NCBI GenBank assembly: GCA_024278335.1
Contig: JAJRTJ010000001.1
Span: forward strand, 26,481-90,480
Reading direction: 5' to 3'
Source: an archaeon
GTDB taxonomy: Archaea > Nanobdellota > Nanobdellia > Pacearchaeales > GW2011-AR1
Length of the DNA stretch: 64,000 bases
In this document: piece after piece, positions 1 through 64,000 of the stretch
How the letters are laid out: every line of letters begins with the position of its first letter
How positions within the stretch are numbered: position 1 is the first letter of the stretch
Program-made: the position numbers and the translations under genes
Notes under the pieces: model-generated
Databases searched by the model: none
Told to the model about the DNA's origin: nothing
What the model saw: only the letters and a program-made list of their open reading frames with translations

Positions 1-294
1 ATTAAAAATATCTTTTGCAACATCACCTGCAACAATGATTATCTTGTCCGCTTTTTCTAATAATTTAGCACTAACTCCTTGCGATTTTATTTTAAACCTA
101 ATTCCATGCTTCTTCTTTAAATATCTGTTTCTTTCTTTTTCTCCGAAACTTAATGGATTATTCATTTCAATAATCCCCGAACTCCTTGCTTTCATTAGCC
201 TATTTTTATTTATTTGCTTAAAATATGCTTCAGCAATCTTGCTTCTAAAGCGATTATATTTACATACAAACAAAACTTCCCTCTTTTTTTTCAT
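1..294 (-). CDS. Low-molecular-weight phosphotyrosine phosphatase / ArsC-type reductase family protein (C-terminus runs off the window)
   Basis: My translation of the minus strand from ATG 292-294 gives MKKKREVLFVCKYNRFRSKIAEAYF... It carries the CX5R(S) P-loop motif (C-KYNRF-R-S) and is a paralog of 60572..60961. It is absent from the ORF track because no stop lies inside the window. Confidence 0.7.
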   Translation of the reverse strand, partial: MKKKREVLFVCKYNRFRSKIAEAYFKQINKNRLMKARSSGIIEMNNPLSFGEKERNRYLKKKHGIRFKIKSQGVSAKLLEKADKIIIVAGDVAKDIFN

Positions 295-344
295 ATACAA
301 CAAAACCTAAAAAAGTTTTTAAATTATTACTTTAATCAAAAACT

Positions 345-728
345 ATGCAAAATTATTCATTTGAAGGATTAGGTTATGTTGGGGATATCCTCTGCGGAGA
401 TTTCTCTTTGGACTTTTTTCTTTCCCCTAATTTAGATGATTCTTCTTCAAGAGATGTTGCAAGAAAATTTAAGATAAGATTTGATTTAAGAAAAATAGCA
501 AGATTAGAATTAGAGGATTTTTTAACTTATAATCAAGATGACCCATTATTTGAAAAAATGTGGGGTTTGATAAGGAGAAATCCAACTTGCTTTATCGCAG
601 GCCATGGTTTTTATGATGAATTCGGACAATGGTCAACACAAGCAGATAATCCAAGGGGGTTGAGAGATGTTCCTATTGTGGATTTGGTTGCTGATGCTCA
701 TTTTACTGGAACAGGGTTGTTTTTTTAA
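345..728 (+). CDS. Hypothetical protein; reading frame appears to continue to 865 after a -1 shift in a T7 run (720-726)
   Basis: Track ORF of 127 aa. The -1 frame after the T run reads ...FFLNCCNPRGHLLKKELSQGVIFPSGVYGRFTDSGKKRWRMIVRPPLS*, with its stop at 863-865. Confidence 0.4.
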   Translation: MQNYSFEGLGYVGDILCGDFSLDFFLSPNLDDSSSRDVARKFKIRFDLRKIARLELEDFLTYNQDDPLFEKMWGLIRRNPTCFIAGHGFYDEFGQWSTQADNPRGLRDVPIVDLVADAHFTGTGLFF

Positions 729-896
729 ATTGTTGTAATCCAAGAGGCCATCTCTTGAAAAAAGAACTTTCTCAAGGAGTAATTTTTCCTTCTGGAGTTT
801 ATGGAAGATTTACTGATTCTGGGAAAAAAAGATGGAGAATGATAGTTCGCCCCCCACTTTCATAAAACTTAAAATCTCTTGTTTTCTTTATTAATT

Positions 897-1697
897 ATGT
901 ATAACAAATATTTAATCATTGCATCAAAAAAAGACAAGGCAGGAATAAACATAACCACTTCTTTAAGCCAGTTTGGAAACTTTAATTTTCATTTAGTTGA
1001 AGAAGATATCTTGCATAAAGAAAATTTAGATTTAGAAAGAATTTCTCAGTTTGATTTTATAATTTTTGCTTCAAAACACCAATCTGAAAAAAAAGAAAAA
1101 ACACTTTCAATTCATGTTCCAGGCAATCCATATCCAAGAGCAGATGCAGGAGGAGAGCCAAATAAAGTCTGTCAAGGCTCAGCTTTGTTTAATAAGCAAT
1201 TGTTTGAGAATCTCCAGACCATTGCAAAAGAACACGAACTTGACAAAAAATATAAGATAACTTTAGAAGGCACTCACCATGGGCCTTTAATTAACAAGCC
1301 ATGTGCTTTTATTGAAATTGGCTCAACAGATTTTGAATGGTCTGATAGAAAAGCAGCATTTGTTATTGCAAAAACAATTAAAAAAACCATTGAAGAATTT
1401 AAGGAAAATCCCTACAATGAAATAGCAATTGGAATCGGGGGTCCGCACTACTGCCCTAATTTTAATAAATTGCAGGGAAATTCAAATATTGCTTTAGCTC
1501 ATATAATCCCTCAATATGCTCTGTCATTGACAGAAGAGGTTTTAAAAGAAGTTTTAGATAAAACACAAGAAGAAGTTGATTTCGCAGTTTTAGATTGGAA
1601 GGGGTTGGGAAAATCTGCCCAAAGACAAGAAGTTATTGACTTGCTTGAAAAAAACTATGTTTCTTGGAAAAAGACAAGCGAAATTAAAAAAACTTAA
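897..1697 (+). CDS. dtdA: D-aminoacyl-tRNA deacylase, archaeal DTD2 type
   Basis: About 267 aa from ATG 897 (the track start at 879 is TTG). Motifs SIHVPGN..AGGEP and IGIGGPHYCPNF, and the length, fit archaeal DtdA as I recall the family. Confidence 0.7.
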   Translation: MYNKYLIIASKKDKAGINITTSLSQFGNFNFHLVEEDILHKENLDLERISQFDFIIFASKHQSEKKEKTLSIHVPGNPYPRADAGGEPNKVCQGSALFNKQLFENLQTIAKEHELDKKYKITLEGTHHGPLINKPCAFIEIGSTDFEWSDRKAAFVIAKTIKKTIEEFKENPYNEIAIGIGGPHYCPNFNKLQGNSNIALAHIIPQYALSLTEEVLKEVLDKTQEEVDFAVLDWKGLGKSAQRQEVIDLLEKNYVSWKKTSEIKKT

Positions 1698-1721
1698 ATA
1701 ATCACTTGATTTTTAAAAAAT

Positions 1722-2315
1722 ATGGATAAGAGCTTAAAAGAAAAAATAAAATTTCTTGACCCAAAATTAAGAGACAAGATTGAAGGCATGTTTAATCATA
1801 TGTATGATTCAATTTCTCTTCTTTATGACGCTGCAACAAGAGATGAAAAAACTGGATTGTATAACACAAGATTTTTTGAAACAATTTTTTCTATGGAAAC
1901 TGAAAAAGCAAAAAGAGGACAGCAAAATCTTTCGTTGATTATCTTAGATATAGATTTTTTTAAAAAAATAAATGATAAATATGGGCATGTTCTTGCAGAT
2001 GATTTATTAAAACAACTTGCAAAAGTTATGGTAAAAAATGCAAGAACCGCAGATACTGTTACGAGATTTGGAGGAGAGGAATTTTTGATTCTTTTGCCGG
2101 AAACAAATCTTTCTCAAGCAAAAAGATTTGCAAAAAGATTGCAGAATGCAATTCATAAAGACCGGCTTTTGAAAAAATACAAAGTTACTGCTAGTGGAGG
2201 AATTACTCAATATAGAAAACAAAGAGACTCTAAAAAATCAATGAAGTCAAGAGCAGATAAAGCACTATACCAAGCCAAGAATTCTGGAAGAGATAGATTT
2301 ATTGTCTTGAAATAG
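1722..2315 (+). CDS. GGDEF-domain diguanylate cyclase (short N-terminal region plus catalytic domain)
   Basis: Active-site GGEEF in RFGGEEFLILLPET. An I-site RxxD (RTAD) lies 5 residues upstream. Also DIDFFKKINDKYGH and the C-terminal ALYQAKNSGRDR typical of GGDEF domains. Confidence 0.85.
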   Translation: MDKSLKEKIKFLDPKLRDKIEGMFNHMYDSISLLYDAATRDEKTGLYNTRFFETIFSMETEKAKRGQQNLSLIILDIDFFKKINDKYGHVLADDLLKQLAKVMVKNARTADTVTRFGGEEFLILLPETNLSQAKRFAKRLQNAIHKDRLLKKYKVTASGGITQYRKQRDSKKSMKSRADKALYQAKNSGRDRFIVLK

Positions 2316-2360
2316 CAAATACATAATCTTTTAAAATAGAATTATTCTTTAAATTACATG

Positions 2361-2442
2361 CCCAGGTCGCATAGTGGTTAGTGCACCGGTTTGCTAAACC
2401 GGGCCCTTCGGGGCTCGCAGGTTCAATTCCTGCCCTGGGCGT
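2361..2442 (+). tRNA. tRNA-Ser (anticodon GCU), type II with long variable arm
   Basis: Hand fold: acceptor GCCCAGG/CCTGGGC+G, D stem GCAT/GTGC, anticodon stem CCGGT/ACCGG, loop TTGCTAA. The variable arm is GCCCTTCGGGGCT (UUCG hairpin) and the T arm is GCAGG-TTCAATT-CCTGC. Confidence 0.9.
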
Positions 2443-2496
2443 TAAAACCAATCTTGTCCAAAACCTTTAAAAGCAAGTAGCAAGTTTAATTTTTAT

Positions 2497-2615
2497 AGCG
2501 GGGTGGAGCAGTCTGGAGTGCTCGTCGGGCCCATAAGCAAAGCCGTAGGCTTTCCTTTCCTACGCGTTTGCATAGGAAACCCGGAGGTCGTGTGGTTCAA
2601 ATCCCACCCCCGCTA
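2497..2615 (+). tRNA. Initiator tRNA-Met (anticodon CAU) with a ~43-nt intron at the canonical 37/38 position
   Basis: A1:U72 pair (AGCGGGG/CCCCGCT+A) and three G:C pairs closing the anticodon stem (TCGGG/CCCGG). The loop is CCCATA|intron|A and the T loop is TTCAAAT. Oddities: C at position 33 and a 1-nt bulge in the T stem (GTG-T-GG/CCCAC). Confidence 0.8.
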
Positions 2616-2691
2616 TTATACAATCTCCCCCGATTGAAGAACTCGTCCAATTATCAACAACCCTTAAATACTCTCGGCCCTTTTTTCTTAA

Positions 2692-3363
2692 ATGAACCTC
2701 TTAAAATTAGGGATTGATGATGCTGGCAGAGGACCAGTTATTGGGCCGATGATTCTTGCAGGATGTTTATTAACAAAAGAGGCAGAAAAAGAATTAGAAA
2801 AATTAGGAGTAAAAGACAGCAAGCAATTGACTCCAAAAAGAAGGGAATTTCTTGCAGGCGAAATAAAAAAAAGAGCTACTGCTTATGAAATCCAAAAAGT
2901 CTTTCCTGACGAGATAGATTCCTCTCAAGAAAAAGGGACAAAGCTCAATGAACTTGAAGCAATGAAAATAGCTAAAATAATCAACAAATTAAACAATCAA
3001 AAACAAGACATAAAAGTTATAGTGGACTGCCCCTCTGTAAGCATAGTCAAGTGGGAGGCATTTTTAAAACAGCATATTAAAAATCTCTCAACTTTGATAA
3101 TTTCCTGCGAGCACAAGGCAGATGCAAAACATATCTCAGTTTCTGCAGCATCTATTTTAGCTAAATCAATGAGAGAAAAAGAAATGAATAAAATAAAGCA
3201 AGAATATGGAGAAGAAGTCGGTTCTGGATACACCTCTGACCCATTAACTCAAAAATTCATTAAAAAATATGCAGAAAAATATGCAAATAAGGGAATTTTT
3301 AGAAAATGCTGGGAGACTTATAAAAATGCTTTGCATGAAAAAGCACAAACTACTTTATCTTAA
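2692..3363 (+). CDS. rnhB: Ribonuclease HII
   Basis: N-terminal GIDDAGRGPVIGPM and ...ASILAK...GSGYTSDP motifs of RNase HII; 223 aa. Confidence 0.9.
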   Translation: MNLLKLGIDDAGRGPVIGPMILAGCLLTKEAEKELEKLGVKDSKQLTPKRREFLAGEIKKRATAYEIQKVFPDEIDSSQEKGTKLNELEAMKIAKIINKLNNQKQDIKVIVDCPSVSIVKWEAFLKQHIKNLSTLIISCEHKADAKHISVSAASILAKSMREKEMNKIKQEYGEEVGSGYTSDPLTQKFIKKYAEKYANKGIFRKCWETYKNALHEKAQTTLS

Positions 3364-3394
3364 TCTTTAAAAACAAAATTCTCCTAAAACAATC

Positions 3395-6253
3395 ATGGTT
3401 TATATTAAAAAATTGGTGATGCACGGATTTAAGAGTTTTGTTAAAAAAACAGAGCTTCCGTTTACTCCAGGAATCAATGTAATTCTTGGTCCAAATGGTT
3501 CAGGAAAATCAAATGTTTCTGATGCGCTTTGTTTTGTTTTGGGAAGATTAAGCATAAAATCCTTAAGAGCTGCAAAAGCAAAAAACCTGATTTTTATGGG
3601 TTCAAAAACAGCAGGACCTGCAAAAGAAGCTTCAGTAGAAATTATTTTTGATAATTCTGATAAAGTTTTTTCAATTGATTCAAAAGAAATTTCTTTAAAG
3701 AGGATTGTTAAAAGAAATGGCTCCAGTATTTACAAAATAAACAACCAGACAAAAACAAGGCAGGAAGTTCTTTCTCTTTTAGCTCAGGCAGGACTAGACC
3801 CAAATGGGTTTAATATTATTCTTCAGGGGGAAATCCAAAATTTTGTCAAGATGCAGACAGAAGAAAGAAGAAAAATTATTGAAGAAGTTGCAGGAATTTC
3901 AATCTATGAAATGAGAAAGGCAAAATCCCTAAAAGAACTTGAGAAAACAGAGGCAAGGTTAAAAGAAGTAACAACTGTTTTAAAGGAAAGAACTGCTTTT
4001 TTAAATAATCTTGAAAAAGAAAGGCAACAAGCTTTGAAATTCAAGAAATTAGAAAAAGATGTTAAAGTATTCAAAAAAAGTATTCTTTCTTATGATTTAA
4101 TAAAAAAACAAAAGCAAGTAGAAAAAGTCCAATCTGCAATAAAAGAGAATCAGGAAAAAATTGCTAAACTTAAAAAGAAAATACTTGCCCTTAAATCAGA
4201 AATATCTGAATCTGAAGCAAAGATTGTCTCAGTTAATTCTAAAATGCAAAAAGAAACTGGTCTTCAGCAAGAACAACTTAATAAAGAAATGGCAAATATC
4301 CGGGCAGATTTAGCAGGGCTTACAGTTAAGAAAGAGGGTAATGAAAGAAAACTCTCTTCCGTTGAAAAGCAAAAAAGGGATTTGTTTGAATCAATTCAGG
4401 AAATTGAAAAAACTCTCAAAGAGCTTCAAAGAGAATCTCCTTCTATTGAAAAAAATCAAAAGCAAATTGAGGCAAAAAAACTTGAATTAGAATTTCTTGA
4501 AAAAGAAAGAAAAAAATTTTACATGACTCGTTCAGAATTAAAAACTCTTGAATCGCGGATTCAGGATAAAAAGAATCTGCTTCAAAATTACATCAATGAG
4601 GCAGATTTTTTACTAAAGCAAATAAATTCCCTTTCTCTTGACCTTTTTGATTCTCGCTCTACTCCAGAAATACTCAATAAATTAAAGACTATTTTATCTG
4701 AGAAAAGAAAGCAATTAGAAGAGCTTAATTCAAGAGAAAGGGAGCTGGAAAAAATTTCTCATACAAATGAATATGAAATTGAAAATCAAAAAAAGATTAT
4801 TGAGCAAATCTCTAAGATAGATATCTGCCCTATGTGCAAGAGCAAGATAACTCAAGAACATGTTTGTTCTATAAAAACTGAAATATCTCCAAAATTAGAA
4901 AAATTAGAAAAAGAAATTTCTGATGCAGATGCAGAATTAACTGCACTTTATAATAAAAGAGAGATATTGAAAGAAGACATAGAGCAATTGTCAAACGAGA
5001 TTTCCAGAAGAGAATCTGATATTTTAAAAATTGCAAATATTGAGGGAAAAAAACAGCAGATTAAGGTCCTGCAGGAAAAAATAGACCAGATAAAAGAGGA
5101 GCTGGATTCTTTGGCTAAAAAAAGAAAAAGTCTTGAAGAAAGTTTTGATGAAAATTCTAATATTGAGCATAGATATGAAACATTGCAGTTAGAAGTGCAG
5201 GAGATTTCTCTTAGGACAAAGGAAAATGTAACTTCAGAGATTTCATTTAAGCAAAAAGAATTAGAACGAGCCAAAATATCTTTAAAGCAATTAAAAAGAG
5301 AAAAAGAAGATATTCAAGAAGAATTAAAAGGGCTGGAAAACAGTATAAAAGAAAACCAAAATCTTCTTGAAGCAAAAAGACAGCAAGAAGCAGAACTGAC
5401 TAAAAAATATGAAAAATTAATAAGAGAAAGAGAGGATATTCAAAAACAGATTAGAGAAAAAGAAATTCTTTTGACTGAAAAAAATAATCATGTTTCAAAT
5501 ATTGAAGCAGAGATAAATAACTTGAATGTTGAAAAAGCAAGGCATAGTGCAGAGTTAGAAGCATTAGAAATGGAGCTTTTAGAATTTCCAAACATTGAAA
5601 TTATTAAGGCAAGCAGAGATGTTTTAATGAAGAAGCTCGCTAAAACCCAGGATATTCTTTCAAAAATAGGGTCTGTAAATATGAGAGCTCTTGAGACTTA
5701 CGACGAAGTGAAAGAAGAATATGATAAAATTCAGGAAAAAGTAGAAATTATTGAAAAAGAAAAACAAGGAATTTTTAAGATTATTCATGAAATTGATGTA
5801 AAAAAGAAAAAAGCCTTTCTTTCTACACTTGCTGACCTCAATGAAATTTTCTCTCGGAATTTTGCACAAATTTCAACCAAAGGCACGGTTTCTCTTGAAA
5901 TTGAAAACAAAAAACACCCTTTTGAAGCAGGGGTCAACATTATTGTAAAAACAGGGCATGGAAAATATTTTGATGTAACCTCTCTTTCAGGCGGAGAGCA
6001 GACAATGGTTGCACTCTCTTTAATTTTTGCAATTCAAGAATTAAAACCATATTACTTTTATATTTTAGATGAAATAGATGCAGCACTTGATAAAAGAAAT
6101 TCAAATCGCCTTGCAGGATTATTAAATAAATACATGGAAAAAGGGCAGTATATAATTATCACACACAATGATGAGATAATCTCAAATGCAACTAATCTCT
6201 ATGGAGTTTCAATGCATGACGGGATTTCTAAGGTAGTTAGTTTGAAAATATGA
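3395..6253 (+). CDS. smc: SMC-family chromosome-organisation ATPase with a central CxxC (zinc-hook-like) motif and no recognisable hinge
   Basis: SMC-type head: FKSF...GPNGSGKSNVSDALCFVLG (Walker A), ILQGEIQNF (Q-loop), LSGGEQTMVALSLIFAIQ (signature) and YILDEIDAALD (Walker B/D-loop). Long heptad-rich K/E/L arms. CPMC lies at aa 478-481 of 952 (nt 4826-4837). Confidence 0.85.
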   Translation: MVYIKKLVMHGFKSFVKKTELPFTPGINVILGPNGSGKSNVSDALCFVLGRLSIKSLRAAKAKNLIFMGSKTAGPAKEASVEIIFDNSDKVFSIDSKEISLKRIVKRNGSSIYKINNQTKTRQEVLSLLAQAGLDPNGFNIILQGEIQNFVKMQTEERRKIIEEVAGISIYEMRKAKSLKELEKTEARLKEVTTVLKERTAFLNNLEKERQQALKFKKLEKDVKVFKKSILSYDLIKKQKQVEKVQSAIKENQEKIAKLKKKILALKSEISESEAKIVSVNSKMQKETGLQQEQLNKEMANIRADLAGLTVKKEGNERKLSSVEKQKRDLFESIQEIEKTLKELQRESPSIEKNQKQIEAKKLELEFLEKERKKFYMTRSELKTLESRIQDKKNLLQNYINEADFLLKQINSLSLDLFDSRSTPEILNKLKTILSEKRKQLEELNSRERELEKISHTNEYEIENQKKIIEQISKIDICPMCKSKITQEHVCSIKTEISPKLEKLEKEISDADAELTALYNKREILKEDIEQLSNEISRRESDILKIANIEGKKQQIKVLQEKIDQIKEELDSLAKKRKSLEESFDENSNIEHRYETLQLEVQEISLRTKENVTSEISFKQKELERAKISLKQLKREKEDIQEELKGLENSIKENQNLLEAKRQQEAELTKKYEKLIREREDIQKQIREKEILLTEKNNHVSNIEAEINNLNVEKARHSAELEALEMELLEFPNIEIIKASRDVLMKKLAKTQDILSKIGSVNMRALETYDEVKEEYDKIQEKVEIIEKEKQGIFKIIHEIDVKKKKAFLSTLADLNEIFSRNFAQISTKGTVSLEIENKKHPFEAGVNIIVKTGHGKYFDVTSLSGGEQTMVALSLIFAIQELKPYYFYILDEIDAALDKRNSNRLAGLLNKYMEKGQYIIITHNDEIISNATNLYGVSMHDGISKVVSLKI

Positions 6254-6297
6254 TTGTGATTTTTATATGAATTAGCTTAAGGTTGCAAACAAAATCT

Positions 6298-6852
6298 TTA
6301 ATACAGCTCCACTGTGCGAATACCTCTTTCTATGCTCGTAGGAGAAATTAATTCCTTTAATCTTCCCTTCATAAGATTAAAACCCTCCTTTCCAAAAATT
6401 ATCTTTTTTTCAACAAGATGGTAATATGTAAATTCTCTTGGAAATTCATCTCTTAACCTAAAATTAGGGGCTTCCACCGCCCCCCTTTTATGCCGGGGAT
6501 TTTCAACCCATGGCAGGATTCTTTCCCCCCTCAAATAAGTCAATAAATCTCTTGGAGTGGAGCGATTATTTAAACAAAGGGGAAAATAAACTCTTTTACA
6601 ATGTCTACCCAATCTATCTGAAATATTCTCCCACACAATAACAATCTTCCTTGATTCTTCTTCAGGATTAGCAACAAGTCTTTTATAAGCTTCTTCTCTT
6701 TCACTTATGGACAAATCTTCTTTAATATTTGGAGGAACAAACTCTTTTCTAATTCTTTTTATTCTTCTTTTTCCTTCGTATAAATCAATCCCTGGAGCAT
6801 CTAACCTCCTTGGTTTGTTTTTACTTTTTGTTGTTCTTTGAGCAAGATTCAT
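6298..6852 (-). CDS. Hypothetical protein
   Basis: Track ORF 6298..6927. The more likely start is ATG 6852 (MNLAQRTTK...), because the first 25 codons overlap the tail of the upstream TrmB-like reading frame. No family recognised. Confidence 0.45.
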   Translation of the reverse strand: MNLAQRTTKSKNKPRRLDAPGIDLYEGKRRIKRIRKEFVPPNIKEDLSISEREEAYKRLVANPEEESRKIVIVWENISDRLGRHCKRVYFPLCLNNRSTPRDLLTYLRGERILPWVENPRHKRGAVEAPNFRLRDEFPREFTYYHLVEKKIIFGKEGFNLMKGRLKELISPTSIERGIRTVELY

Positions 6853-6892
6853 AAAAATAAGGCAGAATATTTGATTTAAAAAGATTTCTTTT

Positions 6893-7609
6893 CTAACTTT
6901 TTTTCGCAACTTTCCACAATAACTCAAAATATTTTTTATATCCTTCGCTGACTTCTGAATTTTTAATTACAATCACAAAAGGATTTTCTTTGCTCCACAA
7001 GATTATTGCAACTTTTTCTCCATAAATATTTACTGCAAGAGGGGAGGCGTATTTTTGAGGAAGAAATTTTATTTATGATAAAGGGATTTTGGGAGTTTTC
7101 TTTGCTCTTTGATTGAAGATTATTCTTGTTTTAATTTTTCTTTTTTTCCTCTTTTCATCAAACCATTTAAAATAAAATTGCAATACTTCATGAGCCAGAG
7201 GAGAAGCCCCTAAAATTAAAATTTCTTCCCCAGTTTCAATCTGGTCTTCAAAAACAGTTTTTAACCCAAGTTTCCCTCTGTAAAAGTTAGTCTCTTCTTT
7301 TTTCTTAACTTGCTCATAATTTAAAAGCATCTCCGGCATAATTTCTTCTAATTTTTTTTCTTTTTCTTTTATGATTTCCATAAATCTTTTTGGATTTGCT
7401 GCTTTGAAGATTTTTCTTCTATTTTTTAAAATATATCCTACTAATCCTTTTTTAATAAGCATTTCAATACTATCATAAACAGTTCTGCGATGAAGTCCTG
7501 TTTTTTGAGAAATAATTCCTGCTAAACATGGTCCTTGGGTGAGCAAGGCAGAGTAAACTTTTGCCTCGTTTTTTGTAAGACCAAATTCAATTAAAATCAC
7601 TTCTTTCAT
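6893..7609 (-). pseudogene. TrmB-family transcriptional regulator interrupted by an in-frame TAA (7073-7075); the homologous reading frame continues to TAG at 6893-6895
   Basis: N-terminal wHTH: FGLTKNEAKVYSALLTQGPCLAGIISQKTGLHRRTVYDSIEMLIKKGLV. After the stop the same frame reads IKFLPQKYASPLAVNIYGEKVAIILWSKENPFVIVIKNSEVSEGYKKYFELLWKVAKKS*. This looks like the end of a TrmB C-terminal domain, for a total of 238 codons. Confidence 0.65.
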
Positions 7610-7718
7610 AATTAATTTATTTCTTTGAAGATTATAAATCTTGTGGTAATCTTTTTCACCACAATACTTAATATACTCTTTAAGGTTATCTATTATTAGT
7701 TAAATAATTAAAAATAAA

Positions 7719-8207
7719 ATGAGAGATTTGCAGAGAAAAATATTGGAATTAATTGCAACAGACAGAATTGCTATTCCAATAAAATCTATTGCAGGAAAAA
7801 TAGACAGAACAAGGCCAAAATTAGGAAAAGAAATTAATTCCGCTGGTTTTGAAGGGGAGTTTGTTGGAGATAGATGTTATGCAAGAGTTGAAGTGGAAAA
7901 TGTTGAAAAATCAAGAAGGATTTCAGAAGCAGTTGAAGAATTTTGCCAGGAGCATCCAAGATATGGGGATATTTTAAAAGGAAAAATTGCAGAAAAAAGA
8001 GTTCAGGCAGAAACTCATCTTTACTTTGGAATGAATCAAGGATGTAGATTAACTTCCGAGGATTATATGCAAGTATTAACAAATATGGGGTTTACACCTG
8101 CAACTGCAAGGGGCCTTTATTCTGAATTAATTGAAGTTTCAAGAAAAATTTCCAGAAAAAGAGTCCAATTTCAGGAAGAAACTGAAAGAAGTGTTTTAAT
8201 AGGATAA
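7719..8207 (+). CDS. Hypothetical protein
   Basis: Track ORF of 162 aa with balanced composition; no motif recognised. Confidence 0.4.
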   Translation: MRDLQRKILELIATDRIAIPIKSIAGKIDRTRPKLGKEINSAGFEGEFVGDRCYARVEVENVEKSRRISEAVEEFCQEHPRYGDILKGKIAEKRVQAETHLYFGMNQGCRLTSEDYMQVLTNMGFTPATARGLYSELIEVSRKISRKRVQFQEETERSVLIG

Positions 8208-8252
8208 TCTTTAAAACAATAAATAAAAAAATAAAAAATAAAAAAAAGAAAA

Positions 8253-9479
8253 TTAATAATAGCTTTCTCCAAATTCTTCAGCTTTATCTGATTTCTTTCC
8301 AATTAAAACAATCAATACAATTAGCAATACCACAAAGATAATTGCCAAGATGATTGTTAAAATAGTTACTGCATCAACAGACCCTCTTCCTTCAACATTT
8401 AGATTAAGAGTTGCTACGCTTGCGCTAGAATCTGCAGACAATACAGTCACATCAAAGCTGTATTGGCCTTCTTCTTCTGCTTTAGCAGCAACAGTAATGG
8501 TCTTACTTGATCCTGCAGGAACTGCAATTACTGAGTTGCTTACCCTTGAACTTACGTCTTGATTGTTTTCAGAAATAACTCTGAATACAGTAAGTTCATT
8601 AGTTGGGTTGATAACCAATAACTCGTATTCTGCTTCTTCTCCTGCAGATGCAGTTTTACTGGAAGCTGTAACAATCACATTCTCTGGGAATGAGTTGCCA
8701 ATTGCGATTTGAGTTACCTTGTTTGCTGTTGTATCATCATTTGATACTTCAACTTCCAAAGCATAAACACCTTGTTCTGCAGAATAAGGGACTTTTATGT
8801 AAAGTCTTCCGCTTGCAGTGTCAGTGTCATCGTCATCATCGCAAGAATTAGAGCAACTTTCAATAGCTACTAAATCTCCGAAATATGCAGTTTTTTCCAC
8901 ATCTAATGAGGGGATAGAAACTGCCACATAAACATCGTCAAGGTCATTATAACCTCTGTTTTTAATAACAATGTCTACTGGAATTGTCTCTCCAGCACGG
9001 ACATTTTTGTCAACACTAACTGACTTAATGTCAATGTTATACGATGGTCTTTGGAGATTAATGGTGTATTCTTTAATTTCTTTATAATTCTTGCCGTCTA
9101 TTTCAACAGTAAGAGTTGCAGAGTCGCTTACTTGGTCTTTAAGTTCATAAGGAACTTTTATACCAATAACTTTTCTGTAAGTTTTTCCGTCCTCTACATC
9201 GAATACACTTGTAGCTTCTTTTGTTTCCACTTTTTCACCTTCAATCTCTACTTCCATAGAGACATCAGTGTCGTTTGCTTTAGCTTCAAACCAAACCTTT
9301 ACTTCAATAGTCTCTCCAGCAACAACACTTACATTGTCTTCCAAAGAAACTCCGTCAACAGTAACAAGGTCGATGGTATAACCGCTAGCACTTACAGTGG
9401 AAACTAACAAAAAAAAGCTCATGATTGCCACAAGATAAAAAACTGGAAGTTTTTTGTCTATGTTCATATTATATTCCAT
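8253..9479 (-). CDS. Putative cell-surface protein (signal/anchor, beta-rich repeat modules, C-terminal TM anchor)
   Basis: N-terminal hydrophobic segment LPVFYLVAIMSFFLLVSTVSA. T/V/S/E-rich modules resemble CARDB/Ig-like repeats. There is an acidic CDDDDDTDT run, and the C-terminal TM segment ILTIILAIIFVVLLIVLIVLIGKK is followed by a short tail. Confidence 0.6.
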   Translation of the reverse strand: MEYNMNIDKKLPVFYLVAIMSFFLLVSTVSASGYTIDLVTVDGVSLEDNVSVVAGETIEVKVWFEAKANDTDVSMEVEIEGEKVETKEATSVFDVEDGKTYRKVIGIKVPYELKDQVSDSATLTVEIDGKNYKEIKEYTINLQRPSYNIDIKSVSVDKNVRAGETIPVDIVIKNRGYNDLDDVYVAVSIPSLDVEKTAYFGDLVAIESCSNSCDDDDDTDTASGRLYIKVPYSAEQGVYALEVEVSNDDTTANKVTQIAIGNSFPENVIVTASSKTASAGEEAEYELLVINPTNELTVFRVISENNQDVSSRVSNSVIAVPAGSSKTITVAAKAEEEGQYSFDVTVLSADSSASVATLNLNVEGRGSVDAVTILTIILAIIFVVLLIVLIVLIGKKSDKAEEFGESYY

Positions 9480-9589
9480 CTTAAATTTAATTAACAGAAA
9501 TCATTGATTTCTGCGCTATTCCCAAATGATTTTTGTTTATAAACTTTATTGTAGTAACAAGATATAGTAATTTTCCAATGCTAAATAAT

Positions 9590-10390
9590 TCACTGGTTGT
9601 CATGACAAAAAGTTTCAGAATTGTTTTTGATATTAATCGTCTTGATTGCATCTTTAATTGGATTCGGAGACTCATAAATAACAACAATGGATTTATTTTT
9701 TGGAAGTTCTTTCAATAATCTTTTTATTTCTTTTTCTTCTGTTGCAAGATGTCTTTTCTCTCCTTTTTTTCCATATTCAATTCCAGAAAAATGCACATGC
9801 CAATCTTTATATTGCTTAAAAACTTTTTTTACTTCCTTAAAATTATATGTTTTATATCTTGCAATCATATGTGCAAAGTCAATGCAAAAACTGCACCGAG
9901 TGTCTCTGACAAGTTGTGCTATCTCATTTAGGCTTCCAAATACATTAGCTTTTCCAATAATCTCTGGAGCAAGTTTGGGGGTGTATTTGTTCTTTTTAAT
10001 TTCTTCTTGCATCTCTAAAATTCCTTTTTTAATGCTTTCATAAGTTTCTTTTTTTGAAAACTTTCCATAATAACCGCAATGAAAAACAACTTTTTTTGCT
10101 CCAAGCCAAGTTCCAACTTCACAAGACCTTAAAATTCTCTTTTTGCTTGCTTTAATTTTTTCTTTATCCTTAGAATTAAGATTAATCCAGTAAGGCGCAT
10201 GGATTGTAAGAGAAATATTAAATTTTTCTGCAGCCTTCTTAACTTTCTCTGCAACTTCTTTTGATTTAATAAAAACTCCGTAAGTAAAGGAGATTTCTGC
10301 AGCTTGTATTCCCAGCTCCTTGTATCTTGCAAAAGTTTCTTCAACATCTTTCACAGAACCAATTCCTGCAGGACCTATTTTTATTGCCAT
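9590..10390 (-). CDS. nfo: AP endonuclease family 2 (endonuclease IV-like, TIM barrel)
   Basis: IHAPYWINLNS (compare HxxYLINL of Nfo), then VVFHCGYYG, CIDFAHM, HVHFSG and YESPNP, spaced like the metal ligands of endonuclease IV. Confidence 0.7.
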   Translation of the reverse strand: MAIKIGPAGIGSVKDVEETFARYKELGIQAAEISFTYGVFIKSKEVAEKVKKAAEKFNISLTIHAPYWINLNSKDKEKIKASKKRILRSCEVGTWLGAKKVVFHCGYYGKFSKKETYESIKKGILEMQEEIKKNKYTPKLAPEIIGKANVFGSLNEIAQLVRDTRCSFCIDFAHMIARYKTYNFKEVKKVFKQYKDWHVHFSGIEYGKKGEKRHLATEEKEIKRLLKELPKNKSIVVIYESPNPIKDAIKTINIKNNSETFCHDNQ

Positions 10391-10415
10391 GAATTTAAAA
10401 AAAGAAACTCCTTTT

Positions 10416-10883
10416 TTATATCTTCTTCAACTCCTCACCAATTTCTCCAAGATTATCAACAAGATATGTGTGAAGTTTTTGAATTATTTGATTCTGAATT
10501 TCTTCTCTTAACTCTCCATGGCATTTTGTTAAATCTATCTCTGGATTCCTCCTGTTCCCATAATTAAGAGAACAAATCATCTCCTTATTTTCAAGAACTT
10601 TCATTTTAATATCCCCTTTTTTGATATGAAGCAAGGTTACTTCTATATCGCACTTATTTTCATTTTTGCCAAGAATTTTGTAGACCCATGTTTTTTCTGG
10701 ACCATCATTGATAAATTTTGCCTTTCTGCATTTTTCTTGATGAGCAACATAGCAAGACATATTATCGCATTTAGGAAAATAATACCATGTAAAGTAAACT
10801 GCTAAAAATAATACAATTATAATTGAAATAAGAATCACCCATCTAAAAATTTTACCTCTTTCTGCCATATTATAAATCGTCAA
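10416..10883 (-). CDS. Hypothetical membrane-anchored protein
   Basis: Single N-terminal TM segment (WVILISIIIVLFLAVYFTWYYF) followed by a Cys-containing soluble domain. Confidence 0.4.
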   Translation of the reverse strand: MTIYNMAERGKIFRWVILISIIIVLFLAVYFTWYYFPKCDNMSCYVAHQEKCRKAKFINDGPEKTWVYKILGKNENKCDIEVTLLHIKKGDIKMKVLENKEMICSLNYGNRRNPEIDLTKCHGELREEIQNQIIQKLHTYLVDNLGEIGEELKKI

Positions 10884-10938
10884 TCATTATATTTAAAGTT
10901 TTGGAAAAATAAAAAAGAAGTTAGGATTTTCTCCTAAC

Positions 10939-12090
10939 TTAAAAACTCAAAAGTTCAATAGTTGTGTCTGTTGCTCCAAAATTAGGGGCTGCAATTGCTT
11001 TACATCCAACTTCTTCAGCAGCACTTAATAAAGAGCCGGTCACTGTTCCGTCAAGGACAATAACCCCTGGTTTTTCTCTTATTCTTTTTAAGACTCCTGA
11101 AACAGACTTTGCAGAAACTTCTTTATATGCTTCTAAAGAGTCATCTAAAAGAACAGCTTTTCCTGTTCCTTCATTCTCTTCATAAATTTCTTTTATTTTT
11201 GCTTTAGCCTTTTCATCTAAAGTAAAACTTTCTTGAGAGGTCTCTGGTTTATCTGCAGAATCTTCGCCAGAACCTTCCCTTAGGAAAAGTTCAGGAGAAA
11301 CTTTTTTCCTTAAATACATAAGGATTTCCTTGCTTGTCAGCTCTTCAACTTCTTTTCCGTCTGGAGCACTTGCAATATATTTGACATTTGCATTGTCAAC
11401 AACATTTTGCGCAATCAGTTTTCCCCCTCTGTCTCCATCTACAAAAAGAGTCAATTCTTTTTCCTTTCCAAGTTCTTTTATTGCTTCAGGAAGTTTTGTT
11501 CCATTCATTCCAATGACATTTTTAATTCCTGCTTTTAACAGATTAATAACATCAGCTCTTCCTTCTACAACAATAATTTCTTTTTCAGAAAGGTCTCCTC
11601 CGCAAGGAAGTTTTTCGTCTCCATATTCTTGAACTCCAGAAGTTTTTGTTGCATCCTTAATCTCATTTGAGATTGCTCTTGAATCAGTAGCCCCTTGAAT
11701 ATTTTGCATCAGTTTTTTTGCCCTTTCAAGAATATAGTCTCTTTTGCTTCCTCGCACATCTTCAATTTTTTCAATTTCAATTTGTGCATCGCATGGACCA
11801 ATTCTTTCAATGGTTTCAATAGCTGCTGCAATCAAGGTTGTCTCTGACTGGTCAACTGCAGTGGGGATTTTAATTGTTCCAGTAGTTAATTTATCTTTTC
11901 TTTCTAAATCAACTTCAATTCTTCCAATTTTTCCTTCTTTTTGCAGTTCTCGCATTTCAAGGTCAGCTCCAAGCAAACCTTCTGTTTGTCCAAAAACAGC
12001 TCCAATTACATCTGGCTTTTCTAAAGCTCCTTCTGCTGTAAAGTTGGCATGTATCATATACTTAATTGATACTGGACTTATTTTTGCCAT
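10939..12090 (-). CDS. dnaG: Archaeal DnaG primase-like protein (Toprim domain)
   Basis: N-terminal YMIHANFTAEGALEKPDVIGAVFGQTEGLLG typical of archaeal DnaG. Toprim motifs IIVVEGRADV and LFVDGDRGG. Confidence 0.85.
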   Translation of the reverse strand: MAKISPVSIKYMIHANFTAEGALEKPDVIGAVFGQTEGLLGADLEMRELQKEGKIGRIEVDLERKDKLTTGTIKIPTAVDQSETTLIAAAIETIERIGPCDAQIEIEKIEDVRGSKRDYILERAKKLMQNIQGATDSRAISNEIKDATKTSGVQEYGDEKLPCGGDLSEKEIIVVEGRADVINLLKAGIKNVIGMNGTKLPEAIKELGKEKELTLFVDGDRGGKLIAQNVVDNANVKYIASAPDGKEVEELTSKEILMYLRKKVSPELFLREGSGEDSADKPETSQESFTLDEKAKAKIKEIYEENEGTGKAVLLDDSLEAYKEVSAKSVSGVLKRIREKPGVIVLDGTVTGSLLSAAEEVGCKAIAAPNFGATDTTIELLSF

Positions 12091-12241
12091 TTTTTCTCCG
12101 TTATTTAATTTATTTGAAATCTAATGATTTCTAGAAAAATAGTTCCCACTTACTTTTGTGAAATTTCTTTCTCAAATAATTGAAAATGAATGTGAAAATG
12201 ATAATCACAATACGACTATTTTTCTACTTTTATTAAGAAAT

Positions 12242-12525
12242 TTAAATGGTTTTTAAATTATTCGGTTTTATCCCCTCTTTTTCTAATAGTTCTTTCTCTA
12301 ATCTTGAATCTTTAACTCCTTTATATCCTCCAATTTTCCCATTAGAGTGTATAACTCTATGACATGGGATTTTGACTGGCACAGCTGGTTTCTTTTTAAA
12401 GCCTGTCCAACTGCTCTTGGAGAACTATTTAAGGTTTCTGCTATTTCTTTGTAGCTAATGGCCTTGCCTTTTGGGATTTTTTTAACAATTTCATAAACTT
12501 TTCTCTGAAATTCTGTTATTTCCAT
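12242..12525 (-). pseudogene. ogt: Methylated-DNA-protein-cysteine methyltransferase (MGMT/Ogt DNA-binding domain only) with a -1 frameshift near 12386-12389
   Basis: The track ORF (12298..12525) reads ...SSPRAVGQALKRNQLCQSKSHV. The -1 frame from AAC-C|CA reads PAVPVKIPCHRVIHSNGKIGGYKGVKDSRLEKELLEKEGIKPNNLKTI*, with its stop at 12242-12244. That frame restores the NPxxxxIPCHRV active site. Confidence 0.65.
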
Positions 12526-12597
12526 AATTAAAAATAGAATTTAAATTCTTTCTTCTTTTTTAATAAGTTCAGAATAAATTAATCCCCTCTGTCCTTA

Positions 12598-13875
12598 TTA
12601 CTTTTTTTCAGTAAGTTCAACGCAAACACCTGCTGCCACTGTTGCACCAGCATCTCTGATTGCAAATCTTGCCATATGCGGGTTGTCAGCCTGCGTTTCA
12701 AGAACAAGGTTTCCCATTGGTTTAATCCTTACCTTAGCAAGGTCACCATTCTTCAAAAAGTCTGGGTTTTCTTGCTTTGTTCCATCAGGCGATGTTTTTT
12801 CAATAAGCTCAACAAATTGACATGGAACTTGAGCAGTGTGAACATGAAATACTGGAGTATATCCTTTAGCTAAGACTGAAGGATGCGCAATAACTGCAAC
12901 TTGTGCTACAAATTCATCAACAATCTTTGCTGGTTTTTCTGCATCACAAATAACATCTCCTCTTGCAATGTCTTTTTTACCTACTCCTCTAATATTAACT
13001 CCAACATTATCTCCTGCTTCTGCTTCAGGCAATGTTTCATGATGGGCTTCAATTGTTTTAATTTCTCCTTCAATTCCTTTACCGCTTCTTCCTGGAAGAA
13101 CAATAACTTTGTGTCCTTGTTTCATTACCCCTGTTTCAATTTTACCTACTGGAACAGTTCCAATACCCGTAATTTCATAAACATCTTGAACAGGCATTCT
13201 CATAGGAAGGTCAACAGGTCTTTCTGGTGCAGGGAACAAATCAAATTGCTCTTTCACAGTTGGACCTTTATACCAAGCCATTTTATCGGATTTATTGACA
13301 ACATTATCTCCTTGTAATCCTGAAATAGCAAGGAATGGAACTTCTTCGGGATTATATCCAACTTGTTTTAATAATTTTGTAACATCTTCTTTTACTGCAT
13401 TGAATTTTTCTTCAGAATATTCAACTTCATCCATTTTATTAACTGCAACAGCAACTGCTGAAACACCCATTGTTCTTAATAGCCATAAATGTTCTGTAGT
13501 TTGTGGCTGAACTCCGCTTGGAGCCGCAATAACTAAGAATGCCGAATCAGCTTGTGAAGCACCAGTAATCATGTTCTTAACAAAGTCCCTGTGACCTGGC
13601 GCGTCAATAATTGTAATCTGATACTTCTGAGTCATTAATTTCTTATAAGCTAAGTCAATTGTAACTCCTCTTTCTCTTTCTTCTTTAATATTATCCATGA
13701 TATAAGCAAATTCAAAACCTTGCTTTCCGTGTTTAGCAGCTTCTTCCTTAAGCTTAGCCATTTCTTGTTCAGAAACCGCACCACCATCAAACATTAGTCT
13801 ACCAACTGTTGTTGATTTTCCAGCATCAACATGCCCTACAAAAACAACGTTCATGTTTGGTAATTCTTTTGCCAT
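12598..13875 (-). CDS. tuf: Translation elongation factor aEF-1alpha
   Basis: [17 protein letters not shown] and NKMD G-motifs with full-length EF-1alpha-like sequence; 425 aa. Confidence 0.95.
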
Positions 13876-13988
13876 CTTATTTTTAATCGTAATTTTTTTA
13901 CGTAATGTTTAATGAAAAAATGTATTTAAAAACCTTTCTATTTTCCAAAACAATATTAAAAAAGGGTTTTTATCGTCGGTAAAACCTT

Positions 13989-14309
13989 TTAAGAGCATGC
14001 TCCTGTTAAAAAAACCTCTTCAACTCTTTTTCTTATTTCGTCTTTGTTCTCTTTCAAATATTTTCTCAAGTTTTTAGGAACTTCCCTTCCGTCCAATTCT
14101 TCCAGAGTGTCACAATTTATTCTCAATTGTTTGCCACTGAAAAATATATGATAATGTAGAGGAGAATGTTCTGCTCTCCCCGAGTCTACTACCTCTGGGC
14201 CAGGAAAAGCAACTATGCGATATCCATTGTAATTCATTCCAATCCCACAATAAAATTCTCCTTCTGGAATTTTCTGAAGCATTTCTTTTAAAACCTTTTC
14301 AATTGCCAT
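13989..14309 (-). CDS. Hypothetical protein (possibly DUF4160-like)
   Basis: 106 aa. The HSPLHYHIFFSGKQLRI segment resembles the HFHV motif of DUF4160; this is a weak call. Confidence 0.35.
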   Translation of the reverse strand: MAIEKVLKEMLQKIPEGEFYCGIGMNYNGYRIVAFPGPEVVDSGRAEHSPLHYHIFFSGKQLRINCDTLEELDGREVPKNLRKYLKENKDEIRKRVEEVFLTGACS

Positions 14310-14404
14310 AAGAGATTAGTTTAGAATTAATTTAAAAATCTACTGATTCTCCGCCAGCCCCTTTATACAAATCACTGCGTGGATTTGCGTCCAATAATTA
14401 ATAA

Positions 14405-16588
14405 TTATTGGTTTTCAGCCAGCCCTTTTCTATCTCTAATTTTTCTAATAACTTCATCTTGCATTGCTGCAGGAAGTTTTTCAAATAACTGGTCTTTTAA
14501 CGACGAGACTCCCCTTCCTTCTGTAGCGCTTCTTAAATCAGATGACCATCCAATCATCTCTGCAACAGGGATTTTTGCCTCCATCTCCGCATTATCCCCT
14601 TCTTGATTAACATTAAGCATCTGCCCTCTTTTTCCTCCAATAAGTTTTGTAACTGCTCCAAGATATTCTCCGGGCATTTCAATTAAATGAATCTGTAATG
14701 GCTCAAGAATCGAAGGAGAAGCACCTTGCATAGCTCCTTTAATGGCGTCTCTGACTGCAGGATAAACTTGTGCAGGTCCTCTGTGAATCGCATCTTCGTG
14801 AAGCCTGATGTCTACTAAAGAAACTTTCATTTTCATGCAGGGCTCACGAGCCAACGGACCTTCGTTCATAACCATTTCAAAAGCGTCTAAAATCATTTCA
14901 ATTACTTCCAACATATGGACTTCCCCACGAGTTTCATCTAAAAACACATTTCCTCTGTAAACATGCTTGAGATTTCTGATAGTGTCTCCATCCCAGCCCA
15001 ATTCCCTTAATGAATCTGCAACACCTGTATCTATCTTCTTTTTAATTCTTCCCTCAGGAATTGTTCCATTTTGAATTGCCTCATAAATATTTTCCTCTAA
15101 TGGGGCGACCTTAATAAAAAAGCTGTTGTGCTTGTTTGGAGAACGCCCTTCAAATGCCTGCGGACTTTCTTTTGCAACAGTTTCTCTGTAAACAATAATT
15201 GGAGGAGAGCTCTTTACATCAAGGCCTTTTTCTGTCTTAATCCTGTTTTCAATAATTTCTAAATGCAACTCTCCCATGCCTGAAATAAGACTCTCTCCTG
15301 TCTGTTCATTAATTTGAACTTTGATTGAAGGGTCTTCTTTCCCAACCTGCCTCAAAATTTCAACAAGCTTTGGCAAGTCTGCAGCTTTTGTAACTTCAAT
15401 GGATTTTGTTACAACCGGTTCAAATAAATGTTTAATTGCTTCAAATGGTTCAATTTTGTTTTTTGAAACAGTCTCTCCTGCAAAAACATCCTTTAATCCA
15501 ACAATTCCGACGACATTTCCAGCAGAAACCTCTTCTGTAACAATCCTCTGAGCACCCTTGTAAACAGAAACTTGCTGAACTCTTGTCTGGGTCCCTGAAA
15601 GATTCATATAAACATCCTCCCCCTGTTTTAATGTTCCAGAGAACATTCTTCCTGCTGCAACTTCTCCTGCATGCTTGTCAACAACAATCTTAATTGGAAC
15701 AAAAACCGGCTCTCCATTTGGGTCGCATTCTAAGAGATTTTTCCCAACAGGGCTCTCTAAATCTCCGTGCCAGATTTTCTGAATTCTGTATTTTTGAGCC
15801 TCAACAGGATTTGGGTGGTGTCCAATAGTCATATTTAATACAACCTCGTGAATAGGGGCTTTTTTTGCAAGTGCTTTCCACTCTTCTTCATTATCTGAGC
15901 TATAAGCTTCAATTATATCTTTAAAAGTAATATTCTTTTCTTTCATATATGGAACAGATAAAGCCCAGTTGTGAAATGCAGAGCCAAAAGCAACACTTCC
16001 GTCAGCAACATTAACTTTCCATTTTTCTTTATATCCCTCTGGAGCAATCTTCTCAATTAATTCATTAACATGATTAATAATGCTCATAAATTTTTCCTGC
16101 ATTGCTTCTGGAGTTAACTTAACTTCTTTGATTAATCTATCAACTTTATTGATAAATAAAACTGGCTTTACTAATTCTTTAAGTGCTTGTCTCAAAACAG
16201 TTTCTGTCTGGGGCATTACTCCTTCAACCGCACAAGCCAAAACAATACATCCATCAACTGCCCTCATTGCGCGGGTTACATCTCCTCCAAAATCAACATG
16301 GCCCGGAGTGTCAATTAAATTAATCAAATATTTTTCTCCTTTAAATTCATGAACCATAGAAACTGAAGCACTGTCAATTGTTATTCCTCTTGCAGCTTCA
16401 TCTTCATGAAAATCCAGAGCTCTTTGCTTTCCTGCTGTCTCTTCAGAAAGCATCCCTGCCCCTGCAAGCAAATTATCTGAGAAAGTTGTTTTCCCGTGGT
16501 CAATATGCGCGGCAATAGCAATATTTCTAATGTTGTTTTGCTTTTTCATTAATTCTTCAAATTTTTCTTCCGGCATTTTAATCTCCAA
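14405..16588 (-). CDS. fusA: Translation elongation factor aEF-2
   Basis: AHIDHGKTT, DTPGHVDF and NKVDR motifs. The diphthamide-region sequence HEDAIHRGPAQ is present; 727 aa. Confidence 0.95.
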   Translation of the reverse strand: MEIKMPEEKFEELMKKQNNIRNIAIAAHIDHGKTTFSDNLLAGAGMLSEETAGKQRALDFHEDEAARGITIDSASVSMVHEFKGEKYLINLIDTPGHVDFGGDVTRAMRAVDGCIVLACAVEGVMPQTETVLRQALKELVKPVLFINKVDRLIKEVKLTPEAMQEKFMSIINHVNELIEKIAPEGYKEKWKVNVADGSVAFGSAFHNWALSVPYMKEKNITFKDIIEAYSSDNEEEWKALAKKAPIHEVVLNMTIGHHPNPVEAQKYRIQKIWHGDLESPVGKNLLECDPNGEPVFVPIKIVVDKHAGEVAAGRMFSGTLKQGEDVYMNLSGTQTRVQQVSVYKGAQRIVTEEVSAGNVVGIVGLKDVFAGETVSKNKIEPFEAIKHLFEPVVTKSIEVTKAADLPKLVEILRQVGKEDPSIKVQINEQTGESLISGMGELHLEIIENRIKTEKGLDVKSSPPIIVYRETVAKESPQAFEGRSPNKHNSFFIKVAPLEENIYEAIQNGTIPEGRIKKKIDTGVADSLRELGWDGDTIRNLKHVYRGNVFLDETRGEVHMLEVIEMILDAFEMVMNEGPLAREPCMKMKVSLVDIRLHEDAIHRGPAQVYPAVRDAIKGAMQGASPSILEPLQIHLIEMPGEYLGAVTKLIGGKRGQMLNVNQEGDNAEMEAKIPVAEMIGWSSDLRSATEGRGVSSLKDQLFEKLPAAMQDEVIRKIRDRKGLAENQ

Positions 16589-16629
16589 GAATATAATTTA
16601 ATCAGAAAGTTTGTTTAAAAGTCTTTTGT

Positions 16630-16905
16630 TTATTTGCAGTCTGTTTTTTCTTCTGCATAGGATTTAACTTTTCTTGCCAGATCCAAAATATCTGCCATGT
16701 GCATTTTTTCCAGTTCTTCAGGAGGATTCAAAATATACTCTTTAATTAATCTGGCTAAATGAGGCCTTTTTCCGTCATCTTCTGAATAATTCCTAACTAT
16801 CTCCTGAGCCTCATTAACACTTATCTCTCTAACCTCGCAGGCATCTAATCTGCTAGATGTTTTTTCTTCAAGACCCTTTCTTCCACCATAAGAATTGTTT
16901 TGCAT
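16630..16905 (-). CDS. Hypothetical protein between uS7 and aEF-2
   Basis: Track ORF of 91 aa on the same strand as the flanking translation genes; no family recognised. Confidence 0.35.
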   Translation of the reverse strand: MQNNSYGGRKGLEEKTSSRLDACEVREISVNEAQEIVRNYSEDDGKRPHLARLIKEYILNPPEELEKMHMADILDLARKVKSYAEEKTDCK

Positions 16906-16958
16906 AGAAATTTTGATAATTAACTATTTAAAAAAATTATCGCACTAAAATAATTACT

Positions 16959-17580
16959 TTATCTTGCAGAATCTGCCTGTTTTTCATACTCATTTTTTCT
17001 TTTTACTGCAAAACTTTCACCATTGTTTTCTGCAGCAAGCATGATTTCTTCTGCAAGTGCTTGAGCAATTGTTTTCTTTTTTCCAAATGCTTTATCAGAA
17101 GCTCCATGGCAAATATTTCTCAAAGCAAGATTAACTCTTCGTAATGGAGCGCAGTCCACTGCTTGAGGATATCTTGCCCCCCCATATTCAATGACAGTAA
17201 CCTCATCTCTCGGAGCTCCGTTCTCAATTGCATTTACTAAAACTTGAATGGGATTTTTTCCTGTCTTTTTTTCAATCATTCCAAATGCCTCAAGAACAAT
17301 TTTCATATTTCTTTCATATTTTCCCGTCACATGCCCGATTTCAATTTTATGTTTTTTATTTCTATGCCCTGCAACAGCCAGTTTATTCATTAATCTTTCA
17401 ATAATATTAACTTTTATTTGCCCGTGCTTGACAACATTTCTTCCCTGGCTTTTAATAATTAATTTTGGCTCAAGATTAATCACATCTTTTAATCCCGGGT
17501 CTTTAATTGCAATTTCAGATAAGTCATATTTATCAAAAACTTTGAATACAGGTAAATTAATTTGCTTTGTTTCTGCCATT
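16959..17580 (-). CDS. rps7: Ribosomal protein uS7
   Basis: Typical archaeal S7 sequence (...IIERLMNKLAVAGHRNKKHK..., NPIQVLVNAIENGAPRDEVT). The likely start is ATG 17580 (MAETKQ...), immediately after the stop of the upstream ORF. Confidence 0.9.
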
Positions 17581-17877
17581 TTACAATAACTTAATATATG
17601 CTCCTTTATTGTCTTCACTCAAAAAGGCATTTACCAGTCTTGCTTCTCCATAATGCCAGTTTGCAATAGTTATTCCTGGAACATTTTCATCTCCCCCATG
17701 AGCTCCTGCAGGAAGGTTCTTAGTTAATCTTTCTCCTTTTGGACTTATAAGCGGTTTTTCTTCTCCATTAAGATATACTTGATTCACTATTCCAGAAATT
17801 GTGAATGGTTTCCCTCCCTCTAACCTCAATTTTTCAATTCTTTGTCCTGGTCTGATTCTTCTTGAAATTCCTGTCAT
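17581..17877 (-). CDS. Hypothetical 98-aa protein inserted between uS12 and uS7
   Basis: MTGISRRIRPGQRIEKLRLEGGKPFTISGIV...GAHGGDENVPGITIANWHYGEARLV... It is tightly packed: the S12 stop reads TAAGATG into its start, and its own stop reads TAAAATG into the S7 start. Confidence 0.5.
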   Translation of the reverse strand: MTGISRRIRPGQRIEKLRLEGGKPFTISGIVNQVYLNGEEKPLISPKGERLTKNLPAGAHGGDENVPGITIANWHYGEARLVNAFLSEDNKGAYIKLL

Positions 17878-17878
17878 C

Positions 17879-18301
17879 TTATCTTCTACCTTTTTCAATC
17901 TTTCCTTTTACAAGTCTGTGCAAAGGCTGGTCATTTACTTGAATAACTTTATATCTAACACCAGGAATATCTCCTTTTGAACGCCCTTGTTTTCCGCCAA
18001 TTCTTTCAATCATAACTTCATCATGTTCATTAATAAATTTCTGCCCAAGATTTCCAGGAATAAAAGCTGTAACTTGTTTTCCATTTTTAGTAAGCTGAAC
18101 TTTACAACATTTTCTCATTGCAGAGTTCGGCTGTTTTGCTTCTTTCTGGACTTTTGCAAGAACAATTCCCTTTGCTTGGTTTGCTACTTCCAACGGGTCT
18201 GACTTTGCATAAAGGTCAAGAGCTCTAACTTTATATTTCCGAGATTTCCATCTAAATTTTTTCCTGTCTTTTTGTTTTTTTACTGCACTTTTTAGTCCCA
18301 T
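17879..18301 (-). CDS. rps12: Ribosomal protein uS12
   Basis: ...[28 protein letters not shown]...[14 protein letters not shown], typical of S12. Confidence 0.95.
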
Positions 18302-18375
18302 GTTATAATATTAACAAAATCATAAAACGATTTTTAAATCTTGTTATAAATTTATTGAGAAAATGCTTTTTAAAG

Positions 18376-18792
18376 CTAACTAATTTTAAATTCCTTGCCA
18401 AAAAAATCTTGAATTATCTTTTGCATTTCTAAAAACCTTCTTTTGTTTCTTCCAATTAAAGCAGCTTTGCTGTTTTTTCCGGCAGTTATATTAATTTGAT
18501 TGCCTTCTAATGACAGGTCTTTAAACTCAACAGGGCTGACAATTGATTGAACAAACTTTTTAGCATCTCCCAAGCCAGAAGGAATGACAATAATCTTTAC
18601 TCTTTTTTTTATAATTTCATTAATTTTTCTGACATTTTTCCCCCCCTCGCCAATTGCCTTTGAAAGCACGTGTTTTGGAACACAAAAAAATAAAGTCTCA
18701 TTATACATAAAACAAAAACGAGTATTTACTCTTGTCACTTTTCTAAATAAATTAAGATACCTTAGTGTCTGCATATCAAGAGTTCTCACCAT
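18376..18792 (-). CDS. nusA: Archaeal NusA-like transcription factor (two KH domains)
   Basis: 138 aa with AIGEGGKNVRKI and ALIGRNKRRF GxxG-type KH motifs. The position after rpoA is as in archaeal operons. Confidence 0.8.
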   Translation of the reverse strand: MVRTLDMQTLRYLNLFRKVTRVNTRFCFMYNETLFFCVPKHVLSKAIGEGGKNVRKINEIIKKRVKIIVIPSGLGDAKKFVQSIVSPVEFKDLSLEGNQINITAGKNSKAALIGRNKRRFLEMQKIIQDFFGKEFKIS

Positions 18793-18880
18793 ATTAAGTT
18801 CATTAAAAATCTATTTATAAATGTTTGTTTATAGCTTTTTAAGTTATATATAATTTATCGTCGGAAAAAAGAATTTAAAT

Positions 18881-21800
18881 TTATTTATTTGCTTTTTCTA
18901 CAACTTTCTTTTCAGCAGTTTTTTTCTCACTTTCTTTTTTTATTAATGGACCAATGACTTTAACCATCAATCCAGGAAGACCAGTTCCAACTGGAACAGG
19001 CTGGTTAAGAATGATATTTTCAATAACACTTGAAAGCTGTTCTTTTTCTCCTTTAATTGAAGCATTAACAAATTGCTTAACTGGAGTTTCAAAAGTTGCT
19101 CTTGCAAGAATCGAAGATTTTTGGGCAATTATCCCCATTCTTGTAACTCCCCGCACAGTTCCAGTGTTAGTCATAGCATCGGTAATTAATTTCAAGTGCC
19201 GTTCATCAATATCAAGACCCTGAGCTTTAACAGTCTCAGATATTTCACTGATAATCAAATTTCTGGCAACTTCAATTCCAAAAACCTCTGCAACTTCATG
19301 AAGGTCATTTGAAATGGTTTTATCTTTATTTACTTCTTTTAATGCAAGAATCTCTTTCAAATTTGTCCCAAGAGTCATAATTACATAGTCAGAATTCTTT
19401 TTAACAACTAAAACCTGTTCTACATTTTTCACTCCAGAAATAATAGTTTCTTTTAATTTTTCCTTTAATTTATAAATTTCTTTAAAATCAAATTCTGAAG
19501 CATTTAGAGAAATAACATCTCCTTTTTCTTTTACATTAAATCCAATTTCATTTAACCTTTCAACTACTTTTTTTAATGAAGTGTGTGTTTGTTTTAGTCC
19601 TTTGGAATCAATTTTGATTTCTACTTTTTTCTCGCTAAAATTCAAATTAATCTCTGAAGCAATTTCTTTTACCTTTACTTCTTTTATTTTTTCAGCAAAA
19701 GTTCTTGCATTGTTTTCATTATTATATTCTTTTTCCAGATAAATTTCCATTTTTGGAGAAGAAGGAGTTCTTCTGGCGTCAAAGATTTCAATTAATCTTG
19801 GAAGGCCTGTTGTAACTTGCATTTCTGAAACACCTGCCATGTGGAAAGTGTTTAAAACCATCTGTGTTGAGCTTTCTCCAAATGATTGGGCTGTTACAAT
19901 TCCAACTGCTTCTCCAGAATCAATTTTTCCGTCTTTTTGATGCAATCGTGAAACATCCTTCCCATCATCCCCATAGACAAATTGTATTATATTGTTATTG
20001 CTGTCTCTCACAGTTTTATCATACTCCACGCGAATATCTTGCAGTGCATTAGCAAGTCTTCTATATAAGTATCCAGATTTTGGAGTTCTAAGAGCAGTAT
20101 CCATTAATGAATCCCTGCCAGTAATTGACTGAAAGAAAAATTCATCTGGTCTTAAACCTTTAATAAATGGGCTGTGAATAAATCCTCTTGCCCGAGGAGA
20201 AAGTTCTCCTTTTTTAAAGAATGATAATGTTCTTCCTTGATAACCAAAATTAATTCTGCCTCCTGCAAATGCCTGCTGACCAACACATGAAGCCATTTGG
20301 GTTATATTCAAAGCATTTCCCCCGCCACCAGATTGAATCATGTGATTAACAGGATTTGTCTTAGGAAACTCTTCTTTAACAATTGCCCCAATTTTTGCTC
20401 TAACCTCATTTAGTGTTTGAAGAATTGCAATTTCTCTGGATTCCTCCAAGGTCTTGCCAGGAACAATCTCAAGTTCTCCTCTTTCATATCTTTCAATAAT
20501 TTCCTCTGTTTTTTTCTCAGCTTTTTTAATTATCTCCTCTCCCCTATTAATCAGGTCTTGGCTTAAATCTAAGTCTTCAATAGAAATTGTAATTCCCCTT
20601 TCTGTTAAATAATTCTTAGCTAAATTAAATGCTCTCTTAATAGTTATAAAAGTTTCTTCTCTCCCAACAGCTTTATCAAGCTCTTTAATAAGCTCCCCGT
20701 CTTCTTCTCCAAACGCAGTTTTATCAATATCTCCTTTAATAAATTCTCCATTTTTCACTTTCAAAGATTTGTTTTCAAAATTAATTTTTGGGAGGATTTG
20801 AGAGATAAGCTCTTTTCCTTCTATTTCTTTTTTAGATAATTTGCTATTGATTCCAGATTTGTATAATAATTGGTTTGCTTCCTCTAAAGATAATTTTGCT
20901 TTGCTTAAAAGGTAAACGCCCGTTATTGCATCTTTGATGCATCCAATCCAGTTTGTATTGTTTTTTGGAGAAATTAAGTTTTTCTTAACATCGAGGAGGA
21001 TTTTTGCTTCTGCTCGTGCTTCTTCTGTTTGAGGAGAGTGAATATTCATTTCATCTCCGTCAAAATCTGCATTGTATGGGGCTGCCGCAGCTGGATGGAC
21101 TCTGAATGTTCTTCCAGGAAGAATTTTGGCATAATGAGCCATTAAACTTCCTTTGTGCAGGCTTGGATGACGATTAAATAAAACAATGTCTCCATCTTGA
21201 AGATGTCTTTCAACCTTATACCCGACTGCAAGTTCTTCAATAATCTCCTCTTTCAATTCAGGAGTGACTTTCTTTCTTTTTCCGTCTGGTCTTATGATGT
21301 AATTTGCTCCAGGATATTCTTCCCCTTTCTTAATAAGCGCCTTTAATTTCTCGATATTTAAATCATTGACCATCTCTGCAACTGTTACTATCTTTGCAAT
21401 TTCCATCGGAACTCCAACTTCATTAATTTCAATATTCGGATCTGGAGAAACAACTGAACGAGCAGAATAATTTACTCTTTTACCTGCCAAGTTTTTCCTA
21501 ATTCTTCCTTCTTTTCCTTTTATTCTCTCTGTAATTGTTTTCAAAGGCTGTCCGCTTCTGTGCCTTGCAGGAGGAACCCTTGCAACAGTGTTGTCAAAAA
21601 ATGTTGTTACATGATATTGAAGCAAATCCCAAAGGTCTTCAATAATCACTTCAGGAGCTCCTGCATTTAAATTTTCCCAAAGCCTTTGATTTGCACGAAT
21701 AATATCTGATAATTTATGGGTTAAATCATCTTCAGATCTTTCTCCACTTTCAAGAATAATACTTGGTCTGACTGTAACTGGAGGAACGAGAAGCATTGTT

Positions 21801-22372
21801 AGAATTGCCCATTCAGGTCTTGCATATTTTGGATTTATTCCAACTTTTTCAAGCTCCTCATCAGGAATCTTAACAAGACGCTCTCTTATTTCTGTTGGAA
21901 AGATTCTTCTTTTTCCTTGATAAAAACTTGTGGGTTTATCCAGCTTAATTTTTTCTTGTTCAACTCCGCAATGAGGGCATTTTTTCTTATCTTTTGCTTT
22001 TTTTGCTCTCTGGCTTTTTGTATATTTTTCAAGTTCTTTTTCTGCAAGCATTAATTTACCGCAATCCTGGCAAAAACATCTCAGACCCATTTCAATTAAA
22101 GGAACATATTTTAGGTGAATAACTGCTCTTGCAAGGTCAATGCTTCCTGGATGACCGAGACATTCTTTGATTCTTCCTCCGCAAGTCCTACACCTAACCC
22201 CCGGGTCAATTGCTCCGAGTCTCAAGTCCATTAATCCTCCGTCAACCGGGAATCCGTCAATATCATATAATTCTGGAGTTACAATCTTTGCTGCAGATAT
22301 TTTCTTAATCTCTTCTGGAGAAATTAATCTAAATCCAATGCTTTCAATTATTTTTCTTATTGGTTTATTCAT
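18881..22372 (-). CDS. rpoA: DNA-directed RNA polymerase largest subunit, A-prime and A-double-prime parts in one ORF
   Basis: Zn motifs CRTCGG...C.GH, catalytic NADFDGDEMN, and bridge-helix region SGYLYRRL. The same ORF continues into the A''-type trigger-loop region GEAVGIVTAQSFGESSTQMVLNTFHMAGV and the C-terminal ...GTGLPGL; 1163 aa. Confidence 0.9.
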   Translation of the reverse strand: MNKPIRKIIESIGFRLISPEEIKKISAAKIVTPELYDIDGFPVDGGLMDLRLGAIDPGVRCRTCGGRIKECLGHPGSIDLARAVIHLKYVPLIEMGLRCFCQDCGKLMLAEKELEKYTKSQRAKKAKDKKKCPHCGVEQEKIKLDKPTSFYQGKRRIFPTEIRERLVKIPDEELEKVGINPKYARPEWAILTMLLVPPVTVRPSIILESGERSEDDLTHKLSDIIRANQRLWENLNAGAPEVIIEDLWDLLQYHVTTFFDNTVARVPPARHRSGQPLKTITERIKGKEGRIRKNLAGKRVNYSARSVVSPDPNIEINEVGVPMEIAKIVTVAEMVNDLNIEKLKALIKKGEEYPGANYIIRPDGKRKKVTPELKEEIIEELAVGYKVERHLQDGDIVLFNRHPSLHKGSLMAHYAKILPGRTFRVHPAAAAPYNADFDGDEMNIHSPQTEEARAEAKILLDVKKNLISPKNNTNWIGCIKDAITGVYLLSKAKLSLEEANQLLYKSGINSKLSKKEIEGKELISQILPKINFENKSLKVKNGEFIKGDIDKTAFGEEDGELIKELDKAVGREETFITIKRAFNLAKNYLTERGITISIEDLDLSQDLINRGEEIIKKAEKKTEEIIERYERGELEIVPGKTLEESREIAILQTLNEVRAKIGAIVKEEFPKTNPVNHMIQSGGGGNALNITQMASCVGQQAFAGGRINFGYQGRTLSFFKKGELSPRARGFIHSPFIKGLRPDEFFFQSITGRDSLMDTALRTPKSGYLYRRLANALQDIRVEYDKTVRDSNNNIIQFVYGDDGKDVSRLHQKDGKIDSGEAVGIVTAQSFGESSTQMVLNTFHMAGVSEMQVTTGLPRLIEIFDARRTPSSPKMEIYLEKEYNNENNARTFAEKIKEVKVKEIASEINLNFSEKKVEIKIDSKGLKQTHTSLKKVVERLNEIGFNVKEKGDVISLNASEFDFKEIYKLKEKLKETIISGVKNVEQVLVVKKNSDYVIMTLGTNLKEILALKEVNKDKTISNDLHEVAEVFGIEVARNLIISEISETVKAQGLDIDERHLKLITDAMTNTGTVRGVTRMGIIAQKSSILARATFETPVKQFVNASIKGEKEQLSSVIENIILNQPVPVGTGLPGLMVKVIGPLIKKESEKKTAEKKVVEKANK

Positions 22373-22377
22373 TTTAA

Positions 22378-25300
22378 TTATTCGTATTTATTCTTTAAAT
22401 TTAATTTAGTATGAATATGCAATCCTTGGAGCTCTTCAATCAATAATTTAAAGGCATATGAAACTTCAACAGGCTCTACATTTTCTGTCTCGCAAATAGG
22501 GCAGAATGTTTTGCCTCTTAAGTTGTCTTCAATTCCAATTGCCCCGCATTCTGCACAAATTGGAAGTATAACTCTGTCTGAATCATATCTTTCCTTTAAT
22601 AATAATGAGGAGCCATGAGCTACAAGGGCTTGCTGTTCCATTTCTCCAAGTCTTAATGCTCCTCCCCGAGCACGGCCTTCAACAGGCTGTCTTGTCAAAA
22701 GAGCAACTTTTCCTGAAGCACGACCATGAATCAGGTTTTTAACCATTCGCTTTAGTTTTAAATAATAATGGCTTCCAACATAAATTTTTGACTCCATTCT
22801 TTTTCCAGTAATGGCATTATACATTGTCTCTTTTCCATTATAGCTGAATCCCAATGCCTCTAACTGCTCTTCTAATTCTGCCTTTGTTGCTCCTGAAAAT
22901 CCTGTTCCGTCGATGATTTCTCCCTTAAGGCATCCGACTTTTCCTCCAAGAAGTTCAAGCAAATATCCAACAGTCATACGGCTTGGGAGGCCATGTGGAT
23001 TAAAAATAACATCCGGCCTGACTCCATTTGATGTAAAAGGAATGTCTTCTTCTGGGATAACAAGTCCAATTACTCCTTTTTGTCCATGAGCAGTTGCATA
23101 TTTATCTCCTGGTTCAGGAATCCTCTGGTCTCTAGTTCTTACTTGAATAATTTTATTTCCTTCAGCATCTGCAGTGATAAAAACAGCATCAACAACACCC
23201 TCTTCTCCTTGTTTTGTTGTAACACTTGCTTCTTTTTTTGTTCTTACAGAAATATCTCTTGCTTCTGAAAGGAATTTTGGCGGAGACATTTTCCCAATTA
23301 AGACATCTCCTCCGACTATTTCAGCTTCAGGATAAACCACCCCGTCATTTTCTAAATACTGGTAGCTGGATTCCATTCTATATCCAGAAGTATCTTTGTC
23401 AGGAATTCCAATTTCATCTTTTAATCCTCCTGCATAATTCATTTCAACTGTGCTGTATGGTTTAAAGTAAAAGCTTCTTCCCACCCCTCTGTCTAAAGAA
23501 CCTTTATTAAAAATTAATGCATCTTCCATATTATATCCTTCATATGCCATGACCGCAATAGTAAGGTTCTGTCCTGCAGGATAAGTGTTTAAGGTGTCAT
23601 AAATAAAGCTCCTGACAATTGGTTTTTGAGGATATTCTAAAATACTTACATTTGTATCCAATCTTGTAAAATAATTTGCTACATATAAGCCCAAAGACTG
23701 CTTTTGTGTTTTTGAACCTCTATTTAAACGAGAACTCTGGTCATGGTTGCAGTAAGGAACAAGCCCAGTGATTACCCCAAACAAATCCACGCTGTCAATT
23801 TCAAGGTGGGTGTGCTCTGTTGTCAGCTCTTCTTTATAAAGTGCAACTAATGCATTTTCTTCTTCAGCAGCATCAAGATATTCAATTACTCCAAGTTTTA
23901 TTAAATCATCCCATTTAATTTCATCTTGTTCAATTTTGACCATTAATTCTTCAGTAAGTTTTGATGCCCCTTCTTCAACAATTATAACTGGTCTTAAAAC
24001 TCTGCCAGGTTCAATTGAAATAAGAACAGACCCAAAATCAACTTCTTCTCTAAAGCTCATTTGAATTGGAAGCTCTCCTGCCCTTCTTTTTTCTCTTAAA
24101 TTTTTAACAAAAGAGTTCGGAGAATCAACAGTTCCAATAAAGTTTCCATTGAAAAATACATCTGACCCTCCAATTCCTTCTTCATTTAGTCCAAGTTCCT
24201 TTAAAGTTTTTATAAATTTGGCTTCGTCTAATTCAACTCGTGTTGAAACTTTTGAGAGTAATGCAAGATTTTTTCTTAATCCAATCTCTGTTCCTTCAGG
24301 AGTTTCAATCGGGCAGAATCTCCCATAATGAGTTGGATGAAGAGTCCTTGCCATTGTGTTTTCTTGGTCGCTTTTTAACATGCTTGAGACTCTTTGAAGT
24401 TGGGAAATCATTGCAAGATAATTTGTCTTGTCAATGTTTTGGGTAACTCCAGATCTTTCTCCAGTCCAGCTTCCAGTAGCAATTGCTGATTCAACTCTGT
24501 GGCTGAATAAGGTAGATTTTGCAATTGTTTTAATTGAATAAAATTTTTTCCTCTTTGAAGATTTCTGCAAAGAATATTGAATATCTCTTACAAGAATTCC
24601 CAAATTCACTCTGAATAAGCTTGAAAGTAAATCTCCAGAAAGCCTTACTCTTTTATTTGAATAGTGGTCCTTATCTGTTCTGAGATTTGGGCTTTCTTTT
24701 GCAATTAAAAACTGTTTGAGCAGTTTGCATAGTGTAATTGCTTTTTTTATTCTAAATTCTTTTCCTTCTCCAATATGGGGGAGAAGATAGGAATCAATTC
24801 TTTGTTTTACTCTGTCTAAAATTTCTTTTTTTGTTCCTTGAAGATTTGCCTTTTCAGCGAGATACATCATGGCATCTTCAGGAGTAGCAATATTTACAAA
24901 CTCGTATAAATTCACAATTACGCTGTCTGTTTCTTTTCCAATATATTTTGCAATATCTGACTCTTTTGTCAATCCAAGAGCTTTTAATAAAACAATCACT
25001 GGGACATCTCTTAATCTTGAAAATGTAGCTTCAAAAATTCCTTCTTTATTTTCTATAATTGTAGTTGGAATACGATATGTTCCTCTTAAGGAAAACATTC
25101 TTAGCATTAATTGTTTTTTTGAGTTTTCTTCAATAAATGGCTGATTTTCTGCCAAGTCTTCTGCCATTACCATGACTCTTTCATTTCCGTTAATGATAAA
25201 ATATCCTCCCGGGTCTTGGGGGTCTTCATAATTTTCAATTAATTCTTCTTTTGACATCCTGTAAGTATTGCACGCTTTGCTTCTCACCATTACAGGAATT

Positions 25301-25635
25301 TTTCCAATATCTACAACCTCTGAATCAACTTGGGCGTCTTTTTTAACCGTCAATTCAATTTTAATTGGAGCAGAATAAGTAAGGTTTCTTAATCTTGCTT
25401 CTGCCGGAGTTAACATAGAAGAGCTTCCGTCAGCCTCAATTACAACAGGCTTTCCGACTTCTATCTTTCCGAGAGTGATTTCAAAATCATCATTGTCAAT
25501 TGTTCCTTGAATGCTCTCAACAATTTCTTGCATTTGATGGTCAAGAAAATTATTAAATGAAATAATATTTGATTCAACTAAAGAATGCTCGTTTAAATAC
25601 TTCTTTACAACAATGTGTTTATTATCTGAAGCCAT
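22378..25635 (-). CDS. rpoB: DNA-directed RNA polymerase subunit B (unsplit)
   Basis: 1085 aa with GYNMEDA, HGQKGV and GEMEQQAL, plus C-terminal Zn ribbon CAECG...CPIC. Confidence 0.95.
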   Translation of the reverse strand: MASDNKHIVVKKYLNEHSLVESNIISFNNFLDHQMQEIVESIQGTIDNDDFEITLGKIEVGKPVVIEADGSSSMLTPAEARLRNLTYSAPIKIELTVKKDAQVDSEVVDIGKIPVMVRSKACNTYRMSKEELIENYEDPQDPGGYFIINGNERVMVMAEDLAENQPFIEENSKKQLMLRMFSLRGTYRIPTTIIENKEGIFEATFSRLRDVPVIVLLKALGLTKESDIAKYIGKETDSVIVNLYEFVNIATPEDAMMYLAEKANLQGTKKEILDRVKQRIDSYLLPHIGEGKEFRIKKAITLCKLLKQFLIAKESPNLRTDKDHYSNKRVRLSGDLLSSLFRVNLGILVRDIQYSLQKSSKRKKFYSIKTIAKSTLFSHRVESAIATGSWTGERSGVTQNIDKTNYLAMISQLQRVSSMLKSDQENTMARTLHPTHYGRFCPIETPEGTEIGLRKNLALLSKVSTRVELDEAKFIKTLKELGLNEEGIGGSDVFFNGNFIGTVDSPNSFVKNLREKRRAGELPIQMSFREEVDFGSVLISIEPGRVLRPVIIVEEGASKLTEELMVKIEQDEIKWDDLIKLGVIEYLDAAEEENALVALYKEELTTEHTHLEIDSVDLFGVITGLVPYCNHDQSSRLNRGSKTQKQSLGLYVANYFTRLDTNVSILEYPQKPIVRSFIYDTLNTYPAGQNLTIAVMAYEGYNMEDALIFNKGSLDRGVGRSFYFKPYSTVEMNYAGGLKDEIGIPDKDTSGYRMESSYQYLENDGVVYPEAEIVGGDVLIGKMSPPKFLSEARDISVRTKKEASVTTKQGEEGVVDAVFITADAEGNKIIQVRTRDQRIPEPGDKYATAHGQKGVIGLVIPEEDIPFTSNGVRPDVIFNPHGLPSRMTVGYLLELLGGKVGCLKGEIIDGTGFSGATKAELEEQLEALGFSYNGKETMYNAITGKRMESKIYVGSHYYLKLKRMVKNLIHGRASGKVALLTRQPVEGRARGGALRLGEMEQQALVAHGSSLLLKERYDSDRVILPICAECGAIGIEDNLRGKTFCPICETENVEPVEVSYAFKLLIEELQGLHIHTKLNLKNKYE

Positions 25636-25638
25636 TGA

Positions 25639-25845
25639 TTATACAACCACCCTATAATATGCATTTATTTTATCTTCTTCTTTTCTCTCTAATTTTATTA
25701 CATTCCCAATTTCACATTCCTCTGGAAGTGCCGGGTCAGTAGAGAGTATTTTTGGAAGCTGAGATTTTGAAATGTTTAGTTTTTTCAATAGTTCTTCAAT
25801 CTCTTTTTCTTTAAGCTTTACGTGTTTTGGTTGTAGAATGTGCAT
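25639..25845 (-). CDS. rpoH: RNA polymerase subunit H (Rpb5 C-terminal domain homolog)
   Basis: 68 aa with HILQPKH...LPKILSTDPALP...YYRVV, located immediately upstream of rpoB. Confidence 0.85.
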   Translation of the reverse strand: MHILQPKHVKLKEKEIEELLKKLNISKSQLPKILSTDPALPEECEIGNVIKLERKEEDKINAYYRVVV

Positions 25846-25960
25846 GGTAAAGAATAGTTAAAATTACATAATTCTATCTGTAACTTTAACAACTTTATAA
25901 TAATAAAAGAGACAAAAATTTGGTTTAAAAACCTTTTGGTGGTTTGGAAAATATTGAAAA

Positions 25961-26079
25961 TGGCCCCGATGGGATTTGAACCCACGACACCTGGATTGCT
26001 TTGAGACATGTCTCAATGCAGGTGAGACGAATGTCAAGCCTAAAAGTCCAGTGCTCTAACCAGGCTGAGCTACGGAGCC
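25961..26079 (-). tRNA. tRNA-Lys (anticodon UUU) with a ~44-nt intron at 37/38
   Basis: Hand fold: GGCTCCG/CGGGGCC+A, D arm GCTC-AGCCTGGTTA-GAGC, anticodon stem CTGGA/TCCAG, loop CTTTTA|intron|A. A BHB-like helix CTTT/AAAG is flanked by 3-nt bulges. T arm GTGGG-TTCAAAT-CCCAT. A TATA-like ATATAAATA lies ~-33..-25. Confidence 0.9.
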
Positions 26080-26269
26080 ATAGCATTAAATAAAGTGAAA
26101 TGCTATTTATATCTTTGTAGTCAGGGTGGTTTTAGCCAGAATCTCGTTAGAGATCTTCTGAGCCTAACCAGGCTGAGCTACGGAGCCATGTATGTAATAG
26201 CAAGCGAAGCCTCTCTTAGGCTGAGGCCTTACGAAGCAAGGTCATCCCTGTGGGAAGCTACGGAGCCAT
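26080..26269 (-). repeat. Two tandem partial copies of the tRNA-Lys 5' end with structured spacers
   Basis: Minus-strand GGCTCCGTAGCTCAGCCTGGTTAG (24 nt, 26164-26187) is identical to tRNA positions 1-24. GGCTCCGTAGCT (12 nt, 26256-26267) matches positions 1-12. All three copies are preceded by AT. Neither copy has a T arm or a 3' acceptor strand. Confidence 0.7.
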
Positions 26270-26346
26270 TAATATAATTTAGAATTCTGGTTTAAAAAAG
26301 CTTTGGATATTCTAAAACAAAAATTTTTCTTTTAAAAGATATAATC

Positions 26347-26673
26347 TTATAAATACCCTTTCAAAGCTTTTTCTAATTCTTCTTTTGGAAGAGAACCAAT
26401 AAACTGCTCAATAACCTTTCCATCCTTTAATAAAGTCATGTTTGGAATAGAACTTACTCCAAATTTTACTGCAAGCTCTTGATTCTCAGAAACATCTACT
26501 TTTCCAAATTTAATCTTTCCGTCTAACTCTTCGCAGACTTCTTCTAAAATTGGAGCCATCATCATGCAGGGCATACACCAGTCTGCGTAAAAATCAATTA
26601 AAACAAGTCCCTCTTTTGTAAAGTTCTCAAATTCTCCTGCACTTAATTCAGGAATGCATTTTCCTTCTGCCAT
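26347..26673 (-). CDS. trxA: Thioredoxin (CMPC active site)
   Basis: LIDFYADWCMPCMMMAPILEE...SIPNMTLLKDG. The likely start is ATG 26673 (MAEGK...), since the longer track ORF overlaps dut. Confidence 0.85.
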   Translation of the reverse strand: MAEGKCIPELSAGEFENFTKEGLVLIDFYADWCMPCMMMAPILEEVCEELDGKIKFGKVDVSENQELAVKFGVSSIPNMTLLKDGKVIEQFIGSLPKEELEKALKGYL

Positions 26674-26707
26674 TTTAAAATACAAGTATTCTGTTTTATA
26701 AGGTTTT

Positions 26708-27127
26708 CTATGCCCCAGTGCTTCCAAATCCTTCCTCTCCTCTATCTGTTTTAGAAAGCTCCTCTGCTTCTTCAAATTCTATCTTTGGATATGGTAAAAT
26801 TATTATCTGCCCAATTCTCTCTCCTACCTTATAAACTTCTTCTCCAATTTTCTTAAATCTAAGTCTTAATTCTCCTCTATATCCAGAATCCAACACTCCG
26901 ACGTGATTAGATAAAATCAAATCTTTTTTTGATAAACTGCTTCTTGGAAATATCAGCATAACATATCCCTCTGGAAGCTCAAATGAGAGTCCAGTTCCAT
27001 ATTCAATAAATTTTTCATTTTCTGTTTTTGAAATTGCAATCACATCCATTCCAGCATCTCCTGAATTAGCGTATTTTGGGATTGTTGCTCGTTCATCTAA
27101 TTTTTTTATTTTTATTTTTATTTTCAT
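26708..27127 (-). CDS. dut: dUTP diphosphatase (trimeric dUTPase)
   Basis: SGDAGMDV, GVLDSGYRGEL and the C-terminal RGEEGFGSTG motifs. Confidence 0.9.
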   Translation of the reverse strand: MKIKIKIKKLDERATIPKYANSGDAGMDVIAISKTENEKFIEYGTGLSFELPEGYVMLIFPRSSLSKKDLILSNHVGVLDSGYRGELRLRFKKIGEEVYKVGERIGQIIILPYPKIEFEEAEELSKTDRGEEGFGSTGA

Positions 27128-27828
27128 GCTCTTACTTTAATTTCTTTAAAATAATTTTTAATTTTTTCTTTAATTTCATTTAAAAATTCCTCGCCAGTAT
27201 TTTTTATTTTCTTGAAATCTTCATCAAGAAGTTTTGCCTCTTTTTTAAATCCTTGCAAAACAAATTTTTCTGGCTTTTTTCCAGCAACCTCATTCAGCCA
27301 TTTGGAGATTTTTTCAACGTCTTTTATTTCATGCAGTCCTTCTATGATTGTAGTTCTAAATTCATAATTTTTTAATTGAGAAATTAGTTTTATGCTTTCT
27401 TCAATTTTTGTTAAGTCAATCTTAACATTTATTGTTTTTTCATATTTCTCTTGGCTGTTCTTAATATCCATAGCAACAAAATCAACAAGCCCTTCTCCAA
27501 TAAATTCTTTTAATTTTTCAGGAAAACTTCCATTAGTGTCTATCTTTATCAAATATCCGAGCTCTTTTATCTTTTTTAAAAACTCTTTTTTTAAGGTCAA
27601 TAAAGGTTCTCCTCCAGTAATACAGATTCCTTCAAGATATTTTTTTCTTGATTTTAAAAATTCAAAAATTTCTTTTTGCAAATATTCTTCAAAATCTTTT
27701 CCCTCAACAACCAGATTTGGGTTATGGCAAAATCCACACCGAAAGTTGCATCCAAAAATAAACAAAGTGCAGGCAATTTTTTCAGGATAGTCAATTAAAG
27801 TTACTTTCTGCAATCCAAGGATTTTCAT
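27124..27828 (-). CDS. nrdG: Anaerobic ribonucleoside-triphosphate reductase activating protein (radical SAM)
   Basis: GCNFRCGFCHNP radical-SAM CxxxCxxC motif and GGEPLL, adjacent to nrdD. Confidence 0.85.
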   Translation of the reverse strand: MKILGLQKVTLIDYPEKIACTLFIFGCNFRCGFCHNPNLVVEGKDFEEYLQKEIFEFLKSRKKYLEGICITGGEPLLTLKKEFLKKIKELGYLIKIDTNGSFPEKLKEFIGEGLVDFVAMDIKNSQEKYEKTINVKIDLTKIEESIKLISQLKNYEFRTTIIEGLHEIKDVEKISKWLNEVAGKKPEKFVLQGFKKEAKLLDEDFKKIKNTGEEFLNEIKEKIKNYFKEIKVRA

Positions 27829-27829
27829 T

Positions 27830-27958
27830 TTATATCTTTATCTTAAACATTACCCGGTCATTCCATTCTGCCTGCTTTCCATCATTCCACTGAGCAACAG
27901 GTCTAAAATATCCAACGACTCTGGAATATCTTTCGCATTTTGTTCTCTTTTTTTCCAT
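27830..27958 (-). CDS. Stand-alone 42-aa glycyl-radical peptide corresponding to the C-terminal loop of NrdD
   Basis: My translation is MEKKRTKCERYSRVVGYFRPVAQWNDGKQAEWNDRVMFKIKI*. RVVGY matches the NrdD RVxGY glycyl-radical motif, and NDGKQAE resembles FNxGKxxE. A strong RBS (AAGGAGGGGAAAATATG) precedes it. The frame differs from the large nrdD ORF. It is too short for the ORF track. Confidence 0.7.
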   Translation of the reverse strand: MEKKRTKCERYSRVVGYFRPVAQWNDGKQAEWNDRVMFKIKI

Positions 27959-27972
27959 ATTTTCCCCTCCTT

Positions 27973-30129
27973 TTATTTATTAAGTTTTATTAGTTCAATG
28001 CTTGTTGAACTTTCTGAATCTTTGACCAATAGATTCTCTGACTCTTTAATTCCTGCTTCTCCCTTTATAGCGTGTATAACTTCTGCACGAGTGGCATTTT
28101 CTATTTTTTCTGTTTCTTCTACATATCCAATTTCCTCGTCACATTTTGGACAATATTCATGGTCTCCTTCAAGATATCCATGTTTTGGACAGATAGAGAA
28201 AGTAGGAGTAATAGTGAAATAAGGAAGATGGAAATTTTCAGCTATTTTTTTAACTAATTTTTTAACTGATTCTTTTTCAAGTCTTTCTCCAATAAATCCA
28301 TGAAGAACTGTTCCGCCAGTATACTGAGTTTGCAAATCATCTTGGAGCTCTAATGCCTCAAAAATATCTGGAGTATAGTTTACTGGAAGCTGGGTTGAGT
28401 TTGTATAGTATGGCTCTGCTTTTTTGTTTTTAACTGCTTCTTCATTTGCTACCACAATTCTTCCATACTTCTTTTTATCTGTTCTTGCAAAGCGATAGCC
28501 AGTGCTTTCTCCTGGAGTTGCCTCTAAATTATAAATGTTCCCTGTCTCTCCTTGAAACTCCTCTAATTTTTTTCTCATGAATTTTAAAACCCTGACTGTA
28601 AATTCCTTTCCTTTTTTTGTGGTAATGTTTTCTCCAGGCATAAAATTTATAACTGCTTCATTCATACCAATTAATCCAATTGTTGCAAAATGGTTTTTCC
28701 AATATTCATTATATCTTTTTTTAACCATTCTCAAATAAAATTTTGAATAAGGATAAAGCCCCTTTCTAGTGAGGTTCTCAATTGCTTTTCTTTTTATCTC
28801 CAGGCTTTCTTTTGCAAGAATCATAAGTTTCTCAAGTCTTTTTAAAAAATCTTTTTCATCAACTGAAATAAACCCCAATCTTGGCATATTTATTGTAACA
28901 ACTCCAATTGAGCCAGTTTGAGGATTAGCTCCAAATAACCCCCCCCCTCTTTTTCTTAATTCAGTTTGGTCAAGCCTGAGCCGGCAGCACATACTTCTTG
29001 CATCTTCAGGACTCATGTCTGAGTTAATAAAATTTGAAAAATAAGGAATCCCATATTTAGCAGTCATTTCCCAGATTAAGTCATAGTTTGGATTATCCCA
29101 ATCAAAATCCTTTGTGACGTTATATGTTGGAATTGGAAAAGTAAAAATTCTTCCATGAGCATCTCCTTCCATCATACACTCTGCAAAAGCTTTGTTTAAT
29201 ACGTCCATTTCTTTTTGAAATTCTTTATACTTTTCTTTTTGAGGCTGGCCTCCAATTATAACTGCTTCATCTTTCATATAATCTGGAACTTTAAGGTCAA
29301 GAGTGATATTTGTAAACGGGGTTTGAAAGCCGACTCTTGTTGGAACAGCAAGGTTAAATAAGAATTCCTGCATTGCTTGTTTAACTTCCTTATATGAAAG
29401 ATTGTCATATCTGATGAATGGTGCAAGGAGCGTATCAAAATTTGAAAATGCCTGTGCCCCGGCTGTTTCTCCTTGTAATGTATAGAAGAAATTAACTATT
29501 TGCCCAAGAGCTGTTCTTAAATGTTTTGCTGGCTTAGAAGAAACTTTTCCTTGAACCCCTGTAAACCCTACTGACAAGAGGTCTTTTAAATCCCATCCAA
29601 CACAATAAGCACCAAGAGTTCCTAAATCATGAATATGCAAATCTCCATTCTCATGAACTTTTCTTATTTCTTCAGGATAAATTCTTCTCATCCAATAATT
29701 TGTTACAATTTTTGTAGCAATATAATTATTCAATCCCTGAAGAGAAAATCCCATGTTTGAATTTTCCTTTACCATCCAGTCTTCCAGTCCAATATAATCA
29801 TCAACAACCTCAATTGTATCAAATAAGCCCTTTACATTTCTTAGTTCTTCGTGGCTTTTTCTATAAAGAATATATGCTTTGGCAACCTTTGCATGCCCTT
29901 CTTCAATAAGAATTTTTTCCACTCTGTCCTGAACTTGTTCTACATCTGGGAAATCGTTTCCTTCTTTAAGCAGACTTTCAACAACCATGTCTGCAAGAAT
30001 TTCTGACCTCTTTTTATCATGCCCTCCAACGGCCTTTGCAGCCTTCCAAATAGCGTCGGCAATTTTATCTTTCTGAAACAAAACCACGCTTCCGTCTCTT
30101 TTTCTTATTTTTTTAATCTCTTTTTTCAT
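27973..30129 (-). CDS. nrdD: Anaerobic ribonucleoside-triphosphate reductase, large part (ATP-cone plus catalytic barrel plus Zn site) lacking the glycyl-radical loop
   Basis: N-terminal ATP-cone (IRKRDGSVVLFQKDKI), class III RNR core, and a C-terminal Zn motif CPKHG...CPKC. A non-homologous ~50-aa tail and a stop follow. Confidence 0.85.
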   Translation of the reverse strand: MKKEIKKIRKRDGSVVLFQKDKIADAIWKAAKAVGGHDKKRSEILADMVVESLLKEGNDFPDVEQVQDRVEKILIEEGHAKVAKAYILYRKSHEELRNVKGLFDTIEVVDDYIGLEDWMVKENSNMGFSLQGLNNYIATKIVTNYWMRRIYPEEIRKVHENGDLHIHDLGTLGAYCVGWDLKDLLSVGFTGVQGKVSSKPAKHLRTALGQIVNFFYTLQGETAGAQAFSNFDTLLAPFIRYDNLSYKEVKQAMQEFLFNLAVPTRVGFQTPFTNITLDLKVPDYMKDEAVIIGGQPQKEKYKEFQKEMDVLNKAFAECMMEGDAHGRIFTFPIPTYNVTKDFDWDNPNYDLIWEMTAKYGIPYFSNFINSDMSPEDARSMCCRLRLDQTELRKRGGGLFGANPQTGSIGVVTINMPRLGFISVDEKDFLKRLEKLMILAKESLEIKRKAIENLTRKGLYPYSKFYLRMVKKRYNEYWKNHFATIGLIGMNEAVINFMPGENITTKKGKEFTVRVLKFMRKKLEEFQGETGNIYNLEATPGESTGYRFARTDKKKYGRIVVANEEAVKNKKAEPYYTNSTQLPVNYTPDIFEALELQDDLQTQYTGGTVLHGFIGERLEKESVKKLVKKIAENFHLPYFTITPTFSICPKHGYLEGDHEYCPKCDEEIGYVEETEKIENATRAEVIHAIKGEAGIKESENLLVKDSESSTSIELIKLNK

Positions 30130-30130
30130 T

Positions 30131-30568
30131 TTAAACTTGTTTTATTGCCTGTTTAAAATCCACAACATCTTTAAAATTTTTATAAACTGAAGCAAACCTT
30201 ATATATGCAACATTGTCTATTTTCTTAATCTTCTTCATAACTAAGTCCCCTAATTGGCTGCTTGTTATCTCTTTTTTTCCTTTTCTTTTTAATTGCTCTT
30301 CAATTTCACTTATCATTTTTTTAATTTTTTCTTCTGGAACAGGTCTTTTTTCAAATGCTTTGTAGACCCCTCTTTCAAGTTTTTCTCTTGAAAATTTTTC
30401 TCTTCTTTGGTCTTTTTTTATAATGTAAAAATGCGGGTCTGCTACTTGTTCATAAGTAGTAAACCTTCTTTTGCACTTCAGGCACTCTCTTCTCCTTCTA
30501 ATGCTCTCATTTGAGCTTCTTTTGTCAGTTACTTTTGATTTCAAATGAGCGCAAAAAGGGCATTTCAT
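30131..30568 (-). CDS. nrdR: NrdR-type transcriptional repressor (Zn ribbon plus ATP-cone)
   Basis: MKCPFCAHLKSKVTDKR...CLKCKRRFTTYE followed by an ATP-cone. Start chosen at ATG 30568 rather than the track start at 30622. Confidence 0.8.
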   Translation of the reverse strand: MKCPFCAHLKSKVTDKRSSNESIRRRRECLKCKRRFTTYEQVADPHFYIIKKDQRREKFSREKLERGVYKAFEKRPVPEEKIKKMISEIEEQLKRKGKKEITSSQLGDLVMKKIKKIDNVAYIRFASVYKNFKDVVDFKQAIKQV

Positions 30569-30749
30569 TTTATTAATATAAATACAATATATTGTATAGA
30601 TGTTCTTATAAAACATCAACAAATTGTAGGGTAAATATATAATATAACCGCTTTTATTTAAACATTTATAACCACTTAAAAGAACAACACCAAAAATTTT
30701 GTGCGAACTTTTTAATTAACTTTTTAAACCCTTTTTTCATTATAAAAAA

Positions 30750-31001
30750 ATGGACGCAGGATATTTAACAATGGCTTCTCAAGAGTTTGGAATTCCGCTT
30801 TGGCTTTTAATGATTATATTATCTTGGACATTGGTGTGGAAACTTCTGGCAATGTGGAAATCTGCAAGAAAAGGCTCTGCTATCTGGTTTATTGCTCTTG
30901 CTGTTTTAAATACTGTGGGTATTCTTCCGATACTTTATATTTATGTTTTCTCTGAAATGAAATTTAAAAAATCTCAGAAAAGAACAAGCAGAAAAAAATA
31001 A
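30750..31001 (+). CDS. Small 2-TM membrane protein (DUF5652-like)
   Basis: 83 aa with ...WTLVWKLLAMWKSARKGSAIWFIALAVLNTVGILPILYIY..., which resembles the DUF5652 pattern as I recall it. Confidence 0.5.
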   Translation: MDAGYLTMASQEFGIPLWLLMIILSWTLVWKLLAMWKSARKGSAIWFIALAVLNTVGILPILYIYVFSEMKFKKSQKRTSRKK

Positions 31002-31823
31002 TCATTTTTTTATAATTTCGCACATTTTGCATATTTTATTTCTTGAAGGCTCCCCGCACATCGAACAATATGAAATTTCTTTTTCTTGTTTTTTAATTTT
31101 TTTAATCATCTTTTCAGAGTTTTTAACAATCTTTCTTTTTTCTTTTTCAGAAATTTTATTGAGAAATTTTCTGATTTCAATTCTATAAGAATTTAAAGCA
31201 CAGGGACAAGGCTCATAAACAACCGGCAGTTTTTTGTTTTTAGAATATTTTCTAACATCTTCTTCTAAAACATAAAACAATGGCTTGATTCTTGTAACAA
31301 ATTTTTTGTCTGCAATATTCTTTGTTTTTATCCCAATATTTGAGCTTAGTTTTGGGCTTCCTTTGAAGATGTTCATTAAAAAAGTTTGGGCTTCATCGTC
31401 GAGGTTATGTCCAGTTGCAATCATTTTTGCTTTGAGTTTTCTTGCTTCTTTATTCATTATCCATTTTTTAATAACCCCGCAAATCGCACAATTTCTAAGT
31501 TTGTTTCCTTGCTGTTTTGATTGAATAGCACTTCTCAGATAACACATGGAATTGCCCATCTGCTTTTTTATATCATAAGTATGGAGTTTGATTTGTAAAA
31601 GGTTGCAAAGTTCTTGAATTGTTTTAAAGCACTTCTCACTATAAGAGCCAATTTTTAAATCAATATGAAAGCCTTCAATGTTATATCCAAATTTTTTCAA
31701 AAGATAAGCAGTAACACTTGAATCTTTTCCTCCAGAAAGCGCTACTAAAATTCTGTCTTTTTTTGACAAGCCAATCTCTTTAAGTGTTTTTTTGACTTGG
31801 GCTTCAACTTTTTGTTCTAACAT
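31002..31823 (-). CDS. PP-loop ATPase, tRNA 2-thiolation family (TtuA/NcsA/TtcA-like)
   Basis: SGGKDS PP-loop with Cys clusters CAICG, CPC and CSMCG...CKMC. Confidence 0.75.
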   Translation of the reverse strand: MLEQKVEAQVKKTLKEIGLSKKDRILVALSGGKDSSVTAYLLKKFGYNIEGFHIDLKIGSYSEKCFKTIQELCNLLQIKLHTYDIKKQMGNSMCYLRSAIQSKQQGNKLRNCAICGVIKKWIMNKEARKLKAKMIATGHNLDDEAQTFLMNIFKGSPKLSSNIGIKTKNIADKKFVTRIKPLFYVLEEDVRKYSKNKKLPVVYEPCPCALNSYRIEIRKFLNKISEKEKRKIVKNSEKMIKKIKKQEKEISYCSMCGEPSRNKICKMCEIIKK

Positions 31824-31940
31824 TTTAATTATTAGAGTTTGTTGTTTAAAAAGCTTTTAAGGTATTTTAGCAGAGCATGTTTAAATTATTTTTACCAGCA
31901 AAAACCAAAATCTTAAATACTTTAAATTTCTTTTATATTT

Positions 31941-32036
31941 GTTTAACTTCGGTTAAACACCGGGAGAGGGAACTTCGGTTTTTTCTCCCACCTTTTTATA
32001 ATTTCAAGGAGATAAAAAGGTGAGCTTCTCGCCTTT
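31941..32036 (+). ncRNA. Candidate structured small RNA (four consecutive hairpins, two with cUUCGg loops)
   Basis: GTTTAAC-TTCG-GTTAAAC (31941-31958). GGGAGA...TCTCCC encloses GAAC-TTCG-GTTT (31962-31989). ACCTTTTTAT...ATAAAAAGGT forms a 10-bp stem (31990-32021). GGTGAG-CTT-CTCGCC is followed by TTTTAT. A TATA-like CTTAAATA lies ~25-30 nt upstream. Strand is inferred from the UUCG loops. Confidence 0.4.
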
Positions 32037-32088
32037 TATCAATTTTCATAAGATTGGTATACCCATATTCTCACACTCTTCCAAAAAA

Positions 32089-34533
32089 TTAAATCTTTTT
32101 CCTTCTCAATAAATTAGCATTTGTTACAACACTAATTGAAGATGTGGCCATAGCTATTTCAGCAATAACTGGATGTAAAATTCCAATTACTGCCAAAGGC
32201 ATAGCAATAATATTGTATGAAAACGCCCAGAATAAATTTTGTTTTATTTTAGAAAAAGTTGCCTTTGATAAGTTAATGGCTTTAACAACTCCTTCCAAAG
32301 ACCCTTTTGTTAAAATAATGTCTCCAGATTCAATTGCAATATCTGTCCCTGTGCCCATTGCTATTCCAACATTTGACTGCTTTAATGCAGGAGCATCATT
32401 AATCCCATCCCCGACAAAAGCAACAAATCCTTTTCTTTGCAGTTCTTCAACCTTTTTTGATTTTTCTCCAGGTAAAACATTTGAAACAACTTCATCAATA
32501 CCAACTTCTTTTGCAATTGCTTTTGCAGTTCGTTCATTATCTCCAGTAATCATGACGGTCTTGTATCCTTTTTCATTAAGTTTTGCTATTGCTGAAACAG
32601 AGTCTTCTTTCACAGAATCAGCAATGCCAATAATACCAATTGCTTTTCTATTTTCAGCAACAATTATTGTAGTATTTCCATTGTTTTCAAATTCTTCTAT
32701 TTTTTTGTTAAATTCCTTTAATTGAACTCCTCTTTCTTTCATTAACGCATTATTGCCAATAATAATTTCTTTTACCCCTATTTTTCCTTCCACCCCCCTG
32801 CCCCTTAAAATCCTGAAATTTTTTACTTTCTTGTATCTTTTTAAATTTGCTTTTTTAACAACTGCTTTTGACAGCGGATGCTCAGATAATTTTTCCAAAC
32901 TTCCTGCTATTTCTAAAAGATACTTTTCACTAACATTTGCTTTAATTTCTCTGACCTCTGGCTTTCCTTTTGTAATTGTTCCGGTCTTGTCAAAAATAAT
33001 TGTTTTAACATCTTTCATGGTTTGAATTGCCTCTCCTTTTCTGATTAAAATTCCGTTTTTTGCTCCAATTCCAGAGCCAACCATTAAGGCAGTAGGAGTG
33101 GCAAGTCCCAGAGCACAAGGGCAGGCAATAACAAGAACAGCAATTGAAGCAAATAGAGCAAGTGCAATTGTTCCTACATTAAGATTAATCCACGGCAAAA
33201 AGTCAAAAAACCCTGCAATACTCTGCATAAAATTTGGAAAAATAATCCATGCAAAAAAAGTTAAGATTGCAATTACAATGACTGCAGGAACAAAATAAGA
33301 AGTTATATTGTCGGCAAATTCTTGGATTGGAACTTTGCTTCCCTGAGCTTCTTCAACAAGCTTAATAATATTTGATAAAAAAGTATCTTTTCCTATTTTT
33401 GTTGCCTTGACATACAAAATCCCGTCTTGATTAATTGTAGCCCCAATAACTTTGTTATTTTTCTTTTTATCAACAGGCAGACTCTCTCCAGTAACCATTG
33501 ATTCATCAACTGCACTTTCTCCTCTAACAATAATTCCATCAGTAGGAATTTTTTCTCCGGGCTTTATAATCATAATGTCACCCACCCTAACTTCAGAAAT
33601 AGGAACTTCAATTTCCTCTTTATTCCTAATAATTACTGCTTTTTTTGCTCCCAACTCAAGAAGCTTTTTGATTTCTTGGCTTGCCTTTCCCCTTGCTAAT
33701 GCTTCAACATATCTTCCTGTTAAATGAAATCCCATAATCATGCTTGCAATAGCTGCATAATTTTCAATAGGGAGAAAGAACTTAATTATCCCGCTCAAAA
33801 AAGCAATAAAAGTTCCGAGAACAATTAAAAAATCCATGTTAAATGAGAAATACTTTGCTGACTTGATTCCAGAAACATAGGTATGCCATCCAAAAATAAA
33901 CAAAACCGGAATTGCAGCTAAGATAAATATTACATCAATATAAGGAATCTTAATTAAACCAAACATATCTACCAGCATTAAAATTGCAATTGGAAGTGCA
34001 AAAGCCCATGCACCATACATTCTTTTTTTTGCTTCATTCATCTCCTTTATTTCTGCATCTTCATGCTCTTCCCCCTCTTCTCCCAAAACTTTGTATCCTG
34101 CATCTTCAATTGCCTTTTCAATATCTTCTTTTTTGCCGCTATAAATAACTTTTGCTTTATGAGAATTAATATTTAATTCAACATTTTTAGTTCCTTTAAC
34201 AGTTTTAATTGCCTTTTCAACTGTCTTAGCACAATGAGGATTATCTAACCCCTGAACAATAAAAATTGTTTTTTTTGTTGAGTTTTCTCCTTCATCCTCT
34301 AAAGTAGCTTTGTAATCTCCAACATCTGAAACTGCCTTGATAATGTCTGAACTTTTTGCATCTCCTTCAACATAAAGCTTTTTCATTCCAAAATTTATTC
34401 TGGCACTTTCTACGCCCTTTACTTTTTTGACAAATTTTTCAATATTATTTGCACAGCTGACACAGGACATGCCTTCAATTTTATATCTTTTTTTATTTAC
34501 TCCCATCTTTATAATAGTTGAAAAGTTAATCAA
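32089..34533 (-). CDS. copA: Copper-translocating P1B-type ATPase with two N-terminal HMA domains
   Basis: GMSCVSCA (HMA 1), a second degenerate HMA, TGES, CPC (ACPCALGLATP), DKTGT and GDGINDAP. Confidence 0.9.
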   Translation of the reverse strand: MINFSTIIKMGVNKKRYKIEGMSCVSCANNIEKFVKKVKGVESARINFGMKKLYVEGDAKSSDIIKAVSDVGDYKATLEDEGENSTKKTIFIVQGLDNPHCAKTVEKAIKTVKGTKNVELNINSHKAKVIYSGKKEDIEKAIEDAGYKVLGEEGEEHEDAEIKEMNEAKKRMYGAWAFALPIAILMLVDMFGLIKIPYIDVIFILAAIPVLFIFGWHTYVSGIKSAKYFSFNMDFLIVLGTFIAFLSGIIKFFLPIENYAAIASMIMGFHLTGRYVEALARGKASQEIKKLLELGAKKAVIIRNKEEIEVPISEVRVGDIMIIKPGEKIPTDGIIVRGESAVDESMVTGESLPVDKKKNNKVIGATINQDGILYVKATKIGKDTFLSNIIKLVEEAQGSKVPIQEFADNITSYFVPAVIVIAILTFFAWIIFPNFMQSIAGFFDFLPWINLNVGTIALALFASIAVLVIACPCALGLATPTALMVGSGIGAKNGILIRKGEAIQTMKDVKTIIFDKTGTITKGKPEVREIKANVSEKYLLEIAGSLEKLSEHPLSKAVVKKANLKRYKKVKNFRILRGRGVEGKIGVKEIIIGNNALMKERGVQLKEFNKKIEEFENNGNTTIIVAENRKAIGIIGIADSVKEDSVSAIAKLNEKGYKTVMITGDNERTAKAIAKEVGIDEVVSNVLPGEKSKKVEELQRKGFVAFVGDGINDAPALKQSNVGIAMGTGTDIAIESGDIILTKGSLEGVVKAINLSKATFSKIKQNLFWAFSYNIIAMPLAVIGILHPVIAEIAMATSSISVVTNANLLRRKKI

Positions 34534-34559
34534 CTATTTAAATGCTTTGTTTTTTAATC

Positions 34560-35462
34560 TCACTTATCTTTTGAATTAAAGTCTATTTCTTTGGCTCCCC
34601 GATAATAATCAATAAACTCTTTTTCTATTTGAATTGTTGAAAAATAAAATCCAAATTTCTCCTTCAATATTTTATTTATTTTCTTTAATGCTTTTTGTGA
34701 ATTTGCTGATTTATTTATTTGCACATGTGCTGAAAAAATATCTTTCCCAGAAGTAAGTGTCCATGCATGAATATGATGCATCTGTTTAACTTCGGGGATA
34801 GATTGGATAATTTTTTTGAGTTTATCTAAATCAATATTCTTTGGGGAGGATTCTAAAAGAATGTCAAAAGATTCTTTGATTATCCCCCAAGAAGCATAGA
34901 AAAGAACCAATCCAAATAACATTCCAAGAATAGAATCTATTGCATTAAAACCTGTCATCCAAATAACTATTGCCACAACAATGATGATGATGCTTCCTAC
35001 AAAAGTCTGCATTACATGCCAAAATGCCCCTTTCATATTAAGATTGTCTTTTTGTTTTGAGAACAAAAGCTTTATTGAAATTACTTCGGTCACAAGACCC
35101 CCGAAAGCTGCAATGAGCATTGGAATAAGAGGAAGCTCAATAGGATTAAACATCCTCTTAAATCCCATATACATAACAAATAAAGCCATTAAAAATAGAA
35201 AAAATCCGTTCAATAAAGCTCCGATTATTTCTGCACGAAAAGAGCCAAATGATTTGTATTTATCTGCAGGCCTCATTGCTATTTTTCCTGCGATTAGTGC
35301 AAGCAAAATTCCCCCCACTGCAGAAAAAGTATGAAAAGCATCGGAAATAACTGAAATAGATCCACTGTAAAATCCCAATCCCAATTCAATTAAAAAATAG
35401 ACTCCCGTCAACCACGAAGTAATTTTTAGGGCTTTTGCATTTTCTTTATGCATTTCAGGCAT
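34560..35462 (-). CDS. Cation diffusion facilitator (Zn/Co/Cd efflux) family transporter
   Basis: 300 aa with six TM segments, ISDAFHTFS and the HxxxD-like WHVMQTF, and a C-terminal cytoplasmic domain with HHIHAW. Confidence 0.85.
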   Translation of the reverse strand: MPEMHKENAKALKITSWLTGVYFLIELGLGFYSGSISVISDAFHTFSAVGGILLALIAGKIAMRPADKYKSFGSFRAEIIGALLNGFFLFLMALFVMYMGFKRMFNPIELPLIPMLIAAFGGLVTEVISIKLLFSKQKDNLNMKGAFWHVMQTFVGSIIIIVVAIVIWMTGFNAIDSILGMLFGLVLFYASWGIIKESFDILLESSPKNIDLDKLKKIIQSIPEVKQMHHIHAWTLTSGKDIFSAHVQINKSANSQKALKKINKILKEKFGFYFSTIQIEKEFIDYYRGAKEIDFNSKDK

Positions 35463-35505
35463 ATATATGGTTTTGTGTCATTTTTTCCTTATTTGGTTAT
35501 TTTTA

Positions 35506-35679
35506 TTAACGGCATTTTTTTAAACTAATCTCTTTTTCATAAATCTCTGCATGCTCTAATGAACAAAAAGTTTTTTCTTTCAAGTTCTTAAAAACAGGGT
35601 CATTTATTTTTTTAGATATCTCTCTGCCCCTTTTGATTTTCTTTCTACAATATTCACATTTTTTTTTAAATAAGCCCAT
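35506..35679 (-). CDS. 57-aa TRASH/YHS-like Cys miniprotein
   Basis: My translation is MGLFKKKCEYCRKKIKRGREISKKINDPVFKNLKEKTFCSLEHAEIYEKEISLKKCR*. The CxxC...CxxxH spacing resembles TRASH metal-binding domains. It is below the ORF-track size cutoff. Confidence 0.5.
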   Translation of the reverse strand: MGLFKKKCEYCRKKIKRGREISKKINDPVFKNLKEKTFCSLEHAEIYEKEISLKKCR

Positions 35680-35712
35680 TTTTTATTAATTTTTCTAAGA
35701 TTTTTTATTGAT

Positions 35713-35862
35713 TTACTCTCCTTTATGAATTTTCATATAGATTTTCTTGCATTTTATTGAACAAAATTTTTCTTCCTTTTTCAAGGGCATTCCACACATA
35801 ATACATCCAAAATTAATTTCACTAACAAGTTCATTATTGCATAAAGGACAGCTTTTTTTCAT
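35713..35862 (-). CDS. 49-aa zinc-ribbon/TRASH-like miniprotein
   Basis: My translation is MKKSCPLCNNELVSEINFGCIMCGMPLKKEEKFCSIKCKKIYMKIHKGE*. Its start overlaps the upstream stop (ATGA). Confidence 0.5.
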   Translation of the reverse strand: MKKSCPLCNNELVSEINFGCIMCGMPLKKEEKFCSIKCKKIYMKIHKGE

Positions 35863-36488
35863 TGTTTCCTTGCCTCAATTTTTTTAAATACATCAAAAAA
35901 AGCGAGATTCTTGTATTTATAATCTAATCCTGCTTTTTTAATATTTTCAAGTGTATCTCTATTTACATTAAAGCCAAATAAAAACCTTGTTAATGGATTG
36001 TGAATATGCTGAAGTATCTTAATTAAAAAATGTCTGCTCTTTGTATGTTCTAACATCAAGATTTTTCCATTTTTTTTAACAACCCGTTTCATTTCTTTTA
36101 ATACTTTGACAGGATATGGAACAGAGCACAAGACAAAAGTGCAGACAACATAATCAAAACTCTCGTCGTTAAACTTGAGATTTTGAGCATCCATTCCAAT
36201 TAATTTGATTTTTTTATTATTTAAAATTTTCAACTTTTCTTTTGCCTTTGCTATCATTTTTGCACTCAAATCAATTCCGATAACTTTTGCATTTTTTGGA
36301 TAGTATTTCAAATTTTTTCCTGTTCCTACTCCAATTTCCAGAACACTTCCCCTTAAATTTTTAAGAAGGTTTTTTCTCCATTTATCCAGAGTTCTTTTTT
36401 CAAAATCTTCTTCTATCCAGTCATAAAAATACGAAAATCTGTCATATCTTTTTTGAACTTTTTTTGTTTTTTTATCCAACATTTGCAA
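35859..36488 (-). CDS. Class I SAM-dependent methyltransferase (UbiE/type 11-like)
   Basis: VLEIGVGTGKNL motif I, VIGIDLS and DYVVCTFVL. Confidence 0.8.
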   Translation of the reverse strand: MQMLDKKTKKVQKRYDRFSYFYDWIEEDFEKRTLDKWRKNLLKNLRGSVLEIGVGTGKNLKYYPKNAKVIGIDLSAKMIAKAKEKLKILNNKKIKLIGMDAQNLKFNDESFDYVVCTFVLCSVPYPVKVLKEMKRVVKKNGKILMLEHTKSRHFLIKILQHIHNPLTRFLFGFNVNRDTLENIKKAGLDYKYKNLAFFDVFKKIEARKQ

Positions 36489-36858
36489 GAACCTCTTTTA
36501 ATTTATCTTCTACTCTTTCAGCAATTTCCTTTAATTTTGTATTCTCAACTGCTTCCATGGCGACTCTTGGGTTTATTACAGATACAAAAGTTTTTCCATT
36601 AGTTTGATAGATAATAACATTACATGGAAGAAGCAACCCAATATCTTTCTCTGCTTTTAATGCATTATAAGCAAATTCTGGATTGCACGCACCAAGTATA
36701 ATATAGTTTTCATAATTTATATCAAGCTTTTTCTTTAGGGTTTCTTTAACATTGATTCCTGTCAAGACCCCAAATCCTTGTTTTTTCAATTCATCTTTCA
36801 CTGATTCAACAGCTCCATTAAATTCTGAATTTATTTCTTTTTTATATCCGTATTTCAT
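36472..36858 (-). CDS. DUF302 domain protein
   Basis: ...GFGVLTGINVKETLKKKLD...YIILGACNP...LLPCNVIIY, typical of DUF302. Start moved to ATG 36858 (MKYGYKK), just after the upstream stop. Confidence 0.75.
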   Translation of the reverse strand: MKYGYKKEINSEFNGAVESVKDELKKQGFGVLTGINVKETLKKKLDINYENYIILGACNPEFAYNALKAEKDIGLLLPCNVIIYQTNGKTFVSVINPRVAMEAVENTKLKEIAERVEDKLKEVLANVG

Positions 36859-36859
36859 C

Positions 36860-37033
36860 TTATATCTTTTCAAGTATTTTTTTAATTGAATGTCTTGTTA
36901 TTCCAAGATCGCAGGTTTTATTCTTTTTGCACCCTCTCTCACACTCTTCAGCCCATTTTTTGTCTTCATATAAAAGTTTGCAACTTTCACAATAAAAATA
37001 TCTTCTACCTTGTGCTTCTACTTCTTTTACCAT
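36860..37033 (-). CDS. 57-aa Cys-rich miniprotein
   Basis: My translation is MVKEVEAQGRRYFYCESCKLLYEDKKWAEECERGCKKNKTCDLGITRHSIKKILEKI*; below the track cutoff. Confidence 0.45.
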   Translation of the reverse strand: MVKEVEAQGRRYFYCESCKLLYEDKKWAEECERGCKKNKTCDLGITRHSIKKILEKI

Positions 37034-37069
37034 TTTTCTTCCTTATGTTCTTTTAATCTATCCAAGAAA

Positions 37070-37291
37070 TTATTCTTTTATTTTTTTAATCAGCCATAGG
37101 ACTAAAAGACCCAAAATAAGAACTATTAAAATTCCAATAAGCCATCCAAAAAACATTCCAATTGGACCGTATGAGCCATACATTGCGCCCATCATCCAGT
37201 CATGATGAGAATAGTCGTCTCCTCCAATGTTGGCAGATACGAAACTGATTAAAACTAACAAAGTCCCGGCAAAGCTCCATAGTTTTTTCAT
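37070..37291 (-). CDS. Small secreted/membrane His-Met-rich protein
   Basis: The start at ATG 37291 has an AGGAGG RBS. Sequence: MKKLWSFAGTLLVLISFVSA...DDYSHHDWMMGAMYG...C-terminal TM. Confidence 0.55.
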   Translation of the reverse strand: MKKLWSFAGTLLVLISFVSANIGGDDYSHHDWMMGAMYGSYGPIGMFFGWLIGILIVLILGLLVLWLIKKIKE

Positions 37292-37295
37292 TATA

Positions 37296-37607
37296 TCAAA
37301 TTCCTCCTTTTGATTTTTTATTTTTGAAGTGTTTAATGGCGTCTTTAAGCACACACCAGCAAAAATTCCCAGACAAAGAATAATATTTCTCTCTCCCTTT
37401 TTTTTCATAATTAATTATATTTAAACTATCCAATAATTTTAATTGATGTGACACTGCAGAAAGGGTTATATTTTCTTTTAGGTCTTTGTGAATTTGGTTT
37501 ACTGTTTTATCTCCCTCTACCAATAATGAAATTATTTGAAGTCTTGTTTCATCTGCTAATGCAGAAAAAAATCCGGTTAATCTCTTGTTTAATTTTTTAC
37601 TTTTCAT
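37296..37607 (-). CDS. ArsR/SmtB-family metalloregulator
   Basis: LADETRLQIISLL...VNQIHKDLK...LSAVSHQLKLL wHTH. Confidence 0.85.
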   Translation of the reverse strand: MKSKKLNKRLTGFFSALADETRLQIISLLVEGDKTVNQIHKDLKENITLSAVSHQLKLLDSLNIINYEKKGREKYYSLSGNFCWCVLKDAIKHFKNKKSKGGI

Positions 37608-37645
37608 AAAATTTAATAGTTGAACAACTATTTAAATGTTTCTAT

Positions 37646-38143
37646 CTACTTTATCTCACATGTTTCACATTTATTTAGACTCTTTATTGTAAGATATGTT
37701 GCTATGATAAGAATAATTATTGATAAAACTCTTAACTCCATCCCTTTATACGGAAAATACATTAATGCTAAAGGCGACCCTATTAATCCAAAAAGAACTG
37801 CTCCGCAAGTAGGGCACCCTGCTCCAAATGCCCCCACAAGTGCTCCAACAAATCCAAAAAAGCCAAAAGAGTTTTTCCTTAATTTTTTGCTTGCTTCATA
37901 TTTATAGATAATAACACTTAGATAAATTCCAAATAAAGCAGAGATTATAGCAAAGCTAAGAAGGCTAAAATAAGTAAAATTATATCCTGACATCATAATA
38001 TAAATTTTCAGGCTGTTGTCAGCAATTTTGGCTACAGTCAGCTGATAAAAAATAATGAATGAAATTATTGCAGTAATCAAACTAATATAAACATACTTTT
38101 TGTTTTTGTAGATTCTTTTTAGTGTTTCAAACATTTTATTCAT
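37646..38143 (-). CDS. 4-TM membrane protein with intramembrane CPTC and C-terminal CETCE
   Basis: GALVGAFGAGCPTCGAVLFGLIGSP lies in a predicted TM segment; the sequence ends ...NKCETCEIK. Confidence 0.55.
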   Translation of the reverse strand: MNKMFETLKRIYKNKKYVYISLITAIISFIIFYQLTVAKIADNSLKIYIMMSGYNFTYFSLLSFAIISALFGIYLSVIIYKYEASKKLRKNSFGFFGFVGALVGAFGAGCPTCGAVLFGLIGSPLALMYFPYKGMELRVLSIIILIIATYLTIKSLNKCETCEIK

Positions 38144-38387
38144 AATATTTAAGGCAATACCAAGTTTCTTTATCGTGTCTTAGGTTTTTCTTCCATTCTT
38201 CTAAATCATTTTCGTATTCTGGAAGCCGGCAGTCTTCTGGGAGGTCTTTAGACCTATACCAAGCAAGAGCATCTTCTTGTTTTATATTCTTAGAATTTGA
38301 GGAAATAACAAGGGTAACAATTAAGCTTCCAGCTATTAAAAGCAAAAAAATTCCAATTGCAATTTTATCAAGTATTTTTCTTTTCAT
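38136..38387 (-). CDS. Small membrane-anchored protein, paralog A (PEDCRLPEYE...YCLKYY)
   Basis: 83 aa with an N-terminal TM. It shares a conserved block with the adjacent 38384..38656 ORF. Confidence 0.55.
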   Translation of the reverse strand: MKRKILDKIAIGIFLLLIAGSLIVTLVISSNSKNIKQEDALAWYRSKDLPEDCRLPEYENDLEEWKKNLRHDKETWYCLKYYE

Positions 38388-38656
38388 TTAGATTTTCCTG
38401 TATCTTGATAATATTTTAAACAATACAAGGTATTTTGGTGGTGGCTTAGATGCTCTTTCCAAGATTTGACATTTGTTTCATATTCAGGAAGCCGGCAGTC
38501 TTCTGGAATATTTTCTGCACGATATTTTTCTAATTCTGGATTTTTTACTTCAACCACACTTTTCCCGCTGATTTTTAAATATCCTGCAAACAAGCTTCCG
38601 ATTAATAAAAACACAAATATTCCTGCACTTGCATAAGTTATTTTTTTATTTTTCAT
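38384..38656 (-). CDS. Small membrane-anchored protein, paralog B (PEDCRLPEYE...YCLKYY)
   Basis: 90 aa with an N-terminal TM. Tandem paralog with a 4-nt ATGA overlap to the next gene. Confidence 0.55.
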   Translation of the reverse strand: MKNKKITYASAGIFVFLLIGSLFAGYLKISGKSVVEVKNPELEKYRAENIPEDCRLPEYETNVKSWKEHLSHHQNTLYCLKYYQDTGKSK

Positions 38657-39089
38657 TTTTTGATTTATGTTTTTTTACTTGATAATAAATAATTGCAATT
38701 CCAAGAGCATTTGATATTATCCCAAACCAGAGAAAATAAGGTATGTATTTTGTTAAAATCATTAATCCGGAAAATCCAACCAGTGCTCCTAAAAAAGGAA
38801 GTATGTTTATTAGATAGTGGCTGCAGCAGAGAATCATGCTGAATGTAGAAATTCCTCCAGAAGCAATAGTTGTTGAACAGCTAAGAGCATTTAAACTTTT
38901 AAAATAAACAAACAATCCCACCTGAAGGCCGAATCCTCCAATAAGAAGAATTAATAAAATAAAGTATCTTTTAATAATTTCAACAGCCATTAAAGGAAAC
39001 CCAAGCAAAGATAAAACAATTAAATTAACAAGTAAGACTCCGATTACTGCAAGGCCTCCCCATAACACTGCTTTTATTTTTAAATCCAT
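38646..39089 (-). CDS. 4-TM membrane protein with SCS and CCSHY motifs
   Basis: 147 aa, hydrophobic throughout, with ...NALSCSTTIASGG...SMILCCSHYLINILPF. Confidence 0.5.
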   Translation of the reverse strand: MDLKIKAVLWGGLAVIGVLLVNLIVLSLLGFPLMAVEIIKRYFILLILLIGGFGLQVGLFVYFKSLNALSCSTTIASGGISTFSMILCCSHYLINILPFLGALVGFSGLMILTKYIPYFLWFGIISNALGIAIIYYQVKKHKSKNEK

Positions 39090-40144
39090 TTTCCTTCTTG
39101 GTATTTTTGCTTAGTTGCCTTTAAGTTTCTAAATATAAATGCCCCATCATTTTCAATTGTTCCAATTTGATTGAGAAGTTTTTTCATTCCAAAATAATCA
39201 TTAATTTCTTTAGACAAAATAATTGTAGGTATTGAAGTAATATTATATTTTTTAATTAATAATCTTCCTGCAGAATCAGACAAGTCAATTTTCTCTTCAC
39301 TTCCAATATATACTCCCAATTGTTTAAATGCATTTCCTAGCTCTGCAGGATTAAAACAATCTTCACAGCTTTGGTTGATTAAATAAGTTGCTTTTACTTT
39401 TCCTTTAATCTCCTTTGTATTTAAATCAAAGTAAGGATAAACTTTATTTGTAAAAAGCAAATAGTCTTTTTTCTCTTCAATATTTCCACCAATTGCCTTT
39501 GTTATCCACCAATACTCTTTAAATTCTTTATCTGTAAGTAAAGCTGGAAGAGATTGTATATTATTTTCTTTAATTAATTTTTTTCCTTGTTCAGAGTTTG
39601 AATCCAAGAATAGGAGGTTCTCCTTTTTCATTCCTGCTTCTTCTAATTGTTTTATAAAAGAAAAATAACTCTCGCATTCACTGCATGAACTTTCTTGTAT
39701 TTCAATTAAGTTTACAAATCCTCTTTTCTCTTCAGTAAAAAGGTCTATATATGGAACCCCGCCTTCAAATAAAATATAATCTTTTTTAATTAAGACCTGG
39801 TTTTTTTCAAAAATTTTAAGACTTATCTTTTCAATATCTCTTGATTTAATTATTAATGCAGGAATCTTTCTTACATTGTATTTTTTTATTAATTCCTGTC
39901 CTTTTTTTGATTGGTAATCCACTTCTTGCGTGTCTTTAAAATAAATGTCTTGCTCTTTTATTAGCTTAGGAATTAATTCATTCATATCAAAACAATCTCC
40001 ACATCCAGTTAAAAGAATTATTTCTGCACTCTCTTGTTTTTCATAAAAAAATTGAAAACCAAGTGACAAAATTAAAATTCCTGTCATTACTGCAATAATT
40101 AAAGTCAATGCATCTTCGTCATAAATAATTTTTTTAAATTTCAT
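39080..40144 (-). CDS. Membrane-anchored protein with three tandem thioredoxin-like CxxC modules
   Basis: N-terminal TM, then three repeats: LLTGCGDCFD...KKYNVRKIPALII, ESSCSECESY...ENNIQSLPALLL and NQSCEDCFNP...KKYNITSIPTIIL. Confidence 0.6.
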   Translation of the reverse strand: MKFKKIIYDEDALTLIIAVMTGILILSLGFQFFYEKQESAEIILLTGCGDCFDMNELIPKLIKEQDIYFKDTQEVDYQSKKGQELIKKYNVRKIPALIIKSRDIEKISLKIFEKNQVLIKKDYILFEGGVPYIDLFTEEKRGFVNLIEIQESSCSECESYFSFIKQLEEAGMKKENLLFLDSNSEQGKKLIKENNIQSLPALLTDKEFKEYWWITKAIGGNIEEKKDYLLFTNKVYPYFDLNTKEIKGKVKATYLINQSCEDCFNPAELGNAFKQLGVYIGSEEKIDLSDSAGRLLIKKYNITSIPTIILSKEINDYFGMKKLLNQIGTIENDGAFIFRNLKATKQKYQEGKWI

Positions 40145-40626
40145 TCTTTACAGCAGTCTAATAATTTTTTAATTGATTCAGAGATTTTAGACAATTTTGA
40201 TTCTGCAATATTGCCTTTTTTTGATAGGCTGTTGCCTCCAACCCCATTTATTGTCCAGAACAGGCTATAAAGATTAAATGAGTCATAAAACATTTCTTCA
40301 GCTTCTTCTTTTTTTCCAGAATGCAGAGATTTTATTCCAACTTCAAACAATCTCATTGATGTTGCCAAAAGATGTTTGCTGATACACCATTTTTCACTTC
40401 CATCATCTTTTTTCACTATTTTTGCAAGAAGTTTTTTTCTAAGCTCTCTTGTTTGTTCTAAAAAATCAAGAAATTTTCTTTCATTTGTTTTTAAAAAACT
40501 AAATAAAAAATGCTCTTCTAAGGAAATAAGATTCATCAATCCAATGCTCAAGTCTTCCCCAATAGAAAGGTCTAATTTGTTTTCGTTTTTTATCTTGTCA
40601 ATAAATTGTTTTAATTCCTTTTTCAT
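40141..40626 (-). CDS. Hypothetical soluble helical protein
   Basis: 161 aa with no TM segment. Both ends overlap neighbouring genes by 4 nt. Confidence 0.45.
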   Translation of the reverse strand: MKKELKQFIDKIKNENKLDLSIGEDLSIGLMNLISLEEHFLFSFLKTNERKFLDFLEQTRELRKKLLAKIVKKDDGSEKWCISKHLLATSMRLFEVGIKSLHSGKKEEAEEMFYDSFNLYSLFWTINGVGGNSLSKKGNIAESKLSKISESIKKLLDCCKE

Positions 40627-41147
40627 TTAAAAATCACCTGCAAAATAATTCCTATAATTAAAAGAAGGGAAAAGGTAATTATAATTCCTTGATAAGGAAT
40701 ACCTTTTCCTCCACGTTTTTCTTTTATTTTTTTATTTAATGAAGGGGAGATTAATGTGATGATTCCTCCGAGAAAACTGCTTGCTAAGGAATAATTAAAA
40801 GCATATGTTGTTCCGTATTCCCCTAAAAAAGGAATGTAAAGAGGGCCAATTGCTCTAAAAATTGGTAATAAAGGAAGAATTGTTGAAAAAAACACTATGA
40901 AAATGATAATTGAATTTTGAAATGGGAAGTATTTCTTCTTTATTATTCTTGAAAACCACATTCCCATTGACATTGCAAATGCCCCAATAAACAAGCCTAT
41001 AACGACTTTGCTTACTCCAAGCCACGCGGCTCCTGCAGCCGCAGCACCTGCTCCAATTGTGCAAAGAGGGCAATGCGCGCTGACAAACTCTGCTAAAGAA
41101 ATAATTAATCCTCCAAATAAAAAACTAAGTTGAGCTTTTTTTATCAT
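40623..41147 (-). CDS. Polytopic membrane protein with N-terminal HCPLC motif
   Basis: ...AEFVSAHCPLCTIGAGAAAAGAAWLG... followed by further TM segments. Confidence 0.5.
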   Translation of the reverse strand: MIKKAQLSFLFGGLIISLAEFVSAHCPLCTIGAGAAAAGAAWLGVSKVVIGLFIGAFAMSMGMWFSRIIKKKYFPFQNSIIIFIVFFSTILPLLPIFRAIGPLYIPFLGEYGTTYAFNYSLASSFLGGIITLISPSLNKKIKEKRGGKGIPYQGIIITFSLLLIIGIILQVIFK

Positions 41148-41148
41148 C

Positions 41149-41628
41149 TTAAACTTGCATGAATTCCCAAGAAGAGCCGTCTTTATTTACTGCATAAACT
41201 GTAAACTTTCCATATTTTTGTCCAGGCATTCCCGGAGAGCCAGAAGGCATTCCAGGAAGAGCTATGCCTGCAATATCTGGCTTCTCTTTCAATAATTTTT
41301 CAACTGCTTCAAGTGGAACATGCCCTTCAACAAAATAATCTCCAATAATTGTTGTATGACAGCTTGTTAGTCCCGTAGGAACCCCGTATTTTTCCTTTAT
41401 TGAATTAATATCCTGAGAAACAATTATCTTTGCATTTGAATTTCCTTTGCTTTTAAAATAGCTCCCATATATTCCGCAACATCCACAGCTTGAGGATTTG
41501 TAAATTTCAATTTTTCCATCAAAATTTTTTATTTCAGCAAATTCATTTGCTTTTAAGTTTTGAAAAATTAAAAAGCCTCCTAAGAGAAGTAAAGCTAATC
41601 CTAAGAGGTAAATTTTTTTCTTTATCAT
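41149..41628 (-). CDS. CopG/DUF411-like metal-binding protein (signal-anchored)
   Basis: SSSCGCCGIY (CxCC), LTSCHTTIIGDYFVEGHVP and GIALPGMPSGSPGMPG match the DUF411 pattern. Confidence 0.75.
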   Translation of the reverse strand: MIKKKIYLLGLALLLLGGFLIFQNLKANEFAEIKNFDGKIEIYKSSSCGCCGIYGSYFKSKGNSNAKIIVSQDINSIKEKYGVPTGLTSCHTTIIGDYFVEGHVPLEAVEKLLKEKPDIAGIALPGMPSGSPGMPGQKYGKFTVYAVNKDGSSWEFMQV

Positions 41629-41653
41629 TTTAGAAATTAAAATTTAACAAAAT

Positions 41654-41926
41654 TTAACACCCGCCAACCATGCCGCCATAACTGCTTTGTGCAGCTTGAC
41701 TTGCGCTTTTAGCAGCAGAAATTGAAGAAGCACTTGAGCTTCCGTCTCCACTGAAAAAGAGGACATATAAGACTGCTATTGCCAAAAGTGCAATCACCCC
41801 CCACAAAATAAATGTTTTCAAATCTCCTTTCATTTTACCTCCTTTTGAATCAATTTCTCCAAATTGTTCCTGATGTTCTTCATTGTTTATTTTTTCTCTT
41901 TTTTCTCCACCACAGCATCCACTCAT
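41654..41926 (-). CDS. Single-TM protein with N-terminal MSGCCGG and C-terminal GGMVGGC
   Basis: Start placed at ATG 41926, 1 nt after the upstream stop. The sequence has a TM segment, a Ser/Ala-rich linker and ends ...SSYGGMVGGC*. Confidence 0.55.
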   Translation of the reverse strand: MSGCCGGEKREKINNEEHQEQFGEIDSKGGKMKGDLKTFILWGVIALLAIAVLYVLFFSGDGSSSASSISAAKSASQAAQSSYGGMVGGC

Positions 41927-41927
41927 T

Positions 41928-42563
41928 TTAACATCCTCCAACCATTCCTCCTCCAGAGGATCGGCCTCTTTCTATTCCTCTATACTTATTGCTTGCAAGA
42001 TTGATATAATTCACTTCTATTCCCTTTTCCTTTAAAGCACGCGCTTTTTGTTCATGTATTCCAGGAAAAAATAATACTTTCCATTTTCCCATTTCTGCCA
42101 AAATTTCTTCATCACTAAACTCCTCCCCATGATTTAAGATTAAATATTTTGCAAGTCCTCTCATAGCATAACTATGAGCGCATCCGCATGCAGGTCTGCC
42201 GTCACTGAATATAACTGATTTTGCTCCACAGCAATATTCACAAGAAATTTTGCTTGCAATTGAAATATATCTTTCTAAATCTGCCCCAGTCAAAGTCAAG
42301 GTTCTGTCTAAATTTGCCATAACTGAAATTGTTTCATCTGCTAAACGAGGGTTTGCAGCACTAACCCCGTCATAAGAAATTCCTAATTCTTGTCCATAAA
42401 TTTTTGGAGTTCCTGAAGGAATTATTTCTGAAGCAGAAACAGTTTGAATCCCTGTTGAAAAATCTTCTGTAGCACTTTTCCCAATTCCATACATCAAAAG
42501 CCCTACAAGGACAACTATTGTTGCCATTTGAATGAAGAAAGTTGTCTCTTTTTTGTTTTCCAT
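41928..42563 (-). CDS. Signal-anchored Cys-rich protein (PCYCGC-like) ending in GGGMVGGC
   Basis: ISCEYCCGAKSVIFSDGRPACGCAHSYAMRGL, with C-terminus ...RGRSSGGGMVGGC*. Confidence 0.55.
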   Translation of the reverse strand: MENKKETTFFIQMATIVVLVGLLMYGIGKSATEDFSTGIQTVSASEIIPSGTPKIYGQELGISYDGVSAANPRLADETISVMANLDRTLTLTGADLERYISIASKISCEYCCGAKSVIFSDGRPACGCAHSYAMRGLAKYLILNHGEEFSDEEILAEMGKWKVLFFPGIHEQKARALKEKGIEVNYINLASNKYRGIERGRSSGGGMVGGC

Positions 42564-42704
42564 TTTATAACTGAAAAATCAAAGAATCTCCCTTATAAAT
42601 GACTTGTTAAAATAAAATCAAGAATTACCTTTCACAAGCTTTAAAAACCATCTTTAAACCCTTAAAAAGGAAAACAATAAAAACCTCTCTTTCTCATTTT
42701 TAGT

Positions 42705-43367
42705 ATGGTTCACTTCAATCCCCTTCCATCTTGGATTCTGAATTATACTTTATTCTCAGAAATAGCTTTTGCGATTATCACTTTTGCTGTTTGTTTGTAT
42801 TCCTTTAAAATTTACAAGCTTTCTGGAGAGAAAAAATCCCAGTTATTTGGATTTGCCTTTCTCTTTATTTCAATTAATTATTTTCTTCAATCTTTTCTTA
42901 CTCTTGCAGCTTTATTTAAGTTAGAGCAAAATATCTGCAGTTTAATGAAAATACAAGACTTGCAAATGCTTACTCTTTATGGAATTTATTCCCACCTTTT
43001 CTTCTTCATCATTGGTCTTATTACTCTTGTTTATATGACACTAAACATCAAAAGCATAAAAACATATATCCTTATTTTAGCAATTTCAATTGTTTCTATT
43101 TTATTTTCTTCAAATAAAATCTACATTTATTATGTCCTGGCATCAATTCTTTTGATTTACATATCTTTCTATTATCTAATGAATTATACAAAAAATAAGC
43201 AGATAAAAACCCTTCTTGTATTGATTGCATTTCTTTTTCTTTTATTTGGGAATATTCATTTTATTTTTTCAATTAATCATCAGGTCTATTACCTAATTGG
43301 GCATTTTTTAGAATTTATTGCTTATCTTTTAATCTTGTTAAATCTATTCTTGGTTTCTAGAAAATGA
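42705..43367 (+). CDS. Polytopic membrane protein, unknown function
   Basis: 220 aa with ~7 hydrophobic segments, divergent from the Cys-protein operon. Confidence 0.45.
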   Translation: MVHFNPLPSWILNYTLFSEIAFAIITFAVCLYSFKIYKLSGEKKSQLFGFAFLFISINYFLQSFLTLAALFKLEQNICSLMKIQDLQMLTLYGIYSHLFFFIIGLITLVYMTLNIKSIKTYILILAISIVSILFSSNKIYIYYVLASILLIYISFYYLMNYTKNKQIKTLLVLIAFLFLLFGNIHFIFSINHQVYYLIGHFLEFIAYLLILLNLFLVSRK

Positions 43368-43642
43368 GTAAAAAAAGAAGCAGATTGGAAGTAATACACG
43401 ATATTTTAGAAGCAATAAAAAGAAAAAATAAAATAATCAAACCAACTCACATAATGTATAAATCAAATCTTTCTCACAAAATGATGCAGTCTTATCTTAA
43501 AGAGCTTCTGGAGAAAGATTTGATTAAAGAAATAAATGATTCTGGAAAAGGCAAAACTTTTTCTCTGACTCAAAAGGGAATTGAATATCTTGACCAATAT
43601 AAAAAAATGATTGGATTTATGGATTCTTTTGGGTTGTATTAG
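43364..43642 (+). CDS. Small winged-helix DNA-binding protein
   Basis: 92 aa. EVIHDILEAI...THIMYKSNLSHKMMQSYLKELLEKDLIKE...SLTQKGIEYL resembles archaeal wHTH (HTH_45-like) proteins. Confidence 0.5.
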   Translation: MSKKRSRLEVIHDILEAIKRKNKIIKPTHIMYKSNLSHKMMQSYLKELLEKDLIKEINDSGKGKTFSLTQKGIEYLDQYKKMIGFMDSFGLY

Positions 43643-43736
43643 ATAAATATTTTAGACCTTTGCTAAAATTGAGATTAAAAGGTGTTAGTAGAAATAAAAA
43701 TCAATTTTCTTGCCCACCCTAAATTTGTGCGTATGC

Positions 43737-44555
43737 TCACTTAAATTTATTTAGATACTTATTATCCATTAGTGTTCCAATCTTGGACAATCTTTCCAAA
43801 CTTTCTTTCGAAAACTTATTTTTCTTTAGAGATTCCAAATCTTCTTTCACTTTTTCTTTTGCCACATTGTTTGTTTTTAATGTTGTAACAATGTGTTTTT
43901 TATCTAAAATTTTGAACTTTTGATTTATTCCTTTGATGAAAACAGCCTTCCTATCAAATTTAACTCCATAAACATCTGCTATCAATTTGTATCTTGCATA
44001 ACTTTTTAAGGGTTTATTTTCCCGCGGATAATGTATCACTTTAAACCCCTTTTTATTTAGCAAACTTCTAATTATTGCAAGAGGCAACCCCATTTTTCCT
44101 CCAATTGGTTCAAATGTAATTGTCCAGTCAAATTCATTTTCTTTTTTCGGAACATTCACATAGTTTGCACAAGTAAATTTTAAGATATTCTTGTTTTTTC
44201 CAAACTTTCTTCTAGCAAAATTTACTAGTGTTTTGGATAGTTCACTATAAATTACCTTACACCCTGCTTTCGCAATAGCATTTGTCCAATCCCCATAATA
44301 TCCAGCAATAGTTAGAATTTTATCTTTTTTATCTAATCCGATTTTCTTTAGCAGATGTTTATCATTAACAATAGTATGTTGGCTTCTGGCTGTTTTCTTT
44401 TTCCACACCTTTCGGTTTCCTTTCTGTTTTTGAATTGCAGAAACCTTCCACGCTTCTGCCTCTTTCAAAATTTTCTGAAGATTTGGAATTAACATTTTAC
44501 CTCTTTTTAATAAAGAGATATAATCATTTAATAAGTTTTCTAGACGCACACGCAT
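43737..44555 (-). CDS. Hypothetical protein (possible Rossmann-fold methyltransferase-like)
   Basis: ILTIAGYYGDWTNAIAKAGCKVIYSELS weakly resembles SAM-MTase motif I. Confidence 0.35.
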   Translation of the reverse strand: MRVRLENLLNDYISLLKRGKMLIPNLQKILKEAEAWKVSAIQKQKGNRKVWKKKTARSQHTIVNDKHLLKKIGLDKKDKILTIAGYYGDWTNAIAKAGCKVIYSELSKTLVNFARRKFGKNKNILKFTCANYVNVPKKENEFDWTITFEPIGGKMGLPLAIIRSLLNKKGFKVIHYPRENKPLKSYARYKLIADVYGVKFDRKAVFIKGINQKFKILDKKHIVTTLKTNNVAKEKVKEDLESLKKNKFSKESLERLSKIGTLMDNKYLNKFK

Positions 44556-44593
44556 TATTAATTTTCCCCTCTGAAAATTGATTTTTACTCTTC

Positions 44594-44788
44594 GCCAGCC
44601 CTTCGGGACATTGCATTCTGGCTCGGTTTTTTCTGCGAAAAAACTCTACTAACAGCGATTAAAACTCTGCTCACTTGCAGTTCGCTACGCCCTCACTTTT
44701 CAGCTCGTCGCTTCATTCCATTCCGCTCCAGAGGAAAAGTTCGGGGAAATAAATCCTGCGGATTTACTTCTCTTAATCGCAATGTTAG
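44594..44788 (+). ncRNA. Candidate structured RNA in a GC-enriched 260-bp intergenic region
   Basis: GCCAG-(CCCTTCGGG...)-CTGGC at 44594-44622. GTTTTTT-CTGCG-AAAAAAC at 44626-44644. A long-range 14-bp helix pairs CTAACAGCGATTAA (44649-62) with TTAATCGCaaTGTTAG (44773-88). It encloses CCCTCACTTTTC/GAAAAGTTCGGGG (44690-44746) and TAAATCC-TGC-GGATTTA (44750-66). Strand is uncertain. Confidence 0.4.
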
Positions 44789-44815
44789 TTACAATTTCCT
44801 ATTCAATAATTGATT

Positions 44816-45970
44816 TTACCTTCCACAGCTAGGACTTCCACAACTACCCCCACATCCCCTCCCGCACCTTCCTCCACAGCTTCCTGAAGGTGCTACCTTT
44901 TTGTTTGCCTCTTCTATTTGCAAATCTGTAACCGATCCATTACTTGTAACAATAAATATTCCAGGAATCATTCCCATCCAACAACTCCATGAAATTATCC
45001 CTTCTTTATTTGGAGTAAATTTAATCACTTGCTTTCCTTTTTTTATATTAAATTTTAATCCTAATTTTGGGACTTGAATTGCATTATTACATCTGGTTAT
45101 TTCATTTCCATAAATTTTCCATTTTACTGGAACTCCTTTTTTCAAAACAAATCTGTCTGGAGTCCAGCCATTTTTGTCAACTTTCATTTCAATAACTTGA
45201 TAACCCCCTGAATCAACGATAATGTTTTGAGAAATTTCTTCTGCCCCTTTTATTTTTTCAATAATACTTGTAATATCATAACCCCCCCCACTTAAAACAA
45301 GCCCTCTGTTCAGCATAATCAATCCTAAAATTAAAACAAAAACTGCTGTAATTTTTAAAATTCTTTTAGTTGCTTTACGACTAATTATTGAGGTTAAACT
45401 GCCGAATCCAATCAAAACAGGAAGGGTTCCAATTCCAAATACCCCTAAAGATAAAAATCCCCCCAAAAAACTTCCTGTTCCAGCCGCATATAAATATAAT
45501 GCCTGCAAGGGTCCGCATGCAATAAACAATCCACTGAGTATTCCAGTCATAAAAGGGGCTTTGTAAAAACCCTTGGCATTGTTGGTTGTTTTTGAAGCCC
45601 ATTTGTCCAATAACTTTGGATTAAATTGAAAATGTCTGAAAAAGCTAATACCCAGTATACTCATAGCAAAAGCAATCATAAATAATCCTGCAAAGATGGC
45701 AACCCCTGCACGAAGTCCAACACTAAAAGCAAATGCTCCCCCAATCAACCCAAAAATCCCCCCAATAACAGAATAAGAAATAACCTTTGCACCCCCATAG
45801 ACAAAGTGCTGTTTTAATCCTTTATGCCCCTGCTGAGCATTCTTGGTTGTATATCCAATTACAAATCCCCCGCACATTGAGATGCAGTGAAAACCTGTTA
45901 AAAGACCTGCAAAAAATAACAGGAATAGGGAAGTTTTTTGAGAGTCAAGATTAAATTCAGGAAATTTTAT
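44816..45970 (-). CDS. DsbD_2/TauE-like membrane domain fused to a cupredoxin-like domain with a Cys/Gly-rich tail; the reading frame is open up to the TAA of the upstream HMA gene
   Basis: The motif GLLTGFHCISMCGG spans the track start codon (45877). The C-terminal domain has ...ITRCNNAI...WSCWMGMIPGIFIV (Cupredoxin_1-like). The tail is SGSCGGRCGRGCGGSCGSPSCGR. The 31 codons upstream (IKFPEFNLDSQKTSLFLLFFAGLLTGFHCIS) contain no ATG/GTG/TTG. Confidence 0.65.
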   Translation of the reverse strand: MKFPEFNLDSQKTSLFLLFFAGLLTGFHCISMCGGFVIGYTTKNAQQGHKGLKQHFVYGGAKVISYSVIGGIFGLIGGAFAFSVGLRAGVAIFAGLFMIAFAMSILGISFFRHFQFNPKLLDKWASKTTNNAKGFYKAPFMTGILSGLFIACGPLQALYLYAAGTGSFLGGFLSLGVFGIGTLPVLIGFGSLTSIISRKATKRILKITAVFVLILGLIMLNRGLVLSGGGYDITSIIEKIKGAEEISQNIIVDSGGYQVIEMKVDKNGWTPDRFVLKKGVPVKWKIYGNEITRCNNAIQVPKLGLKFNIKKGKQVIKFTPNKEGIISWSCWMGMIPGIFIVTSNGSVTDLQIEEANKKVAPSGSCGGRCGRGCGGSCGSPSCGR

Positions 45971-46270
45971 TTATCCAGTTATTTTGTAAAGAATAAATAA
46001 AAGCAATAAGACACTAATTCCAAAAATAATCCAAGCAATAATGTTTTTTTTGTTTATCTCCTTATTTTTTTTATTTTCTACTCCATAACCTTCATTTTTT
46101 ATAATTTGTTCAATTTCTTTTGCAGAGATTTTTTCAGGATAAAATTCAATTTCTGCTGTTTCTTTTGCAAAATTAATGGAAATGTTCTTAACCTTGTCTT
46201 TTAGCGCATCTTCAATTTTTTGTGCACAGGAATTGCAAGTCATTCCCTGAATCATAAAACTCTTTTTCAT
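45971..46270 (-). CDS. Heavy-metal-associated (HMA) domain protein with C-terminal TM
   Basis: MIQGMTCNSCAQKIEDAL (GMTCxxC) followed by the TM segment IIAWIIFGISVLLLLFILY. Confidence 0.8.
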   Translation of the reverse strand: MKKSFMIQGMTCNSCAQKIEDALKDKVKNISINFAKETAEIEFYPEKISAKEIEQIIKNEGYGVENKKNKEINKKNIIAWIIFGISVLLLLFILYKITG

Positions 46271-46318
46271 AAAATTTTCATAAAAATATTCCTTATAATT
46301 ACTTTGGAGAAACTAGTT

Positions 46319-46972
46319 TCATCTACTCCTCCCAACACCAACTTTCTTACAATATTTCTTAACAGGACACTTTGAACACCAAGGAGAAATCGGTTGACAA
46401 GTCCCTCTTCCAAATTGAACAAAGATTGCATTAAACTCCCCCCAATATTTTTTAGGCAAGATTTTTATCAATTCCTCCTCGGTCTTTTCTGCTGTTTTTG
46501 TTTTAACCCATCCTAATCTATTTGGAATCCTATGGCAGTGAGTATCAACAGGAATCACACATTCTCCAAAAGCAAAAGCCAAAACAATGTTTGCAGTTTT
46601 TGGTCCAATTCCTTTAATAGACATAAGATTCTCACGGGTCTTTGGAACTTTCCCATCAAATCTTTTCAAAAGTTCTTGAGAAACATGCTTTAGTGTCTGG
46701 GCTTTTTTCTTATAATGTCCTGAGGAAAAAATCAACTTTTCCAATTTTTTTGTTGAAAGAGCAAGGATTTTTTCTGGAGTATCTGCAACTTCAAAAAGTT
46801 GTTTTGAAACTTTTTCAGTGTTTTCATCCCGAGCCCTAAGAGAAAGCAAACATGCAATAAGAACTTTAAAAGCATCTGGACGCTTTCGCATACGATTCAA
46901 AGTTGTGTTTGAACTAGAAGTATATTTTTTAGACAAAATTTTCATCACAGGGGTTATTGTTTTGTTTTTCAT
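46319..46972 (-). CDS. nth: Endonuclease III (HhH-GPD DNA glycosylase with 4Fe-4S cluster)
   Basis: LMSIKGIGPKTANIVL, VDTHCHRIPNRLG and CQPISPWCSKCPVKKYC. Confidence 0.9.
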   Translation of the reverse strand: MKNKTITPVMKILSKKYTSSSNTTLNRMRKRPDAFKVLIACLLSLRARDENTEKVSKQLFEVADTPEKILALSTKKLEKLIFSSGHYKKKAQTLKHVSQELLKRFDGKVPKTRENLMSIKGIGPKTANIVLAFAFGECVIPVDTHCHRIPNRLGWVKTKTAEKTEEELIKILPKKYWGEFNAIFVQFGRGTCQPISPWCSKCPVKKYCKKVGVGRSR

Positions 46973-47439
46973 TATTTCAAAACAACAATATTATTCATTC
47001 CCCTTCTTTTTCTTTCAATAATCTGTTTTGCCTCCAGCTTATCAAGTAAGCGAGTCATTCCAACTTTGCCTATTCCTAATTTCTCTGCAATATCTGCCTG
47101 AAACATCCCCCCTTCTTTTTGCAGCATTTTAACAACTGTTTTTTCATTTTTATCTAATTGACTTAAATCAATTAAGTCTTTCTTTGATTTTTCTCTGATT
47201 TTCTTGATAATAATTTTCTCCTTTGGTTTTGTATTCATAATCATTATTCCAATAATAATTATCACTGCAACAACAGCAAAACTTACCCATGTCTGTATTT
47301 TAATTGTGTCATACATTGTGCATTGGTGTGTGCAAGTTGTCCCAACAATTTTTCTAAGAGAATAATTAAAAATCCAAACAATAAAGCCCATAACAATTCC
47401 AATTCCTATAATCAATCCCCCAACATGTTTATTTTCCAT
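46972..47439 (-). CDS. Membrane-anchored MarR-like winged-helix protein
   Basis: Two N-terminal TM segments, then ...MFQADIAEKLGIGKVGMTRLLDKLEAKQIIERKRRG. Confidence 0.5.
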   Translation of the reverse strand: MENKHVGGLIIGIGIVMGFIVWIFNYSLRKIVGTTCTHQCTMYDTIKIQTWVSFAVVAVIIIIGIMIMNTKPKEKIIIKKIREKSKKDLIDLSQLDKNEKTVVKMLQKEGGMFQADIAEKLGIGKVGMTRLLDKLEAKQIIERKRRGMNNIVVLK

Positions 47440-48190
47440 TTATCTTAATAACCTCTGCTTTTAATTCAATTTTTCTGCCAGATTCTTTTACTGCTTCCTC
47501 AACGATTATCTTTAATCCAAAACAGCAAGGAACTTCCATTATTAAAATATTAACTTCCTTTATATTATTTTTTAAAAAAATTTCTTTAAGCTTTTCTTTA
47601 TAAAATTCTTTATCATCTAATTTTGGACATCCAATAACCAGACTTTTTTCTTTCAAAAAATCATCGTGAAAATTCTTATATGCAAATGCAACGCAGTCTG
47701 CACAAATAAGTAATTTTTTGTTTTGAAAATATGGTGCTTCTGGATTAACAAGGCTAAGTTGAATTGGCCACTGACTTAATTCAGAATTTTCATTGGGTTT
47801 AATCTCCATACACCCCGGACAAGAAAATTGCTTTTCTTTAAAATCAATTTCAATATTTTTCTCCTTTAAAAATTCTTTAGCTTGATTTAAATACTCTATT
47901 TGCCCGTGTTCTTTTAAATGTTTTAGATGAGCCTTTATTGTATTTTCTCCTTGTTTTACAATATTTTCCATTACCTTTTTTTCATCATACGCCTCTGCTT
48001 CTCTTTCTTCTATTTCAATTGCTCCTTGAGGGCAATGCCCAACACATGCACCTAAGCCATCGCAAAACAAATCACTGACTAATCTTGCTTTTCCGTCTAT
48101 TATTTGAAGGGCTCCTTCTGGGCAGTTTGGAATGCAAAGAGAACATCCGTTGCATTTTTCTTCGCTGATTTTAATTATTTTTCTTTTCAT
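47429..48190 (-). CDS. 4Fe-4S dicluster domain protein
   Basis: CNGCSLCIPNCP and CDGLGACVGHCP ferredoxin motifs, plus a Cys-containing C-terminal domain. Confidence 0.7.
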   Translation of the reverse strand: MKRKIIKISEEKCNGCSLCIPNCPEGALQIIDGKARLVSDLFCDGLGACVGHCPQGAIEIEEREAEAYDEKKVMENIVKQGENTIKAHLKHLKEHGQIEYLNQAKEFLKEKNIEIDFKEKQFSCPGCMEIKPNENSELSQWPIQLSLVNPEAPYFQNKKLLICADCVAFAYKNFHDDFLKEKSLVIGCPKLDDKEFYKEKLKEIFLKNNIKEVNILIMEVPCCFGLKIIVEEAVKESGRKIELKAEVIKINGK

Positions 48191-48522
48191 TTAAACAAAG
48201 TTAATAAAAAAGCAGTATTTTCTTTTGCCTTTAATGAATGAAGCGCATTTGCATTCATGTAAATAAATACTCCTGGCTTCATCTTAATTTCCTCTCCTTC
48301 TAATTTAAAAATTCCTTCTCCTTCTAAAACATAGACTGTTCCAGCTTTTGTAGAAGTATGGTCGCCAATTTCTTTTCCAGAAGCCATGCAAAACAAAGTA
48401 ACATCTACTTCATCATTTTTCAGAACCTCTTTTGATAAAATTCCCCCTTCGGGATATTCAATCATGTCTATTATTTGTCGATTCATTTTACTTAGATTTA
48501 CCTCCTTTTTGATTCTCTTCAT
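48187..48522 (-). CDS. Cupin domain protein
   Basis: 111 aa with GDHTS...GTVYVLEGEG...HSL, a cupin-like pattern. Confidence 0.55.
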   Translation of the reverse strand: MKRIKKEVNLSKMNRQIIDMIEYPEGGILSKEVLKNDEVDVTLFCMASGKEIGDHTSTKAGTVYVLEGEGIFKLEGEEIKMKPGVFIYMNANALHSLKAKENTAFLLTLFK

Positions 48523-48895
48523 AATTTTTAATTGCTTTTTTGAGAGCTTGAATTCCCAAGATAGAGCAGTGGATTTTTATTGGGGGCATTCCTCCAAGTT
48601 TTTTTACAATATCATTTTTTGAAATCTTTTTTGCCTTTGCTAAAGTTCTCCCTTTTGCTAATTCACAAACAACATCAGATGTAGCAATAGCAGCTCCGCA
48701 CCCAAAAGTCTGAAATCCAATATCTGAAATCTCGTGGTTTTTAACTTTAATTTCAAGATGCATAATGTCCCCGCATTTCATATTTCCAACTTCTCCAACT
48801 GCATCAGGTTTTTTTAATCTCTTCACAAATTTTGGATTTGTAAATCGTTTCATTAATTTTTTTGAATATAATGTGTTGGTTTTCATTTCTCCCAC
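48488..48895 (-). CDS. iscU: IscU/NifU-like Fe-S cluster scaffold
   Basis: GNMKCGD, FGCGAAIATS and HCSILG, giving three conserved Cys. Confidence 0.85.
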   Translation of the reverse strand: MGEMKTNTLYSKKLMKRFTNPKFVKRLKKPDAVGEVGNMKCGDIMHLEIKVKNHEISDIGFQTFGCGAAIATSDVVCELAKGRTLAKAKKISKNDIVKKLGGMPPIKIHCSILGIQALKKAIKNYEENQKGGKSK

Positions 48896-49293
48896 ACCTC
48901 TGAATCTCTTGCTCCTTTCTTTTTTTCTTTAAACTTAAATCCAAACTTTTTGTAAAGTTTTCTTGAAGGATAGTCTTTTTTTCGAACACCAACAAGTAGT
49001 ATTTTCTTTCCTGCAATCTTTTCCGTTTTTTTTAATAAATCCCAAGCAATGCCCTTTCTTTGATATTTAGGAAGAACATATAAATCACAAATGCAAAGAG
49101 AATTTTTTTCAGACAAGAACATTAAATAAGCAATAATTTTTCTTCTCTCTTCTACAACTAAAGTATTTTCTATAAGTTTAGAATATTGCTTCTCCCACTC
49201 AACAACACTTTTTGGAGACCCTCTAGAATAAAGCCCCCTAACTAATTTCATTGTCTCTTCCCTATCTTGCAATGTTGCATAGTGTATTTTCAT
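48883..49293 (-). CDS. GNAT family N-acetyltransferase
   Basis: YVLPKYQRKGIAWDLLKK (Q/RxxGxG/A acetyl-CoA motif). Confidence 0.75.
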   Translation of the reverse strand: MKIHYATLQDREETMKLVRGLYSRGSPKSVVEWEKQYSKLIENTLVVEERRKIIAYLMFLSEKNSLCICDLYVLPKYQRKGIAWDLLKKTEKIAGKKILLVGVRKKDYPSRKLYKKFGFKFKEKKKGARDSEVWEK

Positions 49294-49490
49294 TCTTTAT
49301 TCAACTCCTTAACAATCTTTTCAACTTCTTTTTTTGACAAACCATGCCCTAAACAACCTTGTTCAAGAGTTTCCTCTTGTGCCATTGGACAATAAACACA
49401 GCCCATACCAACCTCCATTAAAACTTCTATGCCTTTCTCCCCTTTTTCTTCAAGGATTTTCCCTATTTTTGTGTTCTTTGTTATTTTCAT
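49290..49490 (-). CDS. DUF1858 / redox-disulfide small protein
   Basis: 66 aa with GMGCVYCPMAQEETLEQG, typical of DUF1858 as I recall it. Confidence 0.65.
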   Translation of the reverse strand: MKITKNTKIGKILEEKGEKGIEVLMEVGMGCVYCPMAQEETLEQGCLGHGLSKKEVEKIVKELNKE

Positions 49491-49493
49491 TTT

Positions 49494-50651
49494 CTAAGCC
49501 AACGGACTAATCTTCCGCAACCTCTCAACGGCTTTTTTAATTTTTTCAAGTGCATAATCAATCTCTTCTTTTGTTGTATATTTGCTGATTGAAATTCTTA
49601 CAGAAGAGTTTGCCTCTAAAGGAGTCTTACCCAAAGCAAGTAAAACATGGCTTGGTTCAAGATTGTGAGATGAGCACGCAGAACCAACAGAAGTAAAAAT
49701 TCCCTCAACATTCAAAAAGCTTCCAACAGATTCAGCTTCAATATTATTAAAACAAACATTAATGTTATTGCACAGTCTGTTTTTCCCATCTGCTCCATTT
49801 AGATTAACTTTAGGAATTTTCAAGAGTTCTTTAATAAAATAATCTCTTAACTTATACATAACTTTTACTTCTCTTGGAGAAGCAATTTTAATCGCTTTTG
49901 CAAAGCCAGCAATTCCAGCAACATTTTCCGTAGAGCTTCTCAACCCAAATTCATGCCCCCCGCCATGAAGCAACGGAGTAATACTAATCCCCTCCCTGAT
50001 ATACAAAGCTCCGACTCCTTTTGGTCCGTGAATCTTATGTGCATTTAAAGTCATTAAATCAATAAACTGCTTTTTTACATTAATTGCAACTTTTGTAAAA
50101 CTCTGGCAAGCATCTGTATGAAATAAAACTCCTTTTTCTCTGCAGATTTTGCCGATTTTCTCCAAATCCTGAATTGTCCCAATTTCATTGTTTCCGTGAA
50201 TAACAGAAACTAAAAAAGTCTTGTCTGTAATTGCAACCTCAATATCTTTAGGATTCACAAAACCATATGCATCAACATCAAGGTAAGTTATTTCTGCCCC
50301 CTGGCTTTCAATCCATTTGCAGGCATTTAAAATACAATCATGCTCAATCTTTGTTGTGATTATATGGTTCTTTCCTTTGTCTTTCATTTCAAAAAATAAT
50401 CCCTTAACTGCTGTGTTGTTGGCTTCTGTTCCAGAACCAGTAAAAATAATTTCCTTGTATTTTGCACCAATTGATTTAGCAACAATCTCCCGAGATTCTT
50501 CAATTGCTCTTCGCGCAGCCTCCCCCTTTAAATGAGTTGAAGAGGCATTTCCATATTCTTCTGTCTGATACTTCTCCATCACTTCTGCAACTTTTTCATC
50601 TACTTTTGTCGTTGCTGCATTATCTAAATATATTTCTTTCATCATACGCAA
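49494..50651 (-). CDS. nifS: Cysteine desulfurase (NifS/IscS class V aminotransferase)
   Basis: YLDNAATT, the HKIHGPKG PLP-lysine region, and the active-site loop SVGSACSS. Confidence 0.9.
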   Translation of the reverse strand: MRMMKEIYLDNAATTKVDEKVAEVMEKYQTEEYGNASSTHLKGEAARRAIEESREIVAKSIGAKYKEIIFTGSGTEANNTAVKGLFFEMKDKGKNHIITTKIEHDCILNACKWIESQGAEITYLDVDAYGFVNPKDIEVAITDKTFLVSVIHGNNEIGTIQDLEKIGKICREKGVLFHTDACQSFTKVAINVKKQFIDLMTLNAHKIHGPKGVGALYIREGISITPLLHGGGHEFGLRSSTENVAGIAGFAKAIKIASPREVKVMYKLRDYFIKELLKIPKVNLNGADGKNRLCNNINVCFNNIEAESVGSFLNVEGIFTSVGSACSSHNLEPSHVLLALGKTPLEANSSVRISISKYTTKEEIDYALEKIKKAVERLRKISPLA

Positions 50652-50953
50652 ATCTCACAAGATACGCATTTACTTCCGCAAAATGTTTGGGCATGGTTGT
50701 CAATTAATTTGAGAATAGGCAGAATTGTCTTTTTGTTTAAAGAATAGATTCTCTGCTTCCCTTTTTGTTCAGCTTCTACAATGTTGCATGATTTAAGAGA
50801 AGCCAATGCATGCGAAACTTTGCTTTGTTCTTCCTCAATTTTTTGTGAGAGTTCAGAAACACTTCTTGCTTTTTCTTTTAAACAAGAAATGATTTTTATC
50901 CTAAGAGGATTTGCAAGGTTGCTGAAAAAAATATGGTATGTTGATTTATACAT
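50642..50953 (-). CDS. ArsR-family wHTH regulator with C-terminal Cys cluster
   Basis: LANPLRIKIISCLKEKARSVSELSQ...SHALASLK; the tail is FCGSKCVSCEICV. Confidence 0.7.
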   Translation of the reverse strand: MYKSTYHIFFSNLANPLRIKIISCLKEKARSVSELSQKIEEEQSKVSHALASLKSCNIVEAEQKGKQRIYSLNKKTILPILKLIDNHAQTFCGSKCVSCEICV

Positions 50954-51056
50954 ATGAATAGAATTTCATACAAGTATATAAAGTTTATGGATGTTTTTTA
51001 CTATGTCATACAATTGTCGGGTTTAAATAAACAAAGACAACTGCATAGTCTGGGAA

Positions 51057-51127
51057 TGGGCGCGAGGGGAGTCTAACCCCTGTCTTCCGGGCTGGAGCCG
51101 AATATAATAACGTTATACTACGCACCC
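51057..51127 (-). tRNA. tRNA-Trp (anticodon CCA), no intron, short GG-less D loop
   Basis: Hand fold: GGGTGCG/CGCGCCC+A, anticodon stem TTCGG/CCGGA, loop CTCCAGC, T arm AGGGG-TTAGACT-CCCCT; 71 nt. Confidence 0.8.
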
Positions 51128-51204
51128 ATAAAACACTAAGAAATATCTTGTTTTTAAAATTGTTGATTAAGAACATTTAAAAATAAATAAACAACTAGAT
51201 TTAT

Positions 51205-51594
51205 ATGAATGATTCAAAATATTGTCATTGTCCTGAATTGCAAAATTTAAGAGAATTGAGAAATAGAGTAAAACAAGCAGAAAAAATCTATTCTCAAATG
51301 AGAAGTGAATCTCTTTTAGAAACTCCAGAAGAATTGGATGAAAGCGATATCTCTTTTTTAAGATTACTTGAAAAAAATAGGAGAAAATGCAATTCCTTTG
51401 ATGAAGAATATTTTGACTGCGTTAGTGAAAATCTGGAAAAAGAAAGGGTTATTCTCCTTTTAGAACAAAAGGAATATCGTTTTAATGATTTTGATGAGAT
51501 TCATGAAGATGCTTCTTCTTTAGAAGTCAGATGTTCTTCTTGCAGAGGATTTATAGATGAAATTCATTTACAGTGTTCTGAAGAAGGTTCATAA
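51205..51594 (+). CDS. Hypothetical protein
   Basis: Track ORF of 129 aa, acidic, Cys-containing; no family recognised. Confidence 0.35.
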   Translation: MNDSKYCHCPELQNLRELRNRVKQAEKIYSQMRSESLLETPEELDESDISFLRLLEKNRRKCNSFDEEYFDCVSENLEKERVILLLEQKEYRFNDFDEIHEDASSLEVRCSSCRGFIDEIHLQCSEEGS

Positions 51595-52001
51595 AATAAG
51601 AGATGGACCTCATTATTTTTATAAGTATAATGAACCCTTGATCCTTTATCAACCCTTCTGCTATAATGGTCTTCATGACTTAAAAATTCCTCTTTTGGAC
51701 CACCTTCTCCGATTTTTTTGATTGTTTCTGCTATTCTCCTGACATCTCCCCTGCTTCTAATCCCCTTAAGGAATTTATTTGCCCATCTAACTCTCAATCC
51801 CCTATTTGTCTTTGTTGGAAGTTTACCCTCAAGACTCTTTCTTGCCATAAACAAAACAATCCCTCCAATCATCAAGCCCAATCCAATAATTGAAACAATT
51901 CCAAAACTATTCCCAGAACCAATTGTCCATCCAGTTATGCCTTTAAGAGAAAGAAACTGCAGAGCAATTCCTGCCACAATTAAAGAGTAATCTAACCTCA
52001 T
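51564..52001 (-). CDS. Hypothetical membrane-anchored protein
   Basis: Two N-terminal TM segments followed by a soluble tail; no family recognised. Confidence 0.35.
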   Translation of the reverse strand: MRLDYSLIVAGIALQFLSLKGITGWTIGSGNSFGIVSIIGLGLMIGGIVLFMARKSLEGKLPTKTNRGLRVRWANKFLKGIRSRGDVRRIAETIKKIGEGGPKEEFLSHEDHYSRRVDKGSRVHYTYKNNEVHLLFYEPSSEHCK

Positions 52002-52046
52002 TATTTAGATTAGGAAAATTCTGTTTTTAAAATTATTGATTGATTT

Positions 52047-52772
52047 TCATCCCAATCTCTTAATCTCTTCAATTTCATCTGAAGTAATTGCACATCCATG
52101 AGATTTAAGAGCCCAAAGTAATGCATCTAAAACATCTCCTTTTTTTAAATCAATTAATCTCTTTTTATATGCAAGATACATTAATTCTGCAGACCTGATA
52201 AACTTAAAATTTTTAAATTCCTTAAAATTTTCATTCCTCATTTTAATTCTTAGATGAAGTTTTCTTTCCATAAGATTCTTTAAATTCTCTGGCTTTTCAA
52301 CAAGAATTCTGATTGTTCTTTCATCTACTACAATTACACTTTTTACTCCTTTGTTCTGAAGAATTTTGTTCAGTGCAAGGCATGACGATTCTCCTTTGCT
52401 TAAAATTTTAACCCCCCTTCCCCTGCTCTCAAAAATAGAATTTGCAAGACTGACAAATCTTTCTGTTTCAGCATTAATCTCTCTGTCTTTAATACCAATT
52501 GATTCTGGAAGTTCCAGCACCTTCTCTGACAGCAGTTTTTCAAGCATCATTGCTTGAAGCTCAAATCTTTTTATTGTTAATGGCTTGTCAATAATTTCTC
52601 TTTTAACTTCATGGGTAATCAAAAATTTTCCATGAAAATTTTCTCTTAATTTTTCAAGCTCTTCTAAAAGATTTTACATAGCAATACTAATTAAAGCTCC
52701 TGAATCAAAGATAATTGCCTTTTCTATTTTTTCCCCTTCTTCAATATTTTCTGGTTTTATTGACGGTATCAT
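52047..52772 (-). pseudogene. PIN-like domain protein interrupted by an in-frame TAA (52674-52676)
   Basis: From ATG 52772: MIPSIKPENIEEGEKIEKAIIFDSGALISIAM-TAA-NLLEELEKLRENFHGKFLITHEVKREII... all in one frame. IIFDSGALISIA resembles a PIN N-terminal strand. The track ORF begins at an internal TTG (52622). Confidence 0.5.
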
Positions 52773-53203
52773 TTTATCTTTTTTCCCATAATAACCATAT
52801 CCTTGCTTACACTGTATTTCATCTTTTTGTAAAATTTAAATGCTTCTGATTTTTTATGTGTGCTAAAATATATTGTAGCAACTTTTTTCTTTTTAGCAAA
52901 ATCTTCTAATCGCTCTACTAACTTTTTCCCAATTCCTTTTCTTTGAAATTTCCTTCCTACAACAAGTTCTTGAATTTCCCAATAAGTTCCTTTAGCATAA
53001 GGCTCTTCATTAGCAATAATCGCACCAATAATTTTATTTCCTTCAGTTGCAACAAATCCCAGGCCCTTTTTCAAAAAACTTCTTACTGCCTTTTGAGATG
53101 TGAAGTCAGTCCAGCCATCATTATAAGGTTTTTTATTAAATTCTGTTTTCACTAATTTTGCAATTGCATTAACATCTTTCAAAGTAGTTTTTCTTATTTT
53201 CAT
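52769..53203 (-). CDS. GNAT family N-acetyltransferase
   Basis: VVGRKFQRKGIGKKLVERL acetyl-CoA motif. Both ends overlap neighbouring genes by 4 nt. Confidence 0.75.
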   Translation of the reverse strand: MKIRKTTLKDVNAIAKLVKTEFNKKPYNDGWTDFTSQKAVRSFLKKGLGFVATEGNKIIGAIIANEEPYAKGTYWEIQELVVGRKFQRKGIGKKLVERLEDFAKKKKVATIYFSTHKKSEAFKFYKKMKYSVSKDMVIMGKKIK

Positions 53204-53763
53204 CTAAATATTTCCTCTGCAATTTTTATTCTGTCTTTTGCTCTAAGAGTTTTGTTTTCTGAAACATCTGAAAGTTCTTTCTGTCCAGAATAATTCGCAA
53301 GCTCCCATAATGTAATCCCAAGAATCCTTGCAGTCTGCTCCATTGAAATCCCATGCTCATAAATTTTTGATGCTTTGTTAATCTTTGCTTTTCTAAAAAT
53401 ATCTTCAATATATTTTTTCAGCTCTCCAGAAATTTTTGAAATTGCTTCTCGGATTTTTTTAATATCTTCTTTAAATGCAATTTCATTTTTGTTTTCTAAA
53501 TTTTCAATTGCCTTTTCTAATGCACTAAGAATTGTCTTATAAAATTCATCCCACCCTTCTAACTTGTGGTATTTTTCTCTTTCTATAATCTTGCTAAGTG
53601 AATAAACAATCACTGCAACGGCAATATTTCCTGGATCTTGAACAAGAGATACAGAATGAATTGTTTGATTGCTCAATTTTCTAAGTTTGTCTCCGTCCTT
53701 TGCTTCAAGAGCATCAGCAGTCTCTCGAAGAATACGCAAGACATTTCTCACCTCAACTACCAT
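53200..53763 (-). CDS. Hypothetical protein with C-terminal HTH-like segment
   Basis: 187 aa, helical, with ...ISMEQTARILGITLWELANY near the C-terminus. Confidence 0.4.
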   Translation of the reverse strand: MVVEVRNVLRILRETADALEAKDGDKLRKLSNQTIHSVSLVQDPGNIAVAVIVYSLSKIIEREKYHKLEGWDEFYKTILSALEKAIENLENKNEIAFKEDIKKIREAISKISGELKKYIEDIFRKAKINKASKIYEHGISMEQTARILGITLWELANYSGQKELSDVSENKTLRAKDRIKIAEEIFR

Positions 53764-53834
53764 ATTCTAAAATATATTTTATGGTTAATAAATCTTTCAA
53801 CATGTTTAAAAATTCCTTTAACAAACAAAATTAA

Positions 53835-54131
53835 ATGAAACCCCTAACAATTATGATAATTATTTTAATTTCTTTCATATCCGAAATACTGGAAAATAAT
53901 TTTATTTTTACTGTAAAAGTAATTGAACAACAAAATGAAGAATTGGTTGAGAATATTTCAAAAAATTACACTTGGACTACTGCAATTTGCAATCTTAAAA
54001 AAGAATGTATTGATGTTACAATTCATTGTGAAAATGGGAAAGTAAAATCTATCATTCCTTCTTCAAAATTAATTAAAAATCATGATTCTTGGATAGATCC
54101 CAGAGGCGATAAAATAGAATTTTGTTCTTAA
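53835..54131 (+). CDS. Small secreted/anchored hypothetical protein
   Basis: 98 aa with an N-terminal hydrophobic segment and four Cys. Confidence 0.35.
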   Translation: MKPLTIMIIILISFISEILENNFIFTVKVIEQQNEELVENISKNYTWTTAICNLKKECIDVTIHCENGKVKSIIPSSKLIKNHDSWIDPRGDKIEFCS

Positions 54132-54168
54132 GCCTTAGATTTTTATACTTCCCTTTCTTGTTTTTTTT

Positions 54169-54543
54169 ATGAAAAAAGTATTGCTTGATACAAATTTTAT
54201 AATAACCTGCATAAAGCAAAAAATAGATTTCTTTAAAGAGATTTATGAAATAGGAGCAGAAATTATTATTCCAAAACAAGTTTTGCAGGAATTAAAAAAT
54301 ATTTCTGATGACAAGAATCAAAATAAAATCTCAAGGGCAAATGCACAACTTGCATTAAAAATAATTGAGAAAAATAAATACACTCCATTGCTTTTTGAAG
54401 GAGGCTATGTTGATAAAGAGATAATTAAATATTCAAAAGAGCATCCAAAAATAATTATTGCAACTCTTGATAAAGATTTGCAAAAAAATATTAAATCAAG
54501 AAAAATGATAATTAGGGGGAGAAAAAGGTTAGAGGTCATATAG
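54169..54543 (+). CDS. PIN-domain protein (Fcf1/Utp24-like)
   Basis: VLLDTNFII, ...PKQVLQEL... and IIATLDKDLQKNI acidic PIN signature positions. Confidence 0.7.
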   Translation: MKKVLLDTNFIITCIKQKIDFFKEIYEIGAEIIIPKQVLQELKNISDDKNQNKISRANAQLALKIIEKNKYTPLLFEGGYVDKEIIKYSKEHPKIIIATLDKDLQKNIKSRKMIIRGRKRLEVI

Positions 54544-54584
54544 GATAAGCTTTTTAAACCACTTTTACTCTGTTTTTTAAGAAA

Positions 54585-55199
54585 ATGTTCTATGAAACTA
54601 TGATTCAAGACCATGTAAGGGTTGAACCAAAGCTATTTGGACTTCCAACACAAGAAGCAGTTGAAAAACAGCTGAAAGAGACATATAATTTCAAATATGA
54701 AAAAGAGTTTGGAATGGCAATTGCAGTAATAGAAGTTCTGGAAGTAGGAGAAGGAATTTTAATCCCTGGCGACGGAGCTGCTTATTATAATTGCAAATTT
54801 AAATTACTCACCTGGAGACCAGAACTGCAGGAGCTTGTTTATGGGACAATATCAGAAATCACTAATTTTGGGGCATTTATTGATATGGGAGCAATGAGAG
54901 GAATGATCCATATTTCTCAAACAATGAATGACTATGTCTCTTTTAGTAAAGAAAATTCTTTGTCAGGAAAACAATCAAAAAGAGCTTTAAAAGTAGGGGA
55001 TTTATGTTTGGCAAGAATTGTAGCAATTTCTCATAAAGGAGATGAACCAAAAATTGGCTTGACAATGAGACAGCCAGGATTAGGAAAGCTTGAATGGATT
55101 AAAGAAGACCAAGCAAAAAAAGAAAAAGAAGCTGCTAAAATTGCAAAAGCAAATGAAAAAGCTGCAGCAAAAGGAGCAGATAAAGGAGGAAAGAAATAA
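54585..55199 (+). CDS. rpoE: RNA polymerase subunit E' (Rpb7 homolog, S1 domain) with K/A/E-rich tail
   Basis: MFYETMIQDHVRVEPKLFG..., ...GTISEITNFGAFIDMGAMRGMIHISQ (S1 fold). Confidence 0.9.
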   Translation: MFYETMIQDHVRVEPKLFGLPTQEAVEKQLKETYNFKYEKEFGMAIAVIEVLEVGEGILIPGDGAAYYNCKFKLLTWRPELQELVYGTISEITNFGAFIDMGAMRGMIHISQTMNDYVSFSKENSLSGKQSKRALKVGDLCLARIVAISHKGDEPKIGLTMRQPGLGKLEWIKEDQAKKEKEAAKIAKANEKAAAKGADKGGKK

Positions 55200-55399
55200 T
55201 GGTCTCTTCAAATACTTTAATTTCTATAGGCCAATGTTTATTCTTTGAACTTTTAAGAGATTGTGGTGAAGGAAACTGCAAAGCATATGAAATTTTAAAT
55301 AACTCTCCTAGAGCTGTTTATAAAAATGCCTGTGACGTTGAGAACTGTTTAGATAGAAAAATATATGAAGGAAGATTTGGGGGTTCTGAAAATGCCTAA
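55199..55399 (+). CDS. Hypothetical 66-aa Cys-containing protein between rpoE' and spt4
   Basis: Its start overlaps the rpoE stop (TAATG) and its end overlaps the spt4 start by 8 nt; five Cys. No family recognised. Confidence 0.35.
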   Translation: MVSSNTLISIGQCLFFELLRDCGEGNCKAYEILNNSPRAVYKNACDVENCLDRKIYEGRFGGSENA

Positions 55400-55583
55400 A
55401 AACAAAGCATGCAAAATTTGCAACACAATTTATGAGACAGAAGATAAATGCCCTAAATGTGGAGCTAAAGAAAATACAGATAATTATAAAGGAAGAATTG
55501 TAATTCTTGACCCAGAAAAATCAGAAATTGCTCAAAAAATAAATCTTAAACAAAAAGGCAATTATGCCATTAAAACACGATAA
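55392..55583 (+). CDS. spt4: Transcription elongation factor Spt4 (RpoE'')
   Basis: MPKNKACKICNTIYE..DKCPKCG Zn ribbon followed by YKGRIVILDPEKSEIA. Start at ATG 55392. Confidence 0.8.
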   Translation: MPKNKACKICNTIYETEDKCPKCGAKENTDNYKGRIVILDPEKSEIAQKINLKQKGNYAIKTR

Positions 55584-56038
55584 TGGAATTTAATATTGTA
55601 ATAGAAAAAGACAACCCTCTTTTTAAGAGAAAAGAAATTGAAGGGACAATTAAAGCAGAAGTTTGTCCAAGCAAACAAGAGGTGGCTAAGGCGCTTTCTA
55701 AAAAATATTCCGTTGCAGAAGAAAATATAATTATTGAAACTATTGAAGGAAGGTTTGGAGCAAGAGAGTTTTTGCTTGTTGCCCAATTATATGAATCTAA
55801 AGAAGCAAAAGATTTTGCTGAAGTAAAAACAAAAAAACAAAGAGAAGCAGAGGCAAAAGCTGCTGAAGATGCGGCAAAGGCAACTGAAGGAGTTGAAAGT
55901 AGTGCTCCTGCTCAGCCCCAGCAAGAACCTCCAGGGGGGACCTCTAACGAGGACTCAAAGGAATCAGTAGAATCAAAATCTGAAGCACCAAAGCAAGAAG
56001 AGATAAAAGAAGAATCAAAAGAGGAGAAAAAAGAATAA
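55583..56038 (+). CDS. rps24e: Ribosomal protein eS24 with acidic/lysine-rich C-terminal extension
   Basis: NPLFKRKEIEGTIKAE...PSKQEV...LSKKY...IIIETIEGRFG. Confidence 0.85.
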   Translation: MEFNIVIEKDNPLFKRKEIEGTIKAEVCPSKQEVAKALSKKYSVAEENIIIETIEGRFGAREFLLVAQLYESKEAKDFAEVKTKKQREAEAKAAEDAAKATEGVESSAPAQPQQEPPGGTSNEDSKESVESKSEAPKQEEIKEESKEEKKE

Positions 56039-56039
56039 A

Positions 56040-56264
56040 ATGGCAGGAAAGGAAAAAAAAGGAAAAAAGCCAAAAAAGAACAAACCAACAAGCAAGAAAT
56101 ATTCAAAATATAAAATTGAAGGGGACAAGATTACTTTGAATGCAAAATTTTGTCCTCGTTGCGGTCCAGGAATTTTTTTAATGCAAAGCAATGGAAGAAA
56201 ATATTGTGGTAAATGCCATTATAGCGAGTTTGAAGGCAAAGAGCCAGTAAAAAAAGAAGCTTAA
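56040..56264 (+). CDS. rps27ae: Ribosomal protein eS31 (S27ae)
   Basis: KFCPRCGPGIFLMQ...YCGKCHY Zn ribbon after a Lys-rich N-terminus. Confidence 0.85.
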   Translation: MAGKEKKGKKPKKNKPTSKKYSKYKIEGDKITLNAKFCPRCGPGIFLMQSNGRKYCGKCHYSEFEGKEPVKKEA

Positions 56265-56328
56265 AAAGATTCAAAAAAGAGATTAAAGAAAGAGTGTAAA
56301 TTATTCTAAATAATCAATTTTTTTAAAA

Positions 56329-56383
56329 CCCGTGGGATAGATGTTTTAGACATCAAATAGTTACCTAAAACCTCTATCCTGGG
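56329..56383 (+). terminator. Long imperfect hairpin downstream of rps27ae (terminator or small RNA)
   Basis: CCC(gtg)GGATAGA-t-GTTTTAG-[15-nt loop]-CTAAAAC-c-TCTATCC(t)GGG, about 17 bp in total. Confidence 0.35.
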
Positions 56384-56596
56384 TAAAAAGAGGTGATATA
56401 ATATAGACACTTTACTACTATTTAAACCTTTCGCTAATGTTACTCTTAAAAAATGACAGCAGTTTCCCCACTTTAAATGGTAACACTTGTTTATAAATAA
56501 ATAATTTTGTTAGTCACTACATTTTTATAAGGAGTAGTTACTATAAATAAAATTTCCCAACATATACTTTAAATAATCTTTAATTCTAATTGATTT

Positions 56597-57421
56597 ATGG
56601 AAAAAGAGGTTAAACATACTTCCCCTTCTGTAAATCAAGAGCAAGTTCATGACCTTTTATTTGGAAGAGAGCTCGGTTGGCAGGAAATGATTTATGATTT
56701 AATTAATACAGAGCAACTTGACCCTTGGGACATAAACATTACTCTATTAACAGATAAATATCTTGAAAAAATAGAACAGCTTGAAAAAGCAGATTTTTTT
56801 GTTTCCAGCAAAGTTCTCTTAGCGGCGTCGCTTCTTTTGAGAATTAAATCAGAGATTCTTTTAAACCGCTTTATTAAATCAATAGACGAGATACTCTTTG
56901 GAAAAGAGCAAGAGCCTAAAAAAACTTTTGAAAAGCTTGAACTTGAAGGGGAACTTCCAGAGCTTGTTCCAAAAAGCCCAATGCCTCGTTTTAAAAAAGT
57001 TACATTAGAAGAATTAATGGAAGCTTTAAATAAGGCAATTATCACAGAAAACAGGAGAATTAAAAAAGAAATCATAAACAAAAATGCTCTTCGGGAATCA
57101 GCTATTTCTTTGCCCAAGAAAACAATTAATATCAAAGATAAAATAAGGGAAATTCATCAAAAACTTTTAAATCACTTTGAATCAAATAATACAAAAAAAA
57201 TTTCCTACACTGAATTTATTGGAGAAGATAAAGAACAAAGAATTCTTGCATTTTATCCCCTGCTTCAGTTAGAGAATAATAATAAAATATGGCTTGACCA
57301 GCCAGAGCATTTTGAAGAAATAGATATCTGGCTTAAAAAAATATTTTTAAAGCATAATGAAGACCCTTTTGCTGATTTAAAAGAAGAGCTTGAAGAATTA
57401 GAACTTGAAAAAACTAAATAA
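56597..57421 (+). CDS. scpA: Segregation and condensation protein A (kleisin)
   Basis: ...MIYDLINTEQLDPWDINITLLTDKYLEKIEQL...FFVSSKVLLAASLLLRIKSEILL, typical of the ScpA N-terminus; 274 aa. Confidence 0.75.
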   Translation: MEKEVKHTSPSVNQEQVHDLLFGRELGWQEMIYDLINTEQLDPWDINITLLTDKYLEKIEQLEKADFFVSSKVLLAASLLLRIKSEILLNRFIKSIDEILFGKEQEPKKTFEKLELEGELPELVPKSPMPRFKKVTLEELMEALNKAIITENRRIKKEIINKNALRESAISLPKKTINIKDKIREIHQKLLNHFESNNTKKISYTEFIGEDKEQRILAFYPLLQLENNNKIWLDQPEHFEEIDIWLKKIFLKHNEDPFADLKEELEELELEKTK

Positions 57422-57424
57422 ATT

Positions 57425-57889
57425 TTAAATTCTCACTTTTATTTCATATTGATAAATACATCTTCCTCTGTAATTATTATGCCAGACAATAATTTTTCTT
57501 CTATGAACATAAATGCCTTTTGATGTAATTTCTTCCATAAACAATCTGTCTTTTAAATCACTTTGAATTTCTCTAATGCCCTTTTCTTCAAGCCATTTTT
57601 CTAATTCCCCCTTTATATGGTTATGTGCTAAAGAGGCATAAAAAGCCCAAACTCTTTCACTATCATTCATTTGATTTAAAAATCTTGTAAGTCTTCGCTT
57701 GTTTCCAGGACCGAATTTTCCTCCTGCAAGATGTATATCAAATAAGCCTCTTTTTATTTTTCTTCCTGATTTTCCAAAAACAGCCAATGCTAATTCTCTG
57801 CTTTTTTCAACATAAATAACTTCATCCTCGTCAGAAGTAACTATGGGGTTTCCTGCCTGAATCTCCGTGGTTTTAAGAGACATTAACAT
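57425..57889 (-). CDS. Hypothetical protein
   Basis: Track ORF of 154 aa; no family recognised. Confidence 0.35.
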   Translation of the reverse strand: MLMSLKTTEIQAGNPIVTSDEDEVIYVEKSRELALAVFGKSGRKIKRGLFDIHLAGGKFGPGNKRRLTRFLNQMNDSERVWAFYASLAHNHIKGELEKWLEEKGIREIQSDLKDRLFMEEITSKGIYVHRRKIIVWHNNYRGRCIYQYEIKVRI

Positions 57890-57917
57890 TTAAAAGAATT
57901 CAAACTATAAATAATTT

Positions 57918-58586
57918 ATGAAATTGGCATTTCTTTTGTCTGGGGGAAAAGATTCTCTGTATGCAGCATATTTAGCAAAACAAGCAGGGCATGAACTTGT
58001 TTGTGCAATTACAATTTATTCTAAAAATAAAGACAGCTACATGTTTCATACTCCCTGTGTTGAAAAAACAAAAAAACAAGCAAAGTCAATGAGCCTTTCT
58101 CTGCTTGCCTGTAAAACAAAAGGAGAAAAGGAAAAAGAATTAAAAGATTTAGAAAAAGCCATAAAAAAAGCAAAACAAAAGTATAATATTCAGGGAATTG
58201 TAACTGGAGCAATTGAGTCTTGCTATCAAGCTTCACGAATACAAAAAATTTGCGATAAATTAAATTTAGAATGTTTTAATCCATTATGGCAAAAGCCTCA
58301 ATTAGAATTGCTAAATGATTTAATTAAAAATGGATTTAAAGTTATTGTAACTTCTGTTGCAGCTTATCCTCTAAACCCCTCATTGCTTGGAAGAAAAATT
58401 GACAAAAAATTTATTCATGAAATAAAATTACTTCAAGAAAAATTTAAAATCAATCCTGCAGGAGAGGGGGGAGAATTTGAAACCTTTGTCTTAAACTGCC
58501 CTCTTTTTTCTAATTCTCTAAAGATAATTGACAAAAAAATAACTGGAAAAAATAATTCTTGGAAAATGGAGGTAAAACTAAAATGA
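57918..58586 (+). CDS. PP-loop ATP-binding protein, MJ0570/diphthine-ammonia ligase (Dph6)-like
   Basis: MKLAFLLSGGKDSLYA PP-loop, ...GAIESCYQASRIQKIC... and GEGGEFETFV. Confidence 0.75.
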   Translation: MKLAFLLSGGKDSLYAAYLAKQAGHELVCAITIYSKNKDSYMFHTPCVEKTKKQAKSMSLSLLACKTKGEKEKELKDLEKAIKKAKQKYNIQGIVTGAIESCYQASRIQKICDKLNLECFNPLWQKPQLELLNDLIKNGFKVIVTSVAAYPLNPSLLGRKIDKKFIHEIKLLQEKFKINPAGEGGEFETFVLNCPLFSNSLKIIDKKITGKNNSWKMEVKLK

Positions 58587-59122
58587 AAATTCTTTTAATT
58601 AAAACAAATAAAGAATCTTTTCATGAATTAGAATTTGTAAGGTCAATTGAAAATATTTTAAAAAACAATAAAATAAAATTTTTTACTTCCCATTATAAAG
58701 ACTTAAAAAAACAAGACTTAAAAAATGCTGATAAAATAATAATCTGCGGGACATCTTTAAAAGATAATCACTTTCTTAAAAATATAGATTATTTTAAGTG
58801 GATAGAAAATTACAATAAGCCAATTTTAGGAATTTGTTCTGGAATGCAGATAATTTCAAAGATTTTTAAAGCAAAACTAAAACACCGGCAGGAAATTGGC
58901 CTAAAAACATTAAATTTCAAAAAAGAATTTTTAGGATTAAAAAATAAAAAAGAAGTTTATGAATTACATAATAATTATTTTGATTTGCCCAAGAACTTTA
59001 CTAAATTTACAGATTCAAAAATACCTCAAGCAATAAAACATAATCAAAAACCCCTCTATGGAACACTTTTTCATCCAGAAGTTAGAAATAAAAATTTGAT
59101 TTTAGAATTTTGTTTGTTTTAA
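58583..59122 (+). CDS. Class I glutamine amidotransferase (GMP synthase subunit A-like)
   Basis: GICSGMQII nucleophile elbow and the LFHPEV His/Glu pair. Start at ATG 58583 overlaps the upstream stop (ATGA). Confidence 0.7.
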   Translation: MKILLIKTNKESFHELEFVRSIENILKNNKIKFFTSHYKDLKKQDLKNADKIIICGTSLKDNHFLKNIDYFKWIENYNKPILGICSGMQIISKIFKAKLKHRQEIGLKTLNFKKEFLGLKNKKEVYELHNNYFDLPKNFTKFTDSKIPQAIKHNQKPLYGTLFHPEVRNKNLILEFCLF

Positions 59123-59383
59123 TTATAATCTCTGTCCTTTTATGGACCTATCATCTCCTGCATGGATTCTTTTTCCACTATTTTCAAACCAATATTCTTC
59201 AAGACCGCCCATTTTATCAATAAACCTTTCTTCAGGAGAAAGCTGACTAACTAAAGAGGCATTTGGCAAAAGCGGGTTTGTTCCAGGTTTTAAAACTATT
59301 TGGACATTCTTCCTCTCTTGACCTTTAGTTTGTCTTTGCCTTTGTCTATATTGCGCCTGATAACCGGCATCATCTTTAGCCAT
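59123..59383 (-). CDS. Hypothetical protein
   Basis: Track ORF of 86 aa with a Q/R-rich N-terminus. Confidence 0.3.
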   Translation of the reverse strand: MAKDDAGYQAQYRQRQRQTKGQERKNVQIVLKPGTNPLLPNASLVSQLSPEERFIDKMGGLEEYWFENSGKRIHAGDDRSIKGQRL

Positions 59384-59429
59384 TTTATTAATTTTATTTT
59401 TTAATATTTAAAGTTTTTTACATTAAACC

Positions 59430-60575
59430 TTATACTTTCAATACACTTTCTTTTCCACTATCCATGTCTTTGACTTTGAATTTTTTTGCTTTTACTTCTC
59501 TTTCTCCAACAAAAACAACTTTTTTAATCTTATAAGAGTTGGCATATTCCATTGCCTTAGAAGGTTTTCCATAAAACATTGAAACCCTGTTTCCTTTTTT
59601 CCTTAAATTCTGGGCAAGTTTAATTGCAGGCCTGTCTTGTTCAAGTGAAACAATTAAATATTTTTCTTTATTTAACTTCAAATTTGACAAACTCGAAACT
59701 CTTTCAAGCCCAATACTGCATCCGAAGCATTTTATATTGTTAAAAGTATATGCTCCTCCTCCACAAATAGTTTCTTTTGCATTTTTTGTCTTAACTTCAA
59801 ATACAATCCCATCATAATAACTTAATCCTCTTACAATTGTTGGGGAGAACTTTACTTCAACTCCATATGTTCTGCAATAATCTATTAATGAAATAATTTT
59901 TTTATAAGATTCAAATTTATCAAAATATTTTTCTCCTTTTTTAATTTGGCTTAAAACTTTTTCTGCATTATATTTTTTAAGATTCTTTTTTATTTCTGAT
60001 TCAGGAAGCTTGTCAAATTTATCTATTTCTCTTAAAACTTGCTCTTTGTCTTTTTCCTTTATTTTTTGCTCTTCTAAAATTTCATCTATTAATTCTCTGC
60101 TATTAATTAAAATAATGGGCTCTATCCCAATCTCTTTTAATGCTTGATTGATTGTAGAGATAACTTCTGCCTCGTCTCTTGCAGAAATTTCTGAGATGCC
60201 GACAACATCAATATCACCTTGTGTAAACTGCCTTAATCTGTTTTCTGAAACAGGTTCATCTCTGAAAACAGGTCCGATTTGATATCTCTTGAAAGGGAGT
60301 TTTTTATTTTGCATTAATCTTTTTAGCTGAAATGTAAATTCATATCTAAGAGCAAGTTTTCTCTTTCCTTTGTCTTCAAGTCTGTAAATATCTGAAACAG
60401 CTTCGTCGTTTTGGTTGTCTCCTTCAACAAATTTTCTATCTTCAATTATGGGAGTTTCAACTGGTTCAAAACCATATTTCTCAAAAGTCTTTACTAAAAC
60501 TTCTCTAATTGCTTCTCTTTTTATTGCTTCTTCTCCTGTAAAGTCCCTAAATCCCTTGATTAATTCACTTTTCAT
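59430..60575 (-). CDS. hisS: Histidyl-tRNA synthetase (compact, 381 aa)
   Basis: KGFRDFTGEE, LRYEFTFQ and FRDEPVSENRLRQFTQGDIDVVG (class II motif 2), then GGGAY, plus a C-terminal anticodon-binding-like domain. Confidence 0.8.
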   Translation of the reverse strand: MKSELIKGFRDFTGEEAIKREAIREVLVKTFEKYGFEPVETPIIEDRKFVEGDNQNDEAVSDIYRLEDKGKRKLALRYEFTFQLKRLMQNKKLPFKRYQIGPVFRDEPVSENRLRQFTQGDIDVVGISEISARDEAEVISTINQALKEIGIEPIILINSRELIDEILEEQKIKEKDKEQVLREIDKFDKLPESEIKKNLKKYNAEKVLSQIKKGEKYFDKFESYKKIISLIDYCRTYGVEVKFSPTIVRGLSYYDGIVFEVKTKNAKETICGGGAYTFNNIKCFGCSIGLERVSSLSNLKLNKEKYLIVSLEQDRPAIKLAQNLRKKGNRVSMFYGKPSKAMEYANSYKIKKVVFVGEREVKAKKFKVKDMDSGKESVLKV

Positions 60576-60961
60576 TTTATTTCTTTTACTAGTTTTTCAA
60601 CCTTTTTATTAATATCTCCTGCAATCTCACGAATTCTTTCAAGATTCTCTTGCCCTGTATCGGGTATTTTCCAAACTATTAATTTTTTTGCTCTATTAAA
60701 CAAACTCTTTGGAATATTATCTGCAACAATTACAAATAAATCTGCATTAATTAAATCCCTTTCATCAATTGTTTTTGTTTTTCCAGTTCTTATCCCAAAC
60801 TCCTTTGCAACTTTTTTAACAATTGGCGCAACAGGAAGCCCTTTAAAAATTCCTGCGCTCTTTGCCTTGATGTTCTTGTTTTTATTCCATTTATTAAAAA
60901 ACCCTTCAGCCAATTGGCTTCTGAATCTGTTGTGTCTGCAGACAAAAATTATTTGTTTCAT
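60572..60961 (-). CDS. Low-molecular-weight phosphotyrosine phosphatase / ArsC-type family protein
   Basis: IIFVCRHNRFRS, the CX5R(S) motif. Confidence 0.75.
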   Translation of the reverse strand: MKQIIFVCRHNRFRSQLAEGFFNKWNKNKNIKAKSAGIFKGLPVAPIVKKVAKEFGIRTGKTKTIDERDLINADLFVIVADNIPKSLFNRAKKLIVWKIPDTGQENLERIREIAGDINKKVEKLVKEIK

Positions 60962-60985
60962 TTTTCCTCTTTTAAATTATTGAAG

Positions 60986-61058
60986 GGCGGAAGGAGGGAA
61001 TCGAACCCTCTTCTTGCGGACCACAACCACACGTAATAGCCATTATACCACAACCGCC
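60986..61058 (-). tRNA. tRNA-His (anticodon GUG) with encoded G-1
   Basis: Hand fold: G-1 pairs with C73, anticodon stem TGTGG/CCGCA, loop TTGTGGT, T arm GAGGG-TTCGATT-CCCTC. The acceptor GCGGTTG/CTTCCGC has tandem U-U mismatches at 5:68 and 6:67. Confidence 0.75.
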
Positions 61059-61200
61059 ATCATATTTAATTAACATATCAAATGCTTTTAAAGGTTTTCT
61101 GAAGAAAGAAGTAAAACTAGGAATATTATCAATTCTATTGATGCCGACAATAACCTAGTTTAATTGCCATATTATATTTAGAAATGATGAGTATTTAAAA

Positions 61201-61407
61201 TTATTGATAATTTCTTTTAACACGCCCATAATATTCAGATAATTCCCTTTGAGCACTTTTGTCTTTTCCTACATTACCAATAAATTCTCTGACAAAAGAA
61301 TCTATTCTTGTTTTTTGCCATCTTCTTCCACTAAACCAATTCTCTGCAAATTCTCCCAAGGTCTTTCTTACAATTTCATCTCTTGTTTTTGGTTTACACA
61401 TATCCAT
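61201..61407 (-). CDS. Hypothetical protein
   Basis: Track ORF of 68 aa. Confidence 0.3.
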   Translation of the reverse strand: MDMCKPKTRDEIVRKTLGEFAENWFSGRRWQKTRIDSFVREFIGNVGKDKSAQRELSEYYGRVKRNYQ

Positions 61408-61450
61408 TCTTTTACAAAAGCCTTTTTAAAGATATTGACTATTTTTAAAT

Positions 61451-62653
61451 ATGAAAAAATACGAACTTTTGGCTCCAGCAGGAAATTTTCCAATGCTTAT
61501 TACAGCAATTAATGCCGGAACAGATGCAGTTTATTTTGGATTAAAAAAAGGATTCTCAATGAGGGCAAATGCAAAAAATTTCACAATTAAAGACTTGGAT
61601 AAAATAAATCAAATCTGTGGGAGTAAAATAAAAAAATATTTGACTCTCAATACAATAGTTTATGACGAAGAATTAAAAGAACTGGAAAAAACAATTAAAC
61701 AAATAAAAGGAAAAGTGGATGCAGTAATTTGCTGGGATATGTCAGTTATTCAGCTTTGCAAAAAATATAAAATTCCTTTTCACATCTCAACACAAGCATC
61801 AGTTTCTAATTCAGAAACAGCGAAGTTTTACAAAAAATTAGGAGCAGAAAGAATTGTTCTTGCAAGAGAGTTAAATTTAAAGCAAATTAAAAAAATCTCC
61901 AAAATAATTGATATTGAAGCTTTTGCCCATGGAGCAATGTGTGTCGCTGTTTCAGGAAGGTGTTTGATGTCCCAGTTTTTATTTAATCGTTCAGCAAATC
62001 GGGGGGCATGCATTCATCCTTGCAGGAGAAGTTATATTATAAAGGATAAACAAGAAGGATATGAACTTGAAATAGAAAATAACAAGGTTCTTTCAGCGAA
62101 AGATCTCTGCACTTTGCCTTTTATTGAAAAGATGAAGAAAGCAGGAATAACTTCATTTAAAATTGAAGGAAGAAACAGAGACCCGAGATATGTTGAAGCA
62201 GTTGTAAAAATTTATAGAAGAGCTTTAGATAAGAGACTAACAAAACAAGAATTAAAGCAATCAATGCAAGAATTAGAAAGAGTCTATAATAGAAAATTCT
62301 CAACAGGTTTTTATTTAGGCAAACCTTCTGCTAAAGATTTTTCAGATGTAGAACATAGTGCTGCAAAAGAAAAAAAGGTTTTTGTGGGTAAAATAACTCA
62401 TTACTTTAAAAAAATAAACGTTGCCAAACTTCTTCTTGTTGCGCAATTAAAAGTAGGAGATAAAATAATAATCATTGGGAATACAACTGGATTAAAAAAA
62501 GCAGAAGTTAAAAGAATAGAGATAAATCACCGGGCCGTTGAAAAAGCAATTAAAGGGCAGGAAATTGGAATTAAGCTTCCTGAAATAAGAAAAAACGATG
62601 AGGTCTATAAAATAATAAAAAATAAGACCCTAAAAATAAAGGGGTCAAAATAA
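61451..62653 (+). CDS. Peptidase U32 family protein
   Basis: ELLAPAGNFPMLITAINAGTDAVYFG N-terminus and ...ARELNL...EAFAHGAMCVAVSGRC; 400 aa. Confidence 0.85.
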   Translation: MKKYELLAPAGNFPMLITAINAGTDAVYFGLKKGFSMRANAKNFTIKDLDKINQICGSKIKKYLTLNTIVYDEELKELEKTIKQIKGKVDAVICWDMSVIQLCKKYKIPFHISTQASVSNSETAKFYKKLGAERIVLARELNLKQIKKISKIIDIEAFAHGAMCVAVSGRCLMSQFLFNRSANRGACIHPCRRSYIIKDKQEGYELEIENNKVLSAKDLCTLPFIEKMKKAGITSFKIEGRNRDPRYVEAVVKIYRRALDKRLTKQELKQSMQELERVYNRKFSTGFYLGKPSAKDFSDVEHSAAKEKKVFVGKITHYFKKINVAKLLLVAQLKVGDKIIIIGNTTGLKKAEVKRIEINHRAVEKAIKGQEIGIKLPEIRKNDEVYKIIKNKTLKIKGSK

Positions 62654-62654
62654 A

Positions 62655-63107
62655 TTAAGCTGCAGGGTTTTCCCAAGAAAATACAGAGCAAAGATGCCTT
62701 TCTCCGCTATCATCCTTAATAAAATAGGCATTTGCATCAACTCTTTCAAGAGAATCAACTCCAGTGCAATCAACCTCAATTGTTGCTACAGAAGCAATTG
62801 AGCTATCCCAATCAGTTTCAGTGCCTGCGTCATTATTGGCGGTTAGCAAAATCCCATCAACAACTTCTGTTGAGATTCCTGCAACTCTTTCAATAACAAC
62901 ATTGCAAGTTTCTGTATCTGGGTCAAGCGAAGCAGATTTTATCTTAAAGGTTGCTCCAAGACATTTTTGGCTGTAATCAATTGTCTCCTTGCTGGAATTG
63001 ACCATATTTATTACAACCATTGCAACTATTCCAATAGCAACCACTGCCACTGTTATTAAAAGCACAGTTGTGATTACTCCTGAAATACCTTTTGTATTCA
63101 TATTCAA
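62655..63107 (-). CDS. Archaeal type IV pilin-like protein (class III signal peptide)
   Basis: MNMNTKG|ISGVITTVLLITVAVVAIGIV has the KG cleavage context followed by a hydrophobic helix. An AAGGAGG RBS lies upstream. Confidence 0.6.
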   Translation of the reverse strand: MNMNTKGISGVITTVLLITVAVVAIGIVAMVVINMVNSSKETIDYSQKCLGATFKIKSASLDPDTETCNVVIERVAGISTEVVDGILLTANNDAGTETDWDSSIASVATIEVDCTGVDSLERVDANAYFIKDDSGERHLCSVFSWENPAA

Positions 63108-63165
63108 CCTCCTTTCATATTCATTTATAATATTCTATCTAATGTTTTTCACTATAAAAAGATTG

Positions 63166-64000
63166 TCATTTGTTAAATTTATCTAATAATGCAAAAAAAT
63201 CATCTTTATTAATTACCTTATCAACCTCACTAAGCCCTCTTTGTTCAGCTATTTCCCAAAAAACTTCTGGTTTATATTTTTTCATTAATGCTTGTATGGT
63301 TGGAAGTTTCGGGTCATCCCATCCAGAGTATTTGCCCGCTTCAACATCTTTTGTAATTTGGCTTGCAGATAATCTCATTCCTTGAATATGCCATCTCCCA
63401 AGATAAGCCTCCCAAGGGTATTTTTTTCCAAATGCCTTGAAAATCATCTTTTGTCTTTGCGAATTATCCCTATGCTCTTTTGCTCTTATAATGTGGGTCA
63501 TTTTCATTTCAATATCGTCGACAGAAACGCAAAGATTCATCAGGGGCCAAACCCGATATTTTTTCTTTTGTCTTGGGTGTGGAGTTTCATTAATTCTTGC
63601 AAGAGGAAAATCCCTCATTGCAGGATTTTTATGTTTCATGCTTGATTTAAATCTTAAAACAGCCTCTCCAGGATTAAATCCTTTTTTTGCCCCAGAACTC
63701 CGAGCTTTGGGGTATGCCGATTGGCCTAGCATTCTTTTCCAGTCAGCCTGATTTTCTTTCAAATTCTTTTTTCTACAAGGACAATTTTTTTTCTGTTTTG
63801 AAAATTCTCTAAATTTATCCCCAGAACATGTGCAAACATAAGAGTAGCCTTGTTTTATTAATTTCTCAGCATATTTATAATACAAATTCATTCTGTCTGA
63901 TTGAATAACGACTTCAACCTTTCCCTTAGTAAGCCACTTGATATCTTCTTTTATTAAATCATACGCTTTTGGATAAATATTATCTGGATTGGTATCTTCA
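63166..64000 (-). CDS. gltX: Glutamyl-tRNA synthetase catalytic domain (N-terminus outside window) ending without an anticodon-binding domain
   Basis: The frame is open to the window edge: EDTNPDNIYPKAYDLIKEDIKWL...VIQSDRMNLYYKYAEKLI..GYSYVCTC. It continues through MKHKNPAMRDFPLARI, VWPLMNLCVSVDD and THIIRAKEH, then MRLSAS (KMSKS position) and GWDDPKLPT. The stop comes ~40 aa later (…LLDKFNK*). Confidence 0.8.
   Translation of the reverse strand, partial: EDTNPDNIYPKAYDLIKEDIKWLTKGKVEVVIQSDRMNLYYKYAEKLIKQGYSYVCTCSGDKFREFSKQKKNCPCRKKNLKENQADWKRMLGQSAYPKARSSGAKKGFNPGEAVLRFKSSMKHKNPAMRDFPLARINETPHPRQKKKYRVWPLMNLCVSVDDIEMKMTHIIRAKEHRDNSQRQKMIFKAFGKKYPWEAYLGRWHIQGMRLSASQITKDVEAGKYSGWDDPKLPTIQALMKKYKPEVFWEIAEQRGLSEVDKVINKDDFFALLDKFNK

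Follow-up and report, generated by a model that had tools for sequence, protein, structure and literature searches.

A predicted Rad50-type zinc hook in place of the hinge in the single Smc protein of a Pacearchaeota-type archaeon

The smc locus, its partner genes and the identity of the heads

The window (the whole stretch of 64,000 nucleotides analysed here) harbors an smc gene, whose reading frame is open along its full length and codes for the 952 aa announced in the earlier note, and an scpA gene coding for the kleisin partner of SMC (Table 1). The neighbors of smc are RNase HII and unrelated genes, with no Mre11 gene adjacent. The earlier note had also listed the ScpA, whose Pfam match is above the cut-off, and had seen neither ScpB nor Mre11; the latter statement holds for the window but not for the genome, a four-contig metagenome-assembled genome (MAG) of 575 kb that is 83% complete. 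ScpB is encoded on another contig (C2:143306-143743, 123 bits), and a Mre11-Rad50 operon lies apart from smc on contig C3, where the genome's own Rad50, a protein of 686 aa with a CPTC hook, adjoins Mre11. The window protein is the sole SMC of the genome, and no second canonical smc was found in this four-contig, 83%-complete assembly.

Table 1. Features of the smc gene and its kleisin partner gene (nucleotide positions refer to the window)
Feature	Position	Strand	Basis
smc (952-aa SMC orthologue, predicted zinc-hook apex replacing the hinge)	3395..6253, stop codon included	+	ORF and translation, Pfam, NCBIfam
ATPase head, N-terminal half, aa 1-167	3395..3895	+	sequence, PDB matches, AF2 strands and helices
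Walker A GPNGSGKS, aa 32-39	3488-3511	+	sequence
ascending coiled-coil arm (predicted), aa 168-474	3896..4816	+	AF2 model, hinge-SMC profile alignment
apex loop, aa 475-486, IDICPMCKSKIT	4817..4852	+	conservation, Pfam, PDB profile matches, AF2
CPMC motif of the putative zinc hook, aa 478-481	4826-4837	+	sequence
descending coiled-coil arm (predicted), aa 487-826	4853..5872	+	AF2 model, hinge-SMC profile alignment
ATPase head, C-terminal half, aa 827-952	5873..6250	+	sequence, PDB matches
signature LSGGE, aa 864-868	5984-5998	+	sequence
Walker B YILDEID, aa 889-895	6059-6079	+	sequence
scpA, kleisin partner of SMC, 274 aa	56597..57421	+	Pfam SMC_ScpA PF02616, E 1.6e-12, 48 bits

The four strings from which SMC-like rather than Rad50-like heads had been proposed (FKSF, GPNGSGKSNVSDALCFVLG, LSGGEQTMVALSLIFAIQ and YILDEIDAALD) are all present in the translation, and the comparisons made here support that proposal. 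The Pfam SMC_N match (1.3e-53) spans residues 3-945. Among NCBIfam profiles, SMC_prok_A reaches 531.6 bits versus 133.3 bits for Rad50, the Rad50 models scoring 73-133 bits against cut-offs of 700-1087. In a PDB search, Pyrococcus Smc heads are matched at 2.3e-99 versus about 1e-15 for Rad50; the N-terminal half of the head aligns with residues 1-199 or more of the Pyrococcus Smc head, and the C-terminal half matches the Smc fragments 3kta_B and 1xew_Y (about 3e-31). A Foldseek search with the AF2 model gave TM values of 0.85-0.90 to Smc head structures (5xns, 4i99), a whole-model result that is driven by the heads and carries no information on the apex. The scores for the NCBIfam SMC equivalogs TIGR02169 (531.6 bits, cut-off 729.4) and TIGR02168 (527.6 bits, cut-off 567.35) fall below threshold because the hinge is missing, and both matches come in two stretches on either side of it. 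SMC proteins of this type, scoring under equivalog cut-offs, could pass for Rad50 in annotation.

The phylogeny of the heads points in the same direction. In a head-only maximum likelihood tree (a quick tree, LG+G4, no outgroup), the sequences with the apex described below join their relatives lacking it in a single clade (SH-aLRT 100). This clade branches from within the hinge-bearing SMCs of the class, and the head does not group with Rad50. It is highly improbable that the protein is a Rad50 paralogue or belongs to a separate SMC-like family such as ASRP/ClsN, acting in DNA repair or compartmentalisation and not in Smc-ScpAB. A hook is indeed found in both Rad50 and ASRP, and the window protein matches the NCBIfam ASRP model (NF045487) at 121.9 bits, in addition to matches to Rad50 models at 70-133 bits. 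However, the ASRP cut-off is 300 bits and the match is restricted to the coiled coil (aa 300-655), the heads are of SMC type by sequence, structure and phylogeny, a genuine Mre11-Rad50 operon is present elsewhere, and the genome has no other SMC to pair with ScpA and ScpB. Both identities were rejected on these grounds. The window gene encodes the single orthologous Smc of the genome, not Rad50, and what the earlier note had offered as a possible distinct SMC-related lineage is the SMC orthologue of a single archaeal order, with its apex replaced.

The missing hinge and the Rad50-like apex

As noted before from the sequence, no segment resembles a hinge: Pfam SMC_hinge (PF06470) has no match in the 952-aa protein, nor in the whole 575-kb genome, where the best E-value is 0.6. 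A profile was built on SMCs of the same class that have a hinge; residues 1-474 of the window protein align with its positions 1-477 and residues 494-952 with its positions 701-1164, whereas positions 478-700 have no counterpart. By this alignment, about 19 residues stand in for about 223 hinge positions. The AF2 monomer model (pLDDT 79) shows no globular domain in the middle, helices 424-474 and 487-586 being connected by a 12-residue loop, and predicts a long intramolecular antiparallel coiled-coil arm whose helices cover about 168-474 and 487 to about 826. The coiled coil, described earlier as continuous, is so in the model apart from helix breaks at 212-219, 345-354 and 416-423 in the ascending arm, mirrored by 587-589, 606-610 and 729-740 in the descending arm. 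When the two arms are compared, the distances from break to apex are 128.5 vs 127 and 262.5 vs 253.5.

The CxxC that had been placed at the midpoint of the coiled coil is indeed there, the CPMC motif lying next to the midpoint at residue 476. The whole protein has only four cysteines (46, 478, 481 and 491), and from the Cys frequency we estimate that a CxxC would occur by chance within about 10 residues of the midpoint in roughly 3-4 cases in 10,000. C478, P479 and C481 do not vary among 118 close relatives, nor in a set of 45 sequences with identities down to 37%, and the same holds for all hook-type representatives and loci that were checked. K482 and T486 are almost invariant among hook-type relatives, and the conserved core reaches H489, past the apex loop, giving the consensus D-[IV]-C-P-x-C-K-x-K-[IV]-T-x-E-[HY]. 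Among hook-type SMCs, the motif is located at 0.475-0.506 of the chain length.

This conservation bears on a reading in which CPxC would act within one chain, as a structural or redox motif or by stabilising the turn, the dimer being held by arm-arm contacts and by ScpA bridging the heads. Such an arrangement would be consistent with the retention of ScpA and ScpB in shorter relatives devoid of the motif (see below), in which an apical covalent-like link is dispensable. However, two cysteines do not suffice to build a tetrahedral zinc site from a single chain, the nearby C491 is not conserved among relatives and family f2 has Y in place of H489, and the C-P-x-C is absolutely invariant at the exact apex of all hook-type sequences, as in Rad50. 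We consider this reading improbable.

The likeness to Rad50 is not limited to the cysteines. Pfam Rad50_zn_hook (PF04423) is matched by 26 of 31 apex segments (best 1.3e-7), and a profile of the apex compared with the PDB retrieves Rad50 hooks as its top three hits (1L8D, 5.9e-9; 6ZFF, 3.2e-8; 5GOX, 3.1e-4). A control profile from which the 20-residue core was deleted loses these Rad50 matches and finds generic coiled coils only, a result that speaks against a compositional artefact behind the PDB hits. The apex profile also finds, in register, the hook of the order's own Rad50 proteins. The part that can be recognised as Rad50-like is short (about 15-20 residues) and runs past CPxC into K/R-x-x-[ILV]-[TD]-x-E-[HY], comparable to CPVCGRELTDEH in P. 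furiosus. At the level of sequence profiles, the apex therefore resembles a Rad50 hook, and it may bind zinc and mediate dimerisation as these hooks do. Regarding its source, the order's own Rad50 hooks (CPTCLQDVD..YK.N) and that of P. furiosus Rad50 score about the same against the SMC-apex profile, a comparison that names no donor.

The same hook-like function could have had a different origin, if a CPxC turn had arisen de novo at the new apex after loss of the hinge. In favor of such convergence, only about 19 residues lie outside the SMC-homologous arms, the motif flanking the cysteines differs in the order's own Rad50 hooks, and the basal family f119 of the head-only tree has no hook, making a succession from hinge to bare apex to hook possible. 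We nevertheless regard it as rather unlikely, given that the likeness continues beyond CPxC, that most segments reach the Pfam hook model individually, and that the profile signal depends specifically on the core, as the deletion control indicates.

Distribution in the order and hookless relatives

A hinge-less SMC is present in 148 of the 151 genomes of this DPANN order (Pacearchaeota-type), single-contig genomes included, along with ScpA (146/151), Rad50 (148/151) and ScpB (59 of 61 genomes). The hinge is kept in sister orders. Of the 401 genomes examined in the class, 359 have it, and the 42 without it are those of the Pacearchaeota-type order and 12 others. These 12 were rejected as further hook-type lineages, nine having no SMC match and three only fragments at contig ends. 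Two additional candidates (P0198 and P0221), flagged as lacking a hinge by a home-made HMM, were also discarded since degenerate hinge-like sequence is visible by eye. The hinge-less SMC is a trait defining the whole order. An SMC of the same architecture and the same length recurs across more than 120 independent clusters of the database and is also found under 45 named public records. Although the source is a MAG of limited completeness, this recurrence, together with the 148 genomes of the order, leaves a negligible probability that the hinge was lost through misassembly of the bin or faulty gene calling.

Several lineages inside the order harbor SMCs of about 800 aa that have no hinge and no CxxC at all. 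These are the only SMC in their genomes, which retain ScpA and ScpB. An apparently intermediate length of 898 aa (L055) is an artefact caused by a run of N in the contig, and this sequence belongs to the same hookless class. In the AF2 model of a hookless relative, the apex is a plain helical hairpin with its turn at 405-407. These proteins, with neither hinge nor hook and with their partners kept, are new in this analysis. As they lack CxxC yet keep ScpA and ScpB, the hook is not indispensable in the order, which weakens the claim that it is the sole device for dimerisation.

We tentatively suggest, at somewhat less than even confidence, that the order records a stepwise stripping of the apex: the hinge would have been replaced by a Rad50-derived hook on full-length arms, which more than once would have given way to a bare helical hairpin with each arm shorter by about 75-85 residues, ScpA and ScpB being kept throughout. 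If this is true, a working Smc-ScpAB can do without hinge-DNA contacts, without a hinge gate and even without a stable dimer link at the apex, and its arms would shorten by a discrete step similar in size to the distance between the two modes of natural SMC arm length, 341 aa and 238 aa (PMC5344682). The small hook-type and hookless SMCs of this single clade offer natural test material for hinge-free models of loop extrusion, for cryo-EM and for single-molecule work.

Proposed architecture and comparison with known systems

The reading of an SMC/kleisin complex dimerising through a zinc hook, put forward in the earlier note, is supported by the SMC-type heads, the absence of the hinge, the conservation and position of the motif, its Rad50-like character, the presence of ScpA and ScpB together with a separate Mre11-Rad50, and the distribution in the order; zinc binding and dimerisation are deduced from these features. 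We conclude with good confidence that the protein is the single orthologous Smc of a Smc-ScpA-ScpB complex, in which the ancestral hinge was replaced by a Rad50-type zinc hook that would form the apical dimer via Zn2+. In the ancestor of the order (Pacearchaeota-type Nanoarchaeia), the hinge and adjoining coil, about 223 residues, would have been exchanged for a Rad50-type hook of about 19 residues, while the arms stayed at essentially full length. Each chain would double back into an arm of about 305 residues, and the CPxC cysteine pairs of two chains would share one Zn2+, yielding a constitutive apical dimer. The heads would be bridged by ScpA, itself bound by ScpB, and the ATPase cycle would then work on DNA as in canonical Smc-ScpAB, with a probable role in chromosome organisation.

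The hinge is regarded as a hallmark of true SMC proteins, and functions other than dimerisation have been attributed to it, among them binding of DNA, communication with the heads and possibly a gate through which DNA enters. Here, the exchange of hinge for hook has long been fixed across an order, in its sole SMC and with kleisin and kite partners intact. Such an order-wide natural swap supports the view that constitutive apical dimerisation is what the hinge is mainly needed for in Smc-ScpAB.

With canonical Smc (TIGR02169/TIGR02168; Pyrococcus 5XEI, 5XNS and 4I99; B. subtilis), the window protein shares the ABC-type SMC head motifs and fold, arms that align nearly to the hinge boundary, the ScpA and ScpB partners, and its position, as a single-copy orthologue, inside the SMC tree of the class. 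It differs in having 952 aa and a 12-residue loop with an invariant CPxC, whereas canonical Smc has about 1160 aa and a hinge.

The closest parallel is an engineered one. In B. subtilis Smc(Zh), the P. furiosus Rad50 hook takes over the function of the hinge (Burmann et al. 2017, PMC5344682), and the arms align normally (PMC5344682; Soh et al., bioRxiv 10.1101/2020.06.24.160820). The plan is the same, a Rad50-type hook being combined with the heads and arms of an SMC, and the window protein may be viewed as its natural counterpart. The junctions are also similar: one of the constructs listed is smc(1-480, hook, 691-1186) (PMC5344682; 10.1101/2020.06.24.160820), and the window protein is arranged as approximately 1-474/hook/494-952, equivalent to hinge-SMC positions 1-477/701-1164. 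In contrast to the laboratory construct, the archaeal protein is natural, ancient and fixed across an order, and its hook-like segment is much shorter than the graft, which consists of the Pfu hook and coiled coil. In the openly searchable literature, we found no description of a natural hook-bearing SMC, the swap being known there only as a laboratory construct.

In Rad50/SbcC hooks (PF04423; 1L8D, 6ZFF, 5GOX), too, an antiparallel coiled coil is capped by CPxC, after which come a basic residue and [ILV]-[TD]-x-E-[HY], but the window protein differs from Rad50/SbcC in its SMC-type heads and in having no adjacent Mre11. Among the archaeal ATPases of the SMC superfamily, ASRP (ClsN/coalescin, Sph1/2) likewise have no hinge but a zinc-hook motif (Yoshinaga et al. 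2022, PMC9389158). They form a family of their own, about 600 aa long, and their heads are divergent, whereas those of the window protein are bona fide SMC heads. Finally, a natural loss of the hinge has been reported for the "hinge-less" SMC of marine Actinobacteria, described as being without CxxC (Sussfeld et al. 2025, PMC12153180). That protein is bacterial and differs from the window protein, which has a CxxC; its closer analogues in the archaeal order are the hookless relatives of about 800 aa.

SMC-type heads and partner genes

The 952-aa protein is encoded by an intact reading frame whose translation contains all the SMC-like head strings quoted in the earlier note, and its heads are of the SMC type. 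In Pfam, SMC_N spans residues 3-945 (1.3e-53), and both SMC equivalogs of NCBIfam reach about 530 bits, each as two stretches flanking a gap, against at most 133 bits for Rad50 models and 122 for ASRP, the latter along the coiled coil only. The closest PDB sequences are Pyrococcus Smc heads (2.3e-99), those of Rad50 being about 80 orders of magnitude weaker, and an AlphaFold2 model built from a 45-sequence alignment (pLDDT 79) displays an SMC head with Foldseek TM of 0.85-0.90 to 5XNS and 4I99. A maximum likelihood tree of 126 rows, restricted to the heads (205 N-terminal and 215 C-terminal residues), groups all hinge-less sequences in one clade (SH-aLRT 100) that sits inside the hinge-bearing SMCs of the class.

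No other SMC was found in the genome (575 kb, 4 contigs, 83% complete). The ScpA gene announced for the window is present, and the genome search located ScpB (123 bits) and, on another contig, the gene of a Mre11-type phosphoesterase (408 aa) with a Rad50 gene immediately behind it, whose 686-aa product bears a CPTC hook of its own. This separate Rad50 rules out the 952-aa protein as the Rad50 of the cell. It is short for an archaeal Rad50 and has a hook motif (CPTCLQDVD..YK.N) that is conserved order-wide.

The window has a G+C content of 32%. The gene for RNase HII has the same orientation as smc and ends 32 nt before it, an adjacency seen again in most relatives from several families of the order. 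Other features of this DPANN genome are a 197-aa stand-alone GGDEF-domain protein with weak likeness to the Cas10 palm, diguanylate-cyclase-type domains being unusual in archaea, and a 119-nt tRNA, found by Rfam and unreported by ARAGORN, which presumably contains an intron.

Features in the window and on two other contigs (C2, C3) of the same genome
Feature	Sequence	Position	Strand	Remark
GGDEF-domain protein	window	1722-2315	+	PF00990, 6.4e-41
RNase HII (rnhB)	window	2692-3363	+	PF01351, 5.8e-47
Hook-type smc	window	3395-6253	+	952 aa
CPMC motif	window	4826-4837	+	residues 478-481
tRNA	window	25961-26079	-
ScpA	window	56597-57421
ScpB	C2
Compact Mre11-Rad50 operon	C3	16481-19769		Rad50 CPTC at about aa 349

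Hinge loss and the apex

As claimed earlier, the protein has no hinge: Pfam SMC_hinge has no match in the whole genome, and the middle of the AlphaFold2 model, devoid of a globular domain, consists of a 12-residue loop (475-486) that contains CPMC and links two long helical arms. The motif does lie next to the midpoint (residue 476), and with only four cysteines in the protein a chance CxxC so near to it is unlikely, estimated from composition at a few in 10,000. Helix breaks occur at matched distances from the apex on the two arms (128.5 vs 127 and 262.5 vs 253.5 residues), the pattern expected in such a model of an antiparallel arm that has both an elbow and a joint. A profile of 19 hinge-bearing SMCs from the same class aligns with the protein on either side of the apex: its positions 1-477 correspond to residues 1-474, and its positions 701-1164 to residues 494-952. 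Between these matches, about 19 residues take the place of about 223 positions, which comprise the hinge and adjoining coil. Judged by alignment, the replacement is precise and leaves the arms at essentially normal length.

The 118 close relatives all have C478, P479, C481, T486 and H489, and nearly all have K482; C478, P479 and C481 are still invariant in a wider set of 45 sequences, down to 37% identity, and the relative position of CPxC along the chain is 0.475-0.506 in all hook-type sequences (CPxC apex, no hinge) checked. Pfam Rad50_zn_hook has a sub-threshold match at residues 464-508 of the 952-aa protein, and 26 of 31 diverse apex segments of 94 residues match it individually (best 1.3e-7). 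When a profile of these segments was searched against all PDB sequences, the top three matches were Rad50 zinc-hook structures (1L8D, 5.9e-9; 6ZFF, 3.2e-8; human 5GOX, 3.1e-4), the consensus CPlCkrkitkeh being aligned to CPVCGRELTDEH. With the 20-residue core deleted, the PDB search lists generic coiled coils only and no Rad50 entry; therefore, the signal comes from the hook core and not from coiled-coil composition. At the sequence level, the apex can be described as a Rad50-type hook. Because the likeness is specific to the hook core and extends a few residues past CPxC, an origin by recombination, in which part of a Rad50 hook was captured, is favoured. Convergence is a less likely but serious alternative, with which the shortness of the Rad50-like segment would agree, as would the fact that Rad50 hooks of the order itself are no closer to the SMC apex than that of P. 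furiosus.

Distribution and hookless relatives

An SMC hinge is present in 359 of the 401 genomes of the class, and the 42 hinge-negative genomes comprise the order of the window plus 12 others, nine without any SMC match and three with contig-end fragments only. Across the 151 genomes sampled from the order (nine families, 85 genera), a homologue of the 952-aa SMC is found in 148, ScpA in 146 and Rad50 in 148, and ScpB in 59 of 61 genomes. Among 1.8 billion cluster representatives searched, the split is clean: complete hook-type proteins have 946-1023 aa (about 1480 aa with an intein) and 40-64% identity, all with CPxC and without hinge, and the next tier (at most 41% identity, 1078-1194 aa) is hinge-bearing. 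Public records in which close relatives occur bear the names Candidatus Pacearchaeota, Woesearchaeota or Nanoarchaeota, which suggests that the Pacearchaeota-type order of Nanoarchaeia is the one concerned. Hook-type smc genes of 57-64% identity also occur in records labelled "Candidatus Omnitrophota bacterium" (DATJPO010000036.1, locus L108) and "bacterium" (DAIQOR010000001.1, locus L123), whose bins are probably mislabelled or contaminated.

An insert lengthens some hook-type SMCs to about 1480-1516 aa (representatives P0114, P0120, P0123, P0131; genomes G520, G494, G472, G476, G484, G424, G489, G507, G426, G438, G439). Precomputed Pfam matches name intein and LAGLIDADG domains in the long proteins, and since their alignment to the 952-aa query begins at residue 36-38, the insertion point falls within the Walker A P-loop. 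An insert of this type is probably also present in hinge-bearing relatives of about 1680-1706 aa.

Several lineages of the order (families f119, f120 and f121, some genera of f2) harbor hookless SMCs of 781-809 aa, without CxxC or hinge (for example loci L055-L061 and L127-L131, representatives P0141, P0143, P0145 and P0148); one apparent length of 898 aa arises artificially from a stretch of N in the sequence. The hookless protein is the sole SMC of its genome, one such genome being a single contig, and these genomes, in which no hinge was found, keep Rad50, ScpA and ScpB. The hookless proteins lack about 170 apical residues that hook-type members of f2 have, and the AlphaFold2 model of an 801-aa member is a plain helical hairpin turning at 405-407 (pLDDT 77, from a shallow 14-sequence alignment). 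Their arms fall short of those in hook-type proteins by about 75-85 residues each, which would be in the range of the steps of roughly 100 residues between natural SMC arm-length modes (238 and 341 aa; PMC5344682). The Walker B region reads FDEIDPALD (Pro) in hookless f2 and FDEIDAALD (Ala) in hook-type and hinge-type proteins.

Because all hinge-less sequences form one clade, the hinge appears to have been lost in a single event, at the base of the order or close to it. Hookless forms lie in at least three places within this clade, f119 being sister to all others, and a single hookless clade is disfavoured by an AU test (p = 0.026, for a group defined after the tree was seen). Either the hinge gave way to a hook that was then lost, or f119 never bore one. 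Since hookless relatives exist, the hook cannot be a strict requirement in this lineage. Outside the order, short SMC-like proteins of 726-838 aa with no hinge match and no CxxC (P0212, P0236, P0242, P0264) are possibly the same as the bacterial SMCs without hinge described in PMC12153180.

Comparison with known systems

In Rad50, one Zn2+ is bound by two CxxC motifs of two chains (cited in bioRxiv 10.1101/2020.06.24.160820). By analogy, a shared zinc ion would join two SMC chains at the apex, ScpA would bridge the heads with ScpB bound, and the whole would work like Smc-ScpAB. The main interpretation of the earlier note, an SMC/kleisin complex with a zinc hook for a hinge, is supported, and the system is best described as Smc-ScpAB with its hinge replaced by a Rad50-type hook. 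This replacement bears directly on the purpose of the SMC hinge. Full-text searches of the literature outside subscription journals turned up no natural SMC reported to carry a zinc hook; they gave the hook-bearing ASRP/ClsN (PMC9389158), an actinobacterial SMC without hinge or CxxC (PMC12153180) and engineered SMC chimeras with a zinc hook (PMC5344682, PMC6969161). The present analysis joins the hook-type and the hookless proteins in a single clade and sets the limits of the segment that was replaced. The P. furiosus hook functionally replaces the B. subtilis Smc hinge with normal arm alignment (bioRxiv 10.1101/2020.06.24.160820; PMC5344682), and the junctions of the engineered B. subtilis smc(1-480, Pf Rad50 zinc hook, 691-1186) (PMC5344682) are similar to those of the natural protein.

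Follow-up and report, generated by a model that had tools for sequence, protein, structure and literature searches.

Two unrelated genes in the window, the whole 64-kb stretch of DNA that was analysed, are each interrupted by an in-frame TAA, and both interruptions are probably single-codon, genome-specific nonsense substitutions in otherwise intact genes. The first gene encodes a TrmB/TrmBL2-like regulator and the second a fusion protein with HMA, DsbD_2 and cupredoxin-like domains. Each stop would most simply have arisen by one G-to-T change, converting GAA (Glu) into TAA, and the changes may be genuine, being fixed or frequent in the population that was sampled, or they may stem from errors in the assembly consensus. 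Nonsense-interrupted genes as such are a known kind of feature. The point that speaks against plain nonsense is that both interrupted genes, and only these, carry the same 13-mer at the stop (p ~1e-5). If the plain nonsense model holds, this sharing would be a coincidence or a context preference of the mutation process, and it is left unexplained by the model itself.

The window is AT-rich (GC ~30-35%), and the best relatives of its proteins come from DPANN archaeal MAGs labelled Pacearchaeota, Woesearchaeota and Nanoarchaeota. A six-frame scan with follow-up of the candidates left the TrmB and the HMA/DsbD_2 gene as the only truly interrupted ones; no other gene broken by a stop or a frameshift was detected among the ~75 genes of the window. 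Two further same-frame ORF pairs, at 49494 (cysteine desulfurase and a small redox protein) and at 25639 (RpoH and RpoB), turned out to be ordinary neighbours, and the five overlapping ORF pairs that were tested are separate genes, mostly with full-length Pfam domains. As no frameshift is present in ~75 genes, the assembly does not seem to be generally error-prone, which makes a simple sequencing error an uncomfortable explanation for the two stops.

Two interrupted genes and their orthologs

The upstream part of the TrmB gene (7073-7609, minus strand) was taken from the ORF list and its translation and comprises 178 codons, starting with ATG at 7609 and ending in ...KTPKIPLS. It is closed by the premature TAA at 7075-7073, codon 179, which occupies a single sense-codon position. 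The same frame continues over 6893-7072 (minus strand) for 59 codons (IKFLPQKY...WKVAKKS) and ends with a TAG at 6895-6893. The uninterrupted frame of ~236 codons that is typical of the TrmB family is thus broken here at codon 179. The upstream part encodes a winged HTH, a long helix and the first half of a C-terminal PLD-like domain. Pfam TrmB (PF01978) matches residues 8-74 with an E-value of 7.7e-15 and 54.9 bits (cut-off 25.6), and a PDB profile match to TrmB 3qph was obtained as well (E 5.5e-09). The segment behind the stop is highly similar to homologs as well. The family assignment in the earlier note is borne out by the Pfam match, and translation of 7609-6893 (minus strand) together with the homolog alignment agrees with its description of an in-frame TAA followed by 59 homologous codons. 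In the annotation of the source genome the 178-aa product is listed as P0001 ('HTH protein'), which is 100% identical to the upstream part.

In the AlphaFold2 model of the merged TrmB protein (pLDDT 84) the HTH and a long helix (residues 74-104) are followed by one alpha/beta domain. Position 179 falls into the loop between strands 161-165 and 191-196 of this domain, and the segment behind the stop is predicted to contribute the final three strands (191-196, 199-204 and 211-215) and the closing helix (218-234). Foldseek matched the merged 238-residue product to full-length TrmBL2 (5bqt, E 6.7e-13) and the C-terminal domain to the PLD-fold nucleases Nuc, NucT and Zucchini; the PLD-like C-terminal architecture of TrmBL2 is reached only when the 59 codons behind the stop are counted. 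The model and the fold match support the earlier proposal that the premature TAA cuts through a single domain, with the final strands and the helix lying in the tail. According to the model, part of the core of the C-terminal domain would be missing from the 178-aa product: the regulator would stop short after residue 178, without three of its core strands and its final helix. TrmBL2 of Thermococcales (PDB 5bqt) consists of a winged HTH, a coiled coil and a PLD-like C-terminal domain, and the merged product matches it throughout. However, the identity is only ~20%, the gene described here is interrupted inside the C-terminal domain, and its function is a predicted one.

More than 1000 homologs of the merged TrmB sequence are present in the database, and their lengths were judged on the best 120. 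All but one of these (119 of 120) are 229-261 residues long and cover the sequence on either side of the stop; only P0001 does not. With 237 residues plus the stop position, the merged protein equals the homologs of 235-238 aa, and there is no gap at the stop among 26 aligned sequences. In most of these 26 homologs the TAA column holds Glu, in the context IPLS-E-I[KR][YF]LPQKY, and I-K-F behind the stop aligns with the conserved I-[KR]-[YF]. The comparison with intact homologs, which the earlier note had proposed as a check, consequently shows that one residue is replaced and not that four are extra.

The same was seen at the DNA level. A tblastn search of the merged TrmB sequence against 80 related loci from other DPANN genomes gave one unbroken match for each locus, and no in-frame stop was detected anywhere in the gene in any of the 80 orthologous TrmB loci. 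The residue at the stop site is Glu in 63 loci and Asp in 9, while Asn, Gln, Ser and Lys occur twice each. Among the 55 related loci that could be parsed for the codon at this site, GAA is found in 35, GAG in 10, GAT in 4 and AAA in 2, with four other codons present once each. Since GAA is the commonest codon at the site, a single G>T is enough to give TAA. In locus L026 the sequence reads AAC ATAAAATTTCTT where the TrmB gene of the window has TAA ATAAAATTTCTT, and the ATA-AAA-TTT-C behind the TrmB stop is therefore native coding sequence for I-K-[F/Y]-L. When 241 million metagenome records were searched with a degenerate DNA pattern that calls for a stop in place of the TrmB codon, no TrmB homolog was retrieved, the sole match being an unrelated ATPase gene, and metagenome contigs contained no match to the exact 29-mer in which the stop base was set to N. 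As far as these sequences tell, the stop is unique to the source genome among the relatives examined.

Some of the TrmBL2-like orthologs are located in MAGs labelled as bacterial, namely L031, L033, L049 and L059 (Liptonbacteria, Paceibacterota, Gammaproteobacteria and Patescibacteria). L030, labelled Pacearchaeota, is the same as L031 (Liptonbacteria) in sequence and coordinates at the TrmB site and at three same-frame ORF junctions. These four loci with bacterial labels are probably mis-binned or mislabelled DPANN contigs.

The second interrupted gene is also encoded on the minus strand. Its upstream part (45971-46270) has 99 codons for an HMA domain (PF00403, E 7.6e-14) and one transmembrane helix, the second premature TAA (45973-45971) forms the end of this 99-codon HMA ORF, and the in-frame continuation (44816-45970) has 384 codons plus the stop and encodes a DsbD_2 and a cupredoxin-like domain. 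Of the best 120 homologs, 119 are encoded as one fused protein (464-528 aa). In the alignment the TAA takes the place of a single residue in a variable loop; the homologs have Asn (62), Asp (19), Gly (14) or Glu (12) there, and no gap against them is present at the stop. The closest listed homolog reads GGA GGA ATT AAT ATC CCT, versus GGA TAA ATA AAA TTT CCT in the window. Both stops thus fit what is expected of a nonsense-mutated gene: GAA, the majority codon at the TrmB site, is one substitution away from TAA, and at the HMA site Glu is found in 12 homologs.

The first canonical start behind the second stop is an ATG 32 codons downstream, located within the DsbD_2 domain; the DsbD_2 profile match begins at residue 118 of the merged protein, ahead of this first Met. 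The deposited product P0121 (353 aa, 44816-45877, minus strand) begins at an internal Met; the first conserved helix, which carries the GFHC motif, is missing from it. Because its ATG falls inside the DsbD_2 profile match, P0121 is N-terminally truncated and represents a piece of the interrupted fusion, not a complete protein. The metal-transport protein would accordingly come in two pieces, an HMA fragment of 99 aa and a membrane part that is either untranslatable or N-terminally truncated.

Both downstream parts are fully open over 59 and 384 codons in DNA of 30% GC, which continued translation would predict likewise. As further lesions downstream of the stops are absent, we infer that the nonsense changes are recent; the decay expected of a disrupted gene is not seen, so that the change either happened recently or is not present in the reads. 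The ATA-AAA-TTT-C behind the stops (I-K-F-L/P) would in both cases be coding sequence that existed before the change. If the stops are plain nonsense changes, the consequence is a matter of annotation, as the deposited entries 'HTH protein' (178 aa) and 'DsbD_2 protein' (353 aa) then belong to single disrupted genes and would need to be marked accordingly. Homology continuing past a stop does not by itself show recoding.

The sequence shared by both stops

The 13-mer TAAATAAAATTTC is present three times in the window. The first copy (7075-7063, minus strand) begins at the TrmB stop and the second (45973-45961, minus strand) lies exactly at the HMA/DsbD_2 stop, which confirms the identity reported in the earlier note. 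A third copy, absent from that note, is intergenic (56544-56556, plus strand). With one more base on the upstream side the identity extends to the 14-mer ATAAATAAAATTTC. In the TrmB gene it covers 7063-7076 (minus strand) and consists of the last base of the Ser codon, TAA, ATA AAA TTT and C; the copy at the HMA/DsbD_2 stop covers 45961-45974 (minus strand). The third copy (56543-56556, plus strand) is located 41-54 nt upstream of the start of an ScpA-like gene at 56597; it interrupts no ORF, and the likely TTTAAATA promoter box of this gene follows downstream of it. Outside the 14-mer no similarity was found among the three copies, and there is no flanking repeat. A mobile element or a duplication as the source of the 14-mer was rejected, as there is no similarity past the 14 nt.

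The intergenic region with the third copy (56265-56596, plus strand), between an S27ae-like and the ScpA-like gene, is unusually long (~330 nt). It contains a possible hairpin (GGGATAGA...TCTATCC, near 56341-56385), and no Rfam match was obtained for the region even at an E-value of 0.1.

The number of copies of the 13-mer expected from dinucleotide shuffles is 0.08. This null model is too lenient because k-mers repeat in real AT-rich DNA; 20 different 14-mers are present at least three times in the window. The preferred null model used all 9,524 stop-creating single-base changes in the genes of the window and counted pairs that share the stop and the ten bases downstream. The probability that two random nonsense changes share the 13-mer is then ~1e-5, both for all substitutions and for G>T/C>A only. 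The shared context is more than chance easily gives, even if it is considered that the motif was chosen post hoc in the earlier note, and in agreement with that note it is not comfortably explained by chance. None of the normal stops in the window has the 13-mer, whereas both interrupted genes do.

The sharing of the context would be accounted for if one context-specific process made both stops by changing N-AAATAAAATTTC to TAAATAAAATTTC, with the genes being simply broken or mis-called. Such a process could be a hotspot of mutation, a short-patch conversion of templated or ectopic type, for which the copy at 56543 might be a donor, or a sequence-specific error in the consensus. This explanation, which we regard as possible but rather unlikely, overlaps with that of independent nonsense substitutions and differs from it only in why the context is common. 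It is favored by the identity of 13-14 nt at both stops, with its low probability for independent changes, and by the third identical 14-mer. In addition, no copy of GAAATAAAATTTC is left in the window, and in-frame N-ATA-AAA-TTT-C is found at three sites, which are the two TAA cases and a single intact site with AAA (Lys) as the first codon (1743-1755, plus strand, near the start of the gene at 1722-2315). Moreover, AGAAATAA becomes a tandem ATAA-ATAA by G>T. However, the three copies are alike only within the 14-mer, and 15 GAAATAAAA sites in the window, three GAAATAAAATT among them, retain the G. For the artefact form of the process, systematic base errors are unlikely without one frameshift in ~75 genes. 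Hotspots driven by methylation do not have G>T as their signature, and we know of no mechanism with specificity for the change from N-AAATAAAATTTC to TAAATAAAATTTC. Should the 13-nt identity recur elsewhere in the genome, this would indicate either a mutation or error process with sequence specificity, of relevance to metagenome assemblies, or an undescribed archaeal leaky-termination context.

In the related DPANN loci the 13-mer occurs with 3 copies per 497 kb and never at an interrupted gene. Likewise, no TAA-ATA-AAA junction was found among the long same-frame ORF pairs of these 497 kb.

Two other roles of the motif were considered and rejected. An internal promoter created by G>T, with ATAAATAA as TATA box, does not resemble the real promoters, which have TTTTAAA ~30 nt upstream of tRNAs and genes, and no start codon is located at a promoter-compatible distance downstream of either stop. 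For a restriction site or palindrome of the form GAAAT-N3-ATTTC the expected counts are very low, and GAA-N7-TTC is abundant with 52 sites.

Decoding of the in-frame TAA

The common context might also be read as a sign of leaky decoding, in which a near-cognate tRNA reads UAA or translation restarts at the adjacent AUA, giving functional full-length or two-piece proteins. The 13-mer would then be the signal, or a filter that lets such mutations survive. We consider this improbable. It is in line with the identical context at both interrupted genes, which is shared by no normal stop, and with the downstream parts being intact and strongly conserved. As there is no canonical start for 25 and 32 codons, production of these parts would depend on continued translation. 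The replacement of a single codon is a requirement of readthrough, and this part of the readthrough proposal in the earlier note stood; it is not specific to readthrough, because a plain nonsense mutation predicts the same.

The remaining expectations of the proposal that could be checked in the sequence did not hold. Conservation of the stop in orthologs, a mark of programmed readthrough, is absent: the stop is present in 0 of the 80 TrmB loci, the 119 listed HMA homologs are unbroken, and the metagenomes gave 0 true matches. The 10 nt downstream of the TrmB stop were pre-existing and are present in the stop-free L026, and the copies of the 13-mer in the 497 kb of related DPANN DNA are, as described above, never at an interrupted gene. 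Instead of a weak termination context, both stops have TAA-A, the commonest natural context in the window, where A follows 25 of the 43 natural TAA stops; UAA-A is thus the preferred terminator context of the genome. Folding of 115 nt around the stops gave z-scores against shuffles of +1.56 and -0.29, so that no stimulatory RNA structure better than shuffles was detected at either stop.

Restart is not favored by the sequences around the stops either. The first in-frame canonical start behind the TrmB stop is a TTG 25 codons downstream, and no ATG, GTG or TTG is in frame closer than 25 (TrmB) or 32 (DsbD_2) codons behind the stop. No GGAG-like Shine-Dalgarno sequence is present upstream of either stop, while GGAG-type sites are in use elsewhere in the genome. 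Only the near-cognate ATA adjoins each stop, which is not what is expected of coupled termination-reinitiation, and the stop-restart signal at ATA that had been suggested earlier is improbable, as neither a Shine-Dalgarno sequence nor a canonical start is nearby. A literature search on archaeal UAA readthrough and DPANN recoding gave nothing relevant. To our knowledge, neither UAA readthrough nor AUA restart is established in archaea.

A stricter form of leaky decoding states that UAA-AUA-AAA-UUU-C terminates inefficiently, by readthrough or by restart at AUA, so that nonsense mutations survive only there and both proteins are made. We give it little credence; if true, it would be the first context-dependent UAA recoding signal described in Archaea. 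Frameshifting or hopping at the A-rich motif was rejected, as the +1 frame meets a TAA at motif bases 5-7; moreover, no frame shift is needed because the upstream and downstream parts of the TrmB gene share one frame.

The window contains tRNAs for Ser-GCU, Trp-CCA and His-GUG and one intron-containing tRNA that is either Lys-UUU or Glu-UUC. Rfam, run over the window at a permissive threshold, returned these four tRNAs and nothing else. The intron-containing tRNA gene (25961-26079, minus strand; Rfam 57.4 bits) has a 44-nt intron and was missed by ARAGORN with default settings. In its intron mode ARAGORN called Glu(UUC), with the intron inside the anticodon, whereas Lys(UUU) follows from the canonical 37/38 position together with the Lys-like body. 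About 30 nt upstream of this tRNA gene there is a TATA-like ATATAAATA.

A reassignment of TAA to an amino acid in this organism is scarcely credible. Two in-frame TAA in conserved genes would fit it, but they are the only two in ~18,500 codons of the window, and TAA is the most used terminator of the 75 window ORFs (TAA 45, TGA 23, TAG 7), ending these 45 at positions that fit full-length genes. A tRNA with a UUA anticodon, the search for which had been recommended in the earlier note, was not found among the four tRNAs of the window.

Equally remote is the 12-nt in-frame insertion (TAA ATA AAA TTT) in both genes, e.g., as the footprint of a mobile element, which had been put forward earlier: it has the shared 13-mer itself in its favor and nothing else, but the merged proteins have no extra residues and equal their homologs in length around both sites (~236 aa for TrmB), which refutes the insertion model, I-K-F is aligned to the conserved I-[KR]-[YF], ATAAAATTTCTT is native in relatives and there is no flanking repeat.

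Comparison with known systems and genome background

Single-codon nonsense substitution, the preferred reading, places the two genes closest to ordinary nonsense-mutated genes, such as young pseudogenes or premature-stop alleles in MAGs. As in these, there is one lineage-specific stop, which a single base change separates from the consensus codon, and no recoding signal. In contrast to the ordinary case, two unrelated genes are affected here in an identical context of 13-14 nt, and no further decay is seen.

Programmed readthrough, as known from leaky viral UAG/UGA and from archaeal Sec/Pyl recoding, has in common with the present case the in-frame stop, a needed sequence in the same frame behind it and a context common to two genes. 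However, the stop described here is UAA in a normal terminator context, it is unconserved, and neither an RNA structure nor a dedicated tRNA was seen in the window.

Split genes of Nanoarchaeum equitans and other DPANN resemble the present case in that a protein is encoded in two pieces in a DPANN archaeon with a small genome. Known DPANN split genes have their own start codons, are usually located at separate loci and are split between domains. Here, in contrast, the pieces are contiguous, the second one has no start of its own, and the break falls within a domain or at the loop that precedes the first conserved helix.

Two features of the genome background were recorded along with the analysis. 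A (C/T)TTTTAAA(A/T) box recurs ~25-35 nt upstream of the 5' ends of tRNAs and of many start codons, with examples at 2325-2335, 51160-51170 and 13905-13915 of the window. The recurrent box suggests that leaders are short or absent, and it may serve as a usable promoter consensus for this genome. Between 8000 and 54000 (46 kb) nearly all genes are encoded on the minus strand, and GC and AT skew are strongly negative throughout this region; the sign of the skew flips near 54 kb, and the skew is also positive from ~2 to 6 kb of the window.

Follow-up and report, generated by a model that had tools for sequence, protein, structure and literature searches.

The 64,000-nucleotide stretch of archaeal DNA analyzed here (the window) carries on its minus strand ten tightly packed genes, g01 to g10 (Table 1), which a preliminary description had presented as one candidate system, undescribed and extracytoplasmic, for handling thiols or copper. 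The locus raises the question of whether these genes are genuine, whether they belong together, and what they may do.

Organization of the ten-gene run

The ORF listing of the window contains all ten genes, running without interruption from 42563 to 37646 with the overlaps of 4-11 nt or gaps of at most 25 nt attributed to them beforehand, and every Cys motif cited for them is present in the translations. A gap of 1 nt separates g01 from g02 (this becomes a 14 nt overlap if g02 starts at the TTG at 41941), and gaps of 25 nt and 1 nt follow at g02/g03 and g03/g04. The remaining junctions overlap: by 4 nt at g04/g05, g05/g06 and g08/g09, by 10 nt at g06/g07, by 11 nt at g07/g08, and by 8 nt at g09/g10. 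Upstream of g01, a TATA-like element is the probable promoter of the ten-gene unit, judging from the archaeal TATA consensus. A gap of 38 nt lies between g10 and the ArsR gene and contains a palindrome that is a candidate ArsR operator; since it precedes the ArsR gene, the genes from ArsR onward may form a separate transcription unit. A weaker copy with 3 mismatches is found at the CopA start (34522-34537), marginal against shuffled sequences.

Table 1. Coordinates of the ten genes, their neighbors and the putative transcription signals in the window.
Feature	Position	Strand	Description
HMA + DsbD_2 + cupredoxin-like protein	44816..46270	-	Cys-rich tail; upstream island member; DsbD_2 3.9e-33
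TATA-like TTTATAA	42592..42598	-	~30 nt 5' of g01 ATG; read directly from sequence
g01	41928..42563	-	N-terminal TM anchor and surface ectodomain (predicted)
g02	41654..41926	-	Small protein, single TM, predicted cytoplasmic N-terminus
g03, CopG (DUF411)	41149..41628	-	Membrane-anchored or secreted
g04	40623..41147	-	About four TM segments
g05	40141..40626	-	Helical protein
g06	39080..40144	-	N-terminal TM anchor, three tandem thioredoxin-fold modules of ~106 aa each
g07	38646..39089	-	Four-TM protein
g08	38384..38656	-	TM-anchored small surface domain (predicted)
g09	38136..38387	-	Tandem paralogue of g08
g10	37646..38143	-	Four-TM protein
Palindrome TTTAATAGTTG-nn-CAACTATTTAA	37612..37635		11-2-11; between g10 stop and ArsR start
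ArsR/SmtB-type regulator	37296..37607	-	PF01022 HTH_5 at 4.5e-09
g12	37070..37291	-	Small signal-peptide protein, C-terminal TM segment
g13 (DUF7128)	36860-37033	-	Five invariant Cys
DUF302 protein	36472-36873	-	With g13 in block 36472..37033
CopA	32089..34533	-	P1B-1-type Cu(I) ATPase, two N-terminal HMA domains

Known and unknown families

Only two of the ten ORFs belong to known families. The first, g03, had been called CopG/DUF411-like and proved to be a full-length homologue with all the motifs: it matches PF04214 at 2.3e-25 (88.5 bits; cut-off 27) and aligns with Pseudomonas aeruginosa CopG (PDB 6WIS; E 2.1e-21 over 113 residues), with which it shares every CopG motif. These comprise CxCC (C48, C50, C51), C90-H91, H103, M127 and M134; the previously cited CGCC, SCHT and EGHVP are present in the translation. 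CopG is described as binding a tetranuclear copper cluster through CxCC, aiding anaerobic copper resistance, and being genetically linked to copA and cus (PMC7558416). The second, g06, was expected to hold three thioredoxin-like CxxC modules, and both family scores and internal alignment agree: it exceeds the cut-offs of Thioredoxin_3 (36.3 bits against 24.8) and Thioredoxin (30.5 against 23.5), and its modules, each with a CxxC and a cis-Pro motif, are 27-30% identical with both cysteines and the proline invariant in all three. Every match of g06 to NCBIfam subfamilies fell under its cut-off.

The other eight products had no match in Pfam or NCBIfam, and PDB profile searches with g01, g04, g05 and g10 found no relative. 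The set matched none of the Dsb, Ccm, Mer or PCYCGC models, a search for one characterized operon matching it found none, and literature searches returned nothing on this gene set. The suggestion that it is undescribed and cannot be mapped onto known systems thus stands for the models searched.

Conserved sites predicted at the surface, in the membrane and in the cytoplasm

Invariant Cys, His and Met positions are predicted on the outside of the cell, inside the membrane and at cytoplasmic termini; the topology of the membrane proteins is a crude hydropathy and positive-inside reading. At the surface, g01 (motifs CEYCCG, ACGCAHS and a terminal GGGMVGGC) shares 55-70% identity with more than 2,284 homologues; none of these has a Pfam family, and those with names listed are called only 'hypothetical protein'. 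Representative clusters at 50% identity number 294. Its ectodomain contains the invariant cluster C108-x2-C111-C112 … C126-x-C128-x-H130, and its flexible C-terminal arm ends in …MVGGC-COOH; these six residues, M207 and C211 are each conserved at 0.97 (n=97). Its AlphaFold model (pLDDT 81.6; ectodomain >90) has no fold match in the PDB (best E 3.5). Because the model places the Cys5-His cluster on a β-hairpin and a helix N-terminus, the cluster could serve as a structural Zn site, or form disulfides, instead of being the copper site that we propose below. The small protein g02 starts with MSGCCGG, continues with a Ser/Ala/Gln linker predicted to lie outside the cell, and ends, as g01 does, in a …GGMVGGC-COOH arm. 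Among all fetched loci, such MVGGC-type C-termini were found only in g01 and g02-like ORFs; 26 of the 126 g02-like ORFs have the N-terminal CC. The pair g08 and g09, already taken for tandem paralogues (PEDCRLPEYE…YCLKYY), aligns by hhalign with a probability of 99.8% (E 6e-28). In g08 the motif reads C54 … W-K-E-H-L-S-H-H … C79, and C54, H72 and C79 are conserved at ~1.0 in the pair (n=49).

In the membrane, the predicted signal peptide of g04 ends in …V-x-A and is followed at once by (H)CPLC at the outer face; C26 and C29 are conserved at 0.94 (n=115), and its two predicted cytoplasmic loops are K/R-rich with PFQ motifs. An SCS motif is present in g07, together with an invariant M-x2-C-C-x-H (CCSHY) in TM3, after a Gly/Ser-rich segment; M85, C88, C89 and H91 reach 0.99 (n=67). 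In the middle of TM3 of g10 there is an invariant CxxC (GCPTCG; C110 and C113 at 1.0, n=55), whose proline is replaced in CAAC and CVAC variants; MMSG is conserved in its first outer loop, and a second CxxC (CETCE; C162 at 0.76) lies at its predicted cytoplasmic C-terminus. The AlphaFold model of g10 (pLDDT 74, <50 around the motif) had no PDB match. The proteins g07 and g10 align over their full length (hhalign E 1.7e-4, probability 49%) with CC against CxxC, and the g10 HMM matches CPR g07 ORFs at 2e-10; as judged by these profiles, g07 is a distant paralogue of g10. The vicinal CC of g07 would suit metal binding, and the CxxC of g10 either metal or redox chemistry.

It is important to note that not every member is extracytoplasmic. 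The proposed surface sites are indeed predicted, but g05 is probably cytoplasmic, since it has neither a signal nor a TM segment, and the predicted cytoplasmic termini of g02, g07 and g10 bear Cys pairs. Although g05 had been considered the only product without a Cys motif, C81 is conserved at 1.0 within the invariant W80-C81-x-S-K-H85 (E37-E38-H39 is also invariant) and its C-terminal …DCCKE (C158, C159) at 0.94. At least 571 metagenomic relatives of g05 were found.

Synteny in DPANN archaea and CPR bacteria

Dozens of DPANN species keep the synteny with CopG and CopA, in the recurrent order g01-g02-CopG-g04-(g05)-(g06)-g07-g08-(g10)…CopA. Among 41 DPANN loci that extend for 8 kb or more 3' of g01, g02 is present in 76% (directly 3' of g01), CopG in 73%, g04 in 73% (after CopG), g07 in 66%, g08/g09 in 56%, g10 in 34% (one or two copies per locus), and g06 in ~10%; 68% have CopA no more than 10 kb 3' of g01. 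Of 36 loci anchored on g05, 28 have g04 immediately before it and 20 contain CopA. In most loci g08 follows g07, and in two ORFs an additional TM segment joins the C-terminal end of g07 to g08; five g04 homologues end in a rhodanese domain (PF00581, 2.9e-10). These fusions tie the members together. Chance or decaying ORFs do not account for tens to thousands of homologues per family with near-invariant Cys, His and Met; on this sequence evidence, the ten genes are real and under selection. What recurs is g01+g02, CopG, g04+g05 and g07+g08, so the proposed ten-gene system holds as a modular set built from pairs and not as one fixed, indivisible unit.

The synteny spans two domains of life. Three operons from CPR bacteria (L083-L085) encode g01, g02, g06, two copies of g10, g07, a DUF411 domain and g05. 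HMMs derived from the window match their members at 1e-19 to 1e-81 (g06, 1e-57 to 1e-81; g05, 1e-60), except for the short g02 (5e-5 to 4e-3) and the DUF411 domain (2e-9 to 5e-14). The slot between CopG and g05 is occupied by g04 in DPANN. The CPR operons have a fusion gene, in which a membrane domain resembling CcdA/DsbD and carrying NPC and FPCSGG motifs is joined to the CopG-like domain; g05 lies directly 3' of this gene. The membrane domain has a match to SfLAP (LysE/DsbD clan; 7.5e-6) and a 162-column alignment to DsbD_2, linking the set to a transmembrane thiol conduit.

Copper or another metal

The copper assignment is read solely from the neighbors, and the metal could be another one: ArsR, a CDF transporter, DUF302 and a methyltransferase in the same island are not copper-specific. 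The ArsR gene lies 3' of g10 in many loci, and g13 and the DUF302 protein both recur. Copper is indicated by the CopG homologue, the neighbor frequencies in DPANN loci and CopA, which matches E1-E2_ATPase (9.5e-59), Hydrolase and HMA (twice) and carries the P1B-1 motifs CPC-x6-P, N-x6-YN-x4-P and M-x2-SS. In CPR, all three operons encode BlaI/CopY-type and BlaR1-type regulators, with CsoR in L083, YHS and a Cu-ATPase in L084, and cupredoxin-like proteins in L084 and L085. The copper link first suggested is real, and this synteny strengthens it.

Other neighbors include g12, found in 41% of loci, with HH and MMGxMYGxYGxGM motifs (M32 and M33 conserved at 0.92-0.97). The g13 family also occurs in L083, there with a DUF2933 match. 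Of two miniproteins previously described as TRASH-like, one scores as DUF2116 (treble clef) and the other had no match. The upstream HMA + DsbD_2 + cupredoxin-like gene is split by a single in-frame TAA (45971-45973); read-through translation restores a GFHCISMCGG motif. Unbroken homologues of 480-496 aa occur in two loci (L014 and L034), and L084 ends with the same architecture.

A proposed route for copper at the cell envelope

As in the preliminary description, we infer a membrane-to-surface thiol or Cu(I) relay, and with it the metal identity, the membrane topology, the direction of transfer and every hand-off step. Cu(I) would reach the outer membrane face from outside or be expelled by CopA, and the membrane-tethered, flexible Met/Cys arms of g01 and g02 would capture it. 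The arms would deliver it to CopG and to the g01 ectodomain, at its Cys5-His site; CopG may hold copper in its Cys-bridged cluster and change its redox state. Extra binding capacity could come from the His/Cys domains of g08 and g09 and from Met-rich g12. The surface pool would be linked to the cytoplasm by g04 (outer-face HCPLC), g07 (TM3 CC-x-H) and g10 (TM3 and cytoplasmic CxxC); these would transport Cu(I) itself or, in the manner of CcdA/DsbD, reducing equivalents, with g05 as a possible cytoplasmic partner through its C-terminal CC. Where present, g06 may maintain reduced surface thiols. Since few DPANN loci have g06 and two thirds of loci lack g10, the full relay cannot be obligatory.

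On balance, we lean slightly toward the view that DPANN archaea and CPR bacteria, both ultra-small, share in this cluster a modular and conserved system of the cell envelope that handles copper or, more broadly, soft thiophilic metals and works alongside CopA and the oxidoreductase CopG.

Organization of the gene run and of the surrounding metal island

A preliminary description of this stretch had claimed ten tightly packed minus-strand genes between 42563 and 37646, here called g01 to g10, whose products, all but one, carry short cysteine motifs. Our reannotation agrees with that account: the coordinates are exact, neighbouring genes overlap by 4-11 nt or stand 1-25 nt apart, and all the quoted cysteine motifs were found in the translations. 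A gap of 38 nt separates g10 from the following ArsR gene, and a TATA-like TTTATAA can be read about 30 nt upstream of the g01 start. Ahead of the ArsR gene there is a perfect 11-2-11 palindrome, TTTAATAGTTG-nn-CAACTATTTAA; a second, marginal copy with three mismatches lies at the CopA start, and no copy was found upstream of g01. Both palindromes are candidate operator sites. Based on the spacing, the TATA-like box and the palindrome before the ArsR gene, g01-g10 plausibly constitute a single transcript, with the genes from ArsR to CopA as a second unit.

Downstream of g10, the same strand continues with the genes for ArsR, a Met-rich small protein (g12), a DUF7128 small protein (g13), DUF302, a SAM methyltransferase, two small Cys proteins, a CDF transporter and a P1B-1 CopA. 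Together with a gene upstream of g01 that combines HMA, DsbD_2 and cupredoxin-like parts, they make up a metal island extending from about 46270 to 32089. The G+C content of the window is about 31%, and the nearest relatives of its proteins come from MAGs of Pacearchaeota, Woesearchaeota and Nanoarchaeota, which makes the host a DPANN archaeon. The coordinates of all these features, and of those from loci fetched from other genomes (L001, L014 and similar labels), are collected in the table.

Coordinates of the features in the window and in loci fetched from other genomes
Sequence	Feature	Position	Strand
Window	tRNA gene	25961-26079	-
Window	CopA, P1B-1 ATPase	32089-34533	-
Window	Palindrome, second copy	34522-34537	
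Window	Palindrome, perfect	37612-37635	
Window	g10	37646-38143	-
Window	g01	41928-42563	-
Window	Divergent gene pair	42705-43642	+
Window	HMA + DsbD_2 + cupredoxin-like gene	44816-46270	-
Window	In-frame TAA in the preceding gene	45971-45973	
Window	Fe-S assembly genes	48488-50651	
Window	Second ArsR-like protein	50642-50953	-
L001	Fe-S assembly genes	13960-18707	
L059	Cupredoxin-like ORF	13088-13555	
L060	Cupredoxin-like ORF	6393-6767	
L080	Cupredoxin-like ORF	14645-15121	
L083	DUF411 fusion	14598-15884	
L084	DUF411 fusion	12612-13874	
L085	DUF411 fusion	14751-16052	
L085	Gene for the GGHH domain	13794-14255	
L085	CPR version of the operon	6449-16756	

The HMA, DsbD_2 and cupredoxin-like gene ends in a Cys-rich tail (SGSCGGRCGRGCGGSCGSPSCGR) and is split by one in-frame TAA, whose read-through restores a GFHCISMCGG motif; intact homologues of 480-496 aa were found in L014 and L034, and possible explanations for the interruption are pseudogene formation, a sequencing error and a genuine split. 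Beside g01, a divergent gene pair encodes a 220-aa polytopic membrane protein without a family and an HTH_45 winged-helix protein. The pair is also divergent beside g01 in L014 and L019, stands on the same strand just upstream of g01 in L015, and is possibly a dedicated regulator. Fe-S assembly genes (NifU-like, cysteine desulfurase and SufBCD) lie a few kb from the cluster both in the window and in L001, and relatives of the window NifU-like and cysteine desulfurase genes are present in 19-29 fetched loci; since copper damages Fe-S clusters, the proximity may be more than coincidence. A second ArsR-like protein, whose C-terminus is rich in Cys (CGSKCVSCEICV), is encoded upstream of these Fe-S genes. 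Finally, a tRNA gene of 119 nt, found by Rfam and missed by ARAGORN, probably contains an intron, which fits the archaeal host.

Members that belong to known families

Of the family memberships examined for the cluster, only those of g03, as a CopG, of g06, through its thioredoxin fold, and of the neighbouring CopA could be assigned. The g03 product scores 88.5 bits against the DUF411 model PF04214 (cut-off 27, E 2.3e-25) and aligns over residues 40-152 with PDB 6WIS (E 2.1e-21), with the CGCC, SCHT, EGHVP and PGMPxGSPGM motifs in register and the conservation of C48, C50 and C51 at 0.89-0.98; judged from these alignments, it is a bona fide CopG. In the published account, CopG is a periplasmic, thioredoxin-like protein whose CxCC motif binds a tetranuclear Cu cluster, and which aids anaerobic copper resistance with a genetic link to copA and cus (PMC7558416).

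In the g06 product a TM anchor precedes three thioredoxin-fold modules in tandem, each about 106 aa long, in which the C-x2-C motif and the cis-Pro are invariant; module 1 scores 36.3 bits against Thioredoxin_3 (cut-off 24.8) and 30.5 bits against Thioredoxin (cut-off 23.5). None of the NCBIfam thioredoxin-like subfamilies compared with it (PDO, the MTH895/ArsE family, TrxC, StoA and DsbA-type) reached its curated cut-off, the best being TIGR02187 with 32.8 bits against 185, and a PDB sequence search gave no relative at E <= 0.01. CopA carries E1-E2 ATPase, HAD and HMA domains (Pfam), and its translation contains ACPCALGLATP, NLFWAFSYNIIAMP and MATSS; these place it in the P1B-1 class, for which we take the Cu(I)/Ag(I) TM motifs to be CPC, N-x6-YN-x4-P and M-x2-SS.

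Eight products without a family

It had been proposed that the set cannot be mapped onto described systems, and our searches bear this out: profile-HMM comparison of each ORF matched only two of the ten products to any family, the other eight found nothing in Pfam or NCBIfam even at E <= 1, and no full-length operon match for most members emerged among the Cop, Pco, Cus, Scs, Mer and Ccm systems. No description of the cluster was found in the literature searched. Profile searches of the PDB with g01, g04, g05 and g10 returned only noise. The AlphaFold model of g01 (pLDDT 81.6, ectodomain above 90) found nothing better than E ~1 in a Foldseek search of the PDB, and the same held for that of g10, whose pLDDT is 74 and which is poor around the CxxC, a defect that weakens this second result.

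Several candidate relationships were considered and rejected. The PDB match of g05 to TPR proteins consists of a single 24-residue helix repeated across the consensus repeats. PF13798, the PCYCGC model of Firmicutes lipoproteins, which are likewise anchored extracytoplasmic proteins with a C-x-x-C-C/G-C type cluster, was found neither for g01 (E <= 1) nor for ten of its distant relatives (E <= 0.1); the motif spacing differs, and g01 has an MVGGC tail. As for cryptic relatives of CcdA or DsbD_2, hmmscan of g04, g07 and g10 gave no match to the Pfam models of DsbD, CcdA, DsbD_2 or SfLAP at E <= 1, and hhalign comparison with the CcdA-like and DsbD_2 domains of the same loci gave probabilities of at most 1.2%, so that the relationship is rejected at the available sensitivity. 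The same three proteins did not match DsbB, VKOR, MerT, MerC or MerF models (Pfam, NCBIfam) at E <= 1, and a family scan of 20 g04 homologues taken singly added only rhodanese fusions. When all families were aligned with each other by hhalign, the tandem paralogues g08 and g09 matched at 99.8% and g07 and g10 at a suggestive 49% over their full length; the other inter-family matches were single TM helices and were rejected.

Conservation and predicted anatomy

The products without a family carry strongly conserved cysteines, histidines and methionines, and their topology was predicted from hydropathy and a positive-inside script. The g01 protein has homologues at 55-70% identity in more than 2,284 clusters of 90% identity, and they are represented by 294 clusters at 50% identity; none of them has a Pfam family, and the names among the matches listed are all 'hypothetical protein'. 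Its residues C108, C111, C112, C126, C128, H130, M207 and C211 are 0.97 conserved. It is predicted to have an N-in TM anchor and a mostly helical ectodomain, in whose model C108/C111/C112 lie on a β-hairpin and C126/C128/H130 at a helix N-terminus; the tail ending in MVGGC has low model confidence. In g02 a TM helix and a disordered linker lead to the same MVGGC end, and in 26 of 126 homologues the cytoplasmic N-terminus reads M-D/E/S-x-CC. Across all fetched loci, MVGGC-type ends are confined to the g01 and g02 types.

The g04 protein starts with a signal-peptide-like N-terminus ending in V/I-x-A, followed directly by an invariant (H)CPLC (C26 and C29 0.94 conserved); then come about four TM segments, and two K/R…PFQ loops are predicted on the cytoplasmic side. 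Five of its 114 homologues (L022, L026, L041, L055 and L061) have a C-terminal rhodanese, predicted to face outward, with a CRSGRMS active-site loop. The g05 protein lacks both signal and TM segments, and its EEH, WCxSKH and C-terminal CC are invariant or nearly so (H39, C81 and H85 1.0, CC 0.94). In both g07 and g10, which have four TM segments each, TM3 contains a Cys pair that is preceded by a Gly-rich stretch; a full-length alignment puts the CC of g07 opposite the CxxC of g10, and the g10 HMM matches g07 ORFs of CPR bacteria, so by sequence the two are probably distant paralogues. Conservation reaches 0.99 for M85, C88, C89 and H91 of g07 and 1.0 for C110 and C113 of g10, in which an outer MMSG loop is conserved too and another CxxC lies at the cytoplasmic C-terminus. 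The g08/g09 proteins (C54, H69, H72, H73 and C79 ~1.0 conserved) are encoded after g07, which in two ORFs is fused to g08. In other genomes the fusion partner of g07 is a β-rich domain that carries a …THS…GGHH… motif; this domain is also encoded by a separate CPR gene just upstream of g07 and is N-terminal in a 406-aa g01 relative (protein P0269).

Some of these traits would suit copper acquisition and insertion into cuproproteins, in the manner of CopC/CopD/YcnI, Sco or PCuAC, where the surface would capture scarce Cu and g07/g10 would import it or deliver it to cupredoxin-type proteins. The mature g04 would begin with His if its signal peptide is cleaved, as CopC and YcnI have N-terminal His ligands; with its Met loop outside, its Cys pair in the membrane and its Cys tail in the cytoplasm, g10 resembles importers such as Ctr1 or MerT in layout; and cupredoxin-like ORFs recur in the loci. 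However, conservation of the g04 residue H25 is no more than 0.67, the role of CopG is in resistance, few cuproenzymes are known from DPANN and CPR organisms, and the set is tightly linked to the exporter CopA and to repressors that normally answer metal excess (ArsR, CsoR and CopY-type). We regard copper acquisition as very unlikely to be the role of the set.

Recurrence of the gene set in DPANN archaea

Conservation of the neighbourhood had been named as a check on the preliminary description, and synteny is indeed present across DPANN loci. When genomes were scanned with the g01 alignment, at least 321 species-representative genomes proved to contain relatives; 80 loci were fetched and their ORFs annotated with HMMs made from the window proteins. 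The recurrent order is g01 - g02 (×1-2) - CopG - g04 - [g05] - [g06] - g07 - g08/09 - [g10 ×1-2] - [ArsR] - [g12] - [DUF302] - [g13] - (small HMA or cupredoxin-like) - CopA. Where at least 8 kb lies downstream of g01 (41 loci), the most frequent members are g02 (76%), CopG and g04 (73% each), CopA (68%), g07 (66%) and g08/g09 (56%), followed by g05 (39%), g10 (34%) and g06 (10%), and a minimal form, g01-g02-CopG-(145 aa)-CopA, occurs in L001 and L012. Stand-alone cupredoxin-like ORFs of 120-160 aa, which recall CupA of the pneumococcal cop operon, lie just before CopZ-like and CopA genes in about 20 DPANN loci (three examples are tabulated), and L001 has a Cupredoxin_1/COX2 gene about 9 kb upstream.

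Anchoring on g05 in metagenome contigs gave at least 571 relatives; 80 loci were fetched, 36 of them of at least 8 kb. In these, g04 stands directly before g05 in 28, CopA is present in 20, g07 in 14 and g01 in 11, and the g04+g05 pair also occurs without g01 and g02, on contigs of 0.40-0.59 G+C. Given that this pair is also found apart from g01/g02, the ten-gene run reads, at the level of sequence, as a concatenation of recurrent modules: g01+g02, CopG, g04+g05, g07+g08/09, g10(+ArsR) and g06.

A related operon in CPR bacteria

Distant relatives of g01 were found in Parcubacteria, Buchananbacteria, Paceibacterota and Jacksonbacteria as well as in Woesearchaeota. They keep the core CE[YF]CC.A … AC[GA]CAHS.AMRGL … WK..[FY]FP, the tail LP.[MQ][VQ]GGC-COOH and the overall domain layout. 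Three CPR loci (L083-L085) share one operon, which starts with a BlaI/CopY-type repressor and a BlaR1-type M56 protease, g01, a g02-like gene and g06 (E 1e-57 to 1e-81 against the window HMM), continues with a DUF1573 protein, a g10 paralogue, two more DUF1573 proteins, g10 and g07, and then has a 420-433-aa protein with an N-terminal DUF411 domain, followed by g05, which is present in L083 and L085 (E 1e-60) and was not detected in L084. Taken over the three loci, the genes at the end of the operon are YHS, Cu-ATPase, HMA/DsbD_2/cupredoxin and CsoR. The M56 protease has a Cys-rich sensor tail, the DUF1573 proteins are Ig-like with STSCGCT and CGCCG…CCG motifs, and the operon also encodes a His-rich 143-aa protein (HWHPH…IHTHD); the window has neither the BlaI/CopY and BlaR1 pair of the CPR type, nor the DUF1573 proteins, nor the His-rich protein. 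In the 420-433-aa protein, the DUF411 domain is a CopG-like CxxC variant, and the C-terminal half is a six-TM membrane domain with NPC and FPCSGG motifs that matches SfLAP (LysE/DsbD clan) weakly over its full length and DsbD_2 over 162 columns; from these matches it is a CcdA/DsbD-like conduit. No description of such a fusion was found in the literature searched.

The modular pattern could also mean that small independent units (g01+g02, CopG, g04+g05, g07+g08 and g10+ArsR) were gathered beside CopA in a metal-resistance island, each acting alone. This would account for the many higher-GC contigs that have g04+g05 without g01/g02, for the minimal form in L001 and L012, for the variable presence of g06 and g10, and for the CDF transporter, DUF302 and methyltransferase in the same island. 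However, gene order is strongly conserved with start/stop overlaps, fusions join members, and the same combination of seven families stands in one operon in another domain of life, and we consider independent action quite unlikely.

Comparison with described systems

The set resembles four described systems in logic. With the copA-copG genes of Gram-negative bacteria, which are linked to CueR and Cus, it shares a true CopG that faces the extracytoplasmic side and is encoded in one gene run with a P1B-1 Cu(I) ATPase; unlike there, CopG and CopA are embedded among at least six unknown Cys-motif families, the hosts are archaea and CPR bacteria without an outer membrane, and no multicopper oxidase or Cus/RND gene was seen in the annotated part of the window (~28-50 kb). 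The copY-cupA-copA operon of Streptococcus pneumoniae likewise places a membrane-anchored surface Cu(I) chaperone, here putative, beside CopA and a CopY-type repressor, with counterparts in the BlaI/CopY-type gene of the CPR loci and the small cupredoxin-like ORF before CopA in many DPANN loci. Unlike CupA, neither g01 nor g02 is a cupredoxin; no PDB fold matches the model of the g01 ectodomain, and many extra membrane components are present.

In the mer Hg(II) relay, which runs from MerP through MerT/MerC/MerF to NmerA and the C-terminal CC of MerA, vicinal or CxxC Cys pairs are similarly placed on flexible termini, in TM segments and on both faces of the membrane, and by analogy this layout suggests a ligand-exchange hand-off of a soft metal. 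The real substrate could be another soft metal or metalloid (Hg, Ag, Cd or As), or else sulfur or persulfide. Vicinal Cys on flexible termini and TM helices are a hallmark of the Hg(II) relay (MerP, MerT, MerC and MerA), a regulator of the ArsR family, a SAM methyltransferase and a CDF transporter are encoded next door, and a CRSGRMS rhodanese is fused to g04 in five homologues. Nevertheless, there is no Mer-family homology and no MerA reductase, no model for MerA, MerB, MerP, ArsB, ArsC or ArsM matches in the cluster, the pump signature is that of Cu(I)/Ag(I), both CopG and CsoR are specific for copper, and the rhodanese fusions are rare among g04 homologues; in this context of copper regulators and pump, we regard a substrate other than copper as very unlikely.

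The fourth likeness is to Scs (ScsABCD of Salmonella) and the DsbD/CcdA pathways, which also combine membrane Cys-pair proteins with surface thioredoxin-fold CxxC proteins in copper stress, and it raises the possibility that the primary role is a thiol-disulfide oxidoreductase pathway, copper being only the stress that requires it. The membrane proteins g10, g07 and g04 would then move electrons from g05 or thioredoxin across the membrane, and g06, CopG and g01 would keep or correct the cysteines of envelope proteins. Scs and DsbC have roles in copper stress; g06 has three thioredoxin-fold CxxC modules and the CopG fold is thioredoxin-like; g10 pairs an invariant intramembrane CxxC with a cytoplasmic one; the CPR operons fuse a CopG-like domain to a CcdA/DsbD-like domain; and a DsbD_2 protein is encoded just upstream in the window. 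On the other side, g04, g07 and g10, with about four TM segments each, have no detectable similarity to DsbD, CcdA, DsbD_2, DsbB or VKOR, g06 falls below every NCBIfam subfamily cut-off and is absent from about 90% of DPANN loci, and g01, g02, g05 and g08 have no counterpart in Scs or Dsb. Moreover, vicinal CC sites (g07 TM3, g05 C-terminus and g02 N-terminus) and Met-Cys arms are typical metal ligands rather than redox pairs, and the regulators are metal sensors (ArsR, CsoR and CopY-type). We rate a primarily thiol-disulfide role as rather unlikely.

Proposed function

The steady partners of the set in two domains of life, namely CopA, CopG, HMA and cupredoxin-like proteins and metal-sensing regulators of three families (ArsR, CsoR and CopY-type), make the handling of copper, or at least of soft metal, its best-supported role, which we hold to be probable on balance. 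In the proposed scheme, the Met/Cys arms would capture the metal at the surface and hand it over to the Cys5-His site of g01 and to CopG, with g04, g07 and g10 forming the membrane link to the cytoplasm, where g05 would be the partner. In DPANN archaea, g04 fills the slot before g05 that is held in CPR bacteria by the CopG::CcdA-like fusion, and no other observation points more strongly to a supply of reducing equivalents for the surface proteins by at least part of the membrane link. Vicinal CC sites in g07 TM3, the g05 tail and the g02 N-terminus more closely resemble metal ligands, and the link may serve either electron transfer or Cu(I) transfer. DPANN and CPR organisms probably lack glutathione-type buffers, low-molecular-weight thiols, multicopper oxidases and an outer membrane.

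We see in the set a probable envelope copper/thiol defence built largely from new families. The chance that it merits standing as a new system in its own right is substantial, though just short of even. The same chance, for all its features jointly, is given to the fuller picture of an unrecognised envelope machine of DPANN and CPR organisms that would comprise at least six new families and serve as their main copper/thiol defence. It would include a new Cys5-His ectodomain fold whose MVGGC 'swinging arms' act in cis when on g01 and in trans when on g02; the four-TM proteins g07/g10 as a new family, whose TM3 Cys pair would carry Cu(I) or electrons across the membrane and which would be unrelated to CcdA/DsbD, DsbB/VKOR, Mer and P-type transporters; and a new transmembrane pair, g04+g05, that would couple an outer-face HCxxC to a cytoplasmic protein with a CC tail.

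Significance

DPANN and CPR organisms represent a large share of microbial diversity, and most of their conserved genes have no assigned function. Our study delimits a recurrent and strongly conserved gene set to which a testable function can be attached, surface copper/thiol handling beside CopA and CopG, and its small soluble parts (the g01 ectodomain, MVGGC peptides, g08, g05 and CopG) are easy material for biochemistry. If the function is confirmed, the set would provide several new metal- or redox-active families and folds, an insight into how cells without an outer membrane cope with copper, and a clear multi-gene system common to episymbiotic archaea and bacteria, probably by transfer.
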